Assembly: GCA_947631285.1 (NCBI GenBank)
Contig: CANRKS010000002.1
Span: 1 to 43,111 of the forward strand
DNA from: an uncultured Bacilli bacterium
GTDB taxonomy: Bacteria; Bacillota_I; Bacilli_A; RF39; UBA660
Reading direction: 5' to 3'
DNA: 43,111 nt
Part shown: piece by piece, positions 1 to 43,111 of the stretch
How the letters are laid out: each line of letters begins with the position of its first letter
Numbering within the stretch: the first letter of the stretch is position 1
The notes under the pieces: generated by a model
The model's database searches: none
What the model was told of the DNA's origin: nothing
What the model saw: only the letters and a program-made list of their open reading frames with translations
Program-made: the position numbers and the translations under genes

Positions 1-54
1 AACTTCTTTTTTTATCAATTATATCTGGCATTTTTTTGATTTTCTTACTTTGTA

Positions 55-903
55 CTAGTTACTTTTGAAATTGAACATTTTCCTTTTCTCTATCCATTCC
101 CTATTAAGAGAGCTAAATTCTTTTTGCTCTTGCCATAATTGATTTTGACTTTTACTATAGTGTTCTATTTTTTGAAGTTCACCAAAAAAGCATTGGAAAA
201 GATATCTAATATCATCAATAGTTTTAATATTAATTAGTAAATCTTTATTAACCTTGTTATTTCTTTCGATCATCTTAACTTCAATTCCGTATTTATCACA
301 AAATTCTTTTATAAAGTCATAACTAACTGCCCAATTATTGTAGACAAGAATAAAACCTCTAAAATCATAATCAACTAGGGCTTGCTCTAATAGTTTATAT
401 AAGCCATTTTCTTTATCTATAATAAAATTATTATAGGCATTTTCATATTGAGCTTCTCTGAAACTTTCTTTATAATTACGAGAAAGTTCTTTAATATGGT
501 CTTGTCTTTCTTCAATTGTTTTATAGCCATCTAATCTTTCAAAAATACTTGGCCTTCTATTATTACTTTTAGCTTTTAATAACTCTTCGGTATAAGCATC
601 TATAATCATCTTCGTATTTAAACCATCAGAAGGATTACACCAAACAAGAGAGTCTAAAGAAGTATGAATATCTATTAAATTATACTTACTTAAAAAAATT
701 AACATATAGTTTAAAGCCGTTATTTCAAGATTTTCTAAAGTACTCCAGCAAGCTCTTGCAATATCCATAGGAAAAGATTCATAAGCAAATTCTTTAATTA
801 CATTTTCTAAATCTTCTCTTACAAATTTTTGATATTCTTCAGTTTCTTTTAAGTAATTTTCATCATTTTCAATTATTTTCATTTTTTCATAAAAAGTTTC
901 CAC
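55..903 (-). CDS. hypothetical protein (282 aa), no recognisable domain
   Basis: Long uninterrupted ORF. GTG start at 903 with AGGTGA about 9 nt upstream. Soluble, Glu/Lys-rich protein with no motif I recognise. Confidence 0.55.
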   Translation of the reverse strand: METFYEKMKIIENDENYLKETEEYQKFVREDLENVIKEFAYESFPMDIARACWSTLENLEITALNYMLIFLSKYNLIDIHTSLDSLVWCNPSDGLNTKMIIDAYTEELLKAKSNNRRPSIFERLDGYKTIEERQDHIKELSRNYKESFREAQYENAYNNFIIDKENGLYKLLEQALVDYDFRGFILVYNNWAVSYDFIKEFCDKYGIEVKMIERNNKVNKDLLINIKTIDDIRYLFQCFFGELQKIEHYSKSQNQLWQEQKEFSSLNREWIEKRKMFNFKSN

Positions 904-946
904 TTTACCACTTCACCTTTTCTAATAATTACTTATTCTAGCATAG

Positions 947-977
947 AAAAAATAAAAAAGAAAGCGCTATCTTTCTT
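947..977 (-). terminator. rho-independent terminator after the 967-1746 gene
   Basis: Stem AAGAAAG (958-964) / CTTTCTT (971-977) with a 6-nt loop. On the minus strand it is followed by a T-run (TTTTTTATTTT). It overlaps the stop codon. Confidence 0.5.
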
Positions 978-1746
978 CTGTTATTAATTCACTTAAGTAA
1001 CTAATTTTGATATCTTGATAATTAATTTGATTAATGAGTAATTTAAAATCAGTAATAGATACATTATCATTAATATAAATTATATAACCATTTTTTAAAT
1101 TTTCTTTTATACTAGCTAAATTATAACTATTTAAACTTACACTAGCTTCAACTAAATACTTCTTATACTTAAGACATACATCTTTATTATTTTTACTAAC
1201 AAAACAAATATTTTTATTAAGATTATTATTGTCTAACATTGCTTCTACCTTTAAATAATTTTCATGATCATCATTGATTTGCTCATATAAACTATTTTTA
1301 TCAAAAGAATTTCTATCAATAAGACGAGTTACTTTTAAACCTATTTGACTAGCATAATTTAAGACATTCTGATTATTTTTAATAATTAAAGCGATATTTT
1401 TTTTATTAGGATTGCCATACTTAATTATCTTATCTTTATTATTTTCTAAGGATACCTCAGGCGTTATTTTATCATACTCTAAATAATAAGAATTAAAGGT
1501 ATCTAAATAACGCATATTATTATAACTTTTTAAAACATTAACAGCGTATCCATTAAGACCAGGAATAATGTATTCATCCTCAATAATGGCACTTACTGAA
1601 GCAACATTATACTCTTTAATATTTTTATTTATTTCTTTAACTAAACTACTGTTATTTACAACGATCTTACTCATCTTTTCTGTATAATAGAAGCTAACTA
1701 ATAAAACAAGAGCAATTCCCATATATTTAAAAAGATTTTTCATCAT
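967..1746 (-). CDS. membrane-anchored PdaB/YlxY-like polysaccharide deacetylase-family protein, possibly non-catalytic
   Basis: N-terminal TM anchor (YMGIALVLLVSFYY). IIPGLNGYAVNVLKSYNNM ... KYGNPNKKNIALII resembles the N-terminal part of sporulation-type NodB deacetylases. I cannot find the TFDD or HxxxH metal motifs. Confidence 0.4.
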   Translation of the reverse strand: MMKNLFKYMGIALVLLVSFYYTEKMSKIVVNNSSLVKEINKNIKEYNVASVSAIIEDEYIIPGLNGYAVNVLKSYNNMRYLDTFNSYYLEYDKITPEVSLENNKDKIIKYGNPNKKNIALIIKNNQNVLNYASQIGLKVTRLIDRNSFDKNSLYEQINDDHENYLKVEAMLDNNNLNKNICFVSKNNKDVCLKYKKYLVEASVSLNSYNLASIKENLKNGYIIYINDNVSITDFKLLINQINYQDIKISYLSELITEER

Positions 1747-1797
1747 GTCACCTTAATAAATTATAATAATCTTTCCCTATTTTATTACTGCTTAAAT

Positions 1798-2184
1798 TTA
1801 AGCTTCACATAAATTATTAAGAAGTGATTCATCTTTATCATCTTCTTCTTTTATAGCATCTTTCTTTTTAACTGATGATAAGAAGGTTACTCTTTCGGCG
1901 ATTACATCAGTTACATAGTGAGTTTTTTCATTTTCATCAAGATATTTACTTGTTTGCAGACGGCCTTTAACACCAATGACATCCCCAACATGACAATATT
2001 CAGTCGTGGTGGAGGCAATACTATTCCATAGAATGCAACGAACAAAATCTGTTTCATAAATACCATCAGCATTTTTAAAATTACGATTAACCGCTAAAAT
2101 GACCGTGGTTACTTTTTTATTGTTTTCAATAATTGAAATCTCCGGATTTTGAGTTAGACGACCTACTAATATAACATTATTCAT
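1798..2184 (-). CDS. ssb: single-stranded DNA-binding protein, short form (128 aa)
   Basis: OB-fold SSB pattern: MNNVILVGRLTQNPE, FVRCILWN, GDVIGVKGRLQTSKY, VIAERVTFL. The acidic C-terminal region lacks the terminal DDD(I/L)PF-type tip. Confidence 0.85.
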   Translation of the reverse strand: MNNVILVGRLTQNPEISIIENNKKVTTVILAVNRNFKNADGIYETDFVRCILWNSIASTTTEYCHVGDVIGVKGRLQTSKYLDENEKTHYVTDVIAERVTFLSSVKKKDAIKEEDDKDESLLNNLCEA

Positions 2185-2306
2185 TATTTTCCTCCTTTCT
2201 TAAAAAAATACATTAACATAAAATCTGGGATTTACCAAACTGCCATTTATCTATTATTTTGGTTTAAAAAAAGGTTAAAAAAGGATTCTTTAACTTGGTT
2301 ATTGCC

Positions 2307-2338
2307 AAAAAAATTACCAATTATTTAATAATTGGTAA
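2307..2338 (-). terminator. rho-independent terminator after sufB
   Basis: Perfect 10-bp stem TTACCAATTA (2314-2323) / TAATTGGTAA (2329-2338) with a 5-nt loop. On the minus strand it is followed by T7 (complement of A-run 2307-2313). Confidence 0.65.
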
Positions 2339-2349
2339 AAAACAATTTT

Positions 2350-3654
2350 TTAATCTTTAATTAATCTATTTAACTCTACAGCATATTCCATTGGTAATTC
2401 TTTTTTAAAATCGGCAATAAATCCCAATACCAATAATTCTTTACATTTATCTTCACTTAAGCCTTTACTCATCAAATAATTTAGTTTATCTTCACTTACT
2501 TTAGAAATGGTGGCTTCGTGTTCTAATGTACTACTTTCATTTTCTAAAATGTTTTTAGGGTATGTATTACTACTAGATATTCCATCTAATATTAAGGTAT
2601 CACATTTAACCTTAGCTAATGCTCCGATTGCAGAAGGAGTAATTTTAACTAAACCACGGTAATTACTTATTCCCCCATCTTCAGCTATACTCTTACTAAT
2701 TATGTTGCTTTTAGTATTTTTACCTATATGAATCATTTTGGCTCCAGCATCCAAGGCTTGTCCTTTTTTAGCATACGCAATTGATAAACTATTACCTACC
2801 GCATTATCGCCTTGTAAAATACAGCTCGGATATTTCATTGTTATTTTACTACCAATGTTACCATCAACCCATTCCATAATGCCATTCGAATCTACAACTG
2901 CTCTTTTCGTAACTAAATTATAAACATCCGTTGACCAGTTTTGAATAGTAGAATAACGACATCTAGCATTTTTACCAACATATATTTCTACAACACCAGC
3001 ATGCAGAGAAGACTCTGAATAACTTTTGGCTGTACATCCTTCAATGTATTCCAAACTACTATCATCATCAACGATAATAATCGTTCTTTCAAATTGGCCT
3101 AAAGATTCACTATCAATGCGAAAATAGCTTTGAAGAGGACGATCTAAATGCGTATGGGGAGGAATATAAATAAAAGATCCCCCACTCCATAAAGCTCCAT
3201 TTAAAGCCGTGTATTTGTTTTCGGCATAATTTACTAAATGGTTAAAATATTTATAAAAAAGATCAGGATATTTTTTTAAAGCATCATCGGTACTCATAAA
3301 AATTATCTCTTTATCCGTTTTATTGTGATGATAGACTACTTCACTTTCGTATTGATTAGACACACCATCTAAATATTTTTCTTCAGCCTCAATTACCCCT
3401 AAAGATTGAAAAGTATTTTTGATATCATGATCAACTTGATCCCATTTATCAGTAACGGGCTTTTCATTACTTTTATAATAATTAATATGGTCAAAATCAA
3501 GATCAATTTTCGGTCCAAAAGTAGGATTATCTAATTTTAAAAACATTTGAAAAGACTTAAGTCTAAACTCAAGCATCTTTTTATCTTCACCCTTTTTACG
3601 GGATAGCCAAACAATAAAATCTTGATCTAATTTTTTTTCCATATTTAACTCCAT
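2350..3654 (-). CDS. sufB: Fe-S cluster assembly scaffold protein SufB
   Basis: SufB hallmarks: FERTIIIVDDDSSLEYIEGCTA, RCRYSTIQNW, NLVTKRA, KMIHIGKNTKSNIISKSI, YRGLVKI, CDTLILD, EHEATISKVSEDKLNYLMSKGLSE. Confidence 0.9.
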   Translation of the reverse strand: MELNMEKKLDQDFIVWLSRKKGEDKKMLEFRLKSFQMFLKLDNPTFGPKIDLDFDHINYYKSNEKPVTDKWDQVDHDIKNTFQSLGVIEAEEKYLDGVSNQYESEVVYHHNKTDKEIIFMSTDDALKKYPDLFYKYFNHLVNYAENKYTALNGALWSGGSFIYIPPHTHLDRPLQSYFRIDSESLGQFERTIIIVDDDSSLEYIEGCTAKSYSESSLHAGVVEIYVGKNARCRYSTIQNWSTDVYNLVTKRAVVDSNGIMEWVDGNIGSKITMKYPSCILQGDNAVGNSLSIAYAKKGQALDAGAKMIHIGKNTKSNIISKSIAEDGGISNYRGLVKITPSAIGALAKVKCDTLILDGISSSNTYPKNILENESSTLEHEATISKVSEDKLNYLMSKGLSEDKCKELLVLGFIADFKKELPMEYAVELNRLIKD

Positions 3655-3737
3655 TACTTATAATACAATAAAATGATTTTAAAAACAATTGTATTTTAAG
3701 TAATCGCGCGGTAAAATATTTATAATAGGTGGATGGT

Positions 3738-4352
3738 ATGGATAATGAACGTAGTCTAAATAATTTAAAAAAGATTTTTCCTAATCTACAATATTTTTAT
3801 CTTGCTAATAATATTCTAACATTAAATTATAATGGCCATTTTGAAATGCCTTTAATATCTACCAATTTATCTTTATTAAATCCTAACCTTTATTATTTAA
3901 AACCTAATGAAATCTTTCAAGTAATCTATGTTTTAGAGCTTTTATATAAAAACTCTCTTTCCGAAAAAGAAGCAAGTTTTATTTTAGATTTTACAAATAT
4001 GTATTTAAATTTAAATGATTTAATAAAAAGTGGAACTTTAAAAAATGAAGAAGCGCGAGTTTGGTGTTTAGGCATTCCGATCGTTAAATCTTATGAAAAT
4101 ATATTTGTTAATAATCCAGCCAGTAAAATAATTGCTGAAGTAGTCAATAATCATGAAGATGAAATTATAAGTGGTAAAAACAAACAACCAAGATTAGTTA
4201 GAACTAATGATTCTGTCGTTAATTTTATGCCGGCGGAACCAGATTTAAATCTTATAGATTATGGCAAAGCTGGTTTTACCACTCTTCTTTTAATCGGCGG
4301 GGCTATTGTCTTTTCTGTTATCTATGTAACTTATTTTATCATTGGTCATTAA
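3738..4352 (+). CDS. hypothetical tail-anchored membrane protein
   Basis: ATG at 3738 follows AGGTGGA (3727-3733). The ORF-track start at 3729 is an in-frame GTG lying inside that SD. One C-terminal TM (FTTLLLIGGAIVFSVIYVTYFII). No recognisable domain. Confidence 0.55.
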   Translation: MDNERSLNNLKKIFPNLQYFYLANNILTLNYNGHFEMPLISTNLSLLNPNLYYLKPNEIFQVIYVLELLYKNSLSEKEASFILDFTNMYLNLNDLIKSGTLKNEEARVWCLGIPIVKSYENIFVNNPASKIIAEVVNNHEDEIISGKNKQPRLVRTNDSVVNFMPAEPDLNLIDYGKAGFTTLLLIGGAIVFSVIYVTYFIIGH

Positions 4353-4408
4353 TATTTGCTTTATAGATTAAATAATGGTATTATATATCCCACTTAAAGG
4401 GGGATATT

Positions 4409-4822
4409 ATGTTAAACGAAGAATATTTTATCGGGGAATCAAGTTATTCTAAAATGGATAATAAAAATAGAATTTGGCTTCCCAAATTTGCTTATAAACC
4501 TATTCAAGATACTAATGGTGAAGTTGCTCTTTGCCAAATTAATTTAGAATTAAGAGTTTATTTAGCTAATACTTATCAAACAATTTTAAATCATTATGAA
4601 AAAATCTTAAATGAAGCCAATTTAACTTATGAAGAATATACCAGAATTGCTTTTAAAATAGCAGAAATATGTGCCAGTTTAGATGATGTTATAAAGGTTG
4701 ATAATAAACATCGCCTTCTTATTCCTAACATGCTTATGACCCAAAACAATTGGCAAAATACTGATTCTTTTCGAATTAAAGGCTACGGAAAATATTTAAG
4801 TATCACCAAAAATAATAATTAA
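4409..4822 (+). CDS. MraZ-like protein (duplicated SpoVT/AbrB-type half-domains), outside any dcw context
   Basis: 137 aa, the usual MraZ size. Two DxxxR motifs in MraZ-like context: SKMDNKNRIWLPKF (res 15-28) and IKVDNKHRLLIPNML (res 96-110). AAGGGGGA SD 5 nt before the ATG. Confidence 0.55.
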   Translation: MLNEEYFIGESSYSKMDNKNRIWLPKFAYKPIQDTNGEVALCQINLELRVYLANTYQTILNHYEKILNEANLTYEEYTRIAFKIAEICASLDDVIKVDNKHRLLIPNMLMTQNNWQNTDSFRIKGYGKYLSITKNNN

Positions 4823-4827
4823 TCGTT

Positions 4828-4855
4828 AAAAAAATCCCCTTGAGGGAATTTTTTT
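4828..4855. terminator. bidirectional terminator between convergent genes
   Basis: A7-TCCC-CTTGA-GGGA-A-T7. The short GC stem is flanked by complementary A and T runs and overlaps the stop of the VirB4 ATPase gene. Confidence 0.5.
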
Positions 4856-6638
4856 AACCTACACTTGTTATGCCAAAAGAATCTAATTCTTCTTGCGTAA
4901 CTACAACATTTATTCTCATTCTTCTATTACCACATATAAATAAGCCTTGACCTTGAGGATAGAATTTAATACCTTCTTTTTCGCTTTCATTTAAGTCAAT
5001 TAATTGGGCTAAATCCTCTACAGCTTGTTTTCTTAATCCCATTATTAAATAATAAGAAGCATTGTCAAAAATAGCTTTTCCATGTTGAATAATAGATGGA
5101 GCCGCAAAATCAGTTGGTTGTTGCGTAATAATTAGAGTACCAGTGTTATATTTACGACTTCTTCTTTGAATTTGCGCTAAAAATTCAGCTCCCAATTCAT
5201 TATGAGATTGAAGTAATACATGAGCTTCATCTACCATCATAATCGTATTAACATCTTTATCTAAGCATAAGCCCCAAGCATATTTCAAAATATTAAAGAA
5301 TAAAGCATTTTTAATATTTTCATCACTATTCATTAATTCTTTTATATTGAATACAATGAAATCACTATTAATTTTTAATGATGTATGACCAGTAAAATAG
5401 TATCTTAACTCTTTTACTAAAGGTCTTACTTTTAATTCAAGTCTTTCCATAACATCTCTTTCATGGGTAGCATCAACCATTGATAAAAGACGTCCTTGAA
5501 TTGTCGCATATACATCATCAAAAGTTGGATACATATCACTAGTTAATTTAGTATAGTCAGTATTATAATCGATCCGATATCTCTTATAAGTATCTTGTAA
5601 AACTTCGCTAAATAAAGTTAAAACATCTTCTTCAATAGAAGGACTATAATATTTCATAAAGGCTCTAACTTGTTGAAGAGTTCTAGTTAAAACTGTATAT
5701 CCTAGCCCTTGAGCAATTTCTTCATCATCAACATCAACCACTATTTCTAAAGGATTTATCATACCGAAGTCTCCGCCTTTACCTAAGTCTAAGAAATCTC
5801 CTCCTAAAGTTTTCGCCATTTCTTCAAGTTCACCCTCAGGATCAATAGCCACAATTTTGCAACCATTTCTAATGTGGGTTCTTAACAATAATTTAGCCGC
5901 GGTTGATTTTCCAGTTCCTGATGTACCAAGTAAAATCATATTGGCATTGTTTCGGTTACTTTCATTTCTAATTTGATATAAAAATTGATTGAATAAAACT
6001 ACTCCCCCAGAAAAGTCAACACCAAATAGGCAAGATAAGCCAGGATCTTTAATACTATCAAAAACATAAGGATACATTGCTGCAATGGTAATTGAAGGAA
6101 TAGGAGTACCTACTCTTTCTTCGATATCTTGTTTAGGGAAGATAGGAACAATACTTTTTAAAACTTTTTCTTGTTCAAACATTAAAGCTACTCCTCCCAT
6201 GCCTAAAGCATTTAAGTAACTTTTAACTTCCATCTTTTTCATATCTAATTCTTCTTTACTATTAGCTGTAAGCATTAAATGCATTTGGAAATCAAATATT
6301 CTGGCATCAGTCGCCGCCAACATACTAACAAATTGCTCTAAAGATTCATAATCTTGACGAATCTTTTCTTGCATTGTGTTATCTCTTTCTGATTGATATC
6401 TAGTTTTTAAATCGGCAACTTCTTTATTAATCATTTTTTGTAAGACAGAAAAAGGTATGGGAATATGTTTAATAACTAATTTAACCCCTGAAATATTTGT
6501 TATATCTGATAAATAACCTACATAAATATTTTTAGGAAAACTAACAATTGTAATAATTGTAGAATATTTTCCCCCAATTCTAAATTCAGTAGGTTTAAAC
6601 TCCATCCCTTTGGGAGCAATTTCACTTTTTATATTCAT
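4854..6638 (-). CDS. VirB4-family T4SS ATPase, middle plus C-terminal ATPase portion (594 aa)
   Basis: Walker A GTSGTGKST, Walker B IMMVDEAH, LIITQQPTDF. The N-terminal stretch IAPKGMEFKPTEFRIGGKYSTIITIVSFPKNI resembles the central region of Gram-positive VirB4 (TrsE/TcpF/PrgJ/ConE-type) proteins. The ATG overlaps the upstream stop (TAATG). Confidence 0.85.
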   Translation of the reverse strand: MNIKSEIAPKGMEFKPTEFRIGGKYSTIITIVSFPKNIYVGYLSDITNISGVKLVIKHIPIPFSVLQKMINKEVADLKTRYQSERDNTMQEKIRQDYESLEQFVSMLAATDARIFDFQMHLMLTANSKEELDMKKMEVKSYLNALGMGGVALMFEQEKVLKSIVPIFPKQDIEERVGTPIPSITIAAMYPYVFDSIKDPGLSCLFGVDFSGGVVLFNQFLYQIRNESNRNNANMILLGTSGTGKSTAAKLLLRTHIRNGCKIVAIDPEGELEEMAKTLGGDFLDLGKGGDFGMINPLEIVVDVDDEEIAQGLGYTVLTRTLQQVRAFMKYYSPSIEEDVLTLFSEVLQDTYKRYRIDYNTDYTKLTSDMYPTFDDVYATIQGRLLSMVDATHERDVMERLELKVRPLVKELRYYFTGHTSLKINSDFIVFNIKELMNSDENIKNALFFNILKYAWGLCLDKDVNTIMMVDEAHVLLQSHNELGAEFLAQIQRRSRKYNTGTLIITQQPTDFAAPSIIQHGKAIFDNASYYLIMGLRKQAVEDLAQLIDLNESEKEGIKFYPQGQGLFICGNRRMRINVVVTQEELDSFGITSVG

Positions 6639-7201
6639 TAGCTCATCACCGTCCCAAAATAAATCGTTTCGCCACCATTTAAAAGATTATCTAAAATAAC
6701 TCTTAAATCACTATTGCTAGTTTGACTAGATTGTAGTCCCGCACTGGCAAGGCCACTAATCATATTATGAAGTTTCTTTTGTAAAACTTCCAACTTCTTT
6801 TCTTGAAATATTAAATAATATTCAGTATCAACAACGTTATATTCAGCACTCATAAATTGATTAGCTTTATTTATGTCTTGTAAAATTAATTTTCTAATTT
6901 CATTATTAGGAGTATTATTATAAAGACGTTGAAGTTCAGCTAAATACAAATTAATATCAACTGGTCGATCAGCAATTATAAGCCAAAACTCATAATCTAT
7001 CGTATTATAAAAATTTCTTAAATTATAAATGACATTATCTTGCATTTGACTATCCATAATAAAGATATTTCTTGGATGAACTTTTACTCCCGTTACATAG
7101 TATCCACTTTCAAGCTGAATCATTCCATTCATTATTTGTTTAACTGGTAACCAAGAGTTAGTAAATTTAGCATTATTTGTCGTTACTACTGATTCCTTCA
7201 T
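6638..7201 (-). CDS. VirB4 N-terminal domain encoded as a separate ORF (187 aa)
   Basis: LPVKQIMNGMIQLESGYYVTGVKVHPRNIFIMDSQMQDNVIYNLRNFYNTIDYEFWLIIADRPVDIN resembles the extreme N-terminus of Gram-positive VirB4 ATPases. 187+594 = 781 aa, about the length of a single-chain VirB4. GGATGGAG SD. Confidence 0.65.
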   Translation of the reverse strand: MKESVVTTNNAKFTNSWLPVKQIMNGMIQLESGYYVTGVKVHPRNIFIMDSQMQDNVIYNLRNFYNTIDYEFWLIIADRPVDINLYLAELQRLYNNTPNNEIRKLILQDINKANQFMSAEYNVVDTEYYLIFQEKKLEVLQKKLHNMISGLASAGLQSSQTSNSDLRVILDNLLNGGETIYFGTVMS

Positions 7202-7496
7202 GAATACTCCATCCTTTCCAATAATATTGTCTCCTGTTAGTATAAAAATTAAAGATATTTGTTAAAAGCTGCAAAACATTGTGATAATGAGGGACCGGCA
7301 GAACCAAAAAAGTTGCAATTAAACCGGGAAGTAAAACTAATATTAGGATCAATAAGCTCATACTCCTAATAATAAGAAGCATCAAAAACGACCAACCAAC
7401 ACCAATGGCTAAAATAGTTAAGTCCAATTTAGTAAACCAGCCAACTATTAATAATGATTTCTTAGTATTAGCAGGAATCAAATAATTATCTTTCAC
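7173..7496 (-). CDS. VirB3/PrgI/TcpE-like small membrane protein
   Basis: 107 aa with two central TM helices. GTG start with AGGAGGA 8 nt upstream. It sits immediately upstream of the VirB4 N-domain ORF and overlaps it by 29 nt, the usual VirB3 position. Confidence 0.55.
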   Translation of the reverse strand: MKDNYLIPANTKKSLLIVGWFTKLDLTILAIGVGWSFLMLLIIRSMSLLILILVLLPGLIATFLVLPVPHYHNVLQLLTNIFNFYTNRRQYYWKGWSIHEGISSNDK

Positions 7497-7518
7497 CTTT
7501 TTATTCCTCCTTTAACTT

Positions 7519-8730
7519 TTAAATTCCGCATAAGTCAATATTTTTATTATGTACATATGTTAAAATATATTTTAATAATACTGGTAACATAAATATAATA
7601 ACACATAATACGAATCTTTTTATAACTTTTTTTGTTGCCTTAGTTAATGCTTCTTGATCACTAGAAGCAACTGCTCCAATAAAATCTATAACTGATAATA
7701 CGATTAATAATATAATAGCCACATATTTAATAACATTAAACGCTACTACTAAATAATAAGCTGGATCTCCAGGAGTTGATGGACTTCCTAATAAATCAGA
7801 ACAGGTTTTTATTTCCGGCATTGATAATTCAGTAGTATGAAGATTTCCAGAAACATCTACATCACCAGGTGCATCTGTAGCTGATTTATCACTTATATAG
7901 TAGGTACTATATGGTGTGGTAGCAGATACTTTGATGGTTAAATTTTCTGCTGATGCATATTTACCATTTCCTAACCAAATTTTATTTATTGATCCGCTAT
8001 AAATTTCATAACGGTCTAAATCTCTTGTAACTATTAATCCTTCATCTTCAGTTGAAGTATAAGCTCGATCCGCAATGATGCCAAGATATTTTTTAGTAAC
8101 TCCATTAGCTAAATATTCACCAACTTCAATCGTTACGACTTCGTTCCCATCACCATCTTCTACTCCAGCGCCCCCATAATTATCAACATTCTTAGTATAT
8201 TGTTGACATGAAGTTGCACAAGTCATATTACAACCAGCTTTAGTTGTACAACTACTACTATCAGTGCTTGATCCAGATTTCCATTTATAGGCATTACAAA
8301 ATCCACCCATATCAACACAATCGCTCGTTCTAAAATCTTCAACTCCAGATTGACTATCACTTAAAATATAAACATCACTAGGACATCTACCAAGATTTTG
8401 ATATTCTTGTAAATAAGTCATAATGGCATTATCTGTAAAATTAATATTATGGCCATTAAAGCTAATCCAATTATTTGTCCCATCAGCATTGATTAAAGTT
8501 TGCTTTCCAACTCCATTTAAAGAAACATAAGCTCCATTATAATCAGCTGATAAAACCAAACTAGTTATTCCTAAAGTATCTTCACCATTATTTTTATAAG
8601 TACAGCTCACTCCCTTATTTAAAAGATCGCCGTATTGTTCTTGAACATCAGACCAGTTGCCACATCCAGTAGCAAAAAGTACCATCGTAAATACTAATAA
8701 AAATATTTTTAAAAATCTAATGCGTTTCAT
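7519..8730 (-). CDS. Cys-rich exported lipoprotein with C-terminal VirB2/TrbC-pilin-like two-TM hairpin (P1)
   Basis: AGGAGG SD. Signal peptide with a lipobox-like LFATG-C. About 300-aa Ser/Thr/Gly/Asp-rich exported region; 12 Cys in the protein overall. C-terminus is TM, then loop DFIGAVASSDQEALTKATKKVIKRF, then TM. It shares this motif with the upstream paralog. Confidence 0.6.
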   Translation of the reverse strand: MKRIRFLKIFLLVFTMVLFATGCGNWSDVQEQYGDLLNKGVSCTYKNNGEDTLGITSLVLSADYNGAYVSLNGVGKQTLINADGTNNWISFNGHNINFTDNAIMTYLQEYQNLGRCPSDVYILSDSQSGVEDFRTSDCVDMGGFCNAYKWKSGSSTDSSSCTTKAGCNMTCATSCQQYTKNVDNYGGAGVEDGDGNEVVTIEVGEYLANGVTKKYLGIIADRAYTSTEDEGLIVTRDLDRYEIYSGSINKIWLGNGKYASAENLTIKVSATTPYSTYYISDKSATDAPGDVDVSGNLHTTELSMPEIKTCSDLLGSPSTPGDPAYYLVVAFNVIKYVAIILLIVLSVIDFIGAVASSDQEALTKATKKVIKRFVLCVIIFMLPVLLKYILTYVHNKNIDLCGI

Positions 8731-8756
8731 TAATGTACCTCCTTAACTGAATGAAA

Positions 8757-9698
8757 TTATTTTCGGCCAGCTCCTCCACCACCAGAAGTGCCTCCAAAGC
8801 CTTCACCATGTAAACTGCAATCATTAGATGGTGCTAATAAACAGTTTAAGCATGACTTATATTCTTCTTCTTTAACATATTCTTCACTATTAAGTTGCAA
8901 TTGAGAAATTAGTGCTTTCAATAAATTAGGAAGAACAATTACAATGATACCAGCAACTACTCTTCTAATTAATGTTCCAGTAGCTTTAGAAATTGCTTTT
9001 TCATCATTAGATGTTACAGCTTTTCCAAAATCGACCATTCCTAAAACAATGATTATAAGAGGAATAATATAAATGGCAAGCCATAATATTTTTCCAATTA
9101 AAATTACGGCATTTCTTACATTTTCATTTGCACATACATTGTTATATTGTAAATTTGGCGTAGATGTACTTGGCTTAAAATTATCCCCAGGCGCAGGAGT
9201 AAGAGTTCCGCTTCCTTGCTCTTCTTCATTATTTTCAGAAGAATTATTGCCTGAATTTCCATTAGAAGCCGTATTTATAGAACACGCAATAATATAATAT
9301 TCATTACCTTTAGTATCCTTACTATTATATAGTAAAAAATATTTAGCGGCAGAATCTTGGCAAGAAACATTAACACTACTATCTAATTCACCATTATTAA
9401 CAATGCTTCTACTGTATACACAACCCGTTACTGTTTTAGTTTCACTTGGAGTTGTAATTTTTACAGAAGCCATTTTTATAAAATAATCATTAGATGAACA
9501 GCTTTTAACACTACTAAATTGCAAATTTTTATTATCACTAGTTGCTGAGTATTCTACTGATCCACCACCATCAGATTCATAAGTTGCATTTGGACTTACA
9601 GCAGCCATAGGATTTTCTAACAAAAAAAACTCTATGAAAACCACTATTAAAGCATACAAAAACAGTCTTATCTTTTTGGCTTTTTTCATATTTATCAC
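8757..9698 (-). CDS. Cys-rich exported protein with C-terminal VirB2/TrbC-pilin-like two-TM hairpin (P2)
   Basis: Signal peptide (IRLFLYALIVVFIEFFLLENPMAA). Low-complexity N/S/G/E linker. C-terminal TM, then loop DFGKAVTSNDEKAISKATGTLIRRV, then TM, followed by a Cys- and Gly-rich tail. The start may be ATG 9689 rather than GTG 9698. Confidence 0.6.
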   Translation of the reverse strand: MINMKKAKKIRLFLYALIVVFIEFFLLENPMAAVSPNATYESDGGGSVEYSATSDNKNLQFSSVKSCSSNDYFIKMASVKITTPSETKTVTGCVYSRSIVNNGELDSSVNVSCQDSAAKYFLLYNSKDTKGNEYYIIACSINTASNGNSGNNSSENNEEEQGSGTLTPAPGDNFKPSTSTPNLQYNNVCANENVRNAVILIGKILWLAIYIIPLIIIVLGMVDFGKAVTSNDEKAISKATGTLIRRVVAGIIVIVLPNLLKALISQLQLNSEEYVKEEEYKSCLNCLLAPSNDCSLHGEGFGGTSGGGGAGRK

Positions 9699-9709
9699 AA
9701 CCTACTAGA

Positions 9710-9738
9710 ATTATAACATGTTTTTTAGATAAATAAAA
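9710..9738 (-). promoter_or_regulatory. candidate promoter of the minus-strand T4SS-like operon
   Basis: Extended -10 on the minus strand, TGtTATAAT (TATAAT = complement of 9710-9715), with a weak -35 TTTTAT 17 nt upstream. Confidence 0.4.
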
Positions 9739-9769
9739 TAAATTTAAAAAAGTTATTTAACAAAAATGC

Positions 9770-9800
9770 AATTTATTTCAAAATGGAATTTATTCCAAAA
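9770..9800 (+). repeat. two 14-nt direct repeats with 17-nt period in the divergent control region
   Basis: AATTTATTTCAAAA (9770-9783) and AATTTATTCCAAAA (9787-9800), 13/14 identical. They lie between the two candidate promoters. Confidence 0.5.
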
Positions 9801-9835
9801 AATATAGATAAAATGATGATAAATTTAAAATTTTA

Positions 9836-9873
9836 TGTTATACTTTTCCTGTGACATATCCTTAATATATAAT
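9836..9873 (+). promoter_or_regulatory. candidate promoter(s) of the VirB6-like gene
   Basis: Extended -10 TGtTATACT (9836-9844) and a second TATAAT (9868-9873), both upstream of the GGGGAGG SD and ATG 9899. Confidence 0.35.
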
Positions 9874-9898
9874 TTTTTTATTTAGGGGAGGTAGAAGT

Positions 9899-12517
9899 AT
9901 GTTTATTAATATTTTGAATATTCCATTTCCGTTTGAAAAACAAATTGTTTCATTTCTTTTGTGGATTGATTCAGTAGGATATAGTATTTTTAGCTATTTT
10001 TATAAAACTTTTATTAAATTAGCTCAACAAGAATTATTTCAAGCTGATGCATTTCAAAAGGTTTATGATAATTTATATTTAATTTTTGGCGTAATTGCTT
10101 TATTTATGGTTTCCTATATACTTTTAAAATCGATGGTTGACCCTGATAATAATCAAAGCAATAAACAATTAAGAGATATGGGGGTAAGATTTATTTTATG
10201 CCTTATTTTAACAATATTATTACCTACTATATTTGATTTTCTAATCGATGTTCAAAATGCCATCTTAGAAAGAAATGTTGTACCCAAAGCAATTCTTGAT
10301 TCACAGATCATTGTTCAGGTAGTCGATGAAAATGGAAACAATATTGGTAATGAACAATATATCGATCAAAATAATATTAATTTAACATCTGATCTATTAC
10401 AAATTAGATCCAATGAAATGGTAGCAACCATTATTGGAGGATTAATGTATCCTTTAAAAACCGATAAAGATGCTTTTGATGGTGAAAGAGCCGAGCCTCA
10501 TAAAGTAAATGGCGTATACCATTACTATGAATCTTGGAATAACGAAAATAGTAATAAAGAATGGACTACTGATGTTTCAGAATGGTGGGATGGCAGTGCC
10601 AAAACAGTAGCTATGAGTATTGGATGCGGTGTTGGTATTGCTGGAACTATACTTTTGACTGTTGCTACTGGTGGAGCTGCAGCTGCTGCTGGTTCAACGG
10701 CATTAGTCGTTGCTGGTTCTGCAGGAGCAACAGCCACTGTTGGAGGAGTATCCCTAATAAGCCTTCTCCTTAGTTGTATTGCCGGAGGAGGAATAGCCTT
10801 AAGTGGTGGTGAACTTGCAGCAACTATAAGTGCTCATGAATTTACTTGGACTAATGCTTTAGAGGCTATTACTACTTATGGTAATTTTTCTCAAATAACC
10901 TTATTTGCTCAAGACATTGTAGATGGTAGGTTCCATTATACACCTATTATTTCTACCATTGTAGTTGGCTTACTAGTTTATATGATTGTAAGCTTCTGCT
11001 TCGATGTAGTTGTAAGACAAGCTAAGTTAATATTTTATCAATTGCTTGGGCCTTTATGCTTTATGATGAGCGTTTTGCCAAGCAAAAAAGATCTCCTTAA
11101 AAATTGGTTTAAAGTTGTAGTAACTACTTGGCTAGAAATATTCATTCGAATTGCTGTTTTGTGTTTTGTCGTCTTACTAGTTGGTAATTTGAATTTAGAT
11201 AATTTAACTAGCATATTCCATCCGACAATATCGGCCTTTATCGTTTTAGGCATTATCTTATTTGCTAAACAAATTCCAAAATTATTTAAAGACTTAACAG
11301 GCCTTGATTCTGGTAATATGAAATTAAATTTAAAAGAAAAATTATCAGATAGTGGTGCGTATGCATTTGCTGGTGTAGCTCTTGGAGGAGCCAAAAGATT
11401 ATCAAGAGGCATAACTAGTGGTATTAAAAAGAATTATGAGCAAAAAGATGGAAAATGGCAACGTAAAAATGGCGTTAGTCTAGGAACTGTTATTAAATCT
11501 GGTGTTGCTGGTGGTTTCAGTGCTGTTCCAGGAACTGTTGCAACTCAAATTAACTCCGGACGAGCTGGATATAAAGCCAAAAGTTGGAAAGACATGATGT
11601 CTGGAGTTAATAATGCCGTATCTAAATCTGAAGCAACTAGTCAAAAATTCAGCAAATATATTAATGATAATGGAGGAACCGTTGGAGGTGTTACAAAAGC
11701 TCTTGGTAAAGATGCATTTGATTTATTCCTAGGATACATTGGATTTGAACCTGACTTCTCTGTTTTAAAAGAACAAAAAGAAGCTGTTGATGAAATTTCT
11801 AAAACTTTAAAAGCTATGAAAGCCGTTAGTGAAGATTATATTGATAAACATAAACATGAATTCTTTTCAGCAGGTGGAACAATAATAGATACAACTGGTA
11901 AACAAGTTGAAGTCACTAAAAATCTTATTGATGATTATCAAGAATGGGTTACGATGAACGAAAGGGCTGCGGAAGCAACTAAAAAAGGTAATACTGCTGC
12001 AGCTGCTCAATATACTCAATTAGCTCAAAAATTAGAACAAGCAGCTTTAAGCAATAATATTAGTTTTAAATCTTTTGCCAAAGATTATCAAAATAACCGT
12101 TTAGATATCATGGAAGCAAGAATTGAAGAATTGAAGAAAAATGGCGGTAGCGCTTATGACATTGCTGAAGCAACTAACGCATTTAACAAAGCGAGAAAAG
12201 ATTTAGTAGACAATTTCATAACCGATTCTCAAAAACATAAAGGATCAGAACAAGAAGCGAGTATCTTACGTGAAAACATTGGTATGTTAAATAAGCAATT
12301 AGAAGATTTAAGTACTTCGGCTGTTGTTAAAACATTCCATGACGGTGTTGAAGGCATTTTTGATGGTGTTACCGAAACCAGAGCTGATGTTAAAGATGCA
12401 ACTGATTTTGTTAAATCTTTAAAGAAAGCTACTGAAGTTACAGAAGCTAATATTAATAGACAATATAATGAACTTCAAAGAAGAAATGCGAAAAAGCCAG
12501 GAAATAAAAGTAATTAA
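9899..12517 (+). CDS. TcpH/PrgH/VirB6-TrbL-like polytopic membrane protein with long hydrophilic C-terminal extension (872 aa)
   Basis: About 460-aa multi-TM N-terminal domain, including a Gly/Ala-rich block (GCGVGIAGTILLTVATGGAAAAAGSTALVVAGSAGATATVGG). Then about 380 aa of Lys/Glu/Ala-rich, probably coiled-coil sequence. Size, layout and position next to VirB3/VirB4 genes fit Gram-positive VirB6 analogues. Confidence 0.55.
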   Translation: MFINILNIPFPFEKQIVSFLLWIDSVGYSIFSYFYKTFIKLAQQELFQADAFQKVYDNLYLIFGVIALFMVSYILLKSMVDPDNNQSNKQLRDMGVRFILCLILTILLPTIFDFLIDVQNAILERNVVPKAILDSQIIVQVVDENGNNIGNEQYIDQNNINLTSDLLQIRSNEMVATIIGGLMYPLKTDKDAFDGERAEPHKVNGVYHYYESWNNENSNKEWTTDVSEWWDGSAKTVAMSIGCGVGIAGTILLTVATGGAAAAAGSTALVVAGSAGATATVGGVSLISLLLSCIAGGGIALSGGELAATISAHEFTWTNALEAITTYGNFSQITLFAQDIVDGRFHYTPIISTIVVGLLVYMIVSFCFDVVVRQAKLIFYQLLGPLCFMMSVLPSKKDLLKNWFKVVVTTWLEIFIRIAVLCFVVLLVGNLNLDNLTSIFHPTISAFIVLGIILFAKQIPKLFKDLTGLDSGNMKLNLKEKLSDSGAYAFAGVALGGAKRLSRGITSGIKKNYEQKDGKWQRKNGVSLGTVIKSGVAGGFSAVPGTVATQINSGRAGYKAKSWKDMMSGVNNAVSKSEATSQKFSKYINDNGGTVGGVTKALGKDAFDLFLGYIGFEPDFSVLKEQKEAVDEISKTLKAMKAVSEDYIDKHKHEFFSAGGTIIDTTGKQVEVTKNLIDDYQEWVTMNERAAEATKKGNTAAAAQYTQLAQKLEQAALSNNISFKSFAKDYQNNRLDIMEARIEELKKNGGSAYDIAEATNAFNKARKDLVDNFITDSQKHKGSEQEASILRENIGMLNKQLEDLSTSAVVKTFHDGVEGIFDGVTETRADVKDATDFVKSLKKATEVTEANINRQYNELQRRNAKKPGNKSN

Positions 12518-12527
12518 GAGGTAAAAA

Positions 12528-12899
12528 ATGATAATAACATTTCTTGTAATTTATATAATAATTTTTTTAGGAGATTACTTCTTATTTAAAAGATTTAAAA
12601 TATTTATGATTAATGAATATGATTATTTATTAACCAGATTTAAATTAAAAGATAATGAGAAAGATCGTAAATTGGCAAAATTAATTTGTAGTTTACTTAA
12701 TTCATTAATTATTTCTTTAGTATCTACCTTTATCATTTATATAAAATTACCTCTTTATCTAAAATTTCCTTTAGCATTTATCTTATTAGTTGCGTTAATT
12801 TATAGTATTTATGGCCTTTATGGAAGTATACTAAGGAGGAAGCAAAATGAAAGAAAAAAAAGTAAAAGTAAAACAAAAAGACAACAATCAAAAAAATAA
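12528..12899 (+). CDS. small membrane protein with Lys/Arg-rich tail (123 aa)
   Basis: AAGAGGT SD 7 nt upstream. Three hydrophobic segments. Starts 10 nt after the VirB6-like stop. Confidence 0.5.
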   Translation: MIITFLVIYIIIFLGDYFLFKRFKIFMINEYDYLLTRFKLKDNEKDRKLAKLICSLLNSLIISLVSTFIIYIKLPLYLKFPLAFILLVALIYSIYGLYGSILRRKQNERKKSKSKTKRQQSKK

Positions 12900-13062
12900 T
12901 AATAAAGTTTACTTTATTCAAAGTTTATTGTTTTCTCTATTGTTTCTAGTAATATTAATTATGCGTTTAGAAATGACCTTTAGTTTAATCTTTTTCTTAA
13001 TTAGTATTGCGCTTACTATTATTTATGGTTACAAATATATTAATGATAATGATAATAAATAA
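12847..13062 (+). CDS. small two-TM membrane protein (71 aa)
   Basis: Strong AGGAGGA SD 6 nt before the ATG. Overlaps the previous ORF by 53 nt in the +1 frame. Followed by a terminator. Confidence 0.5.
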   Translation: MKEKKVKVKQKDNNQKNNNKVYFIQSLLFSLLFLVILIMRLEMTFSLIFFLISIALTIIYGYKYINDNDNK

Positions 13063-13083
13063 CCCCTATTCTGGGGTTTTTTT
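13061..13083 (+). terminator. rho-independent terminator ending the plus-strand T4SS-like unit
   Basis: AACCCC (13061-13066), loop TATTCT, GGGGTT (13073-13078), then T-run. Confidence 0.65.
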
Positions 13084-13249
13084 AATGATAAATAATCATT
13101 GCACTAAAACAATATAATTGCTCTTCTCCACTTACACCAATTGCTACTTGATACTTAATATCAATTACATCAACATCTTTAGAAAGAAAATCATTTATAC
13201 TTGTTTCTAAATCTCTTTCACACTCTTCATCAATTACTTTTACTTTCAT
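13082..13249 (-). CDS. Cse60-like small protein
   Basis: MKVKVIDEECERDLETSINDFL...VIDIKYQVAIGVSGEEQLYCFSAMIIY matches the pattern I recall for the about 60-aa Bacillus sporulation protein Cse60. ATG 13249 has GGTGA 8 nt upstream; the ORF-track start at 13264 has no SD. Confidence 0.45.
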   Translation of the reverse strand: MKVKVIDEECERDLETSINDFLSKDVDVIDIKYQVAIGVSGEEQLYCFSAMIIYH

Positions 13250-13325
13250 AATATTAGTCACCATAATTAATATAACAAATTTAATTATGATTTTTTGTCA
13301 AAATATAGAATTTAGTACTTAAATA

Positions 13326-13354
13326 ATGAAAATTTAAAATTTCTATGCTATAAT
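13326..13354 (+). promoter_or_regulatory. candidate promoter of ppaC
   Basis: Extended -10 TGcTATAAT (13346-13354) with a weak -35 ATGAAA. GAAGGTGG SD follows. Confidence 0.45.
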
Positions 13355-13375
13355 TTTTTTGAAGGTGGTTGGCAA

Positions 13376-14992
13376 ATGGAAGACAAAGTATATATTTTTG
13401 GTCATAAAAATCCGGATACTGATAGTGTTTGCAGTGCCATAGGCTTATCATATTTACAAAATGCCTTAGGAAATAATACTGAACCAAGAATTTTATCAGA
13501 AATTAATGATGAAACACGCTATGTTTTAAAAAAATTTAAGGTTAATATTCCTGAAATTCTTAATGATGTTAAATTACAAATTAGAGATATAAATTATCAT
13601 AAAAATTTTATGGTCAATATTAAAGAATCCGTTTATAATGCTTTCTTTTTAATGCAAGAAGAAAATATGAGTACTATTCCCGTTGTTAATGAAAATGGTA
13701 CTTTTGTCGGAGCTTTTGCTATGAAAGACATTGCTAAAAAAGAAATTTTAGGAGATAATCATTTCTTAACAACTAATTATAACCACATTTTAAAAACAAT
13801 TGATGGCAAAGAAATATTAAAATTTGATCAAGAGATAGATGGAGAAATAGTTAATATAGGTATTCGTAGTTCATCTGTTTATAATAGTGATATTTTTAAT
13901 TCTAAAACAATTTTAATTATTGGGGATCGCCATTCAATTATTGAAGATGCTTTAAATAAAAAGATAAAGTTAATTGTTGTAACATCAGGTAAAGAATTAA
14001 AGAAAGAACATTTAGCTTTAGCTCGGCAAAATAAAGTTAATATTATCTATACTAATAAAAATTCTTATGATACTCTTTTAACAATCAGTTTTGCTAATTA
14101 TATTGAAAGTTATCGCTATACTAAAGAATTAGTTTGTGTAAATGAAGATACTTATATATCTGATTTTAATGAAATAGTTAATAAAACAAGGCATAGTTAT
14201 TATCCCATTATAAATAAACATAATCATTGTCTAGGCTTAATTAAACTTTCTGATTTAAGAGATAGTAGTCCAAAAAGAGTATTTCTAGTGGATCATAATG
14301 AAATGAGCCAAAGTGTAGAAGGTTTAGATGAAGCCCAAATAGTGGGGGTTATTGATCATCATAAATTAGGAACATTAGGAACCATGGAACCAATTAATTT
14401 TCGAAATATGATTGTTGGTAGTACATGTACGATTGTTCATGAATTATTTAAAGAGAATAAAGTAAAAATTCCTCCAGTGATTGCTTCTTTACTTCTTTCA
14501 GGAATTATTTCGGATACACTCATGCTTAAAAGCCCTACGACTACGAAGATTGATGAAAAAGTAGTAAATGATTTAGTTAAAATAACTAATTTAAATCCTG
14601 AAAAATTAGCAATTGAAATGTTCAAGGCTAATGATGCCACTAAGTCAAAAAGTTTAAAAGAAATTATTTATATGGATTTTAAAACATTTAATATTGATAA
14701 AACTACAATTGCTATTAGTCAAGTTACAACTTTAAATGCTAAGACAATCTTAAAACAAAAAGCAAGTTATATTAAATTCTTAAATAAAGAAGCTCTTAAT
14801 AAGAATTTCGATATTATGGTTTTAGCTATTACTGATATCTTTAAAAATGGTTCATATCTTTTATATAATGAAAAAGCTTCTGATACTTTAAAAGAAGCTT
14901 ATAATGAAAAATTACAACAAGGAGATTTTATGGCTGAAATGGTCTCAAGAAAAAAACAAATACTTCCCCCAATTATCAAAGTTTTAAAATAA
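13376..14992 (+). CDS. ppaC: CBS-domain-containing family II (Mn-dependent, DHH) inorganic pyrophosphatase
   Basis: DHH motifs FGHKNPDTDSV, LVDHNE, VIDHHKLG. DHHA2 motif LSGIISDTLMLKSPTTT. An insert of about 250 aa between DHH motifs, as in CBS-PPases (538 aa). Confidence 0.85.
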   Translation: MEDKVYIFGHKNPDTDSVCSAIGLSYLQNALGNNTEPRILSEINDETRYVLKKFKVNIPEILNDVKLQIRDINYHKNFMVNIKESVYNAFFLMQEENMSTIPVVNENGTFVGAFAMKDIAKKEILGDNHFLTTNYNHILKTIDGKEILKFDQEIDGEIVNIGIRSSSVYNSDIFNSKTILIIGDRHSIIEDALNKKIKLIVVTSGKELKKEHLALARQNKVNIIYTNKNSYDTLLTISFANYIESYRYTKELVCVNEDTYISDFNEIVNKTRHSYYPIINKHNHCLGLIKLSDLRDSSPKRVFLVDHNEMSQSVEGLDEAQIVGVIDHHKLGTLGTMEPINFRNMIVGSTCTIVHELFKENKVKIPPVIASLLLSGIISDTLMLKSPTTTKIDEKVVNDLVKITNLNPEKLAIEMFKANDATKSKSLKEIIYMDFKTFNIDKTTIAISQVTTLNAKTILKQKASYIKFLNKEALNKNFDIMVLAITDIFKNGSYLLYNEKASDTLKEAYNEKLQQGDFMAEMVSRKKQILPPIIKVLK

Positions 14993-15011
14993 AGGATTAT
15001 GTCCTTTTTTT
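14991..15011. terminator. terminator between convergent ppaC and the NUDIX gene
   Basis: AAAGGA (14991-14996), loop TTATG, TCCTTT (15002-15007), then T-run. Confidence 0.45.
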
Positions 15012-15450
15012 AATTTAATTTATAACCTAATTTTTCTAAAGAATAAATAGTAAAAGGAGTTAATTCTTCTTTTTTTAAATCTTTAATTTTATACCAATTA
15101 GCCCCATTGGAATCTAAACCATCGGCATCACTTTTTAAATTTTTTTCTGCAATTTCTACTTTATATAAAATACCAATATGATGTAAATCTTCCATCAAAT
15201 CTTCGTCCATTAGCCACTTAATATTGGTACTTGTTACTGAAAATAATTCATATTTTTTAACTGTCCCATTTACTTCTTCTTTAACTTCTCTTATTAAAGC
15301 TTCATCAGGAGTTTCTTCATGTTCAATTCCTCCTCCTGGTAAATCAAGCTTTCCAGTATAACCACCTCGAGCTTTTTTAATTAAAGCAATATTTTCATTC
15401 TTAATAATTGTGCCATAAGAACCAATATGAGTATTAACTTCTATCTTCAT
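15010..15450 (-). CDS. NUDIX hydrolase
   Basis: Nudix box GGGIEHEETPDEALIREVKEEVNG (Gx5Ex7REUxEExGU). Confidence 0.85.
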   Translation of the reverse strand: MKIEVNTHIGSYGTIIKNENIALIKKARGGYTGKLDLPGGGIEHEETPDEALIREVKEEVNGTVKKYELFSVTSTNIKWLMDEDLMEDLHHIGILYKVEIAEKNLKSDADGLDSNGANWYKIKDLKKEELTPFTIYSLEKLGYKLN

Positions 15451-15516
15451 AAGTCACCCTTCTTTATATTAAGTATAACACGAAGAAGACTGAATAATAA
15501 ATGGTTAAATTGGAGC

Positions 15517-15545
15517 TTCATTAATTTACTTATCAGTGCTATAAT
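15517..15545 (+). promoter_or_regulatory. candidate promoter of the glycosylation operon
   Basis: Extended -10 TGcTATAAT (15537-15545), identical to the ppaC one. AAAGGAG SD before ATG 15569. Confidence 0.45.
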
Positions 15546-15568
15546 ATTTCTAAGCAAAGGAGCTATAA

Positions 15569-17482
15569 ATGATAACCATATTTAAAAATAAAACTTGGCA
15601 AAATATCTTGTTAGTTATTTTAGCTATTTTAACAACTATATCATTTACTTTAAATATTTATAATTTAGATATGTTAATAAAAAGTATTTCTTTCAAAAGT
15701 TCAAGTACTAGTATTGAAAGTAATTTAGCTATGTATGGTCCTTTTAAAGTAGGTACTTTTGTCTTACTTGTTTTAGTAATATTTATCTATCTTTTATATA
15801 AAAGATATTATCTTAAAAATAAAAGTGATAGTTTTATTTTTAAAATTCTAGCTAGTTTATTTAGCCTATTTATGATGTTTGGCTATAGTTATAGCGTTTT
15901 AAATAGTTGGGATTTAATTTTTGGAAGTATTCCTTTATTTATATTAGCAATTTTTATCTTTATTGGTTATTATACATTTTTTAAAGTTATTCTTCATTTA
16001 ATTTATGATTATTTATTACATACTAAATTAGAAGAAAAAATAGGCAAAAATAAAATATTAAATTATATATTTAATGAGCATCCTTTTAAAAGTACTTTTA
16101 TTATCCTTTTAATCTGTTGGCTTCCCTATATTATTGCTTTTTATCCAGGAATATTATCTCCTGATCCATCTAATCAAATAAAACAATTCTTTAACTTAGA
16201 TACTCAATATCGAGAATATGTTGTAATGATTGATGAAAATGTTCCAATTACTAATCATCATCCCGTCTTACATACTGTTATTTTGGGAGGTCTTACTTAT
16301 ATTGGTAAAACTCTTGGAAGTGCTAATTTTGGCATTTTCATGTATAGTTTTATACAAATAATTCTCCTTTTATCATTATTATCTTACACTATCCTTTATA
16401 TGAAAAAATTAAATACTCCTTATTTAGTAAGAATAATAAGTTTAATTATATATGCTTTTGTTCCTATTTATCCATTATATGCTATGTCGACTTTAAAAGA
16501 TGTCATATTTGCTATTTTGGTAATTTTCTATCTTCTTAAATTATTCGAAGCCATTAAAGAAGCCGACCAAAATTATTATAATATTAAAAATGTTTTAATC
16601 TTAATTTTATTAATGATTTTGATTCCTCTATTTAGGAATAATGGTATTTATCTAATTTTAATGTCTTTTCCATTTTTATTATTAATTGATAAGAAAAATA
16701 GAAAAAAAATATTAATAGCTTTATTTATTCCTCTTATTTGTTATTTTAGCTTTACTCATGTTTTATTACCTTTTTTAAAAGTAACTCCTGGAAGCATTAG
16801 AGAAGCCTTATCAATTCCCTTCCAACAAACAGCAAGATATGTAAAAGAGTATTCTAATGAAGTAACGGAAGAAGAAAGAAAAGCTATTGATAAAATATTA
16901 ACTTATGATACCCTTGCCGAAAGATATAAGCCAGAAATTGCTGATCCCGTTAAAAATGAATACAATAAATATGCTACCAAAGAAGATTTAAAAGCTTACT
17001 TTAAAGTATGGTTTCAAGATTTCTTTAAACACCCCAATGTTTATTTAGAAGCTACCCTTAATAATACTTATGGCTATTTTTACCCTGATCAAAAAAAATG
17101 GTATGTTTATTTTAATTATGATAAAAGACTAATAAATACAGGGGAAATACTTTATAAATATAATTCTTTAAAAGGATTGCGCAATACTTTAAGTGGCTAT
17201 GCCAATGTATTTCCATACATACCAGGAATAGGTTCTCTTGTTAGTATTGGTTTTAATACTTGGATATGTATGGCCTTATTTGCTTTTATAATTAAAGCTA
17301 AGAGATATAAATATTTAATTTATTTTACTCCCGTTATATCGCTTATTTTAGTTTGTATAGCCTCTCCCGTTAATACTTATTTTAGATATACATTAGGTTA
17401 TACAATGGCAATTCCTATTTTAATTGCTTTAACATTATGGGTTATAAATGATTCTAAGAAAGAAGGAAAGAAGGAAAGATAA
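15569..17482 (+). CDS. large polytopic membrane protein, candidate GT-C-type (YfhO/GtrC-analogous) glycosyltransferase
   Basis: 637 aa with more than 10 predicted TM segments and one hydrophilic loop of about 130 aa (res 410-540). Co-operonic with GtrB-like and GtrA-like genes. Function is inferred from context only. Confidence 0.4.
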   Translation: MITIFKNKTWQNILLVILAILTTISFTLNIYNLDMLIKSISFKSSSTSIESNLAMYGPFKVGTFVLLVLVIFIYLLYKRYYLKNKSDSFIFKILASLFSLFMMFGYSYSVLNSWDLIFGSIPLFILAIFIFIGYYTFFKVILHLIYDYLLHTKLEEKIGKNKILNYIFNEHPFKSTFIILLICWLPYIIAFYPGILSPDPSNQIKQFFNLDTQYREYVVMIDENVPITNHHPVLHTVILGGLTYIGKTLGSANFGIFMYSFIQIILLLSLLSYTILYMKKLNTPYLVRIISLIIYAFVPIYPLYAMSTLKDVIFAILVIFYLLKLFEAIKEADQNYYNIKNVLILILLMILIPLFRNNGIYLILMSFPFLLLIDKKNRKKILIALFIPLICYFSFTHVLLPFLKVTPGSIREALSIPFQQTARYVKEYSNEVTEEERKAIDKILTYDTLAERYKPEIADPVKNEYNKYATKEDLKAYFKVWFQDFFKHPNVYLEATLNNTYGYFYPDQKKWYVYFNYDKRLINTGEILYKYNSLKGLRNTLSGYANVFPYIPGIGSLVSIGFNTWICMALFAFIIKAKRYKYLIYFTPVISLILVCIASPVNTYFRYTLGYTMAIPILIALTLWVINDSKKEGKKER

Positions 17483-17483
17483 A

Positions 17484-18425
17484 ATGAAAAAAATTGCAGT
17501 TTTAATCCCTTGCTATAATGAAAGCCAAACAATTGGAAAAGTAGTCAAAGATTTTAAAGAAGCTTTACCAGAAGCCACTATTTATGTTTATGATAATAAT
17601 TCTACTGATGGTACAGATAAAATTGCTAAAGAAGCTGGCGCAATTGTCCGTTATGAATATAGACAAGGAAAAGGAAACGTTATCAGAAGCATGTTTAGAG
17701 ATATTGATGCTAATTGTTATCTTATGATTGATGGAGATGATACTTATCCTGCTATCCATGCTAAGGAAATGTGTTCTTTAGTTTTAGATGGAAAAGCTGA
17801 TATGGTAGTCGGAGATCGATTATCTAGTACTTATGCTAAAGAAAATAAAAGATTGTTTCATAATTTTGGCAATAATTTAGTTAAATTTTTGATTAACTTA
17901 ATTTTTAAAACTAATGTTAAAGATATTATGACAGGATATAGAGCCTTTAGTTATGAATTTGTGAAAGGATTTCCAGTTTTATCTAAAGGATTTGAAATAG
18001 AAACGGAAATGACTATTCATGCCGTTGATAAAAATTTTAAAATTAAAGAAGTACCGGTAACTTATCGAGATAGGCCTAAAGGAAGTGTTTCTAAATTAAA
18101 TACTTATTCTGATGGTTTAAAAGTCTTAAAAACTATTGAAACTTTATTTAAAGAATATAAACCTAGTTTATTCTTTAATATCATTGCTTTCTTCTTTTTA
18201 ATAATTACTTTTATATTAGGAATACCTCCTTTTATGGAATATTTTAAAACAGGCTTAGTATTAAAATTTCCAAGTTTAATTGTAGCCTCTATTTCCTTAG
18301 TAATTTCCCTTCTTTTATGGATAACAGGTATTATCTTAGAAGTAATTGCCAAAAAGCATAAACAATTATATGAGCTATATTTAAATACTATTGTGAGGGA
18401 TAAAAATGATAAAGAAAATAATTAA
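17484..18425 (+). CDS. family 2 glycosyltransferase, polyprenyl-phosphate sugar synthase type (GtrB/CsbB-like)
   Basis: IAVLIPCYNES, YVYDNNSTDGT, LMIDGDDTY (DxD), two C-terminal TMs. ATG 17484 follows AAGGAAAG; the ORF-track start at 17448 lies inside the upstream gene. Confidence 0.8.
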   Translation: MKKIAVLIPCYNESQTIGKVVKDFKEALPEATIYVYDNNSTDGTDKIAKEAGAIVRYEYRQGKGNVIRSMFRDIDANCYLMIDGDDTYPAIHAKEMCSLVLDGKADMVVGDRLSSTYAKENKRLFHNFGNNLVKFLINLIFKTNVKDIMTGYRAFSYEFVKGFPVLSKGFEIETEMTIHAVDKNFKIKEVPVTYRDRPKGSVSKLNTYSDGLKVLKTIETLFKEYKPSLFFNIIAFFFLIITFILGIPPFMEYFKTGLVLKFPSLIVASISLVISLLLWITGIILEVIAKKHKQLYELYLNTIVRDKNDKENN

Positions 18426-18804
18426 TAACAATTTAATAAAACAAATCATTAAATTTGGAATAGTTGGTGGTCTTGCCTTTTTAATCGACTATGGCATCTA
18501 CACTTTATTAATTTCCGTCTTTAATGTTTATTATATTACCTCTTCCATTATATCATTTACCTTGTCAGTTATATTTAACTATATTTTAAGCATTAAATGG
18601 GTTTTTGATGTTACTAAAAAACAAGGAGTTAAAGAATTTGCTATTTTTGTTATTCTTAGTGTAATTGGTCTTGTTTTAAATTCTTTAATTTTATATCTTT
18701 CTGTTGAATTAGGTCATATTCATAAATTAATAGGTAAGATAATTGCTACGGCAATTGTAATGGTTTATAATTTTATTACTAGAAAAATATTTATTGAAAA
18801 ATAG
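18406..18804 (+). CDS. GtrA-family membrane protein (putative lipid-linked sugar flippase)
   Basis: 132 aa, 4 TMs. KFGIVGGLAFLIDYGIY and ATAIVMVYNFITRKIFIF-type ends are typical of GtrA. Overlaps the GT2 gene by 20 nt. GAGGGA SD. Confidence 0.8.
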   Translation: MIKKIINNNLIKQIIKFGIVGGLAFLIDYGIYTLLISVFNVYYITSSIISFTLSVIFNYILSIKWVFDVTKKQGVKEFAIFVILSVIGLVLNSLILYLSVELGHIHKLIGKIIATAIVMVYNFITRKIFIEK

Positions 18805-18832
18805 AAAAAGCTGCAATATTACAGCTTTTTTG
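18805..18832. terminator. bidirectional terminator (GtrA operon / histidine kinase operon)
   Basis: A-run, AGCTG (18809-18813), 8-nt loop, CAGCT (18822-18826), T-run. Confidence 0.55.
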
Positions 18833-18944
18833 TTTTCGTGTGAGTTTGTAGATTTAAGATAGTTTAACTTTTTCTGATCAATCCTCCTTACATTATCTAC
18901 TATAGAGGATTATTATGTTAATTTAGTGAGCAAAATAAGAAAGT

Positions 18945-20330
18945 TTAAAGAGGAATCTTAAAATAAAAGGTTGATCCTTTATTAATCTTAGTATTAACTC
19001 CATATTCAAAATTATGCTTACTTAATATTTCTTTTACAATAGATAAGCCTAACCCTGTACTTACAATATTACGTTGATGGTTTTTTTCATTTTTATAATA
19101 TTTATCCCAGATATAAGGAAGTTCTTCTTTTTTAATACCCTTACCTGTATCAATTATTTCTACTAAATAATCTTTTTCTTCTTTAGTAATTTTTATTTTA
19201 ACTATTTTATCTTTTCCCGTATAATTAATGGCATTATTTAAAAGATTATAAATAACTTGATTTATTTTTTCTTTATCAGCATTAACCATTACTTTTTTAG
19301 GCATCTCTAAAATAAAATTATAGTTTTCTAAGTATTCCATTACTTCATATCTTTTTATTATCTTTTTTATTTCTTTAACTAAATCATAATTTTCATAATT
19401 ATATAAATACTCATTACTTTCTACTTTAGACATTTCTAAAATATCATTAACTAAATTGGTAAGTCTATCAACTTCTTCCCCAATAATATCTAAATGTTCT
19501 TGCATTTTTTTAGGGTCTTTATAAGAAATATCTTTAATCATTTCAGCATAAGCTTTAATCATTGTTAAAGGTGTCTTTAAGTCATGAGAAACATTAGCCA
19601 TCAAATCTCTTTTAACTTTATCACTTTTCTTAAGTTCATTTTGAACTTCTTCTAAAGTTTTAGATAACTCTTCAATTTCTAAAACCCCATTCTTAGGAAA
19701 TTTGTTATCATATTTTCCTAAACCAATATTTTTGGCTTTAGCAGTAATTTCTTTAATTGGTTTTGTTGTCTTGCGGGCAATAAACATAGAGATTAAAATA
19801 GAACAAATAATCATTAAAAGGACAAAATATATTAGCTGACCTTTAAACATTCTAACAAAACCAGAAGCACTTTCTAAGTTACTATAGATAAATACATTTT
19901 TTTGATTAGTTTTAATAGCATATAAAATGCCATTAGTTTTAGTAGCATAATTATATATTGGATAATAATTGCTAATTTCATTTCCCGTAGAAAAATTATT
20001 AATTATTTTATTTAAAGCTCGATTATTCTCTTTTAAAATACAACCATTTTGCATTGTATTATAATTAAAAGTTACATAATTATCATCAATAACCCTAATA
20101 CATACTTCGTTATCATAAGCTAATTTTTCTGATAAAATATAAGTATCTTCATTACTTTCTTTATAAACATTAACTATCTCATTAAGTCTTTTTATTTGAT
20201 AATTTTTATAAAGAAAATTAAAAACAAAAGACATATAAAACCAAATAAAAAGAATTATACCAACATTAAATATTAGTATAAATAAAAGTGATTTAAATTC
20301 AATACCTTTTATTTTATCTTTTATCTTCAA
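18945..20330 (-). CDS. sensor histidine kinase
   Basis: H-box SHDLKTPLT. N/G boxes NLLNNAINYT, DTGKGI, GLGLSIV. Two TMs flank an extracytoplasmic loop of about 140 aa. Confidence 0.85.
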   Translation of the reverse strand: MKIKDKIKGIEFKSLLFILIFNVGIILFIWFYMSFVFNFLYKNYQIKRLNEIVNVYKESNEDTYILSEKLAYDNEVCIRVIDDNYVTFNYNTMQNGCILKENNRALNKIINNFSTGNEISNYYPIYNYATKTNGILYAIKTNQKNVFIYSNLESASGFVRMFKGQLIYFVLLMIICSILISMFIARKTTKPIKEITAKAKNIGLGKYDNKFPKNGVLEIEELSKTLEEVQNELKKSDKVKRDLMANVSHDLKTPLTMIKAYAEMIKDISYKDPKKMQEHLDIIGEEVDRLTNLVNDILEMSKVESNEYLYNYENYDLVKEIKKIIKRYEVMEYLENYNFILEMPKKVMVNADKEKINQVIYNLLNNAINYTGKDKIVKIKITKEEKDYLVEIIDTGKGIKKEELPYIWDKYYKNEKNHQRNIVSTGLGLSIVKEILSKHNFEYGVNTKINKGSTFYFKIPL

Positions 20331-20973
20331 TTTTATAACCCATTCCTCTTACTGTTTTAATTATATCACGATATTTACCAAGGCGCGCTCTTAAAGTTTT
20401 AATATGAGTATCAACAGTTCTATCATCACCATAAAAATCATATCCCCAGATGTTAGATAATAAATTTTCTCGTGATAAAGCAATATTTTTATTTTCCATT
20501 AAATATTTTAATAAATCATATTCTTTAGGAGTAAGCATTACAAGTTTATTATCAACATAAACTTCATGAGCTAAATCATCTATTTTAATTCCAGCGATGA
20601 TTAAAGATTCTTCTTTAGTATTTCTTTTAATAATAGCTTTAACTCTTGCCACTAGTTCTTTTGGGCTAAAAGGTTTAGTTACATAATCATCTATTCCTAA
20701 GTCAAATCCAATTAATTTATCATATTCTTCACTACGAGCTGAAAGCATAATAAAAGGAATATCTTTTATTTTTTTGATTTCTTTACAAGCTGTATAACCA
20801 TCCATTTTAGGCATCATTATATCCATAATTACTAAATCAATAGAATTATTTTTAACTATCTCTATGGCTTTTAGACCATCTTCCGCTTCATATACTTTAA
20901 AGTCATCTAAAATTAAATATTCTTTTATAACCCCTCTAATAAGGGCTTCATCATCAACAACTAAAATATTCAT
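20314..20973 (-). CDS. OmpR-family response regulator
   Basis: Receiver domain (ILVVDDE, LVIMDIMMP, KPF) plus winged-helix domain (RTVDTHIKTLRARLG, VRGMGYK). ATG 20973 follows GGTGG; the ORF-track GTG at 20982 lies within that SD. Overlaps the kinase gene. Confidence 0.85.
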   Translation of the reverse strand: MNILVVDDEALIRGVIKEYLILDDFKVYEAEDGLKAIEIVKNNSIDLVIMDIMMPKMDGYTACKEIKKIKDIPFIMLSARSEEYDKLIGFDLGIDDYVTKPFSPKELVARVKAIIKRNTKEESLIIAGIKIDDLAHEVYVDNKLVMLTPKEYDLLKYLMENKNIALSRENLLSNIWGYDFYGDDRTVDTHIKTLRARLGKYRDIIKTVRGMGYKIEDKR

Positions 20974-21033
20974 AGAAACCACCTATAAAAATAATATAAT
21001 ATAATTGTGATAAATAAATGAAATATAAATCAC

Positions 21034-22854
21034 TTATTCACTGACAGAATTAACATATACTATCAAATTAGCAACATTTTTAAGACTAGCATTTGCTTTA
21101 ATATTTTGACTGGCAATTAAACCCACCGCAATATCTTCATTATATAAATTATTATCGGGTGTTAGATATTCTACTTTTACCTCAATATTTCTTAAACTTC
21201 CCCAAGCTAAGGCTTCGTTAACTGTTTTTCCTGTAAAATCAGGAACAGTTTCTTCTTTAATTTCCCCTTTTATACCTTTTCCTGCTACTTTTATTTCATA
21301 AGGTGTATTGGCATCAAAACTAAATTCTTTTATAAGGGTTGCTTCTTCTTGTTCCAAATTAATCTTCATCATTTTGATAATATCTTCTAAACTTTCATCA
21401 TAATATCCTAAAGCCGCACTGTAAGTATTAGAACCAGGATTATAAACTTTTAAATCATATACTTCCAAATATCCCTTGGAAGCGGTAATGGCTTCATTAT
21501 CATTTAAAATATTGAAAACCACATCTTTTAAAATACTATAACTAGATAAAATTTGCTCTCTCGATAAATTAGTTACAACATTTTTACTTACTGCCCCCAA
21601 AATATCTTTAAAATCCGTTAAAGTATTTAAAGAAACTAACTTTTTAGCCATTGCTTCCACGATTAATTGTTGGTTTTGAATTCTTTGTAAGTCTCCTCCT
21701 GGTAAAGAATGACGATGTCTTGCATAAGCTAGGGTTTCTTCACCATTTAAATGTTGGACTCCTTTATCTAAACAGATCATGTTAGCAAAACTACGATTAC
21801 TATCTTGCTCACAGAACTTATAAGTAACTTCAACATCAATACCCCCTAGGGCTTCGACTAAATCAACGACCCCTTTAAAGTTAATCTTAGCATAATAATC
21901 AACACTAATACCTGTTAAATCTTTAATTGTATCAATAACACATGTTACTCCCCCCGCACTAGAAGAATTAATTTTAGCTTCGCGTCCCTTTCGACAATGA
22001 ATCGGAACATACAAATCTCTTGGAATACTAAAGACAGTCGCATTTAAGGTATTAGGGTTAAAGGTAAGAAGCATTAAAGTATCGCCATTAAAAGAACTGG
22101 CGGCATCCATTGTATCTTCAGTAGAATCAACTCCCAAAAGTAAAACTGTAAATGGTTCTTTTAAAGTTTTATTATTTTTTAAACTAATATCATTGTTTTT
22201 CTCTTTTAAGCTTTGTTTATAAATAACTTTAGTTTTAGTTTCAATATCTTTAAAAATATCATCACTGTTATTAGAACTAAAATAAGCAATATAATTTCCT
22301 TCTACAAAAGCTCCCGTAATTGTTCCATTATATAAATCATATAACATATCCTCATAAGATGAATAAGTATTTAATTCATACTTAAGATCATGTTTTTCAA
22401 TGATATCTTTCGCAATTTTATATCCTTCAATATCATCTTCATTATCAATTATTCCCACTTTATTTATTTCTTTAGTATCTTTTAAACTAATTAAATAACC
22501 TGTATAAATAGTATTGTCTTTCTCCATTAAATTATCTATTTCTCCATAGACAGTATTAAAAATATAAAAGACAATGAATAAAATAATAGATATCATAAAA
22601 GTTAATAAAGTAAGAAAAGTAAACTTAACTTTATTTTTATTAACCATGTATAAATAACCTTTATAGGCATAAAACATTCCATATAAAATCATAAAGAATA
22701 AAATAATAATTCTAGCCAAGGTTTCAATACCGGTTAACTTAATTAATGATAAACTAAATAAAGAAAAAGAAAGGATAAAAAGAACTATTGTAACTAAATA
22801 GATTATTAAATTCTTTTTATTAGTATATAATAGTCTTTTTAACCTTCTAAACAT
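21034..22854 (-). CDS. LytR-CpsA-Psr (LCP) family protein with C-terminal PASTA-like domain
   Basis: LCP core: TVLLLGVDS, GDTLMLLTFNP, SIPRDLYV, INFKGVVDLVEALGGIDVEV. N-terminal multi-TM region. C-terminal VPDFTGKTVNEALAWGS...IEVKVEY...GLIASQNIKANASLKNVANLIVYV fits the PASTA pattern. Confidence 0.75.
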   Translation of the reverse strand: MFRRLKRLLYTNKKNLIIYLVTIVLFILSFSLFSLSLIKLTGIETLARIIILFFMILYGMFYAYKGYLYMVNKNKVKFTFLTLLTFMISIILFIVFYIFNTVYGEIDNLMEKDNTIYTGYLISLKDTKEINKVGIIDNEDDIEGYKIAKDIIEKHDLKYELNTYSSYEDMLYDLYNGTITGAFVEGNYIAYFSSNNSDDIFKDIETKTKVIYKQSLKEKNNDISLKNNKTLKEPFTVLLLGVDSTEDTMDAASSFNGDTLMLLTFNPNTLNATVFSIPRDLYVPIHCRKGREAKINSSSAGGVTCVIDTIKDLTGISVDYYAKINFKGVVDLVEALGGIDVEVTYKFCEQDSNRSFANMICLDKGVQHLNGEETLAYARHRHSLPGGDLQRIQNQQLIVEAMAKKLVSLNTLTDFKDILGAVSKNVVTNLSREQILSSYSILKDVVFNILNDNEAITASKGYLEVYDLKVYNPGSNTYSAALGYYDESLEDIIKMMKINLEQEEATLIKEFSFDANTPYEIKVAGKGIKGEIKEETVPDFTGKTVNEALAWGSLRNIEVKVEYLTPDNNLYNEDIAVGLIASQNIKANASLKNVANLIVYVNSVSE

Positions 22855-22858
22855 CTTT

Positions 22859-23476
22859 TTATTCTACTCCTTTAAAACTTACAACATAAAGGTGATCATC
22901 TTTTAACATTACAATAACTTCACCTTTACGATAATAGCCTAAATCTTTTTCATAATCCCATTCTAAAACTAATTTATAGGCATTATTCTCTTCATTATTA
23001 TAAGAATATTTGGCATCTTCTATACTTTGAAGACTTATTTTACTAACAATAGGATATTCATTTTTAGTTTTACTACCATCTTTATTTTCTAAATACTTAT
23101 ATAAAGTATCAGTAACATTCAACTTATAATTATCTAAGATATCTGGTAAAACGTAATCACATCCCCCAACATCATATTTACTATTTTTATTGTCTAAAGT
23201 AAATAAATCAATAATAAATAGTTCACTTAAATACTCTGCATATAAATTATAATCGATATTGTCACTATTTAAAAGTCCTTTTAGCTTTTGAAAGACATCT
23301 TGCATTATTTTATTATCTCGATCTTCTAAAACATAGCCATAAGTATCTATTTTATCTATTTCTTTATAAACCATTTCATTATTTTTGGGAAGAAAGAAAT
23401 ACACAGCTAAAATAATAGCAATTAATATAATTAATACTAAAATAATTCTCAGCATCACTTTAAATCTTTTTCGCAT
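22859..23476 (-). CDS. hypothetical membrane-anchored protein (205 aa)
   Basis: One N-terminal TM (LRIILVLIILIAIILAVYFF). The rest is predicted extracytoplasmic. Packed between ltaS and the LCP gene with 2-4 nt gaps. Confidence 0.55.
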   Translation of the reverse strand: MRKRFKVMLRIILVLIILIAIILAVYFFLPKNNEMVYKEIDKIDTYGYVLEDRDNKIMQDVFQKLKGLLNSDNIDYNLYAEYLSELFIIDLFTLDNKNSKYDVGGCDYVLPDILDNYKLNVTDTLYKYLENKDGSKTKNEYPIVSKISLQSIEDAKYSYNNEENNAYKLVLEWDYEKDLGYYRKGEVIVMLKDDHLYVVSFKGVE

Positions 23477-23478
23477 TT

Positions 23479-25500
23479 TTAGTCATTCCTTTTTTTCTCA
23501 TTAAATAAATCATACGTAATTATAGCATTACCAACTTCTAAAGCCCTTTCAGATTTTTCTAGACAACTATTTAAATATTCATTATCTATATTTCCCCTTA
23601 ATTCTTTATATTCTCCCGTTGAATTATTGTAATATATTTCTTTAGTTAAGAAATTACCATTTGGAAAAATAACTATATTATCATCTTTAATATTAAAAAT
23701 ATCATGACCTAAATAATGTTCATCTTTAATATTAAGCATATTAAATAAGGTTGGTGCTAAATCATACATTCCCATAATATTGGCATTTTCACCCTTTAAT
23801 AATTTCTTTAACTTAGCATTCTTAGTCCAAAAGATTAATGGTGTCTTTTTATTTAATTGATGATCATAACTATCATAAGTAATATAAGTTGGATCCATTT
23901 CATCTTTTAATTCACCAGTTACAGGATCATAATTATATAGATAATTCATATCTTTATAACTTAACTTCGCATCATGATCACCATAGAAGACGAATAAAGT
24001 ATTATTAAATTTATCCGAATTTTTAATTAAATCAACAAATTCTCCCAGAGCTTCATCAGCATAATGAGCACTGACAATATATTTACCAACATCTCTTTCA
24101 CATAAATAACAAGTACTAGTCTCTTTACCATATTCATCTATAAAATAATCATTGATATTTAAAGTAAATGATGGATTAGGAGCAAATGGTGAATGATTTG
24201 AAAGCGTAATAAGCGTACCAAAATAATTACTATAACTATCTTCAATATTAGCTAACTTTTCAACAGCTTGACTAAAGAAGAGTTTATCATTAATACCAAG
24301 ACCAACCCAATCAAGATTATTTGGATCTTTACTATTATCATTAAAGGTAAAACTATCTCTATAATACATATCTGTATAGCCTAAACGAGGATGAACATTA
24401 TTCCGATTCCACATAGCTTGATAGTTACCATGCATACTGAAGGTATAATATCCTCTTTCTTTTAAAATCGCTGGTAAAGCTCTAAAGGTATTGTCAGCAT
24501 AACTTACAAAAACAGAACCATTAGATGAAGGAAGTAAACCAGTTAAAGTTATATACTCAGCATCAGAAGAAGTGCCTACTGATACTTGCGGATAGAAATT
24601 ACTAAAGAACATTCCTTCTTTAGATAATTTATTTAAATTAGGAGTAACTTCTTCACCATTAAAGCTTAAGCTCATAAGGAAATTTTGCATACTTTCCATA
24701 TGGATATAAATAATATTATAACCCTCTAAGATACCCGTATATTTATTAGGATTATCATACCTTAAAAGATCTTCATCAGTAAAATAGTCATTAACTAAAT
24801 TATAAGCATCTTCATAACCAAATAAGCTACTTAATTTAGGAATTATCGTTTGAATGGCATCATTTGTTTGATAAATAATTATACCAAACCTTTCCACTAT
24901 ATAAACACGATTCCATTGTTTAGAAAGACGACTATAATCAGAATTAGATGCAGTTAAAAAAGTAAAACCAATAAAGGCTAAAGATACTACTAATGTAGAA
25001 ATAAACATTGGCATCTTTCTTTCTACTTTACCTACTAAATCATAATACGTTGATGATTTTAAAGAATTATGAATATAGTAAAAAATAATTGGTTCTAAAA
25101 CATAAAGGAAATCAATAACTCGTAGTTGAGTATAAACAGAATCAGTTACTGTTTCTAGTTGTGAGACGGTAGAAAGTTCCGCCAGAGAAGCAAAAGAGGC
25201 ATAAAACATATAATAAACGGAATTAATTATTTCAATTAAAGAAAAGAAGATAAGCCAAAAGAAAAAATAGGCAAATTGATTCTTAGGCTTAACCAAATAA
25301 CCAAAAGAACCAATTAATAAAATAAGACCGATATCGGCGATTAAAGGCTTATAATTCCAAAAATTGCCAATCGTAAAATGTCTTACAACCATTGTTCCTA
25401 GAATAGCTAAAATAGTATATGATAAAAAAAGTCTATTGGAATAAACGTATTTTATAATTTTTAATCCGATCTTTTTAATGTAATTAGATAATTTCTTCAT
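23479..25500 (-). CDS. ltaS: lipoteichoic acid synthase family protein (LtaS-type sulfatase-fold)
   Basis: Five N-terminal TMs plus an extracellular domain with IYIHMESMQNF, VGTSSDAEYITLTGLLP, TLSNHSPF, FVFYGDHD. Confidence 0.8.
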   Translation of the reverse strand: MKKLSNYIKKIGLKIIKYVYSNRLFLSYTILAILGTMVVRHFTIGNFWNYKPLIADIGLILLIGSFGYLVKPKNQFAYFFFWLIFFSLIEIINSVYYMFYASFASLAELSTVSQLETVTDSVYTQLRVIDFLYVLEPIIFYYIHNSLKSSTYYDLVGKVERKMPMFISTLVVSLAFIGFTFLTASNSDYSRLSKQWNRVYIVERFGIIIYQTNDAIQTIIPKLSSLFGYEDAYNLVNDYFTDEDLLRYDNPNKYTGILEGYNIIYIHMESMQNFLMSLSFNGEEVTPNLNKLSKEGMFFSNFYPQVSVGTSSDAEYITLTGLLPSSNGSVFVSYADNTFRALPAILKERGYYTFSMHGNYQAMWNRNNVHPRLGYTDMYYRDSFTFNDNSKDPNNLDWVGLGINDKLFFSQAVEKLANIEDSYSNYFGTLITLSNHSPFAPNPSFTLNINDYFIDEYGKETSTCYLCERDVGKYIVSAHYADEALGEFVDLIKNSDKFNNTLFVFYGDHDAKLSYKDMNYLYNYDPVTGELKDEMDPTYITYDSYDHQLNKKTPLIFWTKNAKLKKLLKGENANIMGMYDLAPTLFNMLNIKDEHYLGHDIFNIKDDNIVIFPNGNFLTKEIYYNNSTGEYKELRGNIDNEYLNSCLEKSERALEVGNAIITYDLFNEKKRND

Positions 25501-25590
25501 TTTCTAACCCTTTCAATATATATTATAACAATTTTCACGGCAACTTGTAAATAATTACCCGTTATGATATATTTAGAATGGGTGTTAATT

Positions 25591-26274
25591 ATGGATATAA
25601 GTAAAAAAGTTAATAATATTATGAAACAAATCTTTTTGATTTTCCTCTATATTTTTCTAATTCTATTTTTAGAAGTTATCTTTTTTCAATTTATAACAAG
25701 TAAAAATCTTTTATTAGCTAATCTTAGTTATATTTTAATTGAATTAATTGTTTTAACTGTTTATATTTTAATCTTTCGAAAAACACTTATTCCCAATTTT
25801 AGTGATTTTAAAAAGAATTGGCGCAGTTATTTAAAAAAATACTATATTTATTGGTTAGTTGGCTTAGCCATTATGTTAATTAGTAATTTAATTATCAGTA
25901 ATTTTATTGGTATGCCTGTTAATGAAGAAGCTAATAGGTTATTAATAAAAAAATATCCAGCTTATGCTTTATTTTCCACTTTAATATGTGCCCCCATAAC
26001 TGAAGAATTAATGATAAGAGTTCCTCTAAAAAATACTTTTAAAAATCCTTGGATTTATATTATTCTATCTGGTTTATTATTTGGCTCATTACATGTTATC
26101 AACGTAATTGAAAGTGGTGATTTATTAGAGTTATTATACATTATTCCTTATGGAGCTTTAGGAAGTTCTTTTGCTAAAATGTATTATGACTCTGACAATG
26201 TTTGGATAAATATCAGTTTTCATTTTATTCATAATTTAATTGCGGTAAGTATGATCTTCCTAGGAGGTGCTTGA
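25591..26274 (+). CDS. CPBP-family intramembrane glutamic endopeptidase (CAAX protease-like)
   Basis: Motifs EELMIRVP (EExxxR), FGSLH, HFIHN in a polytopic membrane protein. ATG 25591 has GGGTG 6 nt upstream; the ORF-track ATG at 25564 has no SD. Confidence 0.75.
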   Translation: MDISKKVNNIMKQIFLIFLYIFLILFLEVIFFQFITSKNLLLANLSYILIELIVLTVYILIFRKTLIPNFSDFKKNWRSYLKKYYIYWLVGLAIMLISNLIISNFIGMPVNEEANRLLIKKYPAYALFSTLICAPITEELMIRVPLKNTFKNPWIYIILSGLLFGSLHVINVIESGDLLELLYIIPYGALGSSFAKMYYDSDNVWINISFHFIHNLIAVSMIFLGGA

Positions 26275-27083
26275 TGAAAAAAGGATTGGCTATTATAATA
26301 CTAGCTCTTGTTTTACTATTTTTATATGGTCGTTATATTGAAGTTAATCACTTTAAAACTCATGAATATATTATTGAAAATGAAAATATCCCTACTTCTT
26401 TTGAAGACCTTAAATTAGTTCAATTTTCTGATTTATTATATGAACCAAAAACTAGTGAAAAAATTTTAAAAAAAGTAACTAATAAAATCAACGATTTGGA
26501 AGCTGATATAATTATTTTTAGTGGCGATTTATTTAAAAAAAATGTTAAATATACGGAAGAAGACTATACTAAGATAAAAAAATATTTTGAAGAAATGCAA
26601 GCTAGTCTCTATAAATTAGCCGTTATTGGAGATAATGATGAGAGTAATATTCAAGAATATAAAGATATTTTATATGAATCAGGTTTTAATCTTTTAGATA
26701 ATCAAAATATGCTTTTATTTTATAAAGATGAAACACCAATTAATGTGATAGGTATTACTAACTTACAGGCTGATTTTAATACTTTACTTACCACAGATGT
26801 CACTTACAATTATGCTTTAGCAATTAGTCATCAACCTGATAATTTTGATGAACTAAGAAGGCAAAATATCGATACAGTCATCGCGGGTCATTCTCTAGGT
26901 GGTCTTGCCAATATTCCTTTTTATGGAGGTTTAATTAAAAAAGATGGAGCTCAAAAATATAATAATTATTATTATAAAGATGGCAATAGCGAATTATATA
27001 TTTCTAATGGACTTGGTTACGAAGAGTTTAACTTTAGACTTTTTAATACTCCATCTATTAATATTTATCGTTTTAGCAAATAA
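26274..27083 (+). CDS. membrane-anchored metallophosphoesterase-fold protein with degenerate metal-binding motifs
   Basis: YkuE-like layout: N-terminal TM, FSDLLY, SGDLFK, IGDNDE, SHQPD, AGHSLGG. Several canonical His/Asn/Asp ligands are replaced. ATG overlaps the upstream TGA (TGATG). GGAGGT SD. Confidence 0.6.
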   Translation: MKKGLAIIILALVLLFLYGRYIEVNHFKTHEYIIENENIPTSFEDLKLVQFSDLLYEPKTSEKILKKVTNKINDLEADIIIFSGDLFKKNVKYTEEDYTKIKKYFEEMQASLYKLAVIGDNDESNIQEYKDILYESGFNLLDNQNMLLFYKDETPINVIGITNLQADFNTLLTTDVTYNYALAISHQPDNFDELRRQNIDTVIAGHSLGGLANIPFYGGLIKKDGAQKYNNYYYKDGNSELYISNGLGYEEFNFRLFNTPSINIYRFSK

Positions 27084-27100
27084 TTTTATTTGCTTTTTTT
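27075..27100 (+). terminator. rho-independent terminator
   Basis: AGCAAAT (27075-27081), loop AATTTT, ATTTGCT (27088-27094), T6. Overlaps the stop codon. Confidence 0.5.
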
Positions 27101-27138
27101 ATGGCTATCATTTAAAATAATTACTCCTAGGTGATAAT

Positions 27139-27975
27139 ATGCAAATAAAAGATAAGCAAAATATTAGGCATTTAAAAGATTGTAATGCAATGCCAATTTG
27201 TCCTGATAAACAAATATCTTGGCCTTTAATTTACAAGGCTTACCATAGTATGTTTTATGAAATTAATGGGGAAGCTTGGATTATCAAAAATAAAGGTGAA
27301 GAATATTCTTTAAATGAACTTTTAGGAGAAACCATCTCGAAATATTTTGACCTTCCTACTGTAGCAAATAAACTTATTTATCAAGATGATTCTTCAATTG
27401 GCGTTATGTCTCAAGTATTTTATAAAGATGGCTATACTTATTTTCATATTGATTCTTTTCCAGCTGTTGAGATAAGATATTATCATCATAACTTAGATAA
27501 TTTAGATAACTCGCACTTTGACCATTTATATGATGCAATGGAAGATGAATATTTTAATCTTTCAGAAGAAAATATGATGGCTATTCAAAATAGTTTAAAA
27601 AGAATGGTTATTAGAGATTATTTTTCGGATCAACAAGATCGCAATATTGAAAATTTTATGTTTTCTTTTCATCAAGATAAAGTATCATTGGCGCCTTTAT
27701 ATGATCATGAATATTCTTTTGGCGATTATCCTTATGGTAGTTCCTTTTTCAATTTAAAATTGTATGATCCAAGAGTAAGACAAATAATTAAAAATGATGA
27801 TTATCTTAAACAATTAATTACCAAAGGAATGGCTTTAAATGCTCAACAATTTATTGAACAAGTTGAAGATGAACATCAAATTATTTTAGAACTAACAGAA
27901 AGAGAGAGAGTAGCTAAAACTTTAACTCGGCAAAAGCATAAAATAAATAGTTATCGTCAAGATTTAGGAATATAA
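27139..27975 (+). CDS. HipA-like / PI3-4-kinase-fold protein (putative Ser/Thr kinase)
   Basis: RDYFSDQQDRNIENFMFSF...VSLAPLYDHEYSF resembles the HipA_C catalytic loop (D-x-H/R-x-x-N-f) and the downstream LAPxYD Mg-binding motif. AGGTGA SD. Confidence 0.4.
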   Translation: MQIKDKQNIRHLKDCNAMPICPDKQISWPLIYKAYHSMFYEINGEAWIIKNKGEEYSLNELLGETISKYFDLPTVANKLIYQDDSSIGVMSQVFYKDGYTYFHIDSFPAVEIRYYHHNLDNLDNSHFDHLYDAMEDEYFNLSEENMMAIQNSLKRMVIRDYFSDQQDRNIENFMFSFHQDKVSLAPLYDHEYSFGDYPYGSSFFNLKLYDPRVRQIIKNDDYLKQLITKGMALNAQQFIEQVEDEHQIILELTERERVAKTLTRQKHKINSYRQDLGI

Positions 27976-28003
27976 AAAAATACGCTCAAACGCGTACTTT
28001 TTT
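27974..28003. terminator. bidirectional terminator
   Basis: A7, TACGC (27981-27985), loop TCAAAC, GCGTA (27992-27996), C, T6. Confidence 0.5.
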
Positions 28004-31000
28004 AAATCATTTTTCGATAATATTCATATCTTTTAATCGCATTTTCTTTTTGGCTATTCAATAGTTCTTCAGCTAATTTTTCATCTTTTATTTTTAAAGA
28101 TTTAAATCTTACTTCATTATCCAAAAATTCATGATAACGACTAAAATCCGGTTCTTTACTATCTAAATATAATTTTTCTTCTTTTGGATTATAACGCATT
28201 AACAACTGATAACCAACATCGACTGCCAGTTTTTCTTCCGAAATAGAACAAGACATACCATCTTTAATGCCATGTTCAACACATGGAGAGTAAGCAATTA
28301 TAATGGCCGGACCATTATGATCCATCGCCTCTTTAAATACTTTGATAGTATGCACTATATTAGCTCCTAAAGAGATACTTGCAACATAACAATTTGGATA
28401 ACTCATTGCTATTCTAAATAAATCTTTTTTATAAGTCTTTTTACCGAAATCAGCAAATTCAGCAACAGCCCCCATTTTACTACTTTTACTAGCTTGACCA
28501 CCAGTATTAGAGTAAACTTCGGTATCTAAAACTAAACATTTGATATTTTCATTTTGACTCATAACATGATCTAAACCACCAAAACCAATATCATATGCCC
28601 ATCCATCACCACCAAAAGCCCAAACTACTCGGTAAGGAATATATTCTTCTAATTTTCTTAAGTCTTCGGGAATTTTTTCATCTTTTAATTTTAAGAAAAC
28701 TTCTTTCGTAATTTTAGCATCATTCATATTATTAAGCCATAAAAGAAACAATTCTTTAACTTTTGGCGTAACGGCATCTTGACAGATTTCCATAATCTCT
28801 TTAATTCTATTTCTTTTATTTTGATAAGTTAGATGCATTCCTAAAGCAAATTCCGCATTATCTTCAAATAAAGAATTAGCCCAAGGGATGCTGTAAGGAG
28901 TTGATGGTGCACTTCCTCCATAAATAGAAGAACAACCAGTTGCATTAGCAATAACTAATTCACTACCAAATAACTGAGTAAGAAGTTTTATATATGGAGT
29001 CTCTCCACAGCCAGCACAAGCTCCATTAAATTTAAAATGATTCTTTTGGAGTGATGCTCCCTTTAAATTAAATTTATCTAAAACATTAGGATTTTCATAT
29101 TCTTCAAAATATTTAGCTGCAATTTTTCTATTTTCTTCATCTCCTTTTCCAAAAGATAAAGCCTTCGTTGGACAATTATTAATACATAGACCGCAGCCAG
29201 TACAATCTTTTTCACTAATAGCCAAGTAAAAATTATAATCTTTAACGCCAACGGCTTCTTTACCAATTTTTTCTTTTAATAATAATGGTCTTATAACTCC
29301 ATGAGGACATACAATATTACATTTTCCACATTGAATACATTTTTCTATATCCCAAACCGGTACTTCATAAGAAATACCTCTTTTTTCTTTTTGACTTAAA
29401 TCCCAAGGAAAAGCTCCATATCTAAAAGGAATAAGCTCACTTACTTTTAAACTGTTTCCTTTTAAATGATTTATTTTAGCAAATATATTTTCTTCTTCTT
29501 CCTCTTTTTCTTCTTCTAAAGTAAGATTAGTTAATTCTTTTAAATCATCTAAAGAATCTTTTAAAGCTTTTAAATTGTTATTTACAACATCTTCTCCTTT
29601 AGTCATAAATGCTTTTTTAATTAATTCACAAACTTTATCATAACCTTCTTTAATATTTAAAAGATTTAAAATAATAACTTCCATTATCTTATTAATCTTA
29701 CCTTTTATATTGTTATCAATAGTAATTTTAGTTGCATCAATATAATAAACTTTAAGTCTCTTAGTTAAAACAATATCCTTTATTTTATTAGGTAAAAAAG
29801 CATTTAATTCTGAAGCATTTTTACTCGTATTAATTAAAAGAATACCTTCTTCTTTAATATTATCTAAAATATCTAATTTTTTAAAATATTCTTCTTTTGT
29901 TACAACCACTATTTCTGGATTAGTCACATAGTAAGGGGCATTAATAGCATCATTTCCCCAACGTAAATGAGAAATAGTAATTCCACCACTTTTTTTAGAA
30001 TCATATTCAAAATAGCCTTGAACATAATAATCATTTAAAGATATAATTTTTAATAATTCTTTACTAGCACTAACCATTCCATCAGAACCAAATCCAAATA
30101 TTTTAGCTTCTTTAAATGGTAATGATAGACTATAATCATAAACTGGTAATGATAAATTAGTAACATCATCATTTATACCAATAGTAAAATTATTTTTTAA
30201 ATTTTCCTCTAGCATTTTAAAAACACTATAAATATCTTTAGGAGTGGTGTTTTTACTTGAAAGTCCATATCTACCTCCCACAATATTAATCTTTTTAGAA
30301 TTTAGGGCACTTACGACATCTAAGTATAATGGTTCTCCCATTCCTCCAATTGATTTACTACGATCTAATACAGCTATATTTTCAACTGTTTCAGGTAAAA
30401 CGTCTAAAAGATATTTACTACTAAAAGGTCTATATAAATGAACATTAATTAATCCGACTGATTTTCCTTTTTTATTTAAATCATCCACGACTAATTTAAT
30501 TGTATCTGTAATGCTTCCCATCGCTACAATAATATTTTTGGCATCTTTTACTCCATAATAATTAAATGGCTTATAGTCTGTATGCATAATCTTATTAATG
30601 GCTTTCATATTGTCATAGACAATATCGCTCATTTTATTATAAAGTTCATTTCGGGCTTCAACGGATTGAAAATAAATATCCTCATTTTCGGCCATACCAT
30701 ATTGCATACCACAATCAACATTTAAACTTCTTTTCTTAAATTCTTCTATTTTATCCCAAGGAATTAATTTTAATAATTCCTCTACTGGTATTTCTTCAAT
30801 TGTATTTAATTCATGACTAGTTCTAAAACCATCAAAAAAATGAACAAAAGGAAGGCTTCCTTTTATGGCTGAAAGATGTGCCACCGCGGCTAAGTTTTGA
30901 GCATCAAAAACATTAGATGATGATAACATGCAAAATCCTGTATCTCTTGTAGCATAAATATCCGAATGATCACCAAAAATAGATAAAGCATGTGTTGCCA

Positions 31001-31337
31001 CAGTTCTGCTTGCAACATGAATAACTCCTGGTAAACATTCTCCTGCAATCTTATACATATTAGGAATCATTAATAAAAGTCCTTGACTAGCCGTAAAGGT
31101 CGAAGCCAGTGATCCAGTAAGTAAAGCACCATGTAGTGTTCCTGCTGCCCCTGCTTCACTTTGCATTTCAATTACTTTAGGTTTGCTATTATATAAATTA
31201 GTTAAATCACTATGTGTTAAATAATCAATATTGGATGCCATTGGACTAGAAGGCGTAATAGGATAAATACTACATATCTCACTAAAAAGATAAGCAACTC
31301 TACTACATGCAGCATTACCATCTACTTGTTTTTTCAT
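28002..31337 (-). CDS. nifJ: pyruvate:ferredoxin (flavodoxin) oxidoreductase, single-chain
   Basis: N-terminus VDGNAACSRVAYLFSEICSIYPITPSSPM. Two 4Fe-4S motifs, CIQCGKCNIVCP and CTGCGLCINNCP. TPP-domain GGDGWAYDIGFGGLDH. 1111 aa. Confidence 0.9.
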   Translation of the reverse strand: MKKQVDGNAACSRVAYLFSEICSIYPITPSSPMASNIDYLTHSDLTNLYNSKPKVIEMQSEAGAAGTLHGALLTGSLASTFTASQGLLLMIPNMYKIAGECLPGVIHVASRTVATHALSIFGDHSDIYATRDTGFCMLSSSNVFDAQNLAAVAHLSAIKGSLPFVHFFDGFRTSHELNTIEEIPVEELLKLIPWDKIEEFKKRSLNVDCGMQYGMAENEDIYFQSVEARNELYNKMSDIVYDNMKAINKIMHTDYKPFNYYGVKDAKNIIVAMGSITDTIKLVVDDLNKKGKSVGLINVHLYRPFSSKYLLDVLPETVENIAVLDRSKSIGGMGEPLYLDVVSALNSKKINIVGGRYGLSSKNTTPKDIYSVFKMLEENLKNNFTIGINDDVTNLSLPVYDYSLSLPFKEAKIFGFGSDGMVSASKELLKIISLNDYYVQGYFEYDSKKSGGITISHLRWGNDAINAPYYVTNPEIVVVTKEEYFKKLDILDNIKEEGILLINTSKNASELNAFLPNKIKDIVLTKRLKVYYIDATKITIDNNIKGKINKIMEVIILNLLNIKEGYDKVCELIKKAFMTKGEDVVNNNLKALKDSLDDLKELTNLTLEEEKEEEEENIFAKINHLKGNSLKVSELIPFRYGAFPWDLSQKEKRGISYEVPVWDIEKCIQCGKCNIVCPHGVIRPLLLKEKIGKEAVGVKDYNFYLAISEKDCTGCGLCINNCPTKALSFGKGDEENRKIAAKYFEEYENPNVLDKFNLKGASLQKNHFKFNGACAGCGETPYIKLLTQLFGSELVIANATGCSSIYGGSAPSTPYSIPWANSLFEDNAEFALGMHLTYQNKRNRIKEIMEICQDAVTPKVKELFLLWLNNMNDAKITKEVFLKLKDEKIPEDLRKLEEYIPYRVVWAFGGDGWAYDIGFGGLDHVMSQNENIKCLVLDTEVYSNTGGQASKSSKMGAVAEFADFGKKTYKKDLFRIAMSYPNCYVASISLGANIVHTIKVFKEAMDHNGPAIIIAYSPCVEHGIKDGMSCSISEEKLAVDVGYQLLMRYNPKEEKLYLDSKEPDFSRYHEFLDNEVRFKSLKIKDEKLAEELLNSQKENAIKRYEYYRKMI

Positions 31338-31415
31338 TTAAATCACCTAATTAAATTATAGAATAATTTAAGCTTTTTTACTAGTTTAAAATATACATCA
31401 TATTTACTTTCATTT

Positions 31416-32723
31416 CTAATCAGGGATATTAGCAATTATATAAGGTCTATCATAAGTTCCATCACCAGCTAATCTAATATCTAAATTAATATAAAATATA
31501 GGGCGAACAACCCATTCCTTAGTGTAAGCCTCTGGTTCAAAAGTTGAAGAACCACTATAAGTTGTCCAAGCTCCAGATTGATAACCGTAAAAATTTCCAC
31601 GATGACTCATAGTCCATGCCCGATCACTTGTCGGTTGCTTTAACAAACTGCTATCTAAATTTTTTGATGTATTTGGTTTTCGATTTAAACCATAAGTTGT
31701 CTCAAGCCAACAACTACCTATCGACTCTAAAACCATATCCTGATCTTTAACACAAGCAAATAGAACATCACTTAAATACATTAAGCCAATTGGCTTTTCA
31801 CCAACTTCTTTAACTGATCTTTCATTTATATATGAATCATTATACTGAAAGGCGTAACCATTTTGCAATCCAACATACCAGATGGGATTTTTTACTATTA
31901 AACTTGTCCAAGCAGAGTTCTTCATATAATCATAATACGGATTTCCAACAAAATAGCTATCGGTAGAATCCTCACTATTTAGAAATTTATAAATATCTGA
32001 TTGAGTAAATGTTACCGTCGTTTCATCTGTATTATGCCACTTAAATTTATCCTGATCACCTTTAATTATTTTAGTGGCTTTTAAAAGCTTTAATTGTCTA
32101 TTTGTTTCATCAAAACCTAAAATTCGATACATATATTTATCCGTACTTTCTAAACATTCATTTTGCTCATCAGTTCCAAAACAAATAAAATTATCAGTAA
32201 CCTCTTGATACGTACCATTAAATCTTCTCAAGGTATCTACAACATCTTCAAAATCGTCATTAGCTCCATAATATAATATCCATTTATTTCTCATATCCAT
32301 ATCAGCTGTTGTCTCTAAAGAACCATTCTCTGTTCCTGAATTTTTTATTATCATATCCACTGCTTCTAGAGTACTATCAAAATATAAGTAACAATAAAGA
32401 GAAGTTTTAGTTTTTATTTTAGCTGTATAAGTATCCTCATTAAAATCTAATACTTCTCTAGCATCAACTAATTTTCCTTGCCCATTGTAACATTCAGCTT
32501 TATAGTAAGCATATGCACCGACATCTGGCCATTCATTGCTTACTGTTTCCGTATATCCACCAGTTCCATCTCCTAACATATAAGCAAGCATTTTAGGTTT
32601 TTCTTTACTTTCATACTTTACTTTTTCTACTTTATTAGTTAAGATCCCTATTGGGTTTAATATATAGGCGCTTTCTAGTATTGTTAAAATTATTAAAATA
32701 ATTATTACTATTTTCTTTTTCAT
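31416..32723 (-). CDS. secreted/anchored protein (S2): N-terminal two-Cys module plus large C-terminal domain ending VRPIFYINL...GDGTYDRPY
   Basis: N-terminal hydrophobic signal/anchor. It shares a module of about 70 aa with the upstream gene product. GAGGAAGG SD lies inside the end of the upstream gene. Confidence 0.55.
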   Translation of the reverse strand: MKKKIVIIILIILTILESAYILNPIGILTNKVEKVKYESKEKPKMLAYMLGDGTGGYTETVSNEWPDVGAYAYYKAECYNGQGKLVDAREVLDFNEDTYTAKIKTKTSLYCYLYFDSTLEAVDMIIKNSGTENGSLETTADMDMRNKWILYYGANDDFEDVVDTLRRFNGTYQEVTDNFICFGTDEQNECLESTDKYMYRILGFDETNRQLKLLKATKIIKGDQDKFKWHNTDETTVTFTQSDIYKFLNSEDSTDSYFVGNPYYDYMKNSAWTSLIVKNPIWYVGLQNGYAFQYNDSYINERSVKEVGEKPIGLMYLSDVLFACVKDQDMVLESIGSCWLETTYGLNRKPNTSKNLDSSLLKQPTSDRAWTMSHRGNFYGYQSGAWTTYSGSSTFEPEAYTKEWVVRPIFYINLDIRLAGDGTYDRPYIIANIPD

Positions 32724-32725
32724 TT

Positions 32726-33400
32726 TTAACCTTCCTCAATCTTTTTATTAAAATAAGCATAACAAGTATTTGGCTTTGTTGTTGTATATTCAAATAATCC
32801 CGATGATTCATTATATGTTATACTAGTTGCTTCTTCATTTGTACAAATTGTTTTATCATAATCATAACCAGTATTAGGAACATCATTAGAATATAAATAC
32901 ATTTTGTCATTATATGATATAGTTCCATAATCAGGATCTTCCAGCAATATGTAAATTACTAAATCTGAATTTTGATTTATATCATAATAAACTTCGCAAA
33001 TTATTTGGCCATAAGTTTCTTCTTGGCCAACAATTGTAATTACTTCATTATCAGCATTAAAAGTTGAAAACTGGGCTCCAGAAGGATTACATTTTGATTT
33101 TTTACTATTATATTGATAGCCAAATGCTGGAATATAATCTGCTTGATTATATTTCTTTTGATCGTATTGATCTTGTAAAAAAATTAAAACATTAATGTCA
33201 GCATTTTTAACTTTAACAGGTGGAGTTGCCTTTGAAAAACCACCAATTGTTGAACTAATAATAGAAATCTCATTATTAGATGAATAATAAGCATAAGAAT
33301 TTTTGATAAGAAATTTTATGAGAAACAAAATAGATACTATTAAAAAAATAGTAATTATCATAAAATAGCTTTTATTTTTTGCAATTTGTTTAAATTTCAT
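32726..33400 (-). CDS. secreted protein (S1) made of two tandem two-Cys modules; TasA/camelysin-like signal-peptide motif
   Basis: Signal/anchor IITIFLIVSILFLIKFLIK, followed by NSYAYYSSNNE, which is reminiscent of the AYF(S/T)D motif of SipW-type substrates. Internal duplication (see findings). Confidence 0.55.
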   Translation of the reverse strand: MKFKQIAKNKSYFMIITIFLIVSILFLIKFLIKNSYAYYSSNNEISIISSTIGGFSKATPPVKVKNADINVLIFLQDQYDQKKYNQADYIPAFGYQYNSKKSKCNPSGAQFSTFNADNEVITIVGQEETYGQIICEVYYDINQNSDLVIYILLEDPDYGTISYNDKMYLYSNDVPNTGYDYDKTICTNEEATSITYNESSGLFEYTTTKPNTCYAYFNKKIEEG

Positions 33401-33415
33401 ATTAGGCCTCTAATA

Positions 33416-33485
33416 TTAAATACGGCACATCTGTCGTATTTTAAATATATCAAAAAAGGACGCTTATGTCAATAAAAATACGTCC
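33416..33485. promoter_or_regulatory. operator-like motifs in the divergent XRE / S1-S2 control region
   Basis: Three copies of AATACGNC: 33419-33426 (+), 33433-33440 (-) and 33477-33484 (+). The first two form an inverted repeat, AAATACG-N10-CGTATTT, overlapping the likely -10 region of the minus-strand operon. Confidence 0.35.
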
Positions 33486-33539
33486 ATGTAGCCGTGTAAA
33501 AGAAATAATAAATATGACATAATTGCCGTAGGTGATAAC

Positions 33540-33728
33540 ATGTTTAAAGAATATCGAAAAGCAAAGAAATTAACCCAAGAACAATTGGCGGAACTTTCTG
33601 AACTCGATACTAGAACCATTCAAAGAATTGAAAATAATGAAAGAGAGCCTTCCATTGAATCTTTTAAAAAATTAATTAAAGCTTTAAATATAAAAGATAA
33701 AGATATCTTAGAATACTTAAAAAAATAA
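33540..33728 (+). CDS. XRE-family helix-turn-helix transcriptional regulator (62 aa)
   Basis: KKLTQEQLAELSELDTRTIQRIENNEREPSIES is a classic Cro/C1-type HTH. AGGTGA SD. Extended -10 TGaCATAAT at 33515-33523. Confidence 0.85.
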   Translation: MFKEYRKAKKLTQEQLAELSELDTRTIQRIENNEREPSIESFKKLIKALNIKDKDILEYLKK

Positions 33729-33757
33729 AGTTCCGATTTGGGAACTTTTATTTTTTT
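33727..33757. terminator. bidirectional terminator (XRE gene / eno)
   Basis: AAAGTTCC (33727-33734), loop GATTTG, GGAACTTT (33741-33748), then TA-T7. Confidence 0.6.
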
Positions 33758-34977
33758 AAACATTCTTCAATTTTCATAAGTCGATTATACTTAGCTATTC
33801 TTTCACCTCGACATACTGATCCTGTTTTTATAAAAGGAATACCAAATCCCACAGCTAAATCAGCAATAAAGGTATCTTCTGTTTCTCCACTTCGATGGCT
33901 AATTATAGTTTTATAATTATTTTTCTTCGCAGTAATAATAGTTTTAGTCATCTCTGATATTGTTCCAATTTGATTAGCCTTAAGTAAAATAGCATTACCA
34001 GCATTGACATTTATTCCGGCTTCTAATAAATGAGAATTAGTACAGAAATAATCATCCCCCACTAGCATTATTTTATCACCAATTAGTTTAGTTAAAACAG
34101 CTAAGCTTTCCAAATCATTTTCATGAAAAGGATCTTCTATACTAATAATTGGATAATTTCTAACTAAATCAATATAATACTTTATTAAATCATTAGCGTT
34201 TAAATAAGTATTATCAATTTTATACATATTTTTATTTTGATCATATAGAGTTGATGCGGCACAATCTAGCGCAATTAAAATATCTTTACCAGGATGATAA
34301 TTAGCTTTATTTATTGCATCCATAATAAGATCTAAAGCTTCTTTAGTCTTACTTATATTCGGAGCAAATCCCCCTTCATCACCTACACCAGTACTATAAC
34401 CTTTTTCTTTTAATATTCCTTTTAAAGTATGAAAGATTTCACTAGCTGCTTGAATTCTACTCGCTTCTCCCTTCATAATAGGAACAATCATAAATTCTTG
34501 AATATCTAAATTATTGTCAGCATGAACACCCCCATTTATAATATTTACCATGGGGATAGGTAGAGAAACTTTTCCATATGTTATATATTCATATAATTCT
34601 TTATTTTGAAGTTTAGCAAGACATTTTAAAGACGCTAGTGAAACCGCTAACATAGCATTAGCGCCTAAATTACTTTTATTCGCTGTACCATCTAATTTTA
34701 AAAGTGTTTTATCCACTAATACTTGATCTATTTTTTGACCAATTAAGGCATTTCTAATAACTGTATTAACATTTTGAACAGCTTTTAAAACTCCTTTACC
34801 CATATATCTATTTTGATCATTATCTCTTAGTTCTAAAGCTTCTTTAGAACCAGTTGATGCTCCACTTGGAACCGAAGCCACTGCCGTTATATTATTAGCA
34901 AGAATCATCTCAACTTCAATCGTGGGATTGCCCCGGCTATCTAAAATTTCTCTTGCTTTAATATCTTTTATATTCAC
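33748..34977 (-). CDS. eno: enolase (phosphopyruvate hydratase)
   Basis: REILDSRGNPTIEVE, SGASTG, DIQEFMI, GDEGGFAPN, LLKANQIGT, SHRSGETED, AKYNRLMKIEE. GTG start with GGGTGA SD. Confidence 0.9.
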   Translation of the reverse strand: MNIKDIKAREILDSRGNPTIEVEMILANNITAVASVPSGASTGSKEALELRDNDQNRYMGKGVLKAVQNVNTVIRNALIGQKIDQVLVDKTLLKLDGTANKSNLGANAMLAVSLASLKCLAKLQNKELYEYITYGKVSLPIPMVNIINGGVHADNNLDIQEFMIVPIMKGEASRIQAASEIFHTLKGILKEKGYSTGVGDEGGFAPNISKTKEALDLIMDAINKANYHPGKDILIALDCAASTLYDQNKNMYKIDNTYLNANDLIKYYIDLVRNYPIISIEDPFHENDLESLAVLTKLIGDKIMLVGDDYFCTNSHLLEAGINVNAGNAILLKANQIGTISEMTKTIITAKKNNYKTIISHRSGETEDTFIADLAVGFGIPFIKTGSVCRGERIAKYNRLMKIEECLKK

Positions 34978-35061
34978 ACTTCATCACCCTACATCTTTAG
35001 TATACCCATATTATTTTTATTTAACAATAGAACAAATAATATAATTTTAAACTTTACATTT

Positions 35062-35613
35062 TTAAGCTAAAAAGTAAGAACTTCTTTTTCTTAAAAGAAC
35101 AATATCTATAATATTTAAAAGACCATAACCTAAATAGCTTATTCCTAAAGCACTGATGACTCCATCGCCATTAGCAAACATAACAATTATACCAAGAGCA
35201 AAGATTAAAAGACCAGATACTAATGTTAATAACCAACTAGATTCTTTATATTTTTTTAAACATAGAGCATAAGCTACTTTTTGAGCACAGCAAATGATAA
35301 AAAAGATTCCTAACATAATAGGTAATATTTTATATAGAGCACAAGCTAAAATACCAACAATTAATTCTAATCCTCCAAAAATAGCATTATATCTAAATAA
35401 AATTAATTCATCTTTTTTAAAAAATGAAAATAAAGTAGCAACACTATAAAGAATTAAAAAAACACCAGTAATAATTGCAACCATTAAATGATTCATCGTT
35501 GTATTAGTAAAAAAGATTAATCCTAATAACACGGAAATTATAGATAGACCTATTTCAATTATCGTAACAGTGTTAAATATTCCTTTTACTTCTCCAAAAA
35601 TTTTTTCAATCAT
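35062..35613 (-). CDS. polytopic membrane protein, DUF308/HdeD-like
   Basis: 183 aa, about 6 TMs with repeated G-x-x-x-I-x-G-I-like helices. Family assignment is weak. Confidence 0.35.
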   Translation of the reverse strand: MIEKIFGEVKGIFNTVTIIEIGLSIISVLLGLIFFTNTTMNHLMVAIITGVFLILYSVATLFSFFKKDELILFRYNAIFGGLELIVGILACALYKILPIMLGIFFIICCAQKVAYALCLKKYKESSWLLTLVSGLLIFALGIIVMFANGDGVISALGISYLGYGLLNIIDIVLLRKRSSYFLA

Positions 35614-35704
35614 TTCTACTTCACCCTAATTTAAATTATACTAGGATTTACTTTCTTAATCAAGAAAATTATGTTAAAATATATGGAAAGAAAGCGGTGA
35701 TGGT

Positions 35705-36955
35705 ATGCATATTGAAGAACTAGGGACAAGAGAATTTAACCACTTTCAACAAAATCATCCTTTATCCAATTTTTATCAAACAGTTAACTATGCTCTACTA
35801 ATGGCGGAATGTGGTTACGATTATGATTTAATTGGTTTAATTGATGAAAATAATGTCCTTCAAGCAGCCTCTTTAATATTATTAAAGCCAATTGGTATTA
35901 AATGCTTTTATGGATACGCACCAAGGGGATTTTTAATCGACTATCAAAATGCTTCTTTAGTTCAAACGTTCACTGAAGAATTAAAAAAATATTATTATGA
36001 AAAAAATGTTATCTTTATTAAAGTTAATCCTAATATAAAAATTGCCACGATTGATAATAAAACTTTTACTAAAATGCCTAATGAACTGGAAAGTATCGAT
36101 GATATTTTAATTTCTAATAGCTATAAAAAATTAGCTAACAATCTTTATTTTGAAGCTCAACTTCCTCGTTTTAATGCTCTAATAGATTTAAAAAAGACTA
36201 TTCCTTCAGAATTTTCTAAAAATACTAAAAATAAAATTAGAAAAGGCATTAGAAAAGGTTTAGTTTTTGAAAAGTGTGATAAAGACCAAATTAATATCTT
36301 TTATGAATTAATGAAAAATAAAAAAGATAATAGTTCTTACTATTATCAAGATTACTATACAGTATTTGCTAAAGATGATGCCATTGATTTATTTTTAATC
36401 TCCATAAATTATGATAATTTTTTACAAAACAGTCAATATTTCTATAATGAAGAGGCTGATAAAAATAATAGATTAAATAATAAATTAGCTCATAAAAATA
36501 CGGATCGAACTATTAATGCTAAAATGCAAAGTGATAAAGTTATGTTATCTTATAAAAATGATATTATGGAAGCAACAAAAGGAATAACTGAAAATAAGAA
36601 AGAATATATTGCAGGAGCTTTAGTAATTAAACATAATGATACCGCTAGTATTATTTTTAGTTCTTATCAAAAAGGATATAAAAGATTTGCCCCTAATTAT
36701 TTCTTACATTACAATTTAATAAAATATTATCAAAATGATTTTAATTATTTAGATTTAAATGGTATTGTTGGTAACTTTAAAGAGGAAAATCCTTACTCTG
36801 GTTTAAACCGCTTTAAGCTAAGTTTTAATCCTATAATTTATGAATATATAGGTGAATATGATTTAATTATTGATCAAAAAAGTTATGATATCTTATTACA
36901 TAATGGGGTATTAGCTAAAACATTTAATAAAAATGACATTTTAAAAAGCAGTTAG
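35705..36955 (+). CDS. FemAB-family peptidoglycan interpeptide-bridge aminoacyltransferase
   Basis: N-terminal FNHFQQNHPLSNFYQT...YAPRGFLIDY. A central helical insert. C-terminal GNAT-like half with YLDLNGI...GLNRFKLSF. Typical FemX/FemA layout, 416 aa. Confidence 0.7.
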   Translation: MHIEELGTREFNHFQQNHPLSNFYQTVNYALLMAECGYDYDLIGLIDENNVLQAASLILLKPIGIKCFYGYAPRGFLIDYQNASLVQTFTEELKKYYYEKNVIFIKVNPNIKIATIDNKTFTKMPNELESIDDILISNSYKKLANNLYFEAQLPRFNALIDLKKTIPSEFSKNTKNKIRKGIRKGLVFEKCDKDQINIFYELMKNKKDNSSYYYQDYYTVFAKDDAIDLFLISINYDNFLQNSQYFYNEEADKNNRLNNKLAHKNTDRTINAKMQSDKVMLSYKNDIMEATKGITENKKEYIAGALVIKHNDTASIIFSSYQKGYKRFAPNYFLHYNLIKYYQNDFNYLDLNGIVGNFKEENPYSGLNRFKLSFNPIIYEYIGEYDLIIDQKSYDILLHNGVLAKTFNKNDILKSS

Positions 36956-36961
36956 CTTTTT

Positions 36962-38704
36962 TTACATTCTTTCAGGAACATTTATAGCTAATATATCTAA
37001 AAGTATTTTATTTACTTTATAGACAATACTAACTAAATATAACCATGATTCTCTTAAATCTTCATTATTTTCTTTAAGAATTATATTTTCTGTATAAAAA
37101 CGATTAAAACTAGTTGCTAAACGATATAAATAGTCAGTAATATCGTTTAAAGATTTAGCTTGAAAAGAATTATTTAAAACATTATCAAAATTAGTTAATA
37201 AAAGAATTAATTCTCTTGTAAATGATCCTTTAATCATTTTCATTTCTTGCCATTTATAATTATTTTCACTAGCTTTAGCTAATAAAGATTTCATTCGAAT
37301 GGTTGAATATAAAATATATGGCCCTGTTTTTCCATCTAAAGAACAAAACTTTTCTAAGTCAAAATTATAATCAGTTTCTCTATTAGGAAGTAAATCAGCA
37401 TATTTTACGGTCGATATAGCAATATCCTCAGCAATTGAATCTCTGTTTTCTAATATATTTTCGTTTAACCTTTTTAAACTTTCTTTTTTAACACTTTCTA
37501 GTAAATCAGTTAACCGCATTACCCCGCCATCACGAGTTTTAAAAGGCTTTCCATCACTACCATTCATGGTTCCAAAGCCCGCAAAAACTAATTTTTGAGA
37601 AGGAGAAGCAATTTTAGATTTATAAGCAGCCCGGAAGACTTGCGTAAAATGTAGTTCTTGTCTTTTATCAACAATATACCATATTTCTGATGGATTATTT
37701 ATCTTAATTCTTTCATATATAGTGGCTAATTCAGTGGTACTATAAAGTATTCCTCCATCACTTTTAATCAGTAACATTGGAGGAATTTCTAATTTATCGT
37801 TAGGTAAAGATACCGGGATTACTTTAGCTCCTTCACTTTCTTCAACAATATTTTGTTTATCTAAGTAATCAAGCATTTCAGGTACATACTTTTCAGCATC
37901 ACTTTCCCCTTTATATAAATCATAATGCGTATTTAACCGATCATAAATTTTTTTAATATCTTTTTTAGATATTTCCATAATTTCTTGCCATAAAGCATAA
38001 ATGCCCTTTTCCCCGTTTTGCAATTTTTTAGTCATCAATTGCGCTTCTTTTAAATATTCTTCATCTTCTTTAGCTTTCGTGGAAGCATATGGATATATTT
38101 CTTCTAAAAGAGCACTAGTAATTTCTACTTTAGGATATTCTCCTTCATAATCTTCTTTAAAATAAAGCCAAGAAGGATTTCTCTTTTTAAGTTCTAAAAG
38201 AACGAGTCCTAAAGGACGACCCCAATCTCCTAAATGAGTATCAGATATCGTTTCATATCCTAAATAATTACATAATCTTTTTAAAGCTTCCCCAATATTA
38301 GCACTTCTTAAATGACCAACATGAAGGCTTTTAGCTACATTTGCACCCCCATAATCTAAAAAGATTAATTTATTCTTTTTGGCATAAGAAAAGTCCGGAT
38401 TATTGAGATAATTAATAAGGGCTTCATCACTTATAGATAAATTAAGGAATCCTGGTCCAGCAACATTTACATCTTTAAAGAAGGAATCTTTAACTAAAAT
38501 ATCTTTAAGCATATTAGCAATTTCTACAGGATTTTTATGATATGTTTTAGCTAAAGCCATCGCTCCATTATATTGAAATTCGCCTAAATCAGGACGATTA
38601 GATTCAGTTACAACAAGATCATCTACTTCATAGTCTAATTTTTTTAAAGCATCTTTTATTTTATCAGCCATAATATTATAGAATTTTTGCAAAATAATCA
38701 CCAC
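36962..38704 (-). CDS. argS: arginine--tRNA ligase
   Basis: HIGH motif SLHVGHLRSANIG and C-terminal anticodon-binding (DALR-like) region. The true start is probably ATG 38671 (MADKIKDALKKL), not the upstream GTG 38704. Confidence 0.9.
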   Translation of the reverse strand: MVIILQKFYNIMADKIKDALKKLDYEVDDLVVTESNRPDLGEFQYNGAMALAKTYHKNPVEIANMLKDILVKDSFFKDVNVAGPGFLNLSISDEALINYLNNPDFSYAKKNKLIFLDYGGANVAKSLHVGHLRSANIGEALKRLCNYLGYETISDTHLGDWGRPLGLVLLELKKRNPSWLYFKEDYEGEYPKVEITSALLEEIYPYASTKAKEDEEYLKEAQLMTKKLQNGEKGIYALWQEIMEISKKDIKKIYDRLNTHYDLYKGESDAEKYVPEMLDYLDKQNIVEESEGAKVIPVSLPNDKLEIPPMLLIKSDGGILYSTTELATIYERIKINNPSEIWYIVDKRQELHFTQVFRAAYKSKIASPSQKLVFAGFGTMNGSDGKPFKTRDGGVMRLTDLLESVKKESLKRLNENILENRDSIAEDIAISTVKYADLLPNRETDYNFDLEKFCSLDGKTGPYILYSTIRMKSLLAKASENNYKWQEMKMIKGSFTRELILLLTNFDNVLNNSFQAKSLNDITDYLYRLATSFNRFYTENIILKENNEDLRESWLYLVSIVYKVNKILLDILAINVPERM

Positions 38705-38804
38705 AATTCTTTAATATTTTACCAAAATATTACAAATAATACAAATATCCGATATTGTTTTTTCATATATTTATGTGTATAATATATGTTGTGGTGATTT
38801 AATT

Positions 38805-39680
38805 ATGAAAAAAAATACCCAAAAGGTAGAAAATAAAAAAGAAATTAAAAGTAGTACAGCTAAGAAAGGTAAAATTAGAATTAAAAAGAAAACCATTTCT
38901 TTATTAATTATCTTTATAGCTATTCCGGTTTTAATCTTTTCTGGTTATGAAATTGTAACTTACTTTATTGATTCAGCTAAAACTAAAAACCAATTACAAG
39001 AATATGAATCACAAGCTAACTTAACTCCCGATGAAAATGAAGCAGAAGTTATTCCTAGTGATGATGCTGAAGACAGTCCTTATTGGAATTACATAAATAT
39101 GGATTTAATGGATGTTGATTTTACTGAATTAAAAGAAAAGAATAGTGACTTAGCTGGTTGGTTAACAGTTGGAGGTACTAATATCAATTATCCATTTGTA
39201 CAAGCTGCAGATAATGATTACTATCTAACTCATTCATTTGATAAGAGTACTAACAGAGCTGGTTGGTTATTTATGGACTATCGGAATGATAAAAATGAAT
39301 ATGGTAAAAATACCATTATCTATGCTCATAATATGAAAGATAAAACAATGTTTGGTAGTTTAAAGACATTATTAAATAAATCTTGGTATAATAATGAAGA
39401 TAATAGAGTTATTAAAATGTCTTCTGAAAAATATAATACTTTATGGCAAATATTTAGTGTTTATACTATTGTTACCACTAATGATTATATTTGGACTGAT
39501 GAAAACTTCTCTAGTGAAGCTCAATATCAAGAATTCTTAGATAAAATAAAAGGTAGAAGTTATACAGATTTCAAAACATCAGTTAATTCAAAAGATCGAA
39601 TCTTAACATTATCTACTTGTCATGGTAGTGATAAAAAATTAGTAGTTCATGCTAAACTAATAAAAATAGCAGCTAGATAA
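38805..39680 (+). CDS. srtB: class B sortase
   Basis: DNDYYLTHSFD, GWLFMDYRN, IIYAHNM, TLSTC, plus an N-terminal TM anchor. ATG 38805 follows GGTGA. The ORF-track GTG 38775 overlaps a TATAAT box (38778-38783). Confidence 0.8.
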   Translation: MKKNTQKVENKKEIKSSTAKKGKIRIKKKTISLLIIFIAIPVLIFSGYEIVTYFIDSAKTKNQLQEYESQANLTPDENEAEVIPSDDAEDSPYWNYINMDLMDVDFTELKEKNSDLAGWLTVGGTNINYPFVQAADNDYYLTHSFDKSTNRAGWLFMDYRNDKNEYGKNTIIYAHNMKDKTMFGSLKTLLNKSWYNNEDNRVIKMSSEKYNTLWQIFSVYTIVTTNDYIWTDENFSSEAQYQEFLDKIKGRSYTDFKTSVNSKDRILTLSTCHGSDKKLVVHAKLIKIAAR

Positions 39681-39696
39681 TAGCTACTATTTTTTT
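39666..39696 (+). terminator. rho-independent terminator after srtB
   Basis: ATAGCAGCTA (39666-39675), loop GATAA, TAGCTACTAT (39681-39690, one mismatch), then T7. Confidence 0.6.
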
Positions 39697-40324
39697 ATTG
39701 ATTAATTACTTTTGTTTTAGATATTATTTCGTGGATACCTCTTCTATCTTTTCTAATACACATAACACTAAAGTTTATGATGGCAAAAAGTAAGAAGATA
39801 TAACTAATAATAGTATTTACTAGCATATATTTACTAGCCTTTATAATAAATACTAAAATAGTACTTAAAACTAAGGGAATAATACTTCCAACATAAATAT
39901 AAAAACTAAATAATGCCCTAATTAAATAATTTAAAATACTAACATCTTTTTTCTCTTCAACATTTACTACTTTAATTTTCATAATTTGTTTTCCTAAAGT
40001 AGCGCCCCGATTATATTTTTGAAAAAAGACATAATAGAGAATTAAGACAACCATTATAGCTATATTATAACTAATACTGTATTTAGTTAAATAATAATAG
40101 TTATCATTATTTAACTTAATCATTTCATTTTCATTAATATCACCATTATAATATTCTTCTAAAACACTACTATATTTTTCATAAGTTTCTAAATATTTAT
40201 CATAATGGGGATTAATAAATCTAATGCTAGTTACTAAAGTTACTACAAATAATACTAACAAAATATCTAAAAGGTAAGCAATTACTCTTTTAGATATTTT
40301 TACTTCACTCACACTATTTTCCAT
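39695..40324 (-). CDS. RDD-family membrane protein
   Basis: RVIAYLLDILLV, GATLGKQIMKIKVV, RRGIHEIISKTKVI: the three RDD-family signature positions, with the last Asp replaced by Glu. Confidence 0.65.
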   Translation of the reverse strand: MENSVSEVKISKRVIAYLLDILLVLFVVTLVTSIRFINPHYDKYLETYEKYSSVLEEYYNGDINENEMIKLNNDNYYYLTKYSISYNIAIMVVLILYYVFFQKYNRGATLGKQIMKIKVVNVEEKKDVSILNYLIRALFSFYIYVGSIIPLVLSTILVFIIKASKYMLVNTIISYIFLLFAIINFSVMCIRKDRRGIHEIISKTKVINQ

Positions 40325-40326
40325 AA

Positions 40327-41436
40327 CTAACTCGTTTCTAACTTAGATGTAAGCTTAGCTGATACAGTATCTTCTTTACCATTTCTTACATAAGTAATTT
40401 TAATAGTATCACCAATTTTATGCTTATATAATTCATATCTTAGATAAGCAACATTACTAATACTAACATCATTAATCTTCGTAATAATATCGCCTACTTT
40501 TAATTTAGCTTTAGAAGCCACTGAATTTTCATAAACACTATTAATGATAACACCACTCGTAATATCTTCTGGAATATAACGACTATAAAGAGGATTACTT
40601 AAAGCATTAGTGACATTAACCATTTCAATACCTAAATATGGATATTCTGAAGCTTCTCCCTTTATAATAGCTTCGGCTTTTTCCACTACATTTTCAATTG
40701 GAATAGCAAATCCCATTCCTTCAACTCCTGTTGATTTTATTTTAGCTGATATTACGCCGATTACTTCACCATTAGAATTACATAATGGTCCACCTGAGTT
40801 ACCACTATTAACAGCAGCATCAGTTTGTAAAACATTAATGATAAAATCATTACTACTATTGTTAGATAAAGATACTGGAACTTGTCTTTCTTTACCAGAA
40901 ATTATTCCTCTTGTTACAGTCCAAGAATAGACATTATCTAAAGGTGCTCCCACTGTAAATGTTGTATCTCCCACTCTTAATGTTTCTGTTTTACCAATAG
41001 TTACAGCATCAATATTATCTTTAGCCTTTACTTCTAAAATAGCAATATCGGCATATTGATCACTTCCTAGTAATGTAGCTTCGGCTTCATCACCATCGGA
41101 ATAAGTAATTCGATAATTATCACCATCAGCAATAACATGGTGATTGGTAACAACATAGAATTTATCACCTTCACTTTTGTAAATAAAACCACTACCAAAA
41201 GCATATAAATCTTTTTTATCATAAGTTGAGACAATAACAACTGAATTGTAAACCTTCTCAACGGCATCAGCAATTCCCTCATCAGTAACTGTAACATCTC
41301 TTTCAATTTTAGTTACTGTTTCTTGAAATATAGCAGGAAATTTATACATTATTCCATACATTAAAAATATTCCTAAAGCAATTCCAAATAAAGTATAAAC
41401 AATTACTTTCGTTCTTCCTTCAGCTTTTTGTTTCAT
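40327..41436 (-). CDS. htrA: HtrA/DegP-family serine protease with PDZ domain
   Basis: Catalytic triad contexts TNHHV, DIAIL, GNSGGPL. N-terminal TM. C-terminal PDZ (KVGDIITKINDVSI). Confidence 0.9.
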   Translation of the reverse strand: MKQKAEGRTKVIVYTLFGIALGIFLMYGIMYKFPAIFQETVTKIERDVTVTDEGIADAVEKVYNSVVIVSTYDKKDLYAFGSGFIYKSEGDKFYVVTNHHVIADGDNYRITYSDGDEAEATLLGSDQYADIAILEVKAKDNIDAVTIGKTETLRVGDTTFTVGAPLDNVYSWTVTRGIISGKERQVPVSLSNNSSNDFIINVLQTDAAVNSGNSGGPLCNSNGEVIGVISAKIKSTGVEGMGFAIPIENVVEKAEAIIKGEASEYPYLGIEMVNVTNALSNPLYSRYIPEDITSGVIINSVYENSVASKAKLKVGDIITKINDVSISNVAYLRYELYKHKIGDTIKITYVRNGKEDTVSAKLTSKLETS

Positions 41437-42380
41437 TATTTTACCCTCACAATCTCTTTAAAATTAATAGGAAATCCCATTGTATCTAAGACATCCGTAA
41501 TCATTATTGATTCTAATTTTCCATCTAGAATATCTAGTTCATAACTTATCTCATTCATCATTAAATGAAAATCATCTTCTTTCAATACTTGTTTCAATAT
41601 TATTATAATCGCAAATAAGTCATTTACACCATAAACATATTCTCCTTCTTCATCTTTTTCAATATTTAGCAAATCATGATATTTAGTATGTTCAATCTTT
41701 TTATGAGTTTTATTATTAAAACACATATCTTCATGAGCACATAAATTTCGATAATTAGCTAAAATAGGAAAGTATAAAATTAAATTTCTAACTGGCACTC
41801 CATAGATATCAGCAATTTCTTCTTGATCTTCTTTTTGAAGGACAGAATATAACTCTCCCACAATGCCAAAAGATAAAACTTTAACGACAATCCATAGAGG
41901 AATATAACCATAGTTGACTATATAGTGACTAGTAGCGGCATGTTGCTTACCATTAACATTTATTTGCCTTTTCATTTTACGAAGCAAATCATTAATTTGT
42001 TTAGCTTTAGCATAATCATGATCAAAATTATCAGCGTTCAAATAATGTTGTTCTTTAAAACCATGATTTTTGCTCATTACATACGAAAGGATACTCTTTA
42101 GGTTATTTTCAACAATTAAAATATTTTTAAACAAAATATTTCTAAGTTGCCTATCAAAATTAAACATTCCGTATAATTCGCGAAAATTAGTCCCAGGAAT
42201 AAATTTTCTACTACCATCACTTTTTAGAAATAGATGCCGATAACCACTTAAAAAGAAATAATTTTCTCTTAAAAGAATTTCTTTGGCGCTTACTTCATCA
42301 TCTATTACGAGTCCCTTATGTCTTAGAAGTTCAATTTGTTCATCAAGATTTTTAAATGTCTTAGACCCCATATTATTCAC
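41436..42380 (-). CDS. Abi_2 (AbiD/AbiF-like) abortive-infection-family protein
   Basis: QIELLRHKGLVIDDE...ENYFFLSGYRHLF, YIPLWIVVKVLSFGIVGELY and NYRNLCAHEDMCFN match the pattern I associate with Abi_2-family proteins. The stop overlaps the htrA ATG (TAATG). Confidence 0.65.
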   Translation of the reverse strand: MNNMGSKTFKNLDEQIELLRHKGLVIDDEVSAKEILLRENYFFLSGYRHLFLKSDGSRKFIPGTNFRELYGMFNFDRQLRNILFKNILIVENNLKSILSYVMSKNHGFKEQHYLNADNFDHDYAKAKQINDLLRKMKRQINVNGKQHAATSHYIVNYGYIPLWIVVKVLSFGIVGELYSVLQKEDQEEIADIYGVPVRNLILYFPILANYRNLCAHEDMCFNNKTHKKIEHTKYHDLLNIEKDEEGEYVYGVNDLFAIIIILKQVLKEDDFHLMMNEISYELDILDGKLESIMITDVLDTMGFPINFKEIVRVK

Positions 42381-42626
42381 CTATTAAATTATAACATAAG
42401 AAACAAATTAAATATATCTATTTTTAGTGTATTTTTAATATACTTTAAATGAAAAGATAAATTTCAGTTAATAGAAAAGAAATGAAAATAAATCTTGCAA
42501 CAAAAAATATACCCGAGTTTGACAGTTAAAGAAAATAAAAAAGTTTAATTTTTTGATGAAATTAGGCTTTTCTTTTTAAGTAAAGTATGGTATTATTATA
42601 TTGTAACATTGTAAGGTGGTGATGAC

Positions 42627-43111
42627 ATGCATATTGAATGCACTAAAAATTCGGGTATTCCTTATTTAAGAATTGTTGAAGGAAGATATACTAATGAAAA
42701 TGGTAAAGTTAAAATAAAAAAGAAAGTTTTAAAAAATTTAGGAGCTTTATCAAAATTTGATGATGGTAAACCTGATTTTTTAAAAAGATTTAGAGAACAA
42801 TTTAAAAATGGTGAATTAGATTTTTGTAAGGATTTTAATATTGAATTAAAAGAGAAAAAAGAAAAAATAATTCTAGAGTTTACTAAAGATGATTTTATAC
42901 TTAATCCTAAAAATATAGGTTATTTATTTTTAAATCAAATATATAATGAATTAGGTATAACAGAAATTTTAAATAGAATAAAATCAGATTCTAAGATTGA
43001 ATATGATTTAAATGGAATAACAAAGGTGTTGGTATTTGGAAGAATATTAAATCCTCAAAGTAAAAAGAAAACTTTTGAAGCAAGAGACCAATATCTATTT
43101 CCAATTGTAGA
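42627..43111 (+). CDS. IS1634-family transposase, N-terminal 161 codons (runs off the window)
   Basis: Open frame to the window edge, so absent from the ORF track. AAGGTGGTGA SD. MHIECTKNSGIPYLRIVEGRYTNENGKVKIKKKVLKNLG ... VLVFGRILNPQSKKKTFE resembles IS1634-type transposase N-termini. Confidence 0.7.
   Translation, partial: MHIECTKNSGIPYLRIVEGRYTNENGKVKIKKKVLKNLGALSKFDDGKPDFLKRFREQFKNGELDFCKDFNIELKEKKEKIILEFTKDDFILNPKNIGYLFLNQIYNELGITEILNRIKSDSKIEYDLNGITKVLVFGRILNPQSKKKTFEARDQYLFPIV
42627..43111 (+). mobile_element. left part of an IS1634-family insertion sequence (boundaries undetermined)
   Basis: Called from the transposase ORF only. The left inverted repeat must lie somewhere in 42381-42626 but cannot be identified without the other end. 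Confidence 0.45.

Follow-up and report, generated by a model that had tools for sequence, protein, structure and literature searches.

The gene block at positions 4854-13062 raises the question of whether a type IV secretion system (T4SS) can operate without its coupling ATPase and wall hydrolase, or whether these parts are encoded elsewhere. The window, as the whole analysed stretch of 43,111 nucleotides is called here, was taken from an uncultured Bacilli bacterium (assembly GCA_947631285.1, contig CANRKS010000002.1). In a sequence-only reading, the block had been interpreted as an orphan, minimal T4SS-like module, possibly domesticated for a task other than conjugation.

Composition and layout of the block

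Eight intact open reading frames (ORFs) were confirmed at the positions and strands first read (Table 1). They form two divergent transcription units on either side of a 200-bp spacer, with real gene overlaps at 6638 (ATGA) and 7173-7201 and a Shine-Dalgarno sequence (GGGGAGG) 5' of the 872-aa gene (start 9899). Promoter-like matches in the AT-rich DNA (27% GC) numbered 66 versus 55.8 +/- 7.3 expected from shuffled sequence, which is not above chance. Translation table 4 (Mollicutes), prompted by the GC content and by mycoplasma-like matches, was rejected because table 11 reads the long ORFs through. The block had been described as bracketed by terminators and by sufB and ppaC. The terminator-like hairpins were found, but the housekeeping genes are not the immediate neighbours: genes for a 207-aa and an MraZ/AbrB-like protein precede sufB, and Cse60 precedes ppaC. 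An SSB gene is located 2.7 kb from the block.

Table 1. Features of the gene block and its immediate surroundings (window positions).
Feature	Position	Strand	Description
Clade-specific neighbours	3729..4822	+	At the place of the relatives' hydrolase and T4CP; seen only in window-type loci
207-aa protein (u207)	3729-4352	+	Tail-anchored; VirB4-sufB interval; putative role, by adjacency
MraZ/AbrB-like protein	4409-4822	+	Weak MraZ match; may be a regulator, by adjacency
Terminator-like hairpin	4825..4858		Bidirectional; 15-bp stem, then T-run; ends VirB4 unit and convergent MraZ-like gene
VirB4 ATPase, C-terminal motor part (VirB4C)	4854..6638	-	594 aa; NCBIfam NF045975, CD1110, PDB 4AG5
VirB4 N-terminal domain (VirB4N)	6638..7201	-	187 aa, own gene; NF045975 positions 98-276, E 7e-15
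VirB3/PrgI-like protein	7173..7496	-	107 aa; two TM segments; weak family matches and gene position
P1	7519..8730	-	403-aa lipoprotein (lipobox FATGC); ectodomain and C-terminal T4SS_pilin-type TM hairpin, residues about 307-396
P2	8757..9698	-	313 aa, exported; variable ectodomain, pilin-type hairpin at residues about 181-295, CxxC...C tail
Intergenic region	9699..9898		Common to both units; putative promoter region, read from sequence
VirB6-like protein	9899..12517	+	872 aa, polytopic; about 8-9 TM segments, long C-terminal helical domain
sm1	12528..12899	+	123 aa, small membrane protein; 3 TM segments; linked by adjacency
sm2	12847..13062	+	71 aa, small membrane protein; 1 TM segment; linked by adjacency
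Terminator-like hairpin	13061..13078		Bidirectional; ends VirB6 unit
Cse60	13082-13264		Between small membrane genes and ppaC

The 594-aa ATPase was matched to NF045975, the mycoplasma-ICE VirB4 model, over positions 294-891 of 894 (E 2e-102), and to the CD1110 family (3e-49), TIGR00929 (1e-23) and the VirB4 of PDB 4AG5 (2e-56). Its Walker A (GTSGTGKS, residue 238) and Walker B (IMMVDE, residue 466) motifs are intact. VirB4N, whose ortholog is annotated as TraC-like (PF26593), has an ORF of its own in 82 of 83 loci. For the VirB3-like protein, weak matches were obtained to PrgI (0.0039), TcpE (0.0038) and NF045975 positions 2-96 (6e-4), and its gene holds the position of the PrgI gene in plasmid pBMB64. 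By these matches the ATPase belongs to the VirB4 family, as first read, and its coding sequence is distributed over three genes, an arrangement shared with the conjugative plasmid pBMB64. An exact-sequence look-up of the window's VirB4 returned no record. Purifying selection on the window genes is strong: dN/dS was 0.03-0.04 for VirB4C (about 0.03 at dS ~1) and 0.02-0.07 for VirB4N. Together with VirB3 the range was 0.02-0.08, tighter than for SufB (0.07-0.09), at near-saturated dS.

The 872-aa protein itself had no direct match in Pfam or NCBIfam and was identified through its family. It is a full-length homolog of a 747-aa protein in the canonical cluster of locus L001 (E 3e-39), and of the 29 family members 17 match MMCAP2_0566 (best 2e-17), 14 match pLS20_p028 and 11 match Mbov_0396; the family profile yielded coiled-coil noise only against PDB. 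The small proteins sm1 (dN/dS 0.22-0.25) and sm2 (0.12-0.16) are present only in the window, L004 and L006. Canonical clusters lack counterparts of both and of the MraZ-like gene, and these three are therefore not claimed as T4SS parts.

P1 and P2 combine ectodomains with pilin-type hairpins, which were detected by a local pilin HMM (1.8e-27 and 1.5e-30, respectively; in P2 also seen in the alignment). The hairpin family matches PF18895 in 18 of 24 members, and its profile gave opsin/channel noise only against PDB sequences (E >= 0.04). Two pilin-domain genes are present in the window, compared with one to seven per locus in relatives. Both ectodomains are hypervariable (dN 0.6-1.0), and that of P1 is fast-evolving and covered by only 2 homologs. 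An AlphaFold2 model of P1 from a 17-sequence alignment (mean pLDDT 64) was confident for the N-domain and a hairpin of two long helices (323-356 and 359-395), and poor in the middle. Foldseek against PDB returned nothing below E 0.7, so the ectodomain fold is uninformative on function. With VirB4, VirB3-like, VirB6-like and pilin-domain proteins recognised, the block holds up as a T4SS-type module.

In Pfam and NCBIfam scans of all ORFs of at least 80 aa in the 43-kb window, no relaxase, VirD4-type coupling ATPase (T4CP), VirB8-like protein, wall hydrolase, replication gene, integrase or other recombinase was detected, in agreement with the sequence-only reading. Likewise, tblastn with the relatives' T4CP, hydrolase, lipoprotein and upstream small genes found no remnants (E<0.01) in the window, L004, L006 or L007.

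Conservation and division of the gene set

Species-representative genomes of uncultured gut Bacilli contain at least 519 loci with this gene set (VirB4 77-97% identical), and the carrier group belongs at least partly to the order RF39. Along the typical locus, pilins and VirB6-like come first, then VirB3, VirB4N and VirB4C, and last the wall hydrolase, a 240-305-aa protein and T4CP; the site is fixed, next to rhodanese and VTT genes, with both flanks conserved. A colinear cluster including hydrolase and T4CP occurs in L001 and in 31 of 47 informative loci, and in most relatives hydrolase, 240-305-aa protein and VirD4-type T4CP come straight after VirB4. The 240-305-aa proteins had no Pfam or NCBIfam match. 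A VirB8/TcpC-like protein was neither matched in the window nor identified among the relatives' loci. Neither the canonical L001 cluster nor the surroundings of the T4CP in L173 and L166 yielded a match to a relaxase family; there, as in the window, a novel relaxase is possible.

Compared with the ancestral order, the VirB6-like gene of the window is inverted, and in the VirB4 tree the window clade sits inside T4CP-bearing clades. In several lineages the gene set is split. The locus closest to the window's (L004, VirB4 97% identical) belongs to assembly GCA_947631045.1, whose organism is a sister species of the window's (SufB 88% identical, dS about 0.8-1.1). A second contig of this assembly (L173) carries hydrolase, 305-aa protein, T4CP, rhodanese and VTT genes at the ancestral site, and the T4CP retains intact Walker A and B motifs at a dN/dS of 0.13-0.15. 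The two contigs of this metagenome-assembled genome may stem from different strains; ENA sample ERZ27249559 contains both. Further split pairs were found within single assemblies (L008 and L166 in CANQAK, L021 and L171 in CANRLB), and stand-alone T4CP loci (L090, L091, L148 and L160) form clades congruent with T4CP-less VirB4 clades. Every split lineage examined has a matching stand-alone T4CP locus. The other two window-type assemblies are CANQLN and CANRAA.

The view of an orphan apparatus lacking coupling ATPase and hydrolase is thus not supported: most relatives have both after VirB4, and GCA_947631045.1 has both on another contig. Because this sister assembly carries an intact second half at the ancestral site, the window's genome most likely encodes hydrolase, 305-aa protein and T4CP elsewhere, and their lack is probably a property of the window and not of the genome.

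Competing explanations

With good confidence, the block is regarded as one half, for membrane and pilus, of a monoderm T4SS that RF39-like gut Bacilli inherit on the chromosome and that has no relaxase, the rest being encoded at a second locus. This draws on homologous parts, on the ancestral gene order, on the split observed in the sister genome and on purifying selection acting on both halves; from these we infer that both halves assemble into one machine and that the window's own genome has the second half. In the ancestral arrangement, pilins-VirB6-VirB3-VirB4 stand ahead of a peptidoglycan hydrolase, a 240-305-aa membrane protein or lipoprotein and the VirD4-type ATPase, beside rhodanese/VTT. 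In the window's sub-lineage the pilin-VirB6-VirB3-VirB4 block would have been relocated beside sufB, with later inversion of the VirB6 gene, while hydrolase, 305-aa protein and T4CP remained at the old site. Assembly, and the release of pilin hairpins from the membrane, would be powered by VirB4 and VirB3, with VirB6 serving as the channel and with P1 and P2 exposing their variable ectodomains at the cell surface. The wall would be opened by the hydrolase, and a putative substrate (DNA or protein) would be supplied by the T4CP.

Alternatively, the T4CP and hydrolase half was lost, and VirB3, VirB4, VirB6 and pilins build a surface fibre or adhesin only. The lack of T4CP, hydrolase and their remnants within 43 kb and the pilin hairpins with hypervariable ectodomains fit this proposal. 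Agrobacterium pilus biogenesis requires VirB4 but not VirD4. Known T4SSs include some that combine variable pilins with the lack of a T4CP (PMC12857230), and the role would be as proposed for Bartonella Trw. The proposal is nevertheless unlikely, given the intact, constrained T4CP and hydrolase kept at the ancestral site by a sister assembly of the same arrangement, and the matching T4CP locus of each split lineage examined. Of the earlier suggestion of a domesticated apparatus, the chromosomal and domesticated character stands (fixed site, co-divergence with flanks, no relaxase, integrase or att repeats), but operation without partners is not supported.

An ordinary ICE or conjugative element, with relaxase, T4CP and integrase just beyond the window, had also been allowed for in the sequence-only reading. 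The parts of the block have homologs in conjugation modules (mycoplasma ICE models, CD1110 family), the same VirB3/N/C split lies beside a MOBP3 relaxase and VirD4 in pBMB64, and the SSB gene is close. Against it, four species-level genomes share synteny of the left flank at dS ~1, and the additional 8.7 kb covered by L004 show RNase J and no transfer genes. The only att-like direct repeat around the block was a 16-nt pair (3676; 13787 inside ppaC), which is at chance level in AT-rich DNA. Neither a relaxase nor an integrase was found adjoining either half (canonical cluster of L001, window, L173). Furthermore, VirB4 co-diverges with its chromosomal flanks (identity tracks VTT, rho 0.83, and rhodanese, rho 0.83; T4CP, 0.94), whereas its best plasmid relatives are <=30% identical. 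Such an element is thus very improbable.

If the block were functionless and decaying, left over from a conjugative element or from the ancestral cluster, this would agree with the reduced and rearranged gene set and with L007, where Fic and reverse-transcriptase genes replace the downstream part. Decay is nevertheless the least credible explanation in view of the intact ORFs and Walker motifs, the dN/dS values given above and the retention of the arrangement in four diverged genomes, and its dismissal in the sequence-only reading was borne out.

To return to the chromosomal T4SS divided between two loci, its function can be addressed only tentatively. RF39-like gut Bacilli are abundant, uncultured and genome-reduced, and are reported without de novo nucleotide synthesis. 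It is possible, though rather doubtful, that a vertically inherited, relaxase-less T4SS with variable pilin-fusion arrays was co-opted here from conjugation for a lifestyle function, which may be attachment to other cells, exchange with them, or a transfer of chromosomal DNA between cells that needs no relaxase. No published description of such a system for RF39 was found in the literature.

Relation to known systems

The Bacillus thuringiensis plasmid pBMB64 (CD1110/CD1115-type) has the same three-gene layout of PrgI-like, a ~200-aa protein and a DUF87 ATPase, there preceded by a TrbL/VirB6-like gene, its VirB4 being 28% identical over 98% of the length. Unlike the block, pBMB64 is a self-transmissible plasmid with MOBP3 relaxase and VirD4 directly upstream and no pilin-fusion array.

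The mycoplasma ICE module (CDS5 VirD4, CDS16 VirB6-like, CDS17 VirB4 and the pilin-like Mbov_0395; PMC6030558, PMC12857230) gave the best NCBIfam matches for VirB4 (NF045975) and the VirB6-like family (MMCAP2_0566, Mbov_0396), and weak ones for the pilin-like N-terminus. As in the system described here, no canonical relaxase is recognised and a surface lipoprotein partner (CDS14) is present. However, the ICEs of mycoplasmas are mobile elements that insert at random by a DDE transposase, encode VirB3-VirB4 as one fused protein of ~894 aa and need no wall hydrolase, whereas the present system is chromosome-fixed, has hydrolases and scores 343 bits against the NF045975 cut-off of 590.

Bartonella Trw (PMC12857230), which has amplified variable VirB2 and VirB5 genes, shares the feature of multiple variable pilin-type surface components, suggesting adhesion. 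It is Gram-negative, has an outer-membrane core and is truly T4CP-less, whereas here a sister genome retains the T4CP.

The closest parallel is the co-opted chromosomal T4SS of Patescibacteria (Saccharibacteria; Wang et al. 2023 as cited in PMC12857230; Quinonero-Coronel et al. 2025, PMC12102498). As described there, it is likewise a monoderm system derived from MPF_FATA that sits on the chromosome and is widespread in an uncultured lineage with reduced genomes, with no relaxase nearby, and it has in common VirB3, VirB4, VirB6, a hydrolase, a VirD4-like component and an array of divergent PF18895-type VirB2-like pilins. In contrast, the present hosts are RF39-like Bacillota, VirB4 is cut into N and C genes, the set is often on two loci, and several of the pilin hairpins carry large, Cys-rich, hypervariable ectodomains as fusions, one of these with a lipoprotein anchor. 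Descent was probably independent, as suggested by best VirB4 matches to Mollicutes and Bacillota models.

According to a 2025 review (PMC12857230), almost every known Gram-positive T4SS serves DNA transfer alone, and the striking exception is the essential system on the chromosome of Patescibacteria. The present data point to a comparable chromosomal system in hundreds of RF39-like Bacilli species, with two loci, VirB4, T4CP and variable pilin-fusion proteins as a testable gene set for host or neighbour interaction. Since T4SS genes are often split over two loci in this lineage, annotation by window or neighbourhood falsely calls such systems "orphan" or "T4CP-less". If co-option for a lifestyle function holds true, it would be the second, independent case after Patescibacteria and the first in Bacillota.

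Layout, gene content and constraint of the block

The eight ORFs of the block were confirmed on the sequence at their positions and strands (five on the minus and three on the plus strand), together with the 200-bp spacer that separates the two divergent units. A strong Shine-Dalgarno site was read 5' of the 872-aa gene. One terminator-like hairpin lies at each end, in keeping with the sequence-only reading that terminators bracket the block. sufB and ppaC, named there as the bracketing genes, do flank it, one on each side, but three small genes that had gone unmentioned intervene (u207, for a 207-aa protein, a MraZ/AbrB-like gene and Cse60). The window has a GC content of 25–30% and translates well with table 11. 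Feature coordinates are collected in the table.

Coordinates of features in the window and in related loci (L numbers)
Feature	Sequence	Positions
Sporulation-type gene	window	967-1746
SSB gene and SufB/D-family gene	window	1798-3654
16-nt direct repeat, both copies	window	3676-3691; 13787-13802
u207	window	3729-4352
MraZ/AbrB-like gene	window	4409-4822
Terminator-like hairpins	window	4825-4858; 13061-13078
Eight-ORF block	window	4854-13062
Spacer between the divergent units	window	9699-9898
Cse60	window	13082-13264
Abi_2 gene	window	41436-42380
Fic/DOC and reverse transcriptase genes	L007	9902-12237
Four prepilin-like proteins	L001	1494-3981
Four prepilin-like proteins	L148	4253-6794
TMEM164-like acyltransferase	L001	4961-5692
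T2SSE-family ATPase	L037	115-1329
Sporulation-type gene	L047	1879-2829
Collagen-triple-helix repeat protein	L047	11864-12469
Sporulation-type gene	L173	5928-6188

All larger ORFs of the window were scanned with Pfam and NCBIfam. The matches are to housekeeping genes: SSB, SufB, a family II pyrophosphatase of the CBS type, Nudix, DUF6020, GT2, GtrA, a two-component system, an LCP protein, a sulfatase resembling LTA synthase, PFOR, enolase, FemAB, ArgRS, sortase, HtrA and Abi_2. No relaxase, VirD4-type coupling ATPase (T4CP), VirB8-like protein, wall hydrolase, replication protein or integrase was matched among these ORFs, and the claimed absence of such genes from the 43 kb is thus borne out.

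The 128-aa SSB gene stands alone beside a lone SufB/D-family gene, with sufC, sufS and sufU not nearby, an arrangement kept in L004 (the closest window-type locus) and L007. Near the right end, the Abi_2 (abortive-infection-like) gene adjoins HtrA and RDD-family genes. Sporulation-type genes (Cse60, YlxY-like, SpoIIP, SpoVS, CoatF) were seen in these genome-reduced RF39-like MAGs. A perfect direct repeat of 16 nt, ATTTTAAAAACAATTG, has one copy on each side of the block, 10.1 kb apart, the second of them inside ppaC. It was rejected as an att-like repeat because about one such pair is expected by chance in this AT-rich DNA.

For the window versus L004, L006 and L007 (dS approximately 0.75–1.2), dN/dS was 0.03–0.04 for VirB4C, 0.02–0.07 for VirB4N, 0.03–0.08 for VirB3, 0.23–0.58 for the VirB6-like protein and 0.12–0.25 for the two small membrane proteins, with 0.07–0.09 for SufB as comparison gene. 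Selection thus maintains the block, and there is no decay; a decaying remnant had already been argued against from the intact ORFs.

Proteins encoded by the block

The 594-aa protein was matched by NCBIfam NF045975 (mycoplasma ICE VirB4; model positions 294–891, E 2e-102), the CD1110 family (3e-49), TIGR00929 (1e-23) and the solved VirB4 C-domain 4AG5 (2e-56). Walker A and Walker B are both intact in it. The profile searches agree with the earlier VirB4-family assignment, and the protein is a VirB4 motor. Since the 187-aa product corresponds to positions 98–276 and the 107-aa product to positions 2–96 of the same 894-aa model, the three genes together represent one VirB3-VirB4 fusion. The three-way split was found in 82 of 83 related loci and also on the conjugative B. 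thuringiensis plasmid pBMB64 (PrgI, 227-aa protein, DUF87 ATPase), and it is not damage.

The 872-aa protein was matched directly by no family model in profile scans. It is homologous to a family member in L001 (E 3e-39), and members of the family match MMCAP2_0566 (17 of 29), pLS20_p028 (14 of 29) and Mbov_0396 (11 of 29), all VirB6-type conjugation membrane proteins.

Both P1, which carries a lipoprotein signal, and P2 end C-terminally in a two-helix membrane hairpin belonging to a large local family (HMM E 1e-27 to 1e-30). Pfam PF18895 (T4SS_pilin) is matched by 18 of 24 hairpins (best E 6e-6), and in the alignment conserved cysteines flank both helices on the outer side. The ectodomains are almost unique, that of P1 being covered by two database proteins only, and evolve very fast (dN 0.6–1.0 versus nearest relatives).

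Relatives and the ancestral arrangement

Homologs of the VirB4 part number thousands; the best 120 are all 83–100% identical and of equal length. With one genome scanned per species, at least 519 VirB4 loci were obtained. The best 80 (77–97% identical) are without exception from MAGs of uncultured gut bacteria, which carry the labels Bacilli, Tenericutes or Mycoplasmatota; the hosts are rabbit, horse, human, chicken and ruminants. A CAG:460 scaffold is among the loci; the genus CAG-460 belongs to RF39/UBA660, an uncultured order with reduced genomes (PMC13155120), and the RF39 assignment of relatives follows database record labels and that paper. The nearest plasmid-borne VirB4 proteins are only ~30% identical.

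L001, whose VirB4 is 91% identical, shows a colinear order that is also seen in 31 of the 47 loci with sufficient flanking sequence: pilin-hairpin genes, one to seven in number; VirB6-like, VirB3, VirB4N and VirB4C; a multidomain wall hydrolase (SpoIID+NlpC/P60, SpoIID+M23+lysozyme, lysozyme+CHAP, or NlpC/P60 alone); a 240–305-aa protein without family matches; a VirD4-type T4CP (T4SS-DNA_transf, TrwB_AAD_bind, TraG-D_C); and genes for rhodanese and VTT-domain proteins. The flanking chromosome is conserved on either side from L001 to L084 (VirB4 78% identical). Across 22 loci, the Spearman correlation of VirB4 identity was 0.83 with the identity of the VTT gene in the flank, 0.83 with that of rhodanese and 0.94 with that of the T4CP, the pairs being non-independent. 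Relaxase and recombinase families matched no gene of the canonical cluster. The ancestral cluster is best read as a chromosomal T4SS under vertical inheritance, not a roving element.

Several loci carry additional genes. Upstream of the pilin array, 16 loci encode a soluble 318-aa protein and four small proteins (86, 77, 172 and 158 aa) with prepilin-like N-termini (MKEATGEL..., then one TM segment) and Cys-rich tails, which could form a second, pseudopilus-like component; they stay with the T4CP half in L148, and the window lacks them. In four loci the pilin array contains a TMEM164-like integral membrane acyltransferase, which may modify pilins, by analogy with TraX of F-type systems. In L037, the gene for a secretion ATPase of the T2SSE family (404 aa, E 1e-123) is the divergent neighbour of VirB3-VirB4, as in L039, L043, L046 and L047; this clade has no adjacent VirB6 or pilin gene, and spoIIP and murG are among the neighbours. 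Collagen-triple-helix repeat proteins adjoin VirB4 in one T4CP-less clade (L034, L041, L047, L048–L050, L056).

A common context on the sufB side unites the window with L004, L006 and L007. In the VirB4 tree (neighbour-joining, without support values) these four make up a single clade, which falls inside clades that bear a T4CP. VirB6 is colinear in L007 and inverted in the other three, which add two small membrane genes. None of the four retains hydrolase or T4CP remnants. In L007, the basal window-type locus, Fic/DOC protein and reverse transcriptase genes replace hydrolase and T4CP 3' of VirB4.

Location of the coupling ATPase and hydrolase in relatives

A T4CP-centred scan of metagenome contigs yielded 47 loci with VirB4 upstream and four in which the upstream sequence, 8 kb or longer, contains none. 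In L148, one of these four stand-alone T4CP loci, small genes are followed by hydrolase, lipoprotein, T4CP and rhodanese, and exactly the pilin-VirB6-VirB3-VirB4 block is gone. In the trees, again neighbour-joining and without support values, the clades of stand-alone T4CPs mirror those of T4CP-less VirB4.

Both kinds of locus also occur within single assemblies, although contigs of one MAG may mix strains. CANQAK holds L008 (VirB4 block without T4CP) and L166 (hydrolase, lipoprotein, 277-aa protein, T4CP, rhodanese and VTT, no VirB4), and CANRLB pairs L021 with L171. CANRLB (Lapin-011__bin94; L018, L021, L171) contains two VirB4 loci, one with T4CP and one without, plus the stand-alone hydrolase-T4CP locus; either the genome has two systems or the bin mixes two strains.

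In GCA_947631045.1, contig 3 has the window-type locus L004 and contig 13 has L173, both from one ENA sample. L173 comprises SpoVS, a hydrolase (M23+lysozyme, 913 aa), a 305-aa protein, a T4CP (748 aa), then rhodanese and VTT with the remainder of the downstream flank known from the canonical cluster; VirB4, VirB6 and pilin genes are absent within 10 kb upstream. Walker A and B motifs are present in its T4CP, for which dN/dS versus relatives is 0.13–0.15. The "missing" genes are therefore intact, constrained and at the ancestral site in the window's nearest relative. That the T4SS seemed to lack a coupling ATPase, as proposed earlier, most likely reflects the limits of the window.

The analysis shows that the window carries a T4SS membrane core with its surface components, and that in the sister genome the parts for wall opening and substrate coupling lie elsewhere. 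The window's own genome most likely also encodes the second half elsewhere, and we infer that both halves form one machine. VirB4 and VirB3 would power assembly, pulling pilin hairpins from the membrane, with the VirB6-like protein as the channel. P1 and P2 would present ectodomains that evolve fast, the hydrolase would make the opening in the peptidoglycan, and the T4CP would deliver a substrate. No relaxase was found that could point to what is delivered.

The underlying system is a lineage-wide chromosomal T4SS of RF39-like Bacilli. Its pilin hairpins carry fused, hypervariable ectodomains, and its genes are repeatedly divided between two loci. Full-text searches (RF39 with VirB4, type IV secretion, conjugation and pilin; PF18895) found no published description of an RF39 T4SS. 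The mechanistic reading was guided by two known parallels: the chromosomal relaxase-less T4SS of Patescibacteria, with divergent VirB2-like pilin arrays and essential for epibiotic growth (PMC12857230, PMC12102498), and the related mycoplasma ICE pore, with its relaxase-poor chromosomal transfer (PMC6030558, PMC12857230).

Follow-up and report, generated by a model that had tools for sequence, protein, structure and literature searches.

The window analysed here, a stretch of 43,111 nucleotides from an uncultured Bacilli bacterium of the RF39 lineage, carries at 4825-13078 a predicted type IV secretion (T4SS) module in which two genes for exported hairpin proteins (P1, of type A, and P2, of type B) are accompanied by VirB6-like and VirB3-like genes and by a VirB4 that is split (Table 1). 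P2, P1, the VirB3-like gene, and VirB4 form one predicted operon, with intergenic gaps of 22-26 nt or overlaps and a terminator past VirB4. The VirB3-like gene adjoins VirB4 in all related loci, and it matches, together with the two VirB4 ORFs, parts of NF045975, the model of the Mycoplasma ICE VirB3-VirB4 fusion ATPase. Moreover, an orthologue 97% identical to the N-terminal VirB4 ORF has a precomputed match to the TraC-like family PF26593. The divergently oriented 872-aa membrane protein matches no Pfam or NCBIfam model, so that its assignment as VirB6 is one by position and architecture only; in most related loci, a homologue of it separates the hairpin array from VirB3. Of the two small ORFs that follow it, the 123-aa one is 80% identical in the syntenic locus of another genome (L001). 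A promoter scan of the divergent intergenic region returned 65 sites against 54.7 +/- 8.1 in shuffled sequence, a count within expectation, and no promoter is therefore claimed.

Table 1. Features of the T4SS module, with positions in the 43,111-nt window
Feature	Position	Strand	Remarks
Terminator-like hairpin ending the P2-P1-VirB3-VirB4 operon	4825..4858	-	15-pair stem, then a T run; immediately 3' of the VirB4 stop codon
VirB4 ATPase body, 594 aa	4854..6638	-	AAA_10, P-loop_TraG, CagE_TrbE_VirB; NF045975 positions 294-891, E 1.9e-102
VirB4 N-terminal part, own 187-aa ORF	6638..7201	-	NF045975 positions 98-276, E 7e-15
VirB3-like gene, 107 aa	7173..7496	-	Weak PrgI and TcpE matches, E 4e-3; NF045975 positions 2-96
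P1 gene, type-A hairpin protein, 403 aa	7519..8730	-	ORF list; lipobox-type signal peptide (Cys23)
P1 hairpin module, aa 306-403	7522..7815	-	C310-x2-LLGSP...PAYY, helix 1, basic loop, helix 2, C401-G-I C-terminus
P1 variable Cys-rich middle region, aa 136-305	7816..8325	-	AF2 pLDDT mostly <50
P1 N-proximal conserved domain, ~aa 40-135	8326..8613	-	Bracketed by C43-x-Y45 and C116-P
P2 gene, type-B hairpin protein, 313 aa from GTG start	8757..9698	-	ORF list
P2 extracellular C-terminal tail, aa 268-313 (~46 residues)	8760..8897	-	C283, C286, C294; Gly-rich end GGTSGGGGAGRK
P2 hairpin module, aa 182-294	8817..9155	-	NYNN-x-C, helix 1, basic loop DFGKAVTSNDEKAISKATGTLIRR, helix 2, Cys-containing tail
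P2 variable exported N-domain, ~aa 37-181, 4 Cys	9156..9590	-	No Pfam/NCBIfam match
Polytopic membrane protein, 872 aa, VirB6 position	9899..12517	+	Divergent; ~7 hydrophobic segments, hydrophilic C-terminal ~400 aa
Two small membrane-protein ORFs, 123 aa and 71 aa	12528..13078	+	3' of the VirB6-like gene; bidirectional terminator 13061-13078

The module is chromosomal. An origin in a mobile element is rejected for this lineage, since synteny across species extends to the flanks with SufB and DHH and neither an integrase nor a relaxase is encoded in the 43 kb. Specifically, no ORF of at least 90 aa in the window has a Pfam match to a coupling protein (VirD4) or to a relaxase, which leaves the module short of a complete conjugative T4SS within the window, and no wall hydrolase was found in the 43 kb. 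Peptidoglycan and teichoic-acid genes are also located in the window.

The ORF list and the sequence bear out the original prediction as to the coordinates of P1 and P2, which are on the minus strand, their lengths of 403 and 313 aa, their 12 and 8 cysteines, and the lipobox of P1. P1 is identical to the public gene call P0001, and the public call of P2 (P0018) starts at the ATG at 9689, three codons later, giving 310 aa. The cysteines of P1 are found at positions 23, 43, 116, 138, 145, 161, 167, 171, 175, 310, 376, and 401, and those of P2 at 67, 93, 113, 139, 189, 283, 286, and 294. The N-terminus of P1, MKRIRFLKIFLLVFTMVLFATGC, when read by eye is a PROSITE-type lipobox match (VLFATG-C23) with predicted lipidation; the lipobox is kept in the P1 orthologues P0002 (FLAGC) and P0012 (LVTGC), unlike most other type-A proteins, which have signal-peptidase-I-type signals. 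P2 has a Sec-type signal peptide (aa 4-36). Of the N-proximal domain of P1, all of 17 type-A proteins have C116 and almost all have C43 and Y45, and the C43-x-Y45/C116-P motif recurs in 51 of 65 long type-A proteins. AF2 models this domain with pLDDT 80-94 as a mixed alpha/beta fold, and a Foldseek search of the PDB with the full P1 model (pLDDT 64) returned no match, the N-proximal domain included.

P1 and P2 share, as judged from their sequences, a homologous C-terminal two-helix module. The alignment made by hand in the original prediction, about 19 identities in 44 ungapped positions, is exact, and the best of 200,000 composition-preserving shuffles gave only 13 identities, so that a chance likeness of the two proteins is rejected. 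BLASTP aligns them with 21/51 identities (E 5e-10) and detects no significant similarity beyond the hairpin, in agreement with the description of their N-terminal regions as unrelated-looking. Likewise, the arrangement of two transmembrane segments around a short basic loop holds: apart from the signal peptides, hydropathy marks two segments in each protein (323-359 and 367-395 in P1; ~196-230 and 241-267 in P2), and the connecting loop has a net charge of +3 in both, with outer flanks that are either neutral or acidic. The P1 module is modelled by AF2 as a helical hairpin (H323-356 and H359-395). The cysteine-bearing tail that had been noted in P2 is present as well, with its three cysteines and its GGTSGGGGAGRK end; the terminal [AS]GR[KHQ] motif, placed after a Gly-rich run, is found again in 7 of 245 members of the hairpin family.

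Full-length P1 and P2 have no significant match in Pfam or NCBIfam, and a profile built on the hairpin recovers P1 and P2 with E 4.3e-37 and 3.6e-36. The family of this module is large and unnamed, with 10,058 cluster representatives at E<=1e-3. An N-terminal passenger is borne by 113 of its 150 closest representatives and a C-terminal one by 6, whereas 4 have passengers at both ends and 27 are minimal forms; hence, the fusion of a hairpin to a large exported domain, which had been regarded as unusual, is no oddity of this genome, and the occurrence of passengers at either terminus is consistent with both hairpin ends being outside. The passengers include enzymes (Peptidase_M15_4, NlpC/P60, C39-like peptidase, alpha/beta hydrolase). 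In 240 of 245 members, each outer flank of the hairpin has a cysteine. The invariant positions of alignment A1 include the pair C10 and C101 (C310 and C401 in P1) and, within the loop predicted to be cytoplasmic, D49, S56, D58, K64, and R72. A tblastn search of 72,556 plasmid records with the P2 module gave no match, indicating that the family is absent from sequenced plasmids at the sensitivity used.

As the original prediction describes, P1 is placed directly upstream of VirB3-like and VirB4-like genes, and homologues of the hairpin are mostly adjacent to VirB4. In a sample drawn through the subtype alignments A3 and A6, and thus biased toward close relatives, 14 of 25 genome loci of uncultured gut Bacilli show 2-8 tandem hairpin genes followed on the same strand by VirB6-like, VirB3, and VirB4 genes, and 6 of 8 independent look-ups show a matching order that continues with a SpoIID or M23 hydrolase, a lipoprotein, and VirD4. 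This order is strict across genomes in which VirB4 identity is 63-97%, and wherever a type-A gene is present (13 distinct loci) it closes the hairpin array, directly preceding VirB6/VirB3. Only a Tad-like pilus operon, situated upstream, and no VirB4 are found in 5 of the 25 loci and in 2 of the 8 look-ups, and 4 of the 25 loci have orphan hairpin genes among housekeeping genes (L005, L016, L023, and the L036 type). In at least 16 loci, a Tad-like operon, which contains DUF5411, an RcpC-like gene, a T2SSE ATPase, two membrane proteins, and two ~80-aa genes among others, ends directly at the first hairpin gene. One of the related chromosomes measures 1.49 Mb.

The exported domains diverge far more than the machinery. 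When the window is compared with the genome syntenic to it (L001), VirB4 is 97% identical, VirB3 and SufB are each 89% identical, and the hairpins are 60-63% identical; the N-region of P1 (aa 1-300) retains 33% identity to its syntenic orthologue P0002, and the N-domain of P2 cannot be aligned with that of its own orthologue P0019, the hairpins of the same pair being 63% identical. Moreover, P0012 joins a P1-like N-domain to a type-B hairpin, a swap, and L001 encodes two tandem type-A genes that have in common a 299-nt hairpin cassette (97% identical) and bear unrelated N-domains.

The assignment of the hairpin as a VirB2/TrbC pilin stands in part. PF18895 (T4SS_pilin) is the commonest recurring Pfam match of the family (17 of 22 close members at E<=10, 28 of 136 at E<=0.01), and three relatives exceed its curated gathering cut-off of 26.6 bits over nearly the whole profile (P0056, 30.5; P0232, 29.4; P0211, 28.8 bits); one of them, the 141-aa stand-alone P0056, shares 39% identity with the P2 module across 113 aa (E 2e-31), and the P1/P2 module is thus connected to PF18895 through relatives above the cut-off. 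The modules themselves remain below that cut-off, with 12.3 bits for P1 (E 0.18; profile positions 13-71 of 71) and 10.8 bits for P2 (E 0.54; positions 8-69 of 71), and full-length P1 and P2 have no PF18895 match. The VirB4 neighbourhood expected of PF18895 members is present, as P1 and P2 share their predicted operon with the VirB3-like gene and VirB4. Pfam annotates PF18895 proteins as pilins, and their polymerisation is a prediction only. The part of the assignment that did not stand is similarity to VirB2/TrbC/TraA: hhalign of A1 with Agrobacterium tumefaciens VirB2, a single-sequence target without family profile that was confirmed against PDB 8cue/8exh, gives a probability of 0.08%, PF04956 (classical VirB2/TrbC) is absent from the Pfam scans up to E 10, the hairpin profile finds no pilin among PDB sequences, and Foldseek of the AF2 hairpin model (pLDDT 74), a bare helical hairpin and as such an uninformative query, finds nothing in the PDB at E<=1e-3. 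Transmembrane hairpins draw spurious matches in such searches: the hairpin profile hits TM5-6 of rhodopsin at E 3e-3, DUF1980 recurs in the scans, and the top Foldseek rows are generic helical hairpins, such as HtrII. As for other membrane families, a VirB3 paralogue was dropped because hhalign of A1 with A5 (12 VirB3-like sequences) gives a probability of 0.64%, and a Flp/Tad pilin or TadE-like pseudopilin is rejected because the module has two helices rather than a single N-terminal one.

Classical VirB2/TrbC/TraA pilins (PF04956; T-pilus 8cue, 8exh) are nonetheless similar in architecture, having a signal peptide, two hydrophobic helices, a short basic loop, and a gene before virB3-virB4, and P1 and P2 conform to this architecture by hydropathy, charge, and AF2. 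Classical pilins are mature peptides of 70-100 aa without passengers and with proven polymerisation, and some are covalently closed, as in the head-to-tail cyclisation of T-pilin and TrbC, of which the predicted disulfide of the hairpin may be an analogue. The family described here differs from them in the lack of detectable sequence similarity, in its putative fibre, and in size: P1 (403 aa) and P2 (310-313 aa) exceed a small subunit of ~70-100 aa without extra domains, and no short passenger-free form is encoded in the window.

A close precedent is in the Patescibacteria. According to a review of December 2025, VirB2 and VirB5 are absent from Gram-positive T4SSs, with the Patescibacteria as the single recent exception (PMC12857230), whose pilin arrays are treated as VirB2-like (PMC12102498; summarised in PMC12857230); literature on VirB2-like pilins in RF39, Tenericutes, or Bacillota yielded nothing past this work. 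PF18895 and these arrays have in common with the present family a ~70-residue two-helix hairpin with a short polar loop, and the arrays are further alike in their tandem, strongly divergent paralogues near virB4, their monoderm host, and a chromosomal relaxase-less T4SS of MPF-FATA type. Conversely, the hosts here are uncultured gut Bacilli, P1 and P2 are below the PF18895 cut-off, and the hairpin locus is joined to a Tad-like operon in many relatives; large passengers in most close members and an invariant outer-flank cysteine pair are features of the present family.

Other T4SSs offer partial parallels. Bartonella Trw has no coupling protein and multiple copies of variable surface subunits, and a role in host-specific adhesion rather than transfer has been proposed for it (PMC12857230). 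It resembles the present system as a coupling-protein-less T4SS with multiple sequence-variable surface subunits, but it is Gram-negative, has canonical VirB2 and VirB5, and varies by whole-gene paralogues, whereas the hairpin family varies by passengers swapped on a constant hairpin. In CDS13-CDS17 of the Mycoplasma ICE, small two-helix membrane proteins and a surface lipoprotein are followed by VirB6-like and VirB4 genes, and VirB1 and VirB8 homologues are lacking (PMC12857230). The present locus likewise has no VirB1/VirB8 homologues, and the Mbov_0397 family is the one nearest to its VirB4 (E 1.9e-102), but the VirB4 score is 343 bits against NF045975, below the cut-off of 590; VirB3-VirB4 is split into three ORFs here and fused in the Mycoplasma ICE, P1, P2, and the VirB6-like protein match no NCBIfam model, and the locus is chromosomal, syntenic between species, and without integrase or relaxase nearby. 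Lastly, TcpD/TcpE, ConC, and PrgI, small VirB3-like proteins of Gram-positive T4SSs, are also two-helix membrane proteins with genes just upstream of virB4, but the present locus has its own VirB3/PrgI/TcpE-like gene, to which the hairpin profile bears no relation by hhalign.

Gene context is the strongest evidence on the function of P1 and P2. We consider it fairly probable that they are VirB2-like subunits of a small chromosomal T4SS module and that they display fast-diverging, swappable domains, with surface display or attachment as the likeliest role. P1 and P2 would each be exported by their signal peptides, that of P1 being of lipoprotein type, and held in the membrane by the C-terminal hairpin, with both ends outward and the basic loop in the cytoplasm; the outer invariant cysteine pair is probably disulfide-bonded and would staple the hairpin. 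The latter would be a divergent member of the PF18895 lineage and the part that VirB6/VirB3/VirB4 recognise. As the working ends, the exported domains would be fast-evolving, exchangeable modules in the surface or wall zone for contact or adhesion, and would be hydrolytic in some relatives. P1 appears as the fixed, single-copy type-A subunit, always beside VirB6/VirB3 and with a conserved N-proximal domain, and P2 as a type-B subunit of variable copy number. The module would build a short stalk or ring, possibly a fibre, and surface display or attachment is likelier than conjugation in view of the lack of a coupling protein, a relaxase, and a hydrolase in the locus. A homopolymeric VirB2-type fibre of P1 or P2 appears sterically doubtful, on the basis of F- and T-pilus geometry, as only long forms are encoded in the window and the lipobox of P1 would tether its N-terminus.

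A true pilus, in which VirB4 extracts the hairpins for polymerisation into a VirB2-type fibre bearing passengers on its shaft or tip, would be a conjugative-type pilus in a Gram-positive bacterium, and we regard it as rather unlikely. The link to PF18895, the classical order of pilin genes before virB3-virB4, and the outward orientation of both hairpin ends, which matches that of the termini of pilins in pilus structures, argue for such a fibre. The up to eight divergent paralogues, short passenger-free forms of related genomes included (L026), are reminiscent of the VirB2-like arrays of Patescibacteria (PMC12102498), and amplified pilin genes also occur in the coupling-protein-less Bartonella Trw (PMC12857230). 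However, the window encodes no short form and no hydrolase for breaching the wall, P1 has a lipobox, similarity to structurally proven pilins is lacking, and passengers of 170-300 residues on every subunit would probably crowd the helical lattice of a VirB2-type fibre.

Alternatively, the hairpin could be a generic, stable, disulfide-stapled membrane anchor of exported proteins of gut Firmicutes, its closeness to the T4SS reflecting common regulation or history rather than a part in the machine. The orphan genes among housekeeping genes, the diversity of the passengers, enzymes included, and the weak support that Pfam and fold searches give to a pilin identity of P1 and P2 themselves are compatible with an anchor, but the five invariant loop residues go beyond the needs of a passive one, the strict VirB6/VirB3/VirB4 order and the invariable position of type A directly before VirB6/VirB3 are at odds with mere proximity, and the hairpin-only members (27 of the 150 closest) would anchor nothing; this reading is accordingly an improbable one. 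Even as a membrane anchor only, the hairpin would still define a family that ranks among the larger uncharacterised ones of exported proteins in the gut microbiome. Very improbable is a service of the hairpin proteins to the Tad-like (type IVc) pilus rather than to the T4SS, as suggested by the Tad-like operons that end at the first hairpin gene and by seven such loci without VirB6/VirB3/VirB4 (L019-21, L024, L027, L051, and L052), because the window and its closest relatives, L001/L004 and L008, of which each has at least 6 kb of upstream sequence, combine hairpin genes with VirB6/VirB3/VirB4 and have no nearby Tad-like gene, the Tad-only loci keep a short, signal-peptide-less type C gene and one other short form and never type A, and the two-helix module has no Flp-type single N-terminal helix, its TadE/Tad matches being weak (E 0.002-0.3) and confined to ~20 residues of helix 1.

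The reading of P1 and P2 as VirB2-like display subunits can be extended to a vertically inherited, relaxase-less T4SS of small-genome gut Bacilli, a kind hitherto reported from Patescibacteria only, in which VirB4 would extract disulfide-stapled VirB2-like subunits to form a wall-crossing stalk or pilus with interchangeable heads (adhesins and, in some relatives, wall hydrolases) that serves attachment or uptake and not plasmid transfer. This extension is doubtful; if correct, a conjugative-type pilus that is modular and bears domains would be described for the first time in a Gram-positive lineage. A very large unannotated hairpin family related to PF18895 is present in uncultured gut Bacilli, arrayed before VirB6-like/VirB3/VirB4 genes. 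If its members are genuine T4SS surface subunits, the pilin-array type of T4SS would extend beyond the Patescibacteria, with a hint of how a monoderm machine may present adhesins or wall hydrolases, and the conserved hairpin, its invariant cysteine pair, and the fixed type-A subunit beside VirB6 would provide a handle on the coupling-protein-less chromosomal T4SSs of reduced-genome gut bacteria. Elsewhere in the family, a 113-aa hairpin member adjoins rpsO/pnp on 13 gut contigs.

P1 and P2, two neighbouring genes for Cys-rich exported proteins, lie on the minus strand at the positions assigned by the original prediction, and the public gene call starts P2 at the next ATG, yielding 310 aa. The signal peptide of P1 is of the lipobox type (…VLFATG-C23). 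Their common C-terminal two-helix module, hereafter the hairpin, had been aligned by hand, and this alignment proved exact, with 19 identities in 44 positions, a score attained by none of 200,000 shuffles (maximum 13); BLASTP returned 21/51 identities (E 5e-10) and no significant match outside the hairpin, in keeping with N-regions described as unrelated-looking. Hydropathy likewise bore out the proposed pair of membrane helices with a basic loop, locating two hydrophobic helices after the signal peptide of both proteins, with a loop of net charge +3 and, by charge count, neutral or acidic outer flanks. Since the N-domains are exported, both ends of the hairpin must lie outside, with helix 1 running inward, the loop in the cytoplasm and helix 2 running outward. 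In the AlphaFold model the P1 module forms a helical hairpin (helices 23-56 and 59-100 of a 103-residue segment, pLDDT 74). The Gly-rich tail of P2 ends in [AS]GR[KHQ], a terminus found in 7 of 245 family members (P2, P0004, P0023, P0026, P0070, P0178, P0239) and with both hairpin types, which may act as a signal for processing or sorting.

The two genes are placed, as first proposed, directly before VirB3-like and VirB4-like genes, in the order P2, P1, VirB3-like (107 aa), a 187-aa ORF and VirB4-like (594 aa), successive genes being 22-26 nt apart or overlapping. The last three ORFs are read as a VirB3-VirB4 protein split into three overlapping ORFs because they map end to end on a single NCBIfam model for the fused VirB3-VirB4 ATPase of Mycoplasma ICEs (NF045975), covering its positions 2-96, 98-276 and 294-891, respectively (the last at E 1.9e-102), and the split is kept in all related loci. 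The divergent 872-aa protein has about seven hydrophobic segments, a hydrophilic C-terminal region of some 400 aa and a Gly/Ala-rich stretch, with a local rise in G+C to 0.34 at 10-12 kb; it matches no Pfam or NCBIfam model and is called VirB6-like from its architecture and position only, since in related loci its homologues separate the hairpin genes from VirB3. The remainder of the 43 kb is ordinary chromosome, encoding SufB, SSB, a DHH/CBS phosphatase, an LCP protein with a PASTA domain, a sulfatase-family protein, PFOR, enolase, ArgRS, FemAB, a sortase and HtrA. Past the VirB4 terminator lie a 207-aa gene with no family match and a 137-aa gene with a weak MraZ/AbrB-like match; both occupy the same position in the related MAG locus L001, the 207-aa gene also in L007 and L009, before SufB, and their role may be regulation of the locus, or they may only adjoin it. 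An abortive-infection-like gene (Abi_2) at the far end is unrelated to the finding.

Coordinates of features in the window and in related loci
Feature	Location	Strand	Description
207-aa and 137-aa genes	window 3729-4822	+	just past the VirB4 terminator
Terminator-like hairpin, strong	window 4825-4858		end of the P2-P1-VirB3-VirB4 run
VirB3-like, 187-aa ORF, VirB4	window 4854-7496	-	colinear on NF045975
P1 gene	window 7519-8730	-	ORF; 403 aa, 12 Cys
P2 gene	window 8757-9698	-	ORF; 313 aa from GTG start, 8 Cys
P2 C-terminal tail	window 8760-8795	-	Gly-rich
VirB6-position gene	window 9899-12517	+	divergent; 872-aa polytopic membrane protein, long hydrophilic tail
Two small membrane ORFs, then terminator	window 13061-13078 (terminator)		downstream of the 872-aa gene
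Abi_2 gene	window 41436-42380	-	among housekeeping genes
Direct repeat	L001:9588-9886 and 10786-11084		299 nt, 97% identical
Super-locus (example)	L013:941-9014		Tad-like operon, hairpin array, T4SS
TMEM164-family gene (example)	L013:10336-11094		within hairpin array
Thioredoxin-like/PedC-like gene	L033:2052-2483	-	divergent
113-aa orphan	L036:5896-6237	+	minimal form
671-aa protein gene	L036:8569-10584	-	near the orphan

Among homologues of P1 and P2, similarity is confined to the last ~100 residues (40-60% identity), and the N-regions differ widely. The alignment of 22 modules (A1) holds one invariant Cys before helix 1 and another after helix 2, together with D49, S56, D58, K64, R72 and P83, which are invariant or nearly so, and both flanks carry Cys in 240 of 245 sequences. 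Its profile retrieved 10,058 cluster representatives among 1.84 billion at E ≤ 1e-3 and 6,110 at E ≤ 1e-10. The best 150 of the 10,058 matches, whose proportions are biased because they are the nearest matches of a profile derived mostly from long forms, comprise 113 proteins with an N-terminal passenger, 27 minimal forms (signal peptide plus hairpin), 6 with a C-terminal passenger and 4 with passengers at both ends. Some passengers are enzymatic (Peptidase_M15_4, NlpC/P60, C39-like peptidase, alpha/beta hydrolase), and for no member does the source give any name but 'hypothetical protein'. Three module types are found: type A, including P1, has C-x2-LLG-x-P…PAYY ahead of helix 1 and a terminal CGI; type B, including P2, has NYNN-x-C ahead of helix 1 and C-x2-C in its tail; type C, a short form, lacks a signal peptide. 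Type A is the final gene before VirB6/VirB3 in 13 of the 13 distinct loci that possess it, and its proteins usually carry a conserved N-proximal domain bounded by C-x-Y and C-P, which is confidently modelled in P1 (pLDDT 80-94) and found no match in a fold search of the PDB.

The predicted similarity to pilin families stands for one family, through relatives, but not for the classical pilins. PF18895 ('T4SS_pilin', predicted T4SS pilins) is the only recurring Pfam family among hairpin members, matching 17 of 22 modules at E ≤ 10 (best 3.4e-6) and 28 of 136 full proteins at E ≤ 0.01 (best 4e-7). Three relatives, P0056 (30.5 bits), P0232 (29.4) and P0211 (28.8), exceed its curated cut-off of 26.6 bits over nearly the whole 71-position profile, and the P2 module shares 39% identity over 113 aa (E 2e-31) with P0056, a stand-alone protein of 141 aa. 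P1 and P2 themselves score below the cut-off (12.3 and 10.8 bits), and transmembrane hairpins give spurious matches, as with the hairpin profile against rhodopsin (E 3e-3). The A. tumefaciens VirB2 sequence, checked against PDB 8cue/8exh, reached an hhalign probability of 0.08%, and PDB searches by sequence and by fold returned no pilin. Because PF18895 recurs and P0056 provides a link, and weighing these against the low scores of P1 and P2, we accept by transitivity the homology of their hairpin to the PF18895 lineage; on this sequence evidence it would be a PF18895-related predicted pilin, with membership of classical VirB2/TrbC outside the accepted homology. Kinship with the locus's own VirB3-like protein was rejected (hhalign probability 0.64%). 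According to the review literature, VirB2 and VirB5 are missing from Gram-positive T4SSs, Patescibacteria excepted (PMC12857230; PMC12102498), and no report of hairpin-gene arrays or pilin-module fusions in Bacilli was found in the literature searched. The module itself belongs to a kind already known in PF18895; the passenger-bearing architecture, the predicted disulfide staple and the Bacilli host mark it off as a variant of that kind.

Searching one genome per species yielded 25 loci, a sample biased toward close relatives, all from MAGs labelled in the source records as uncultured gut Bacilli, 'Mycoplasma', 'Tenericutes' or Erysipelotrichaceae (rabbit, goat, human). Adjacency to VirB4, claimed for the hairpin, holds for 14 of them, in which 2-8 tandem hairpin genes (eight in L026, a 1.49-Mb chromosome) precede VirB6-like, VirB3, VirB4-N and VirB4 genes of the same strand, and for 6 of 8 further loci, picked by the length of their contigs, which continue with a SpoIID or M23 hydrolase, a lipoprotein and a VirD4-like coupling protein. 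It does not hold for five of the 25, in which two short hairpin genes close a Tad-like operon with no VirB4 in reach, for the other two further loci, which have the Tad-like operon only, or for four orphans amid housekeeping genes, one adjoining a DUF87 ATPase; one more locus is truncated at the VirB6-like gene and one is a contig just 2 kb long. From a scan of metagenomes came one additional T4SS locus, along with 13 copies of a single 113-aa orphan, which adjoins rpsO/pnp in a genome encoding dockerin proteins. This orphan consists of signal peptide, Cys, hairpin and Cys; near it, a 671-aa protein in which BspA-type leucine-rich repeats are fused to a type IV pilin N-methylation motif is another pilin-anchor-plus-adhesin architecture. 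In many relatives (L011, L012, L013, L015, L018, L022, L026, L028, L029, L031, L032, L049) Tad-like operon, hairpin array and T4SS form one long same-strand super-locus, the operon comprising a giant protein (>1000 aa), DUF5411, RcpC-like, a T2SSE ATPase, two membrane proteins, two ~80-aa genes and three more; L019-21, L024, L027, L051 and L052 have it without the T4SS half. A TMEM164-family membrane protein gene, absent from the window, is inserted between type-B and type-A genes in L010, L012, L013, L031, L049 and L050.

We conclude that P1 and P2 are T4SS-associated subunits, in which the constant hairpin would be the machine-facing part and the variable exported domains the working ends. 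The 43-kb window yielded no match to a coupling protein, a relaxase, a VirB1-type hydrolase or VirB8, and because the locus is without the first three, the nearest functional analogue is the Bartonella Trw system, which also lacks a coupling protein and has variable surface subunits with a proposed role in adhesion (PMC12857230). A true fibre formed by these hairpins is possible but unsupported here, as every form encoded in the window is long and P1 seems to be lipid-anchored. Several observations weaken both the reading of the hairpin as a generic membrane anchor and that of its proteins as Tad accessories: the predicted cytoplasmic loop has invariant residues, the gene order is strict, some members are made of the hairpin alone, and the window has no Tad-like gene. 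For P1 and P2 as T4SS subunits, we infer from the Cys pair a disulfide across the outer flanks, which would close the hairpin covalently. T-pilin and TrbC are instead cyclised head to tail, and the predicted disulfide would be the analogue of that closure. The PedC-like gene adjoining the first hairpin gene of the T4SS locus L033 fits the disulfide idea but proves nothing.

Locus L001 and the window are syntenic, both being flanked by SufB and DHH. Identity between the two is 97% for VirB4, 89% for VirB3 and SufB, 60-63% for the hairpins, 56% for the VirB6-like protein and 33% for the P1 N-domain, and the P2 N-domains are not alignable. Moreover, P0012 joins a P1-like N-domain to a type-B hairpin, and the direct repeat in L001 corresponds to the hairpin-coding 3' ends of a tandem type-A pair whose hairpins are near-identical and whose N-domains are unrelated. 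The hairpin of the L001 repeat is also found in P0004, from another sample, behind a third N-domain, which suggests a cassette-like exchange of N-domains. The comparisons indicate that the exposed parts diverge or are swapped far faster than the cytoplasmic motor.
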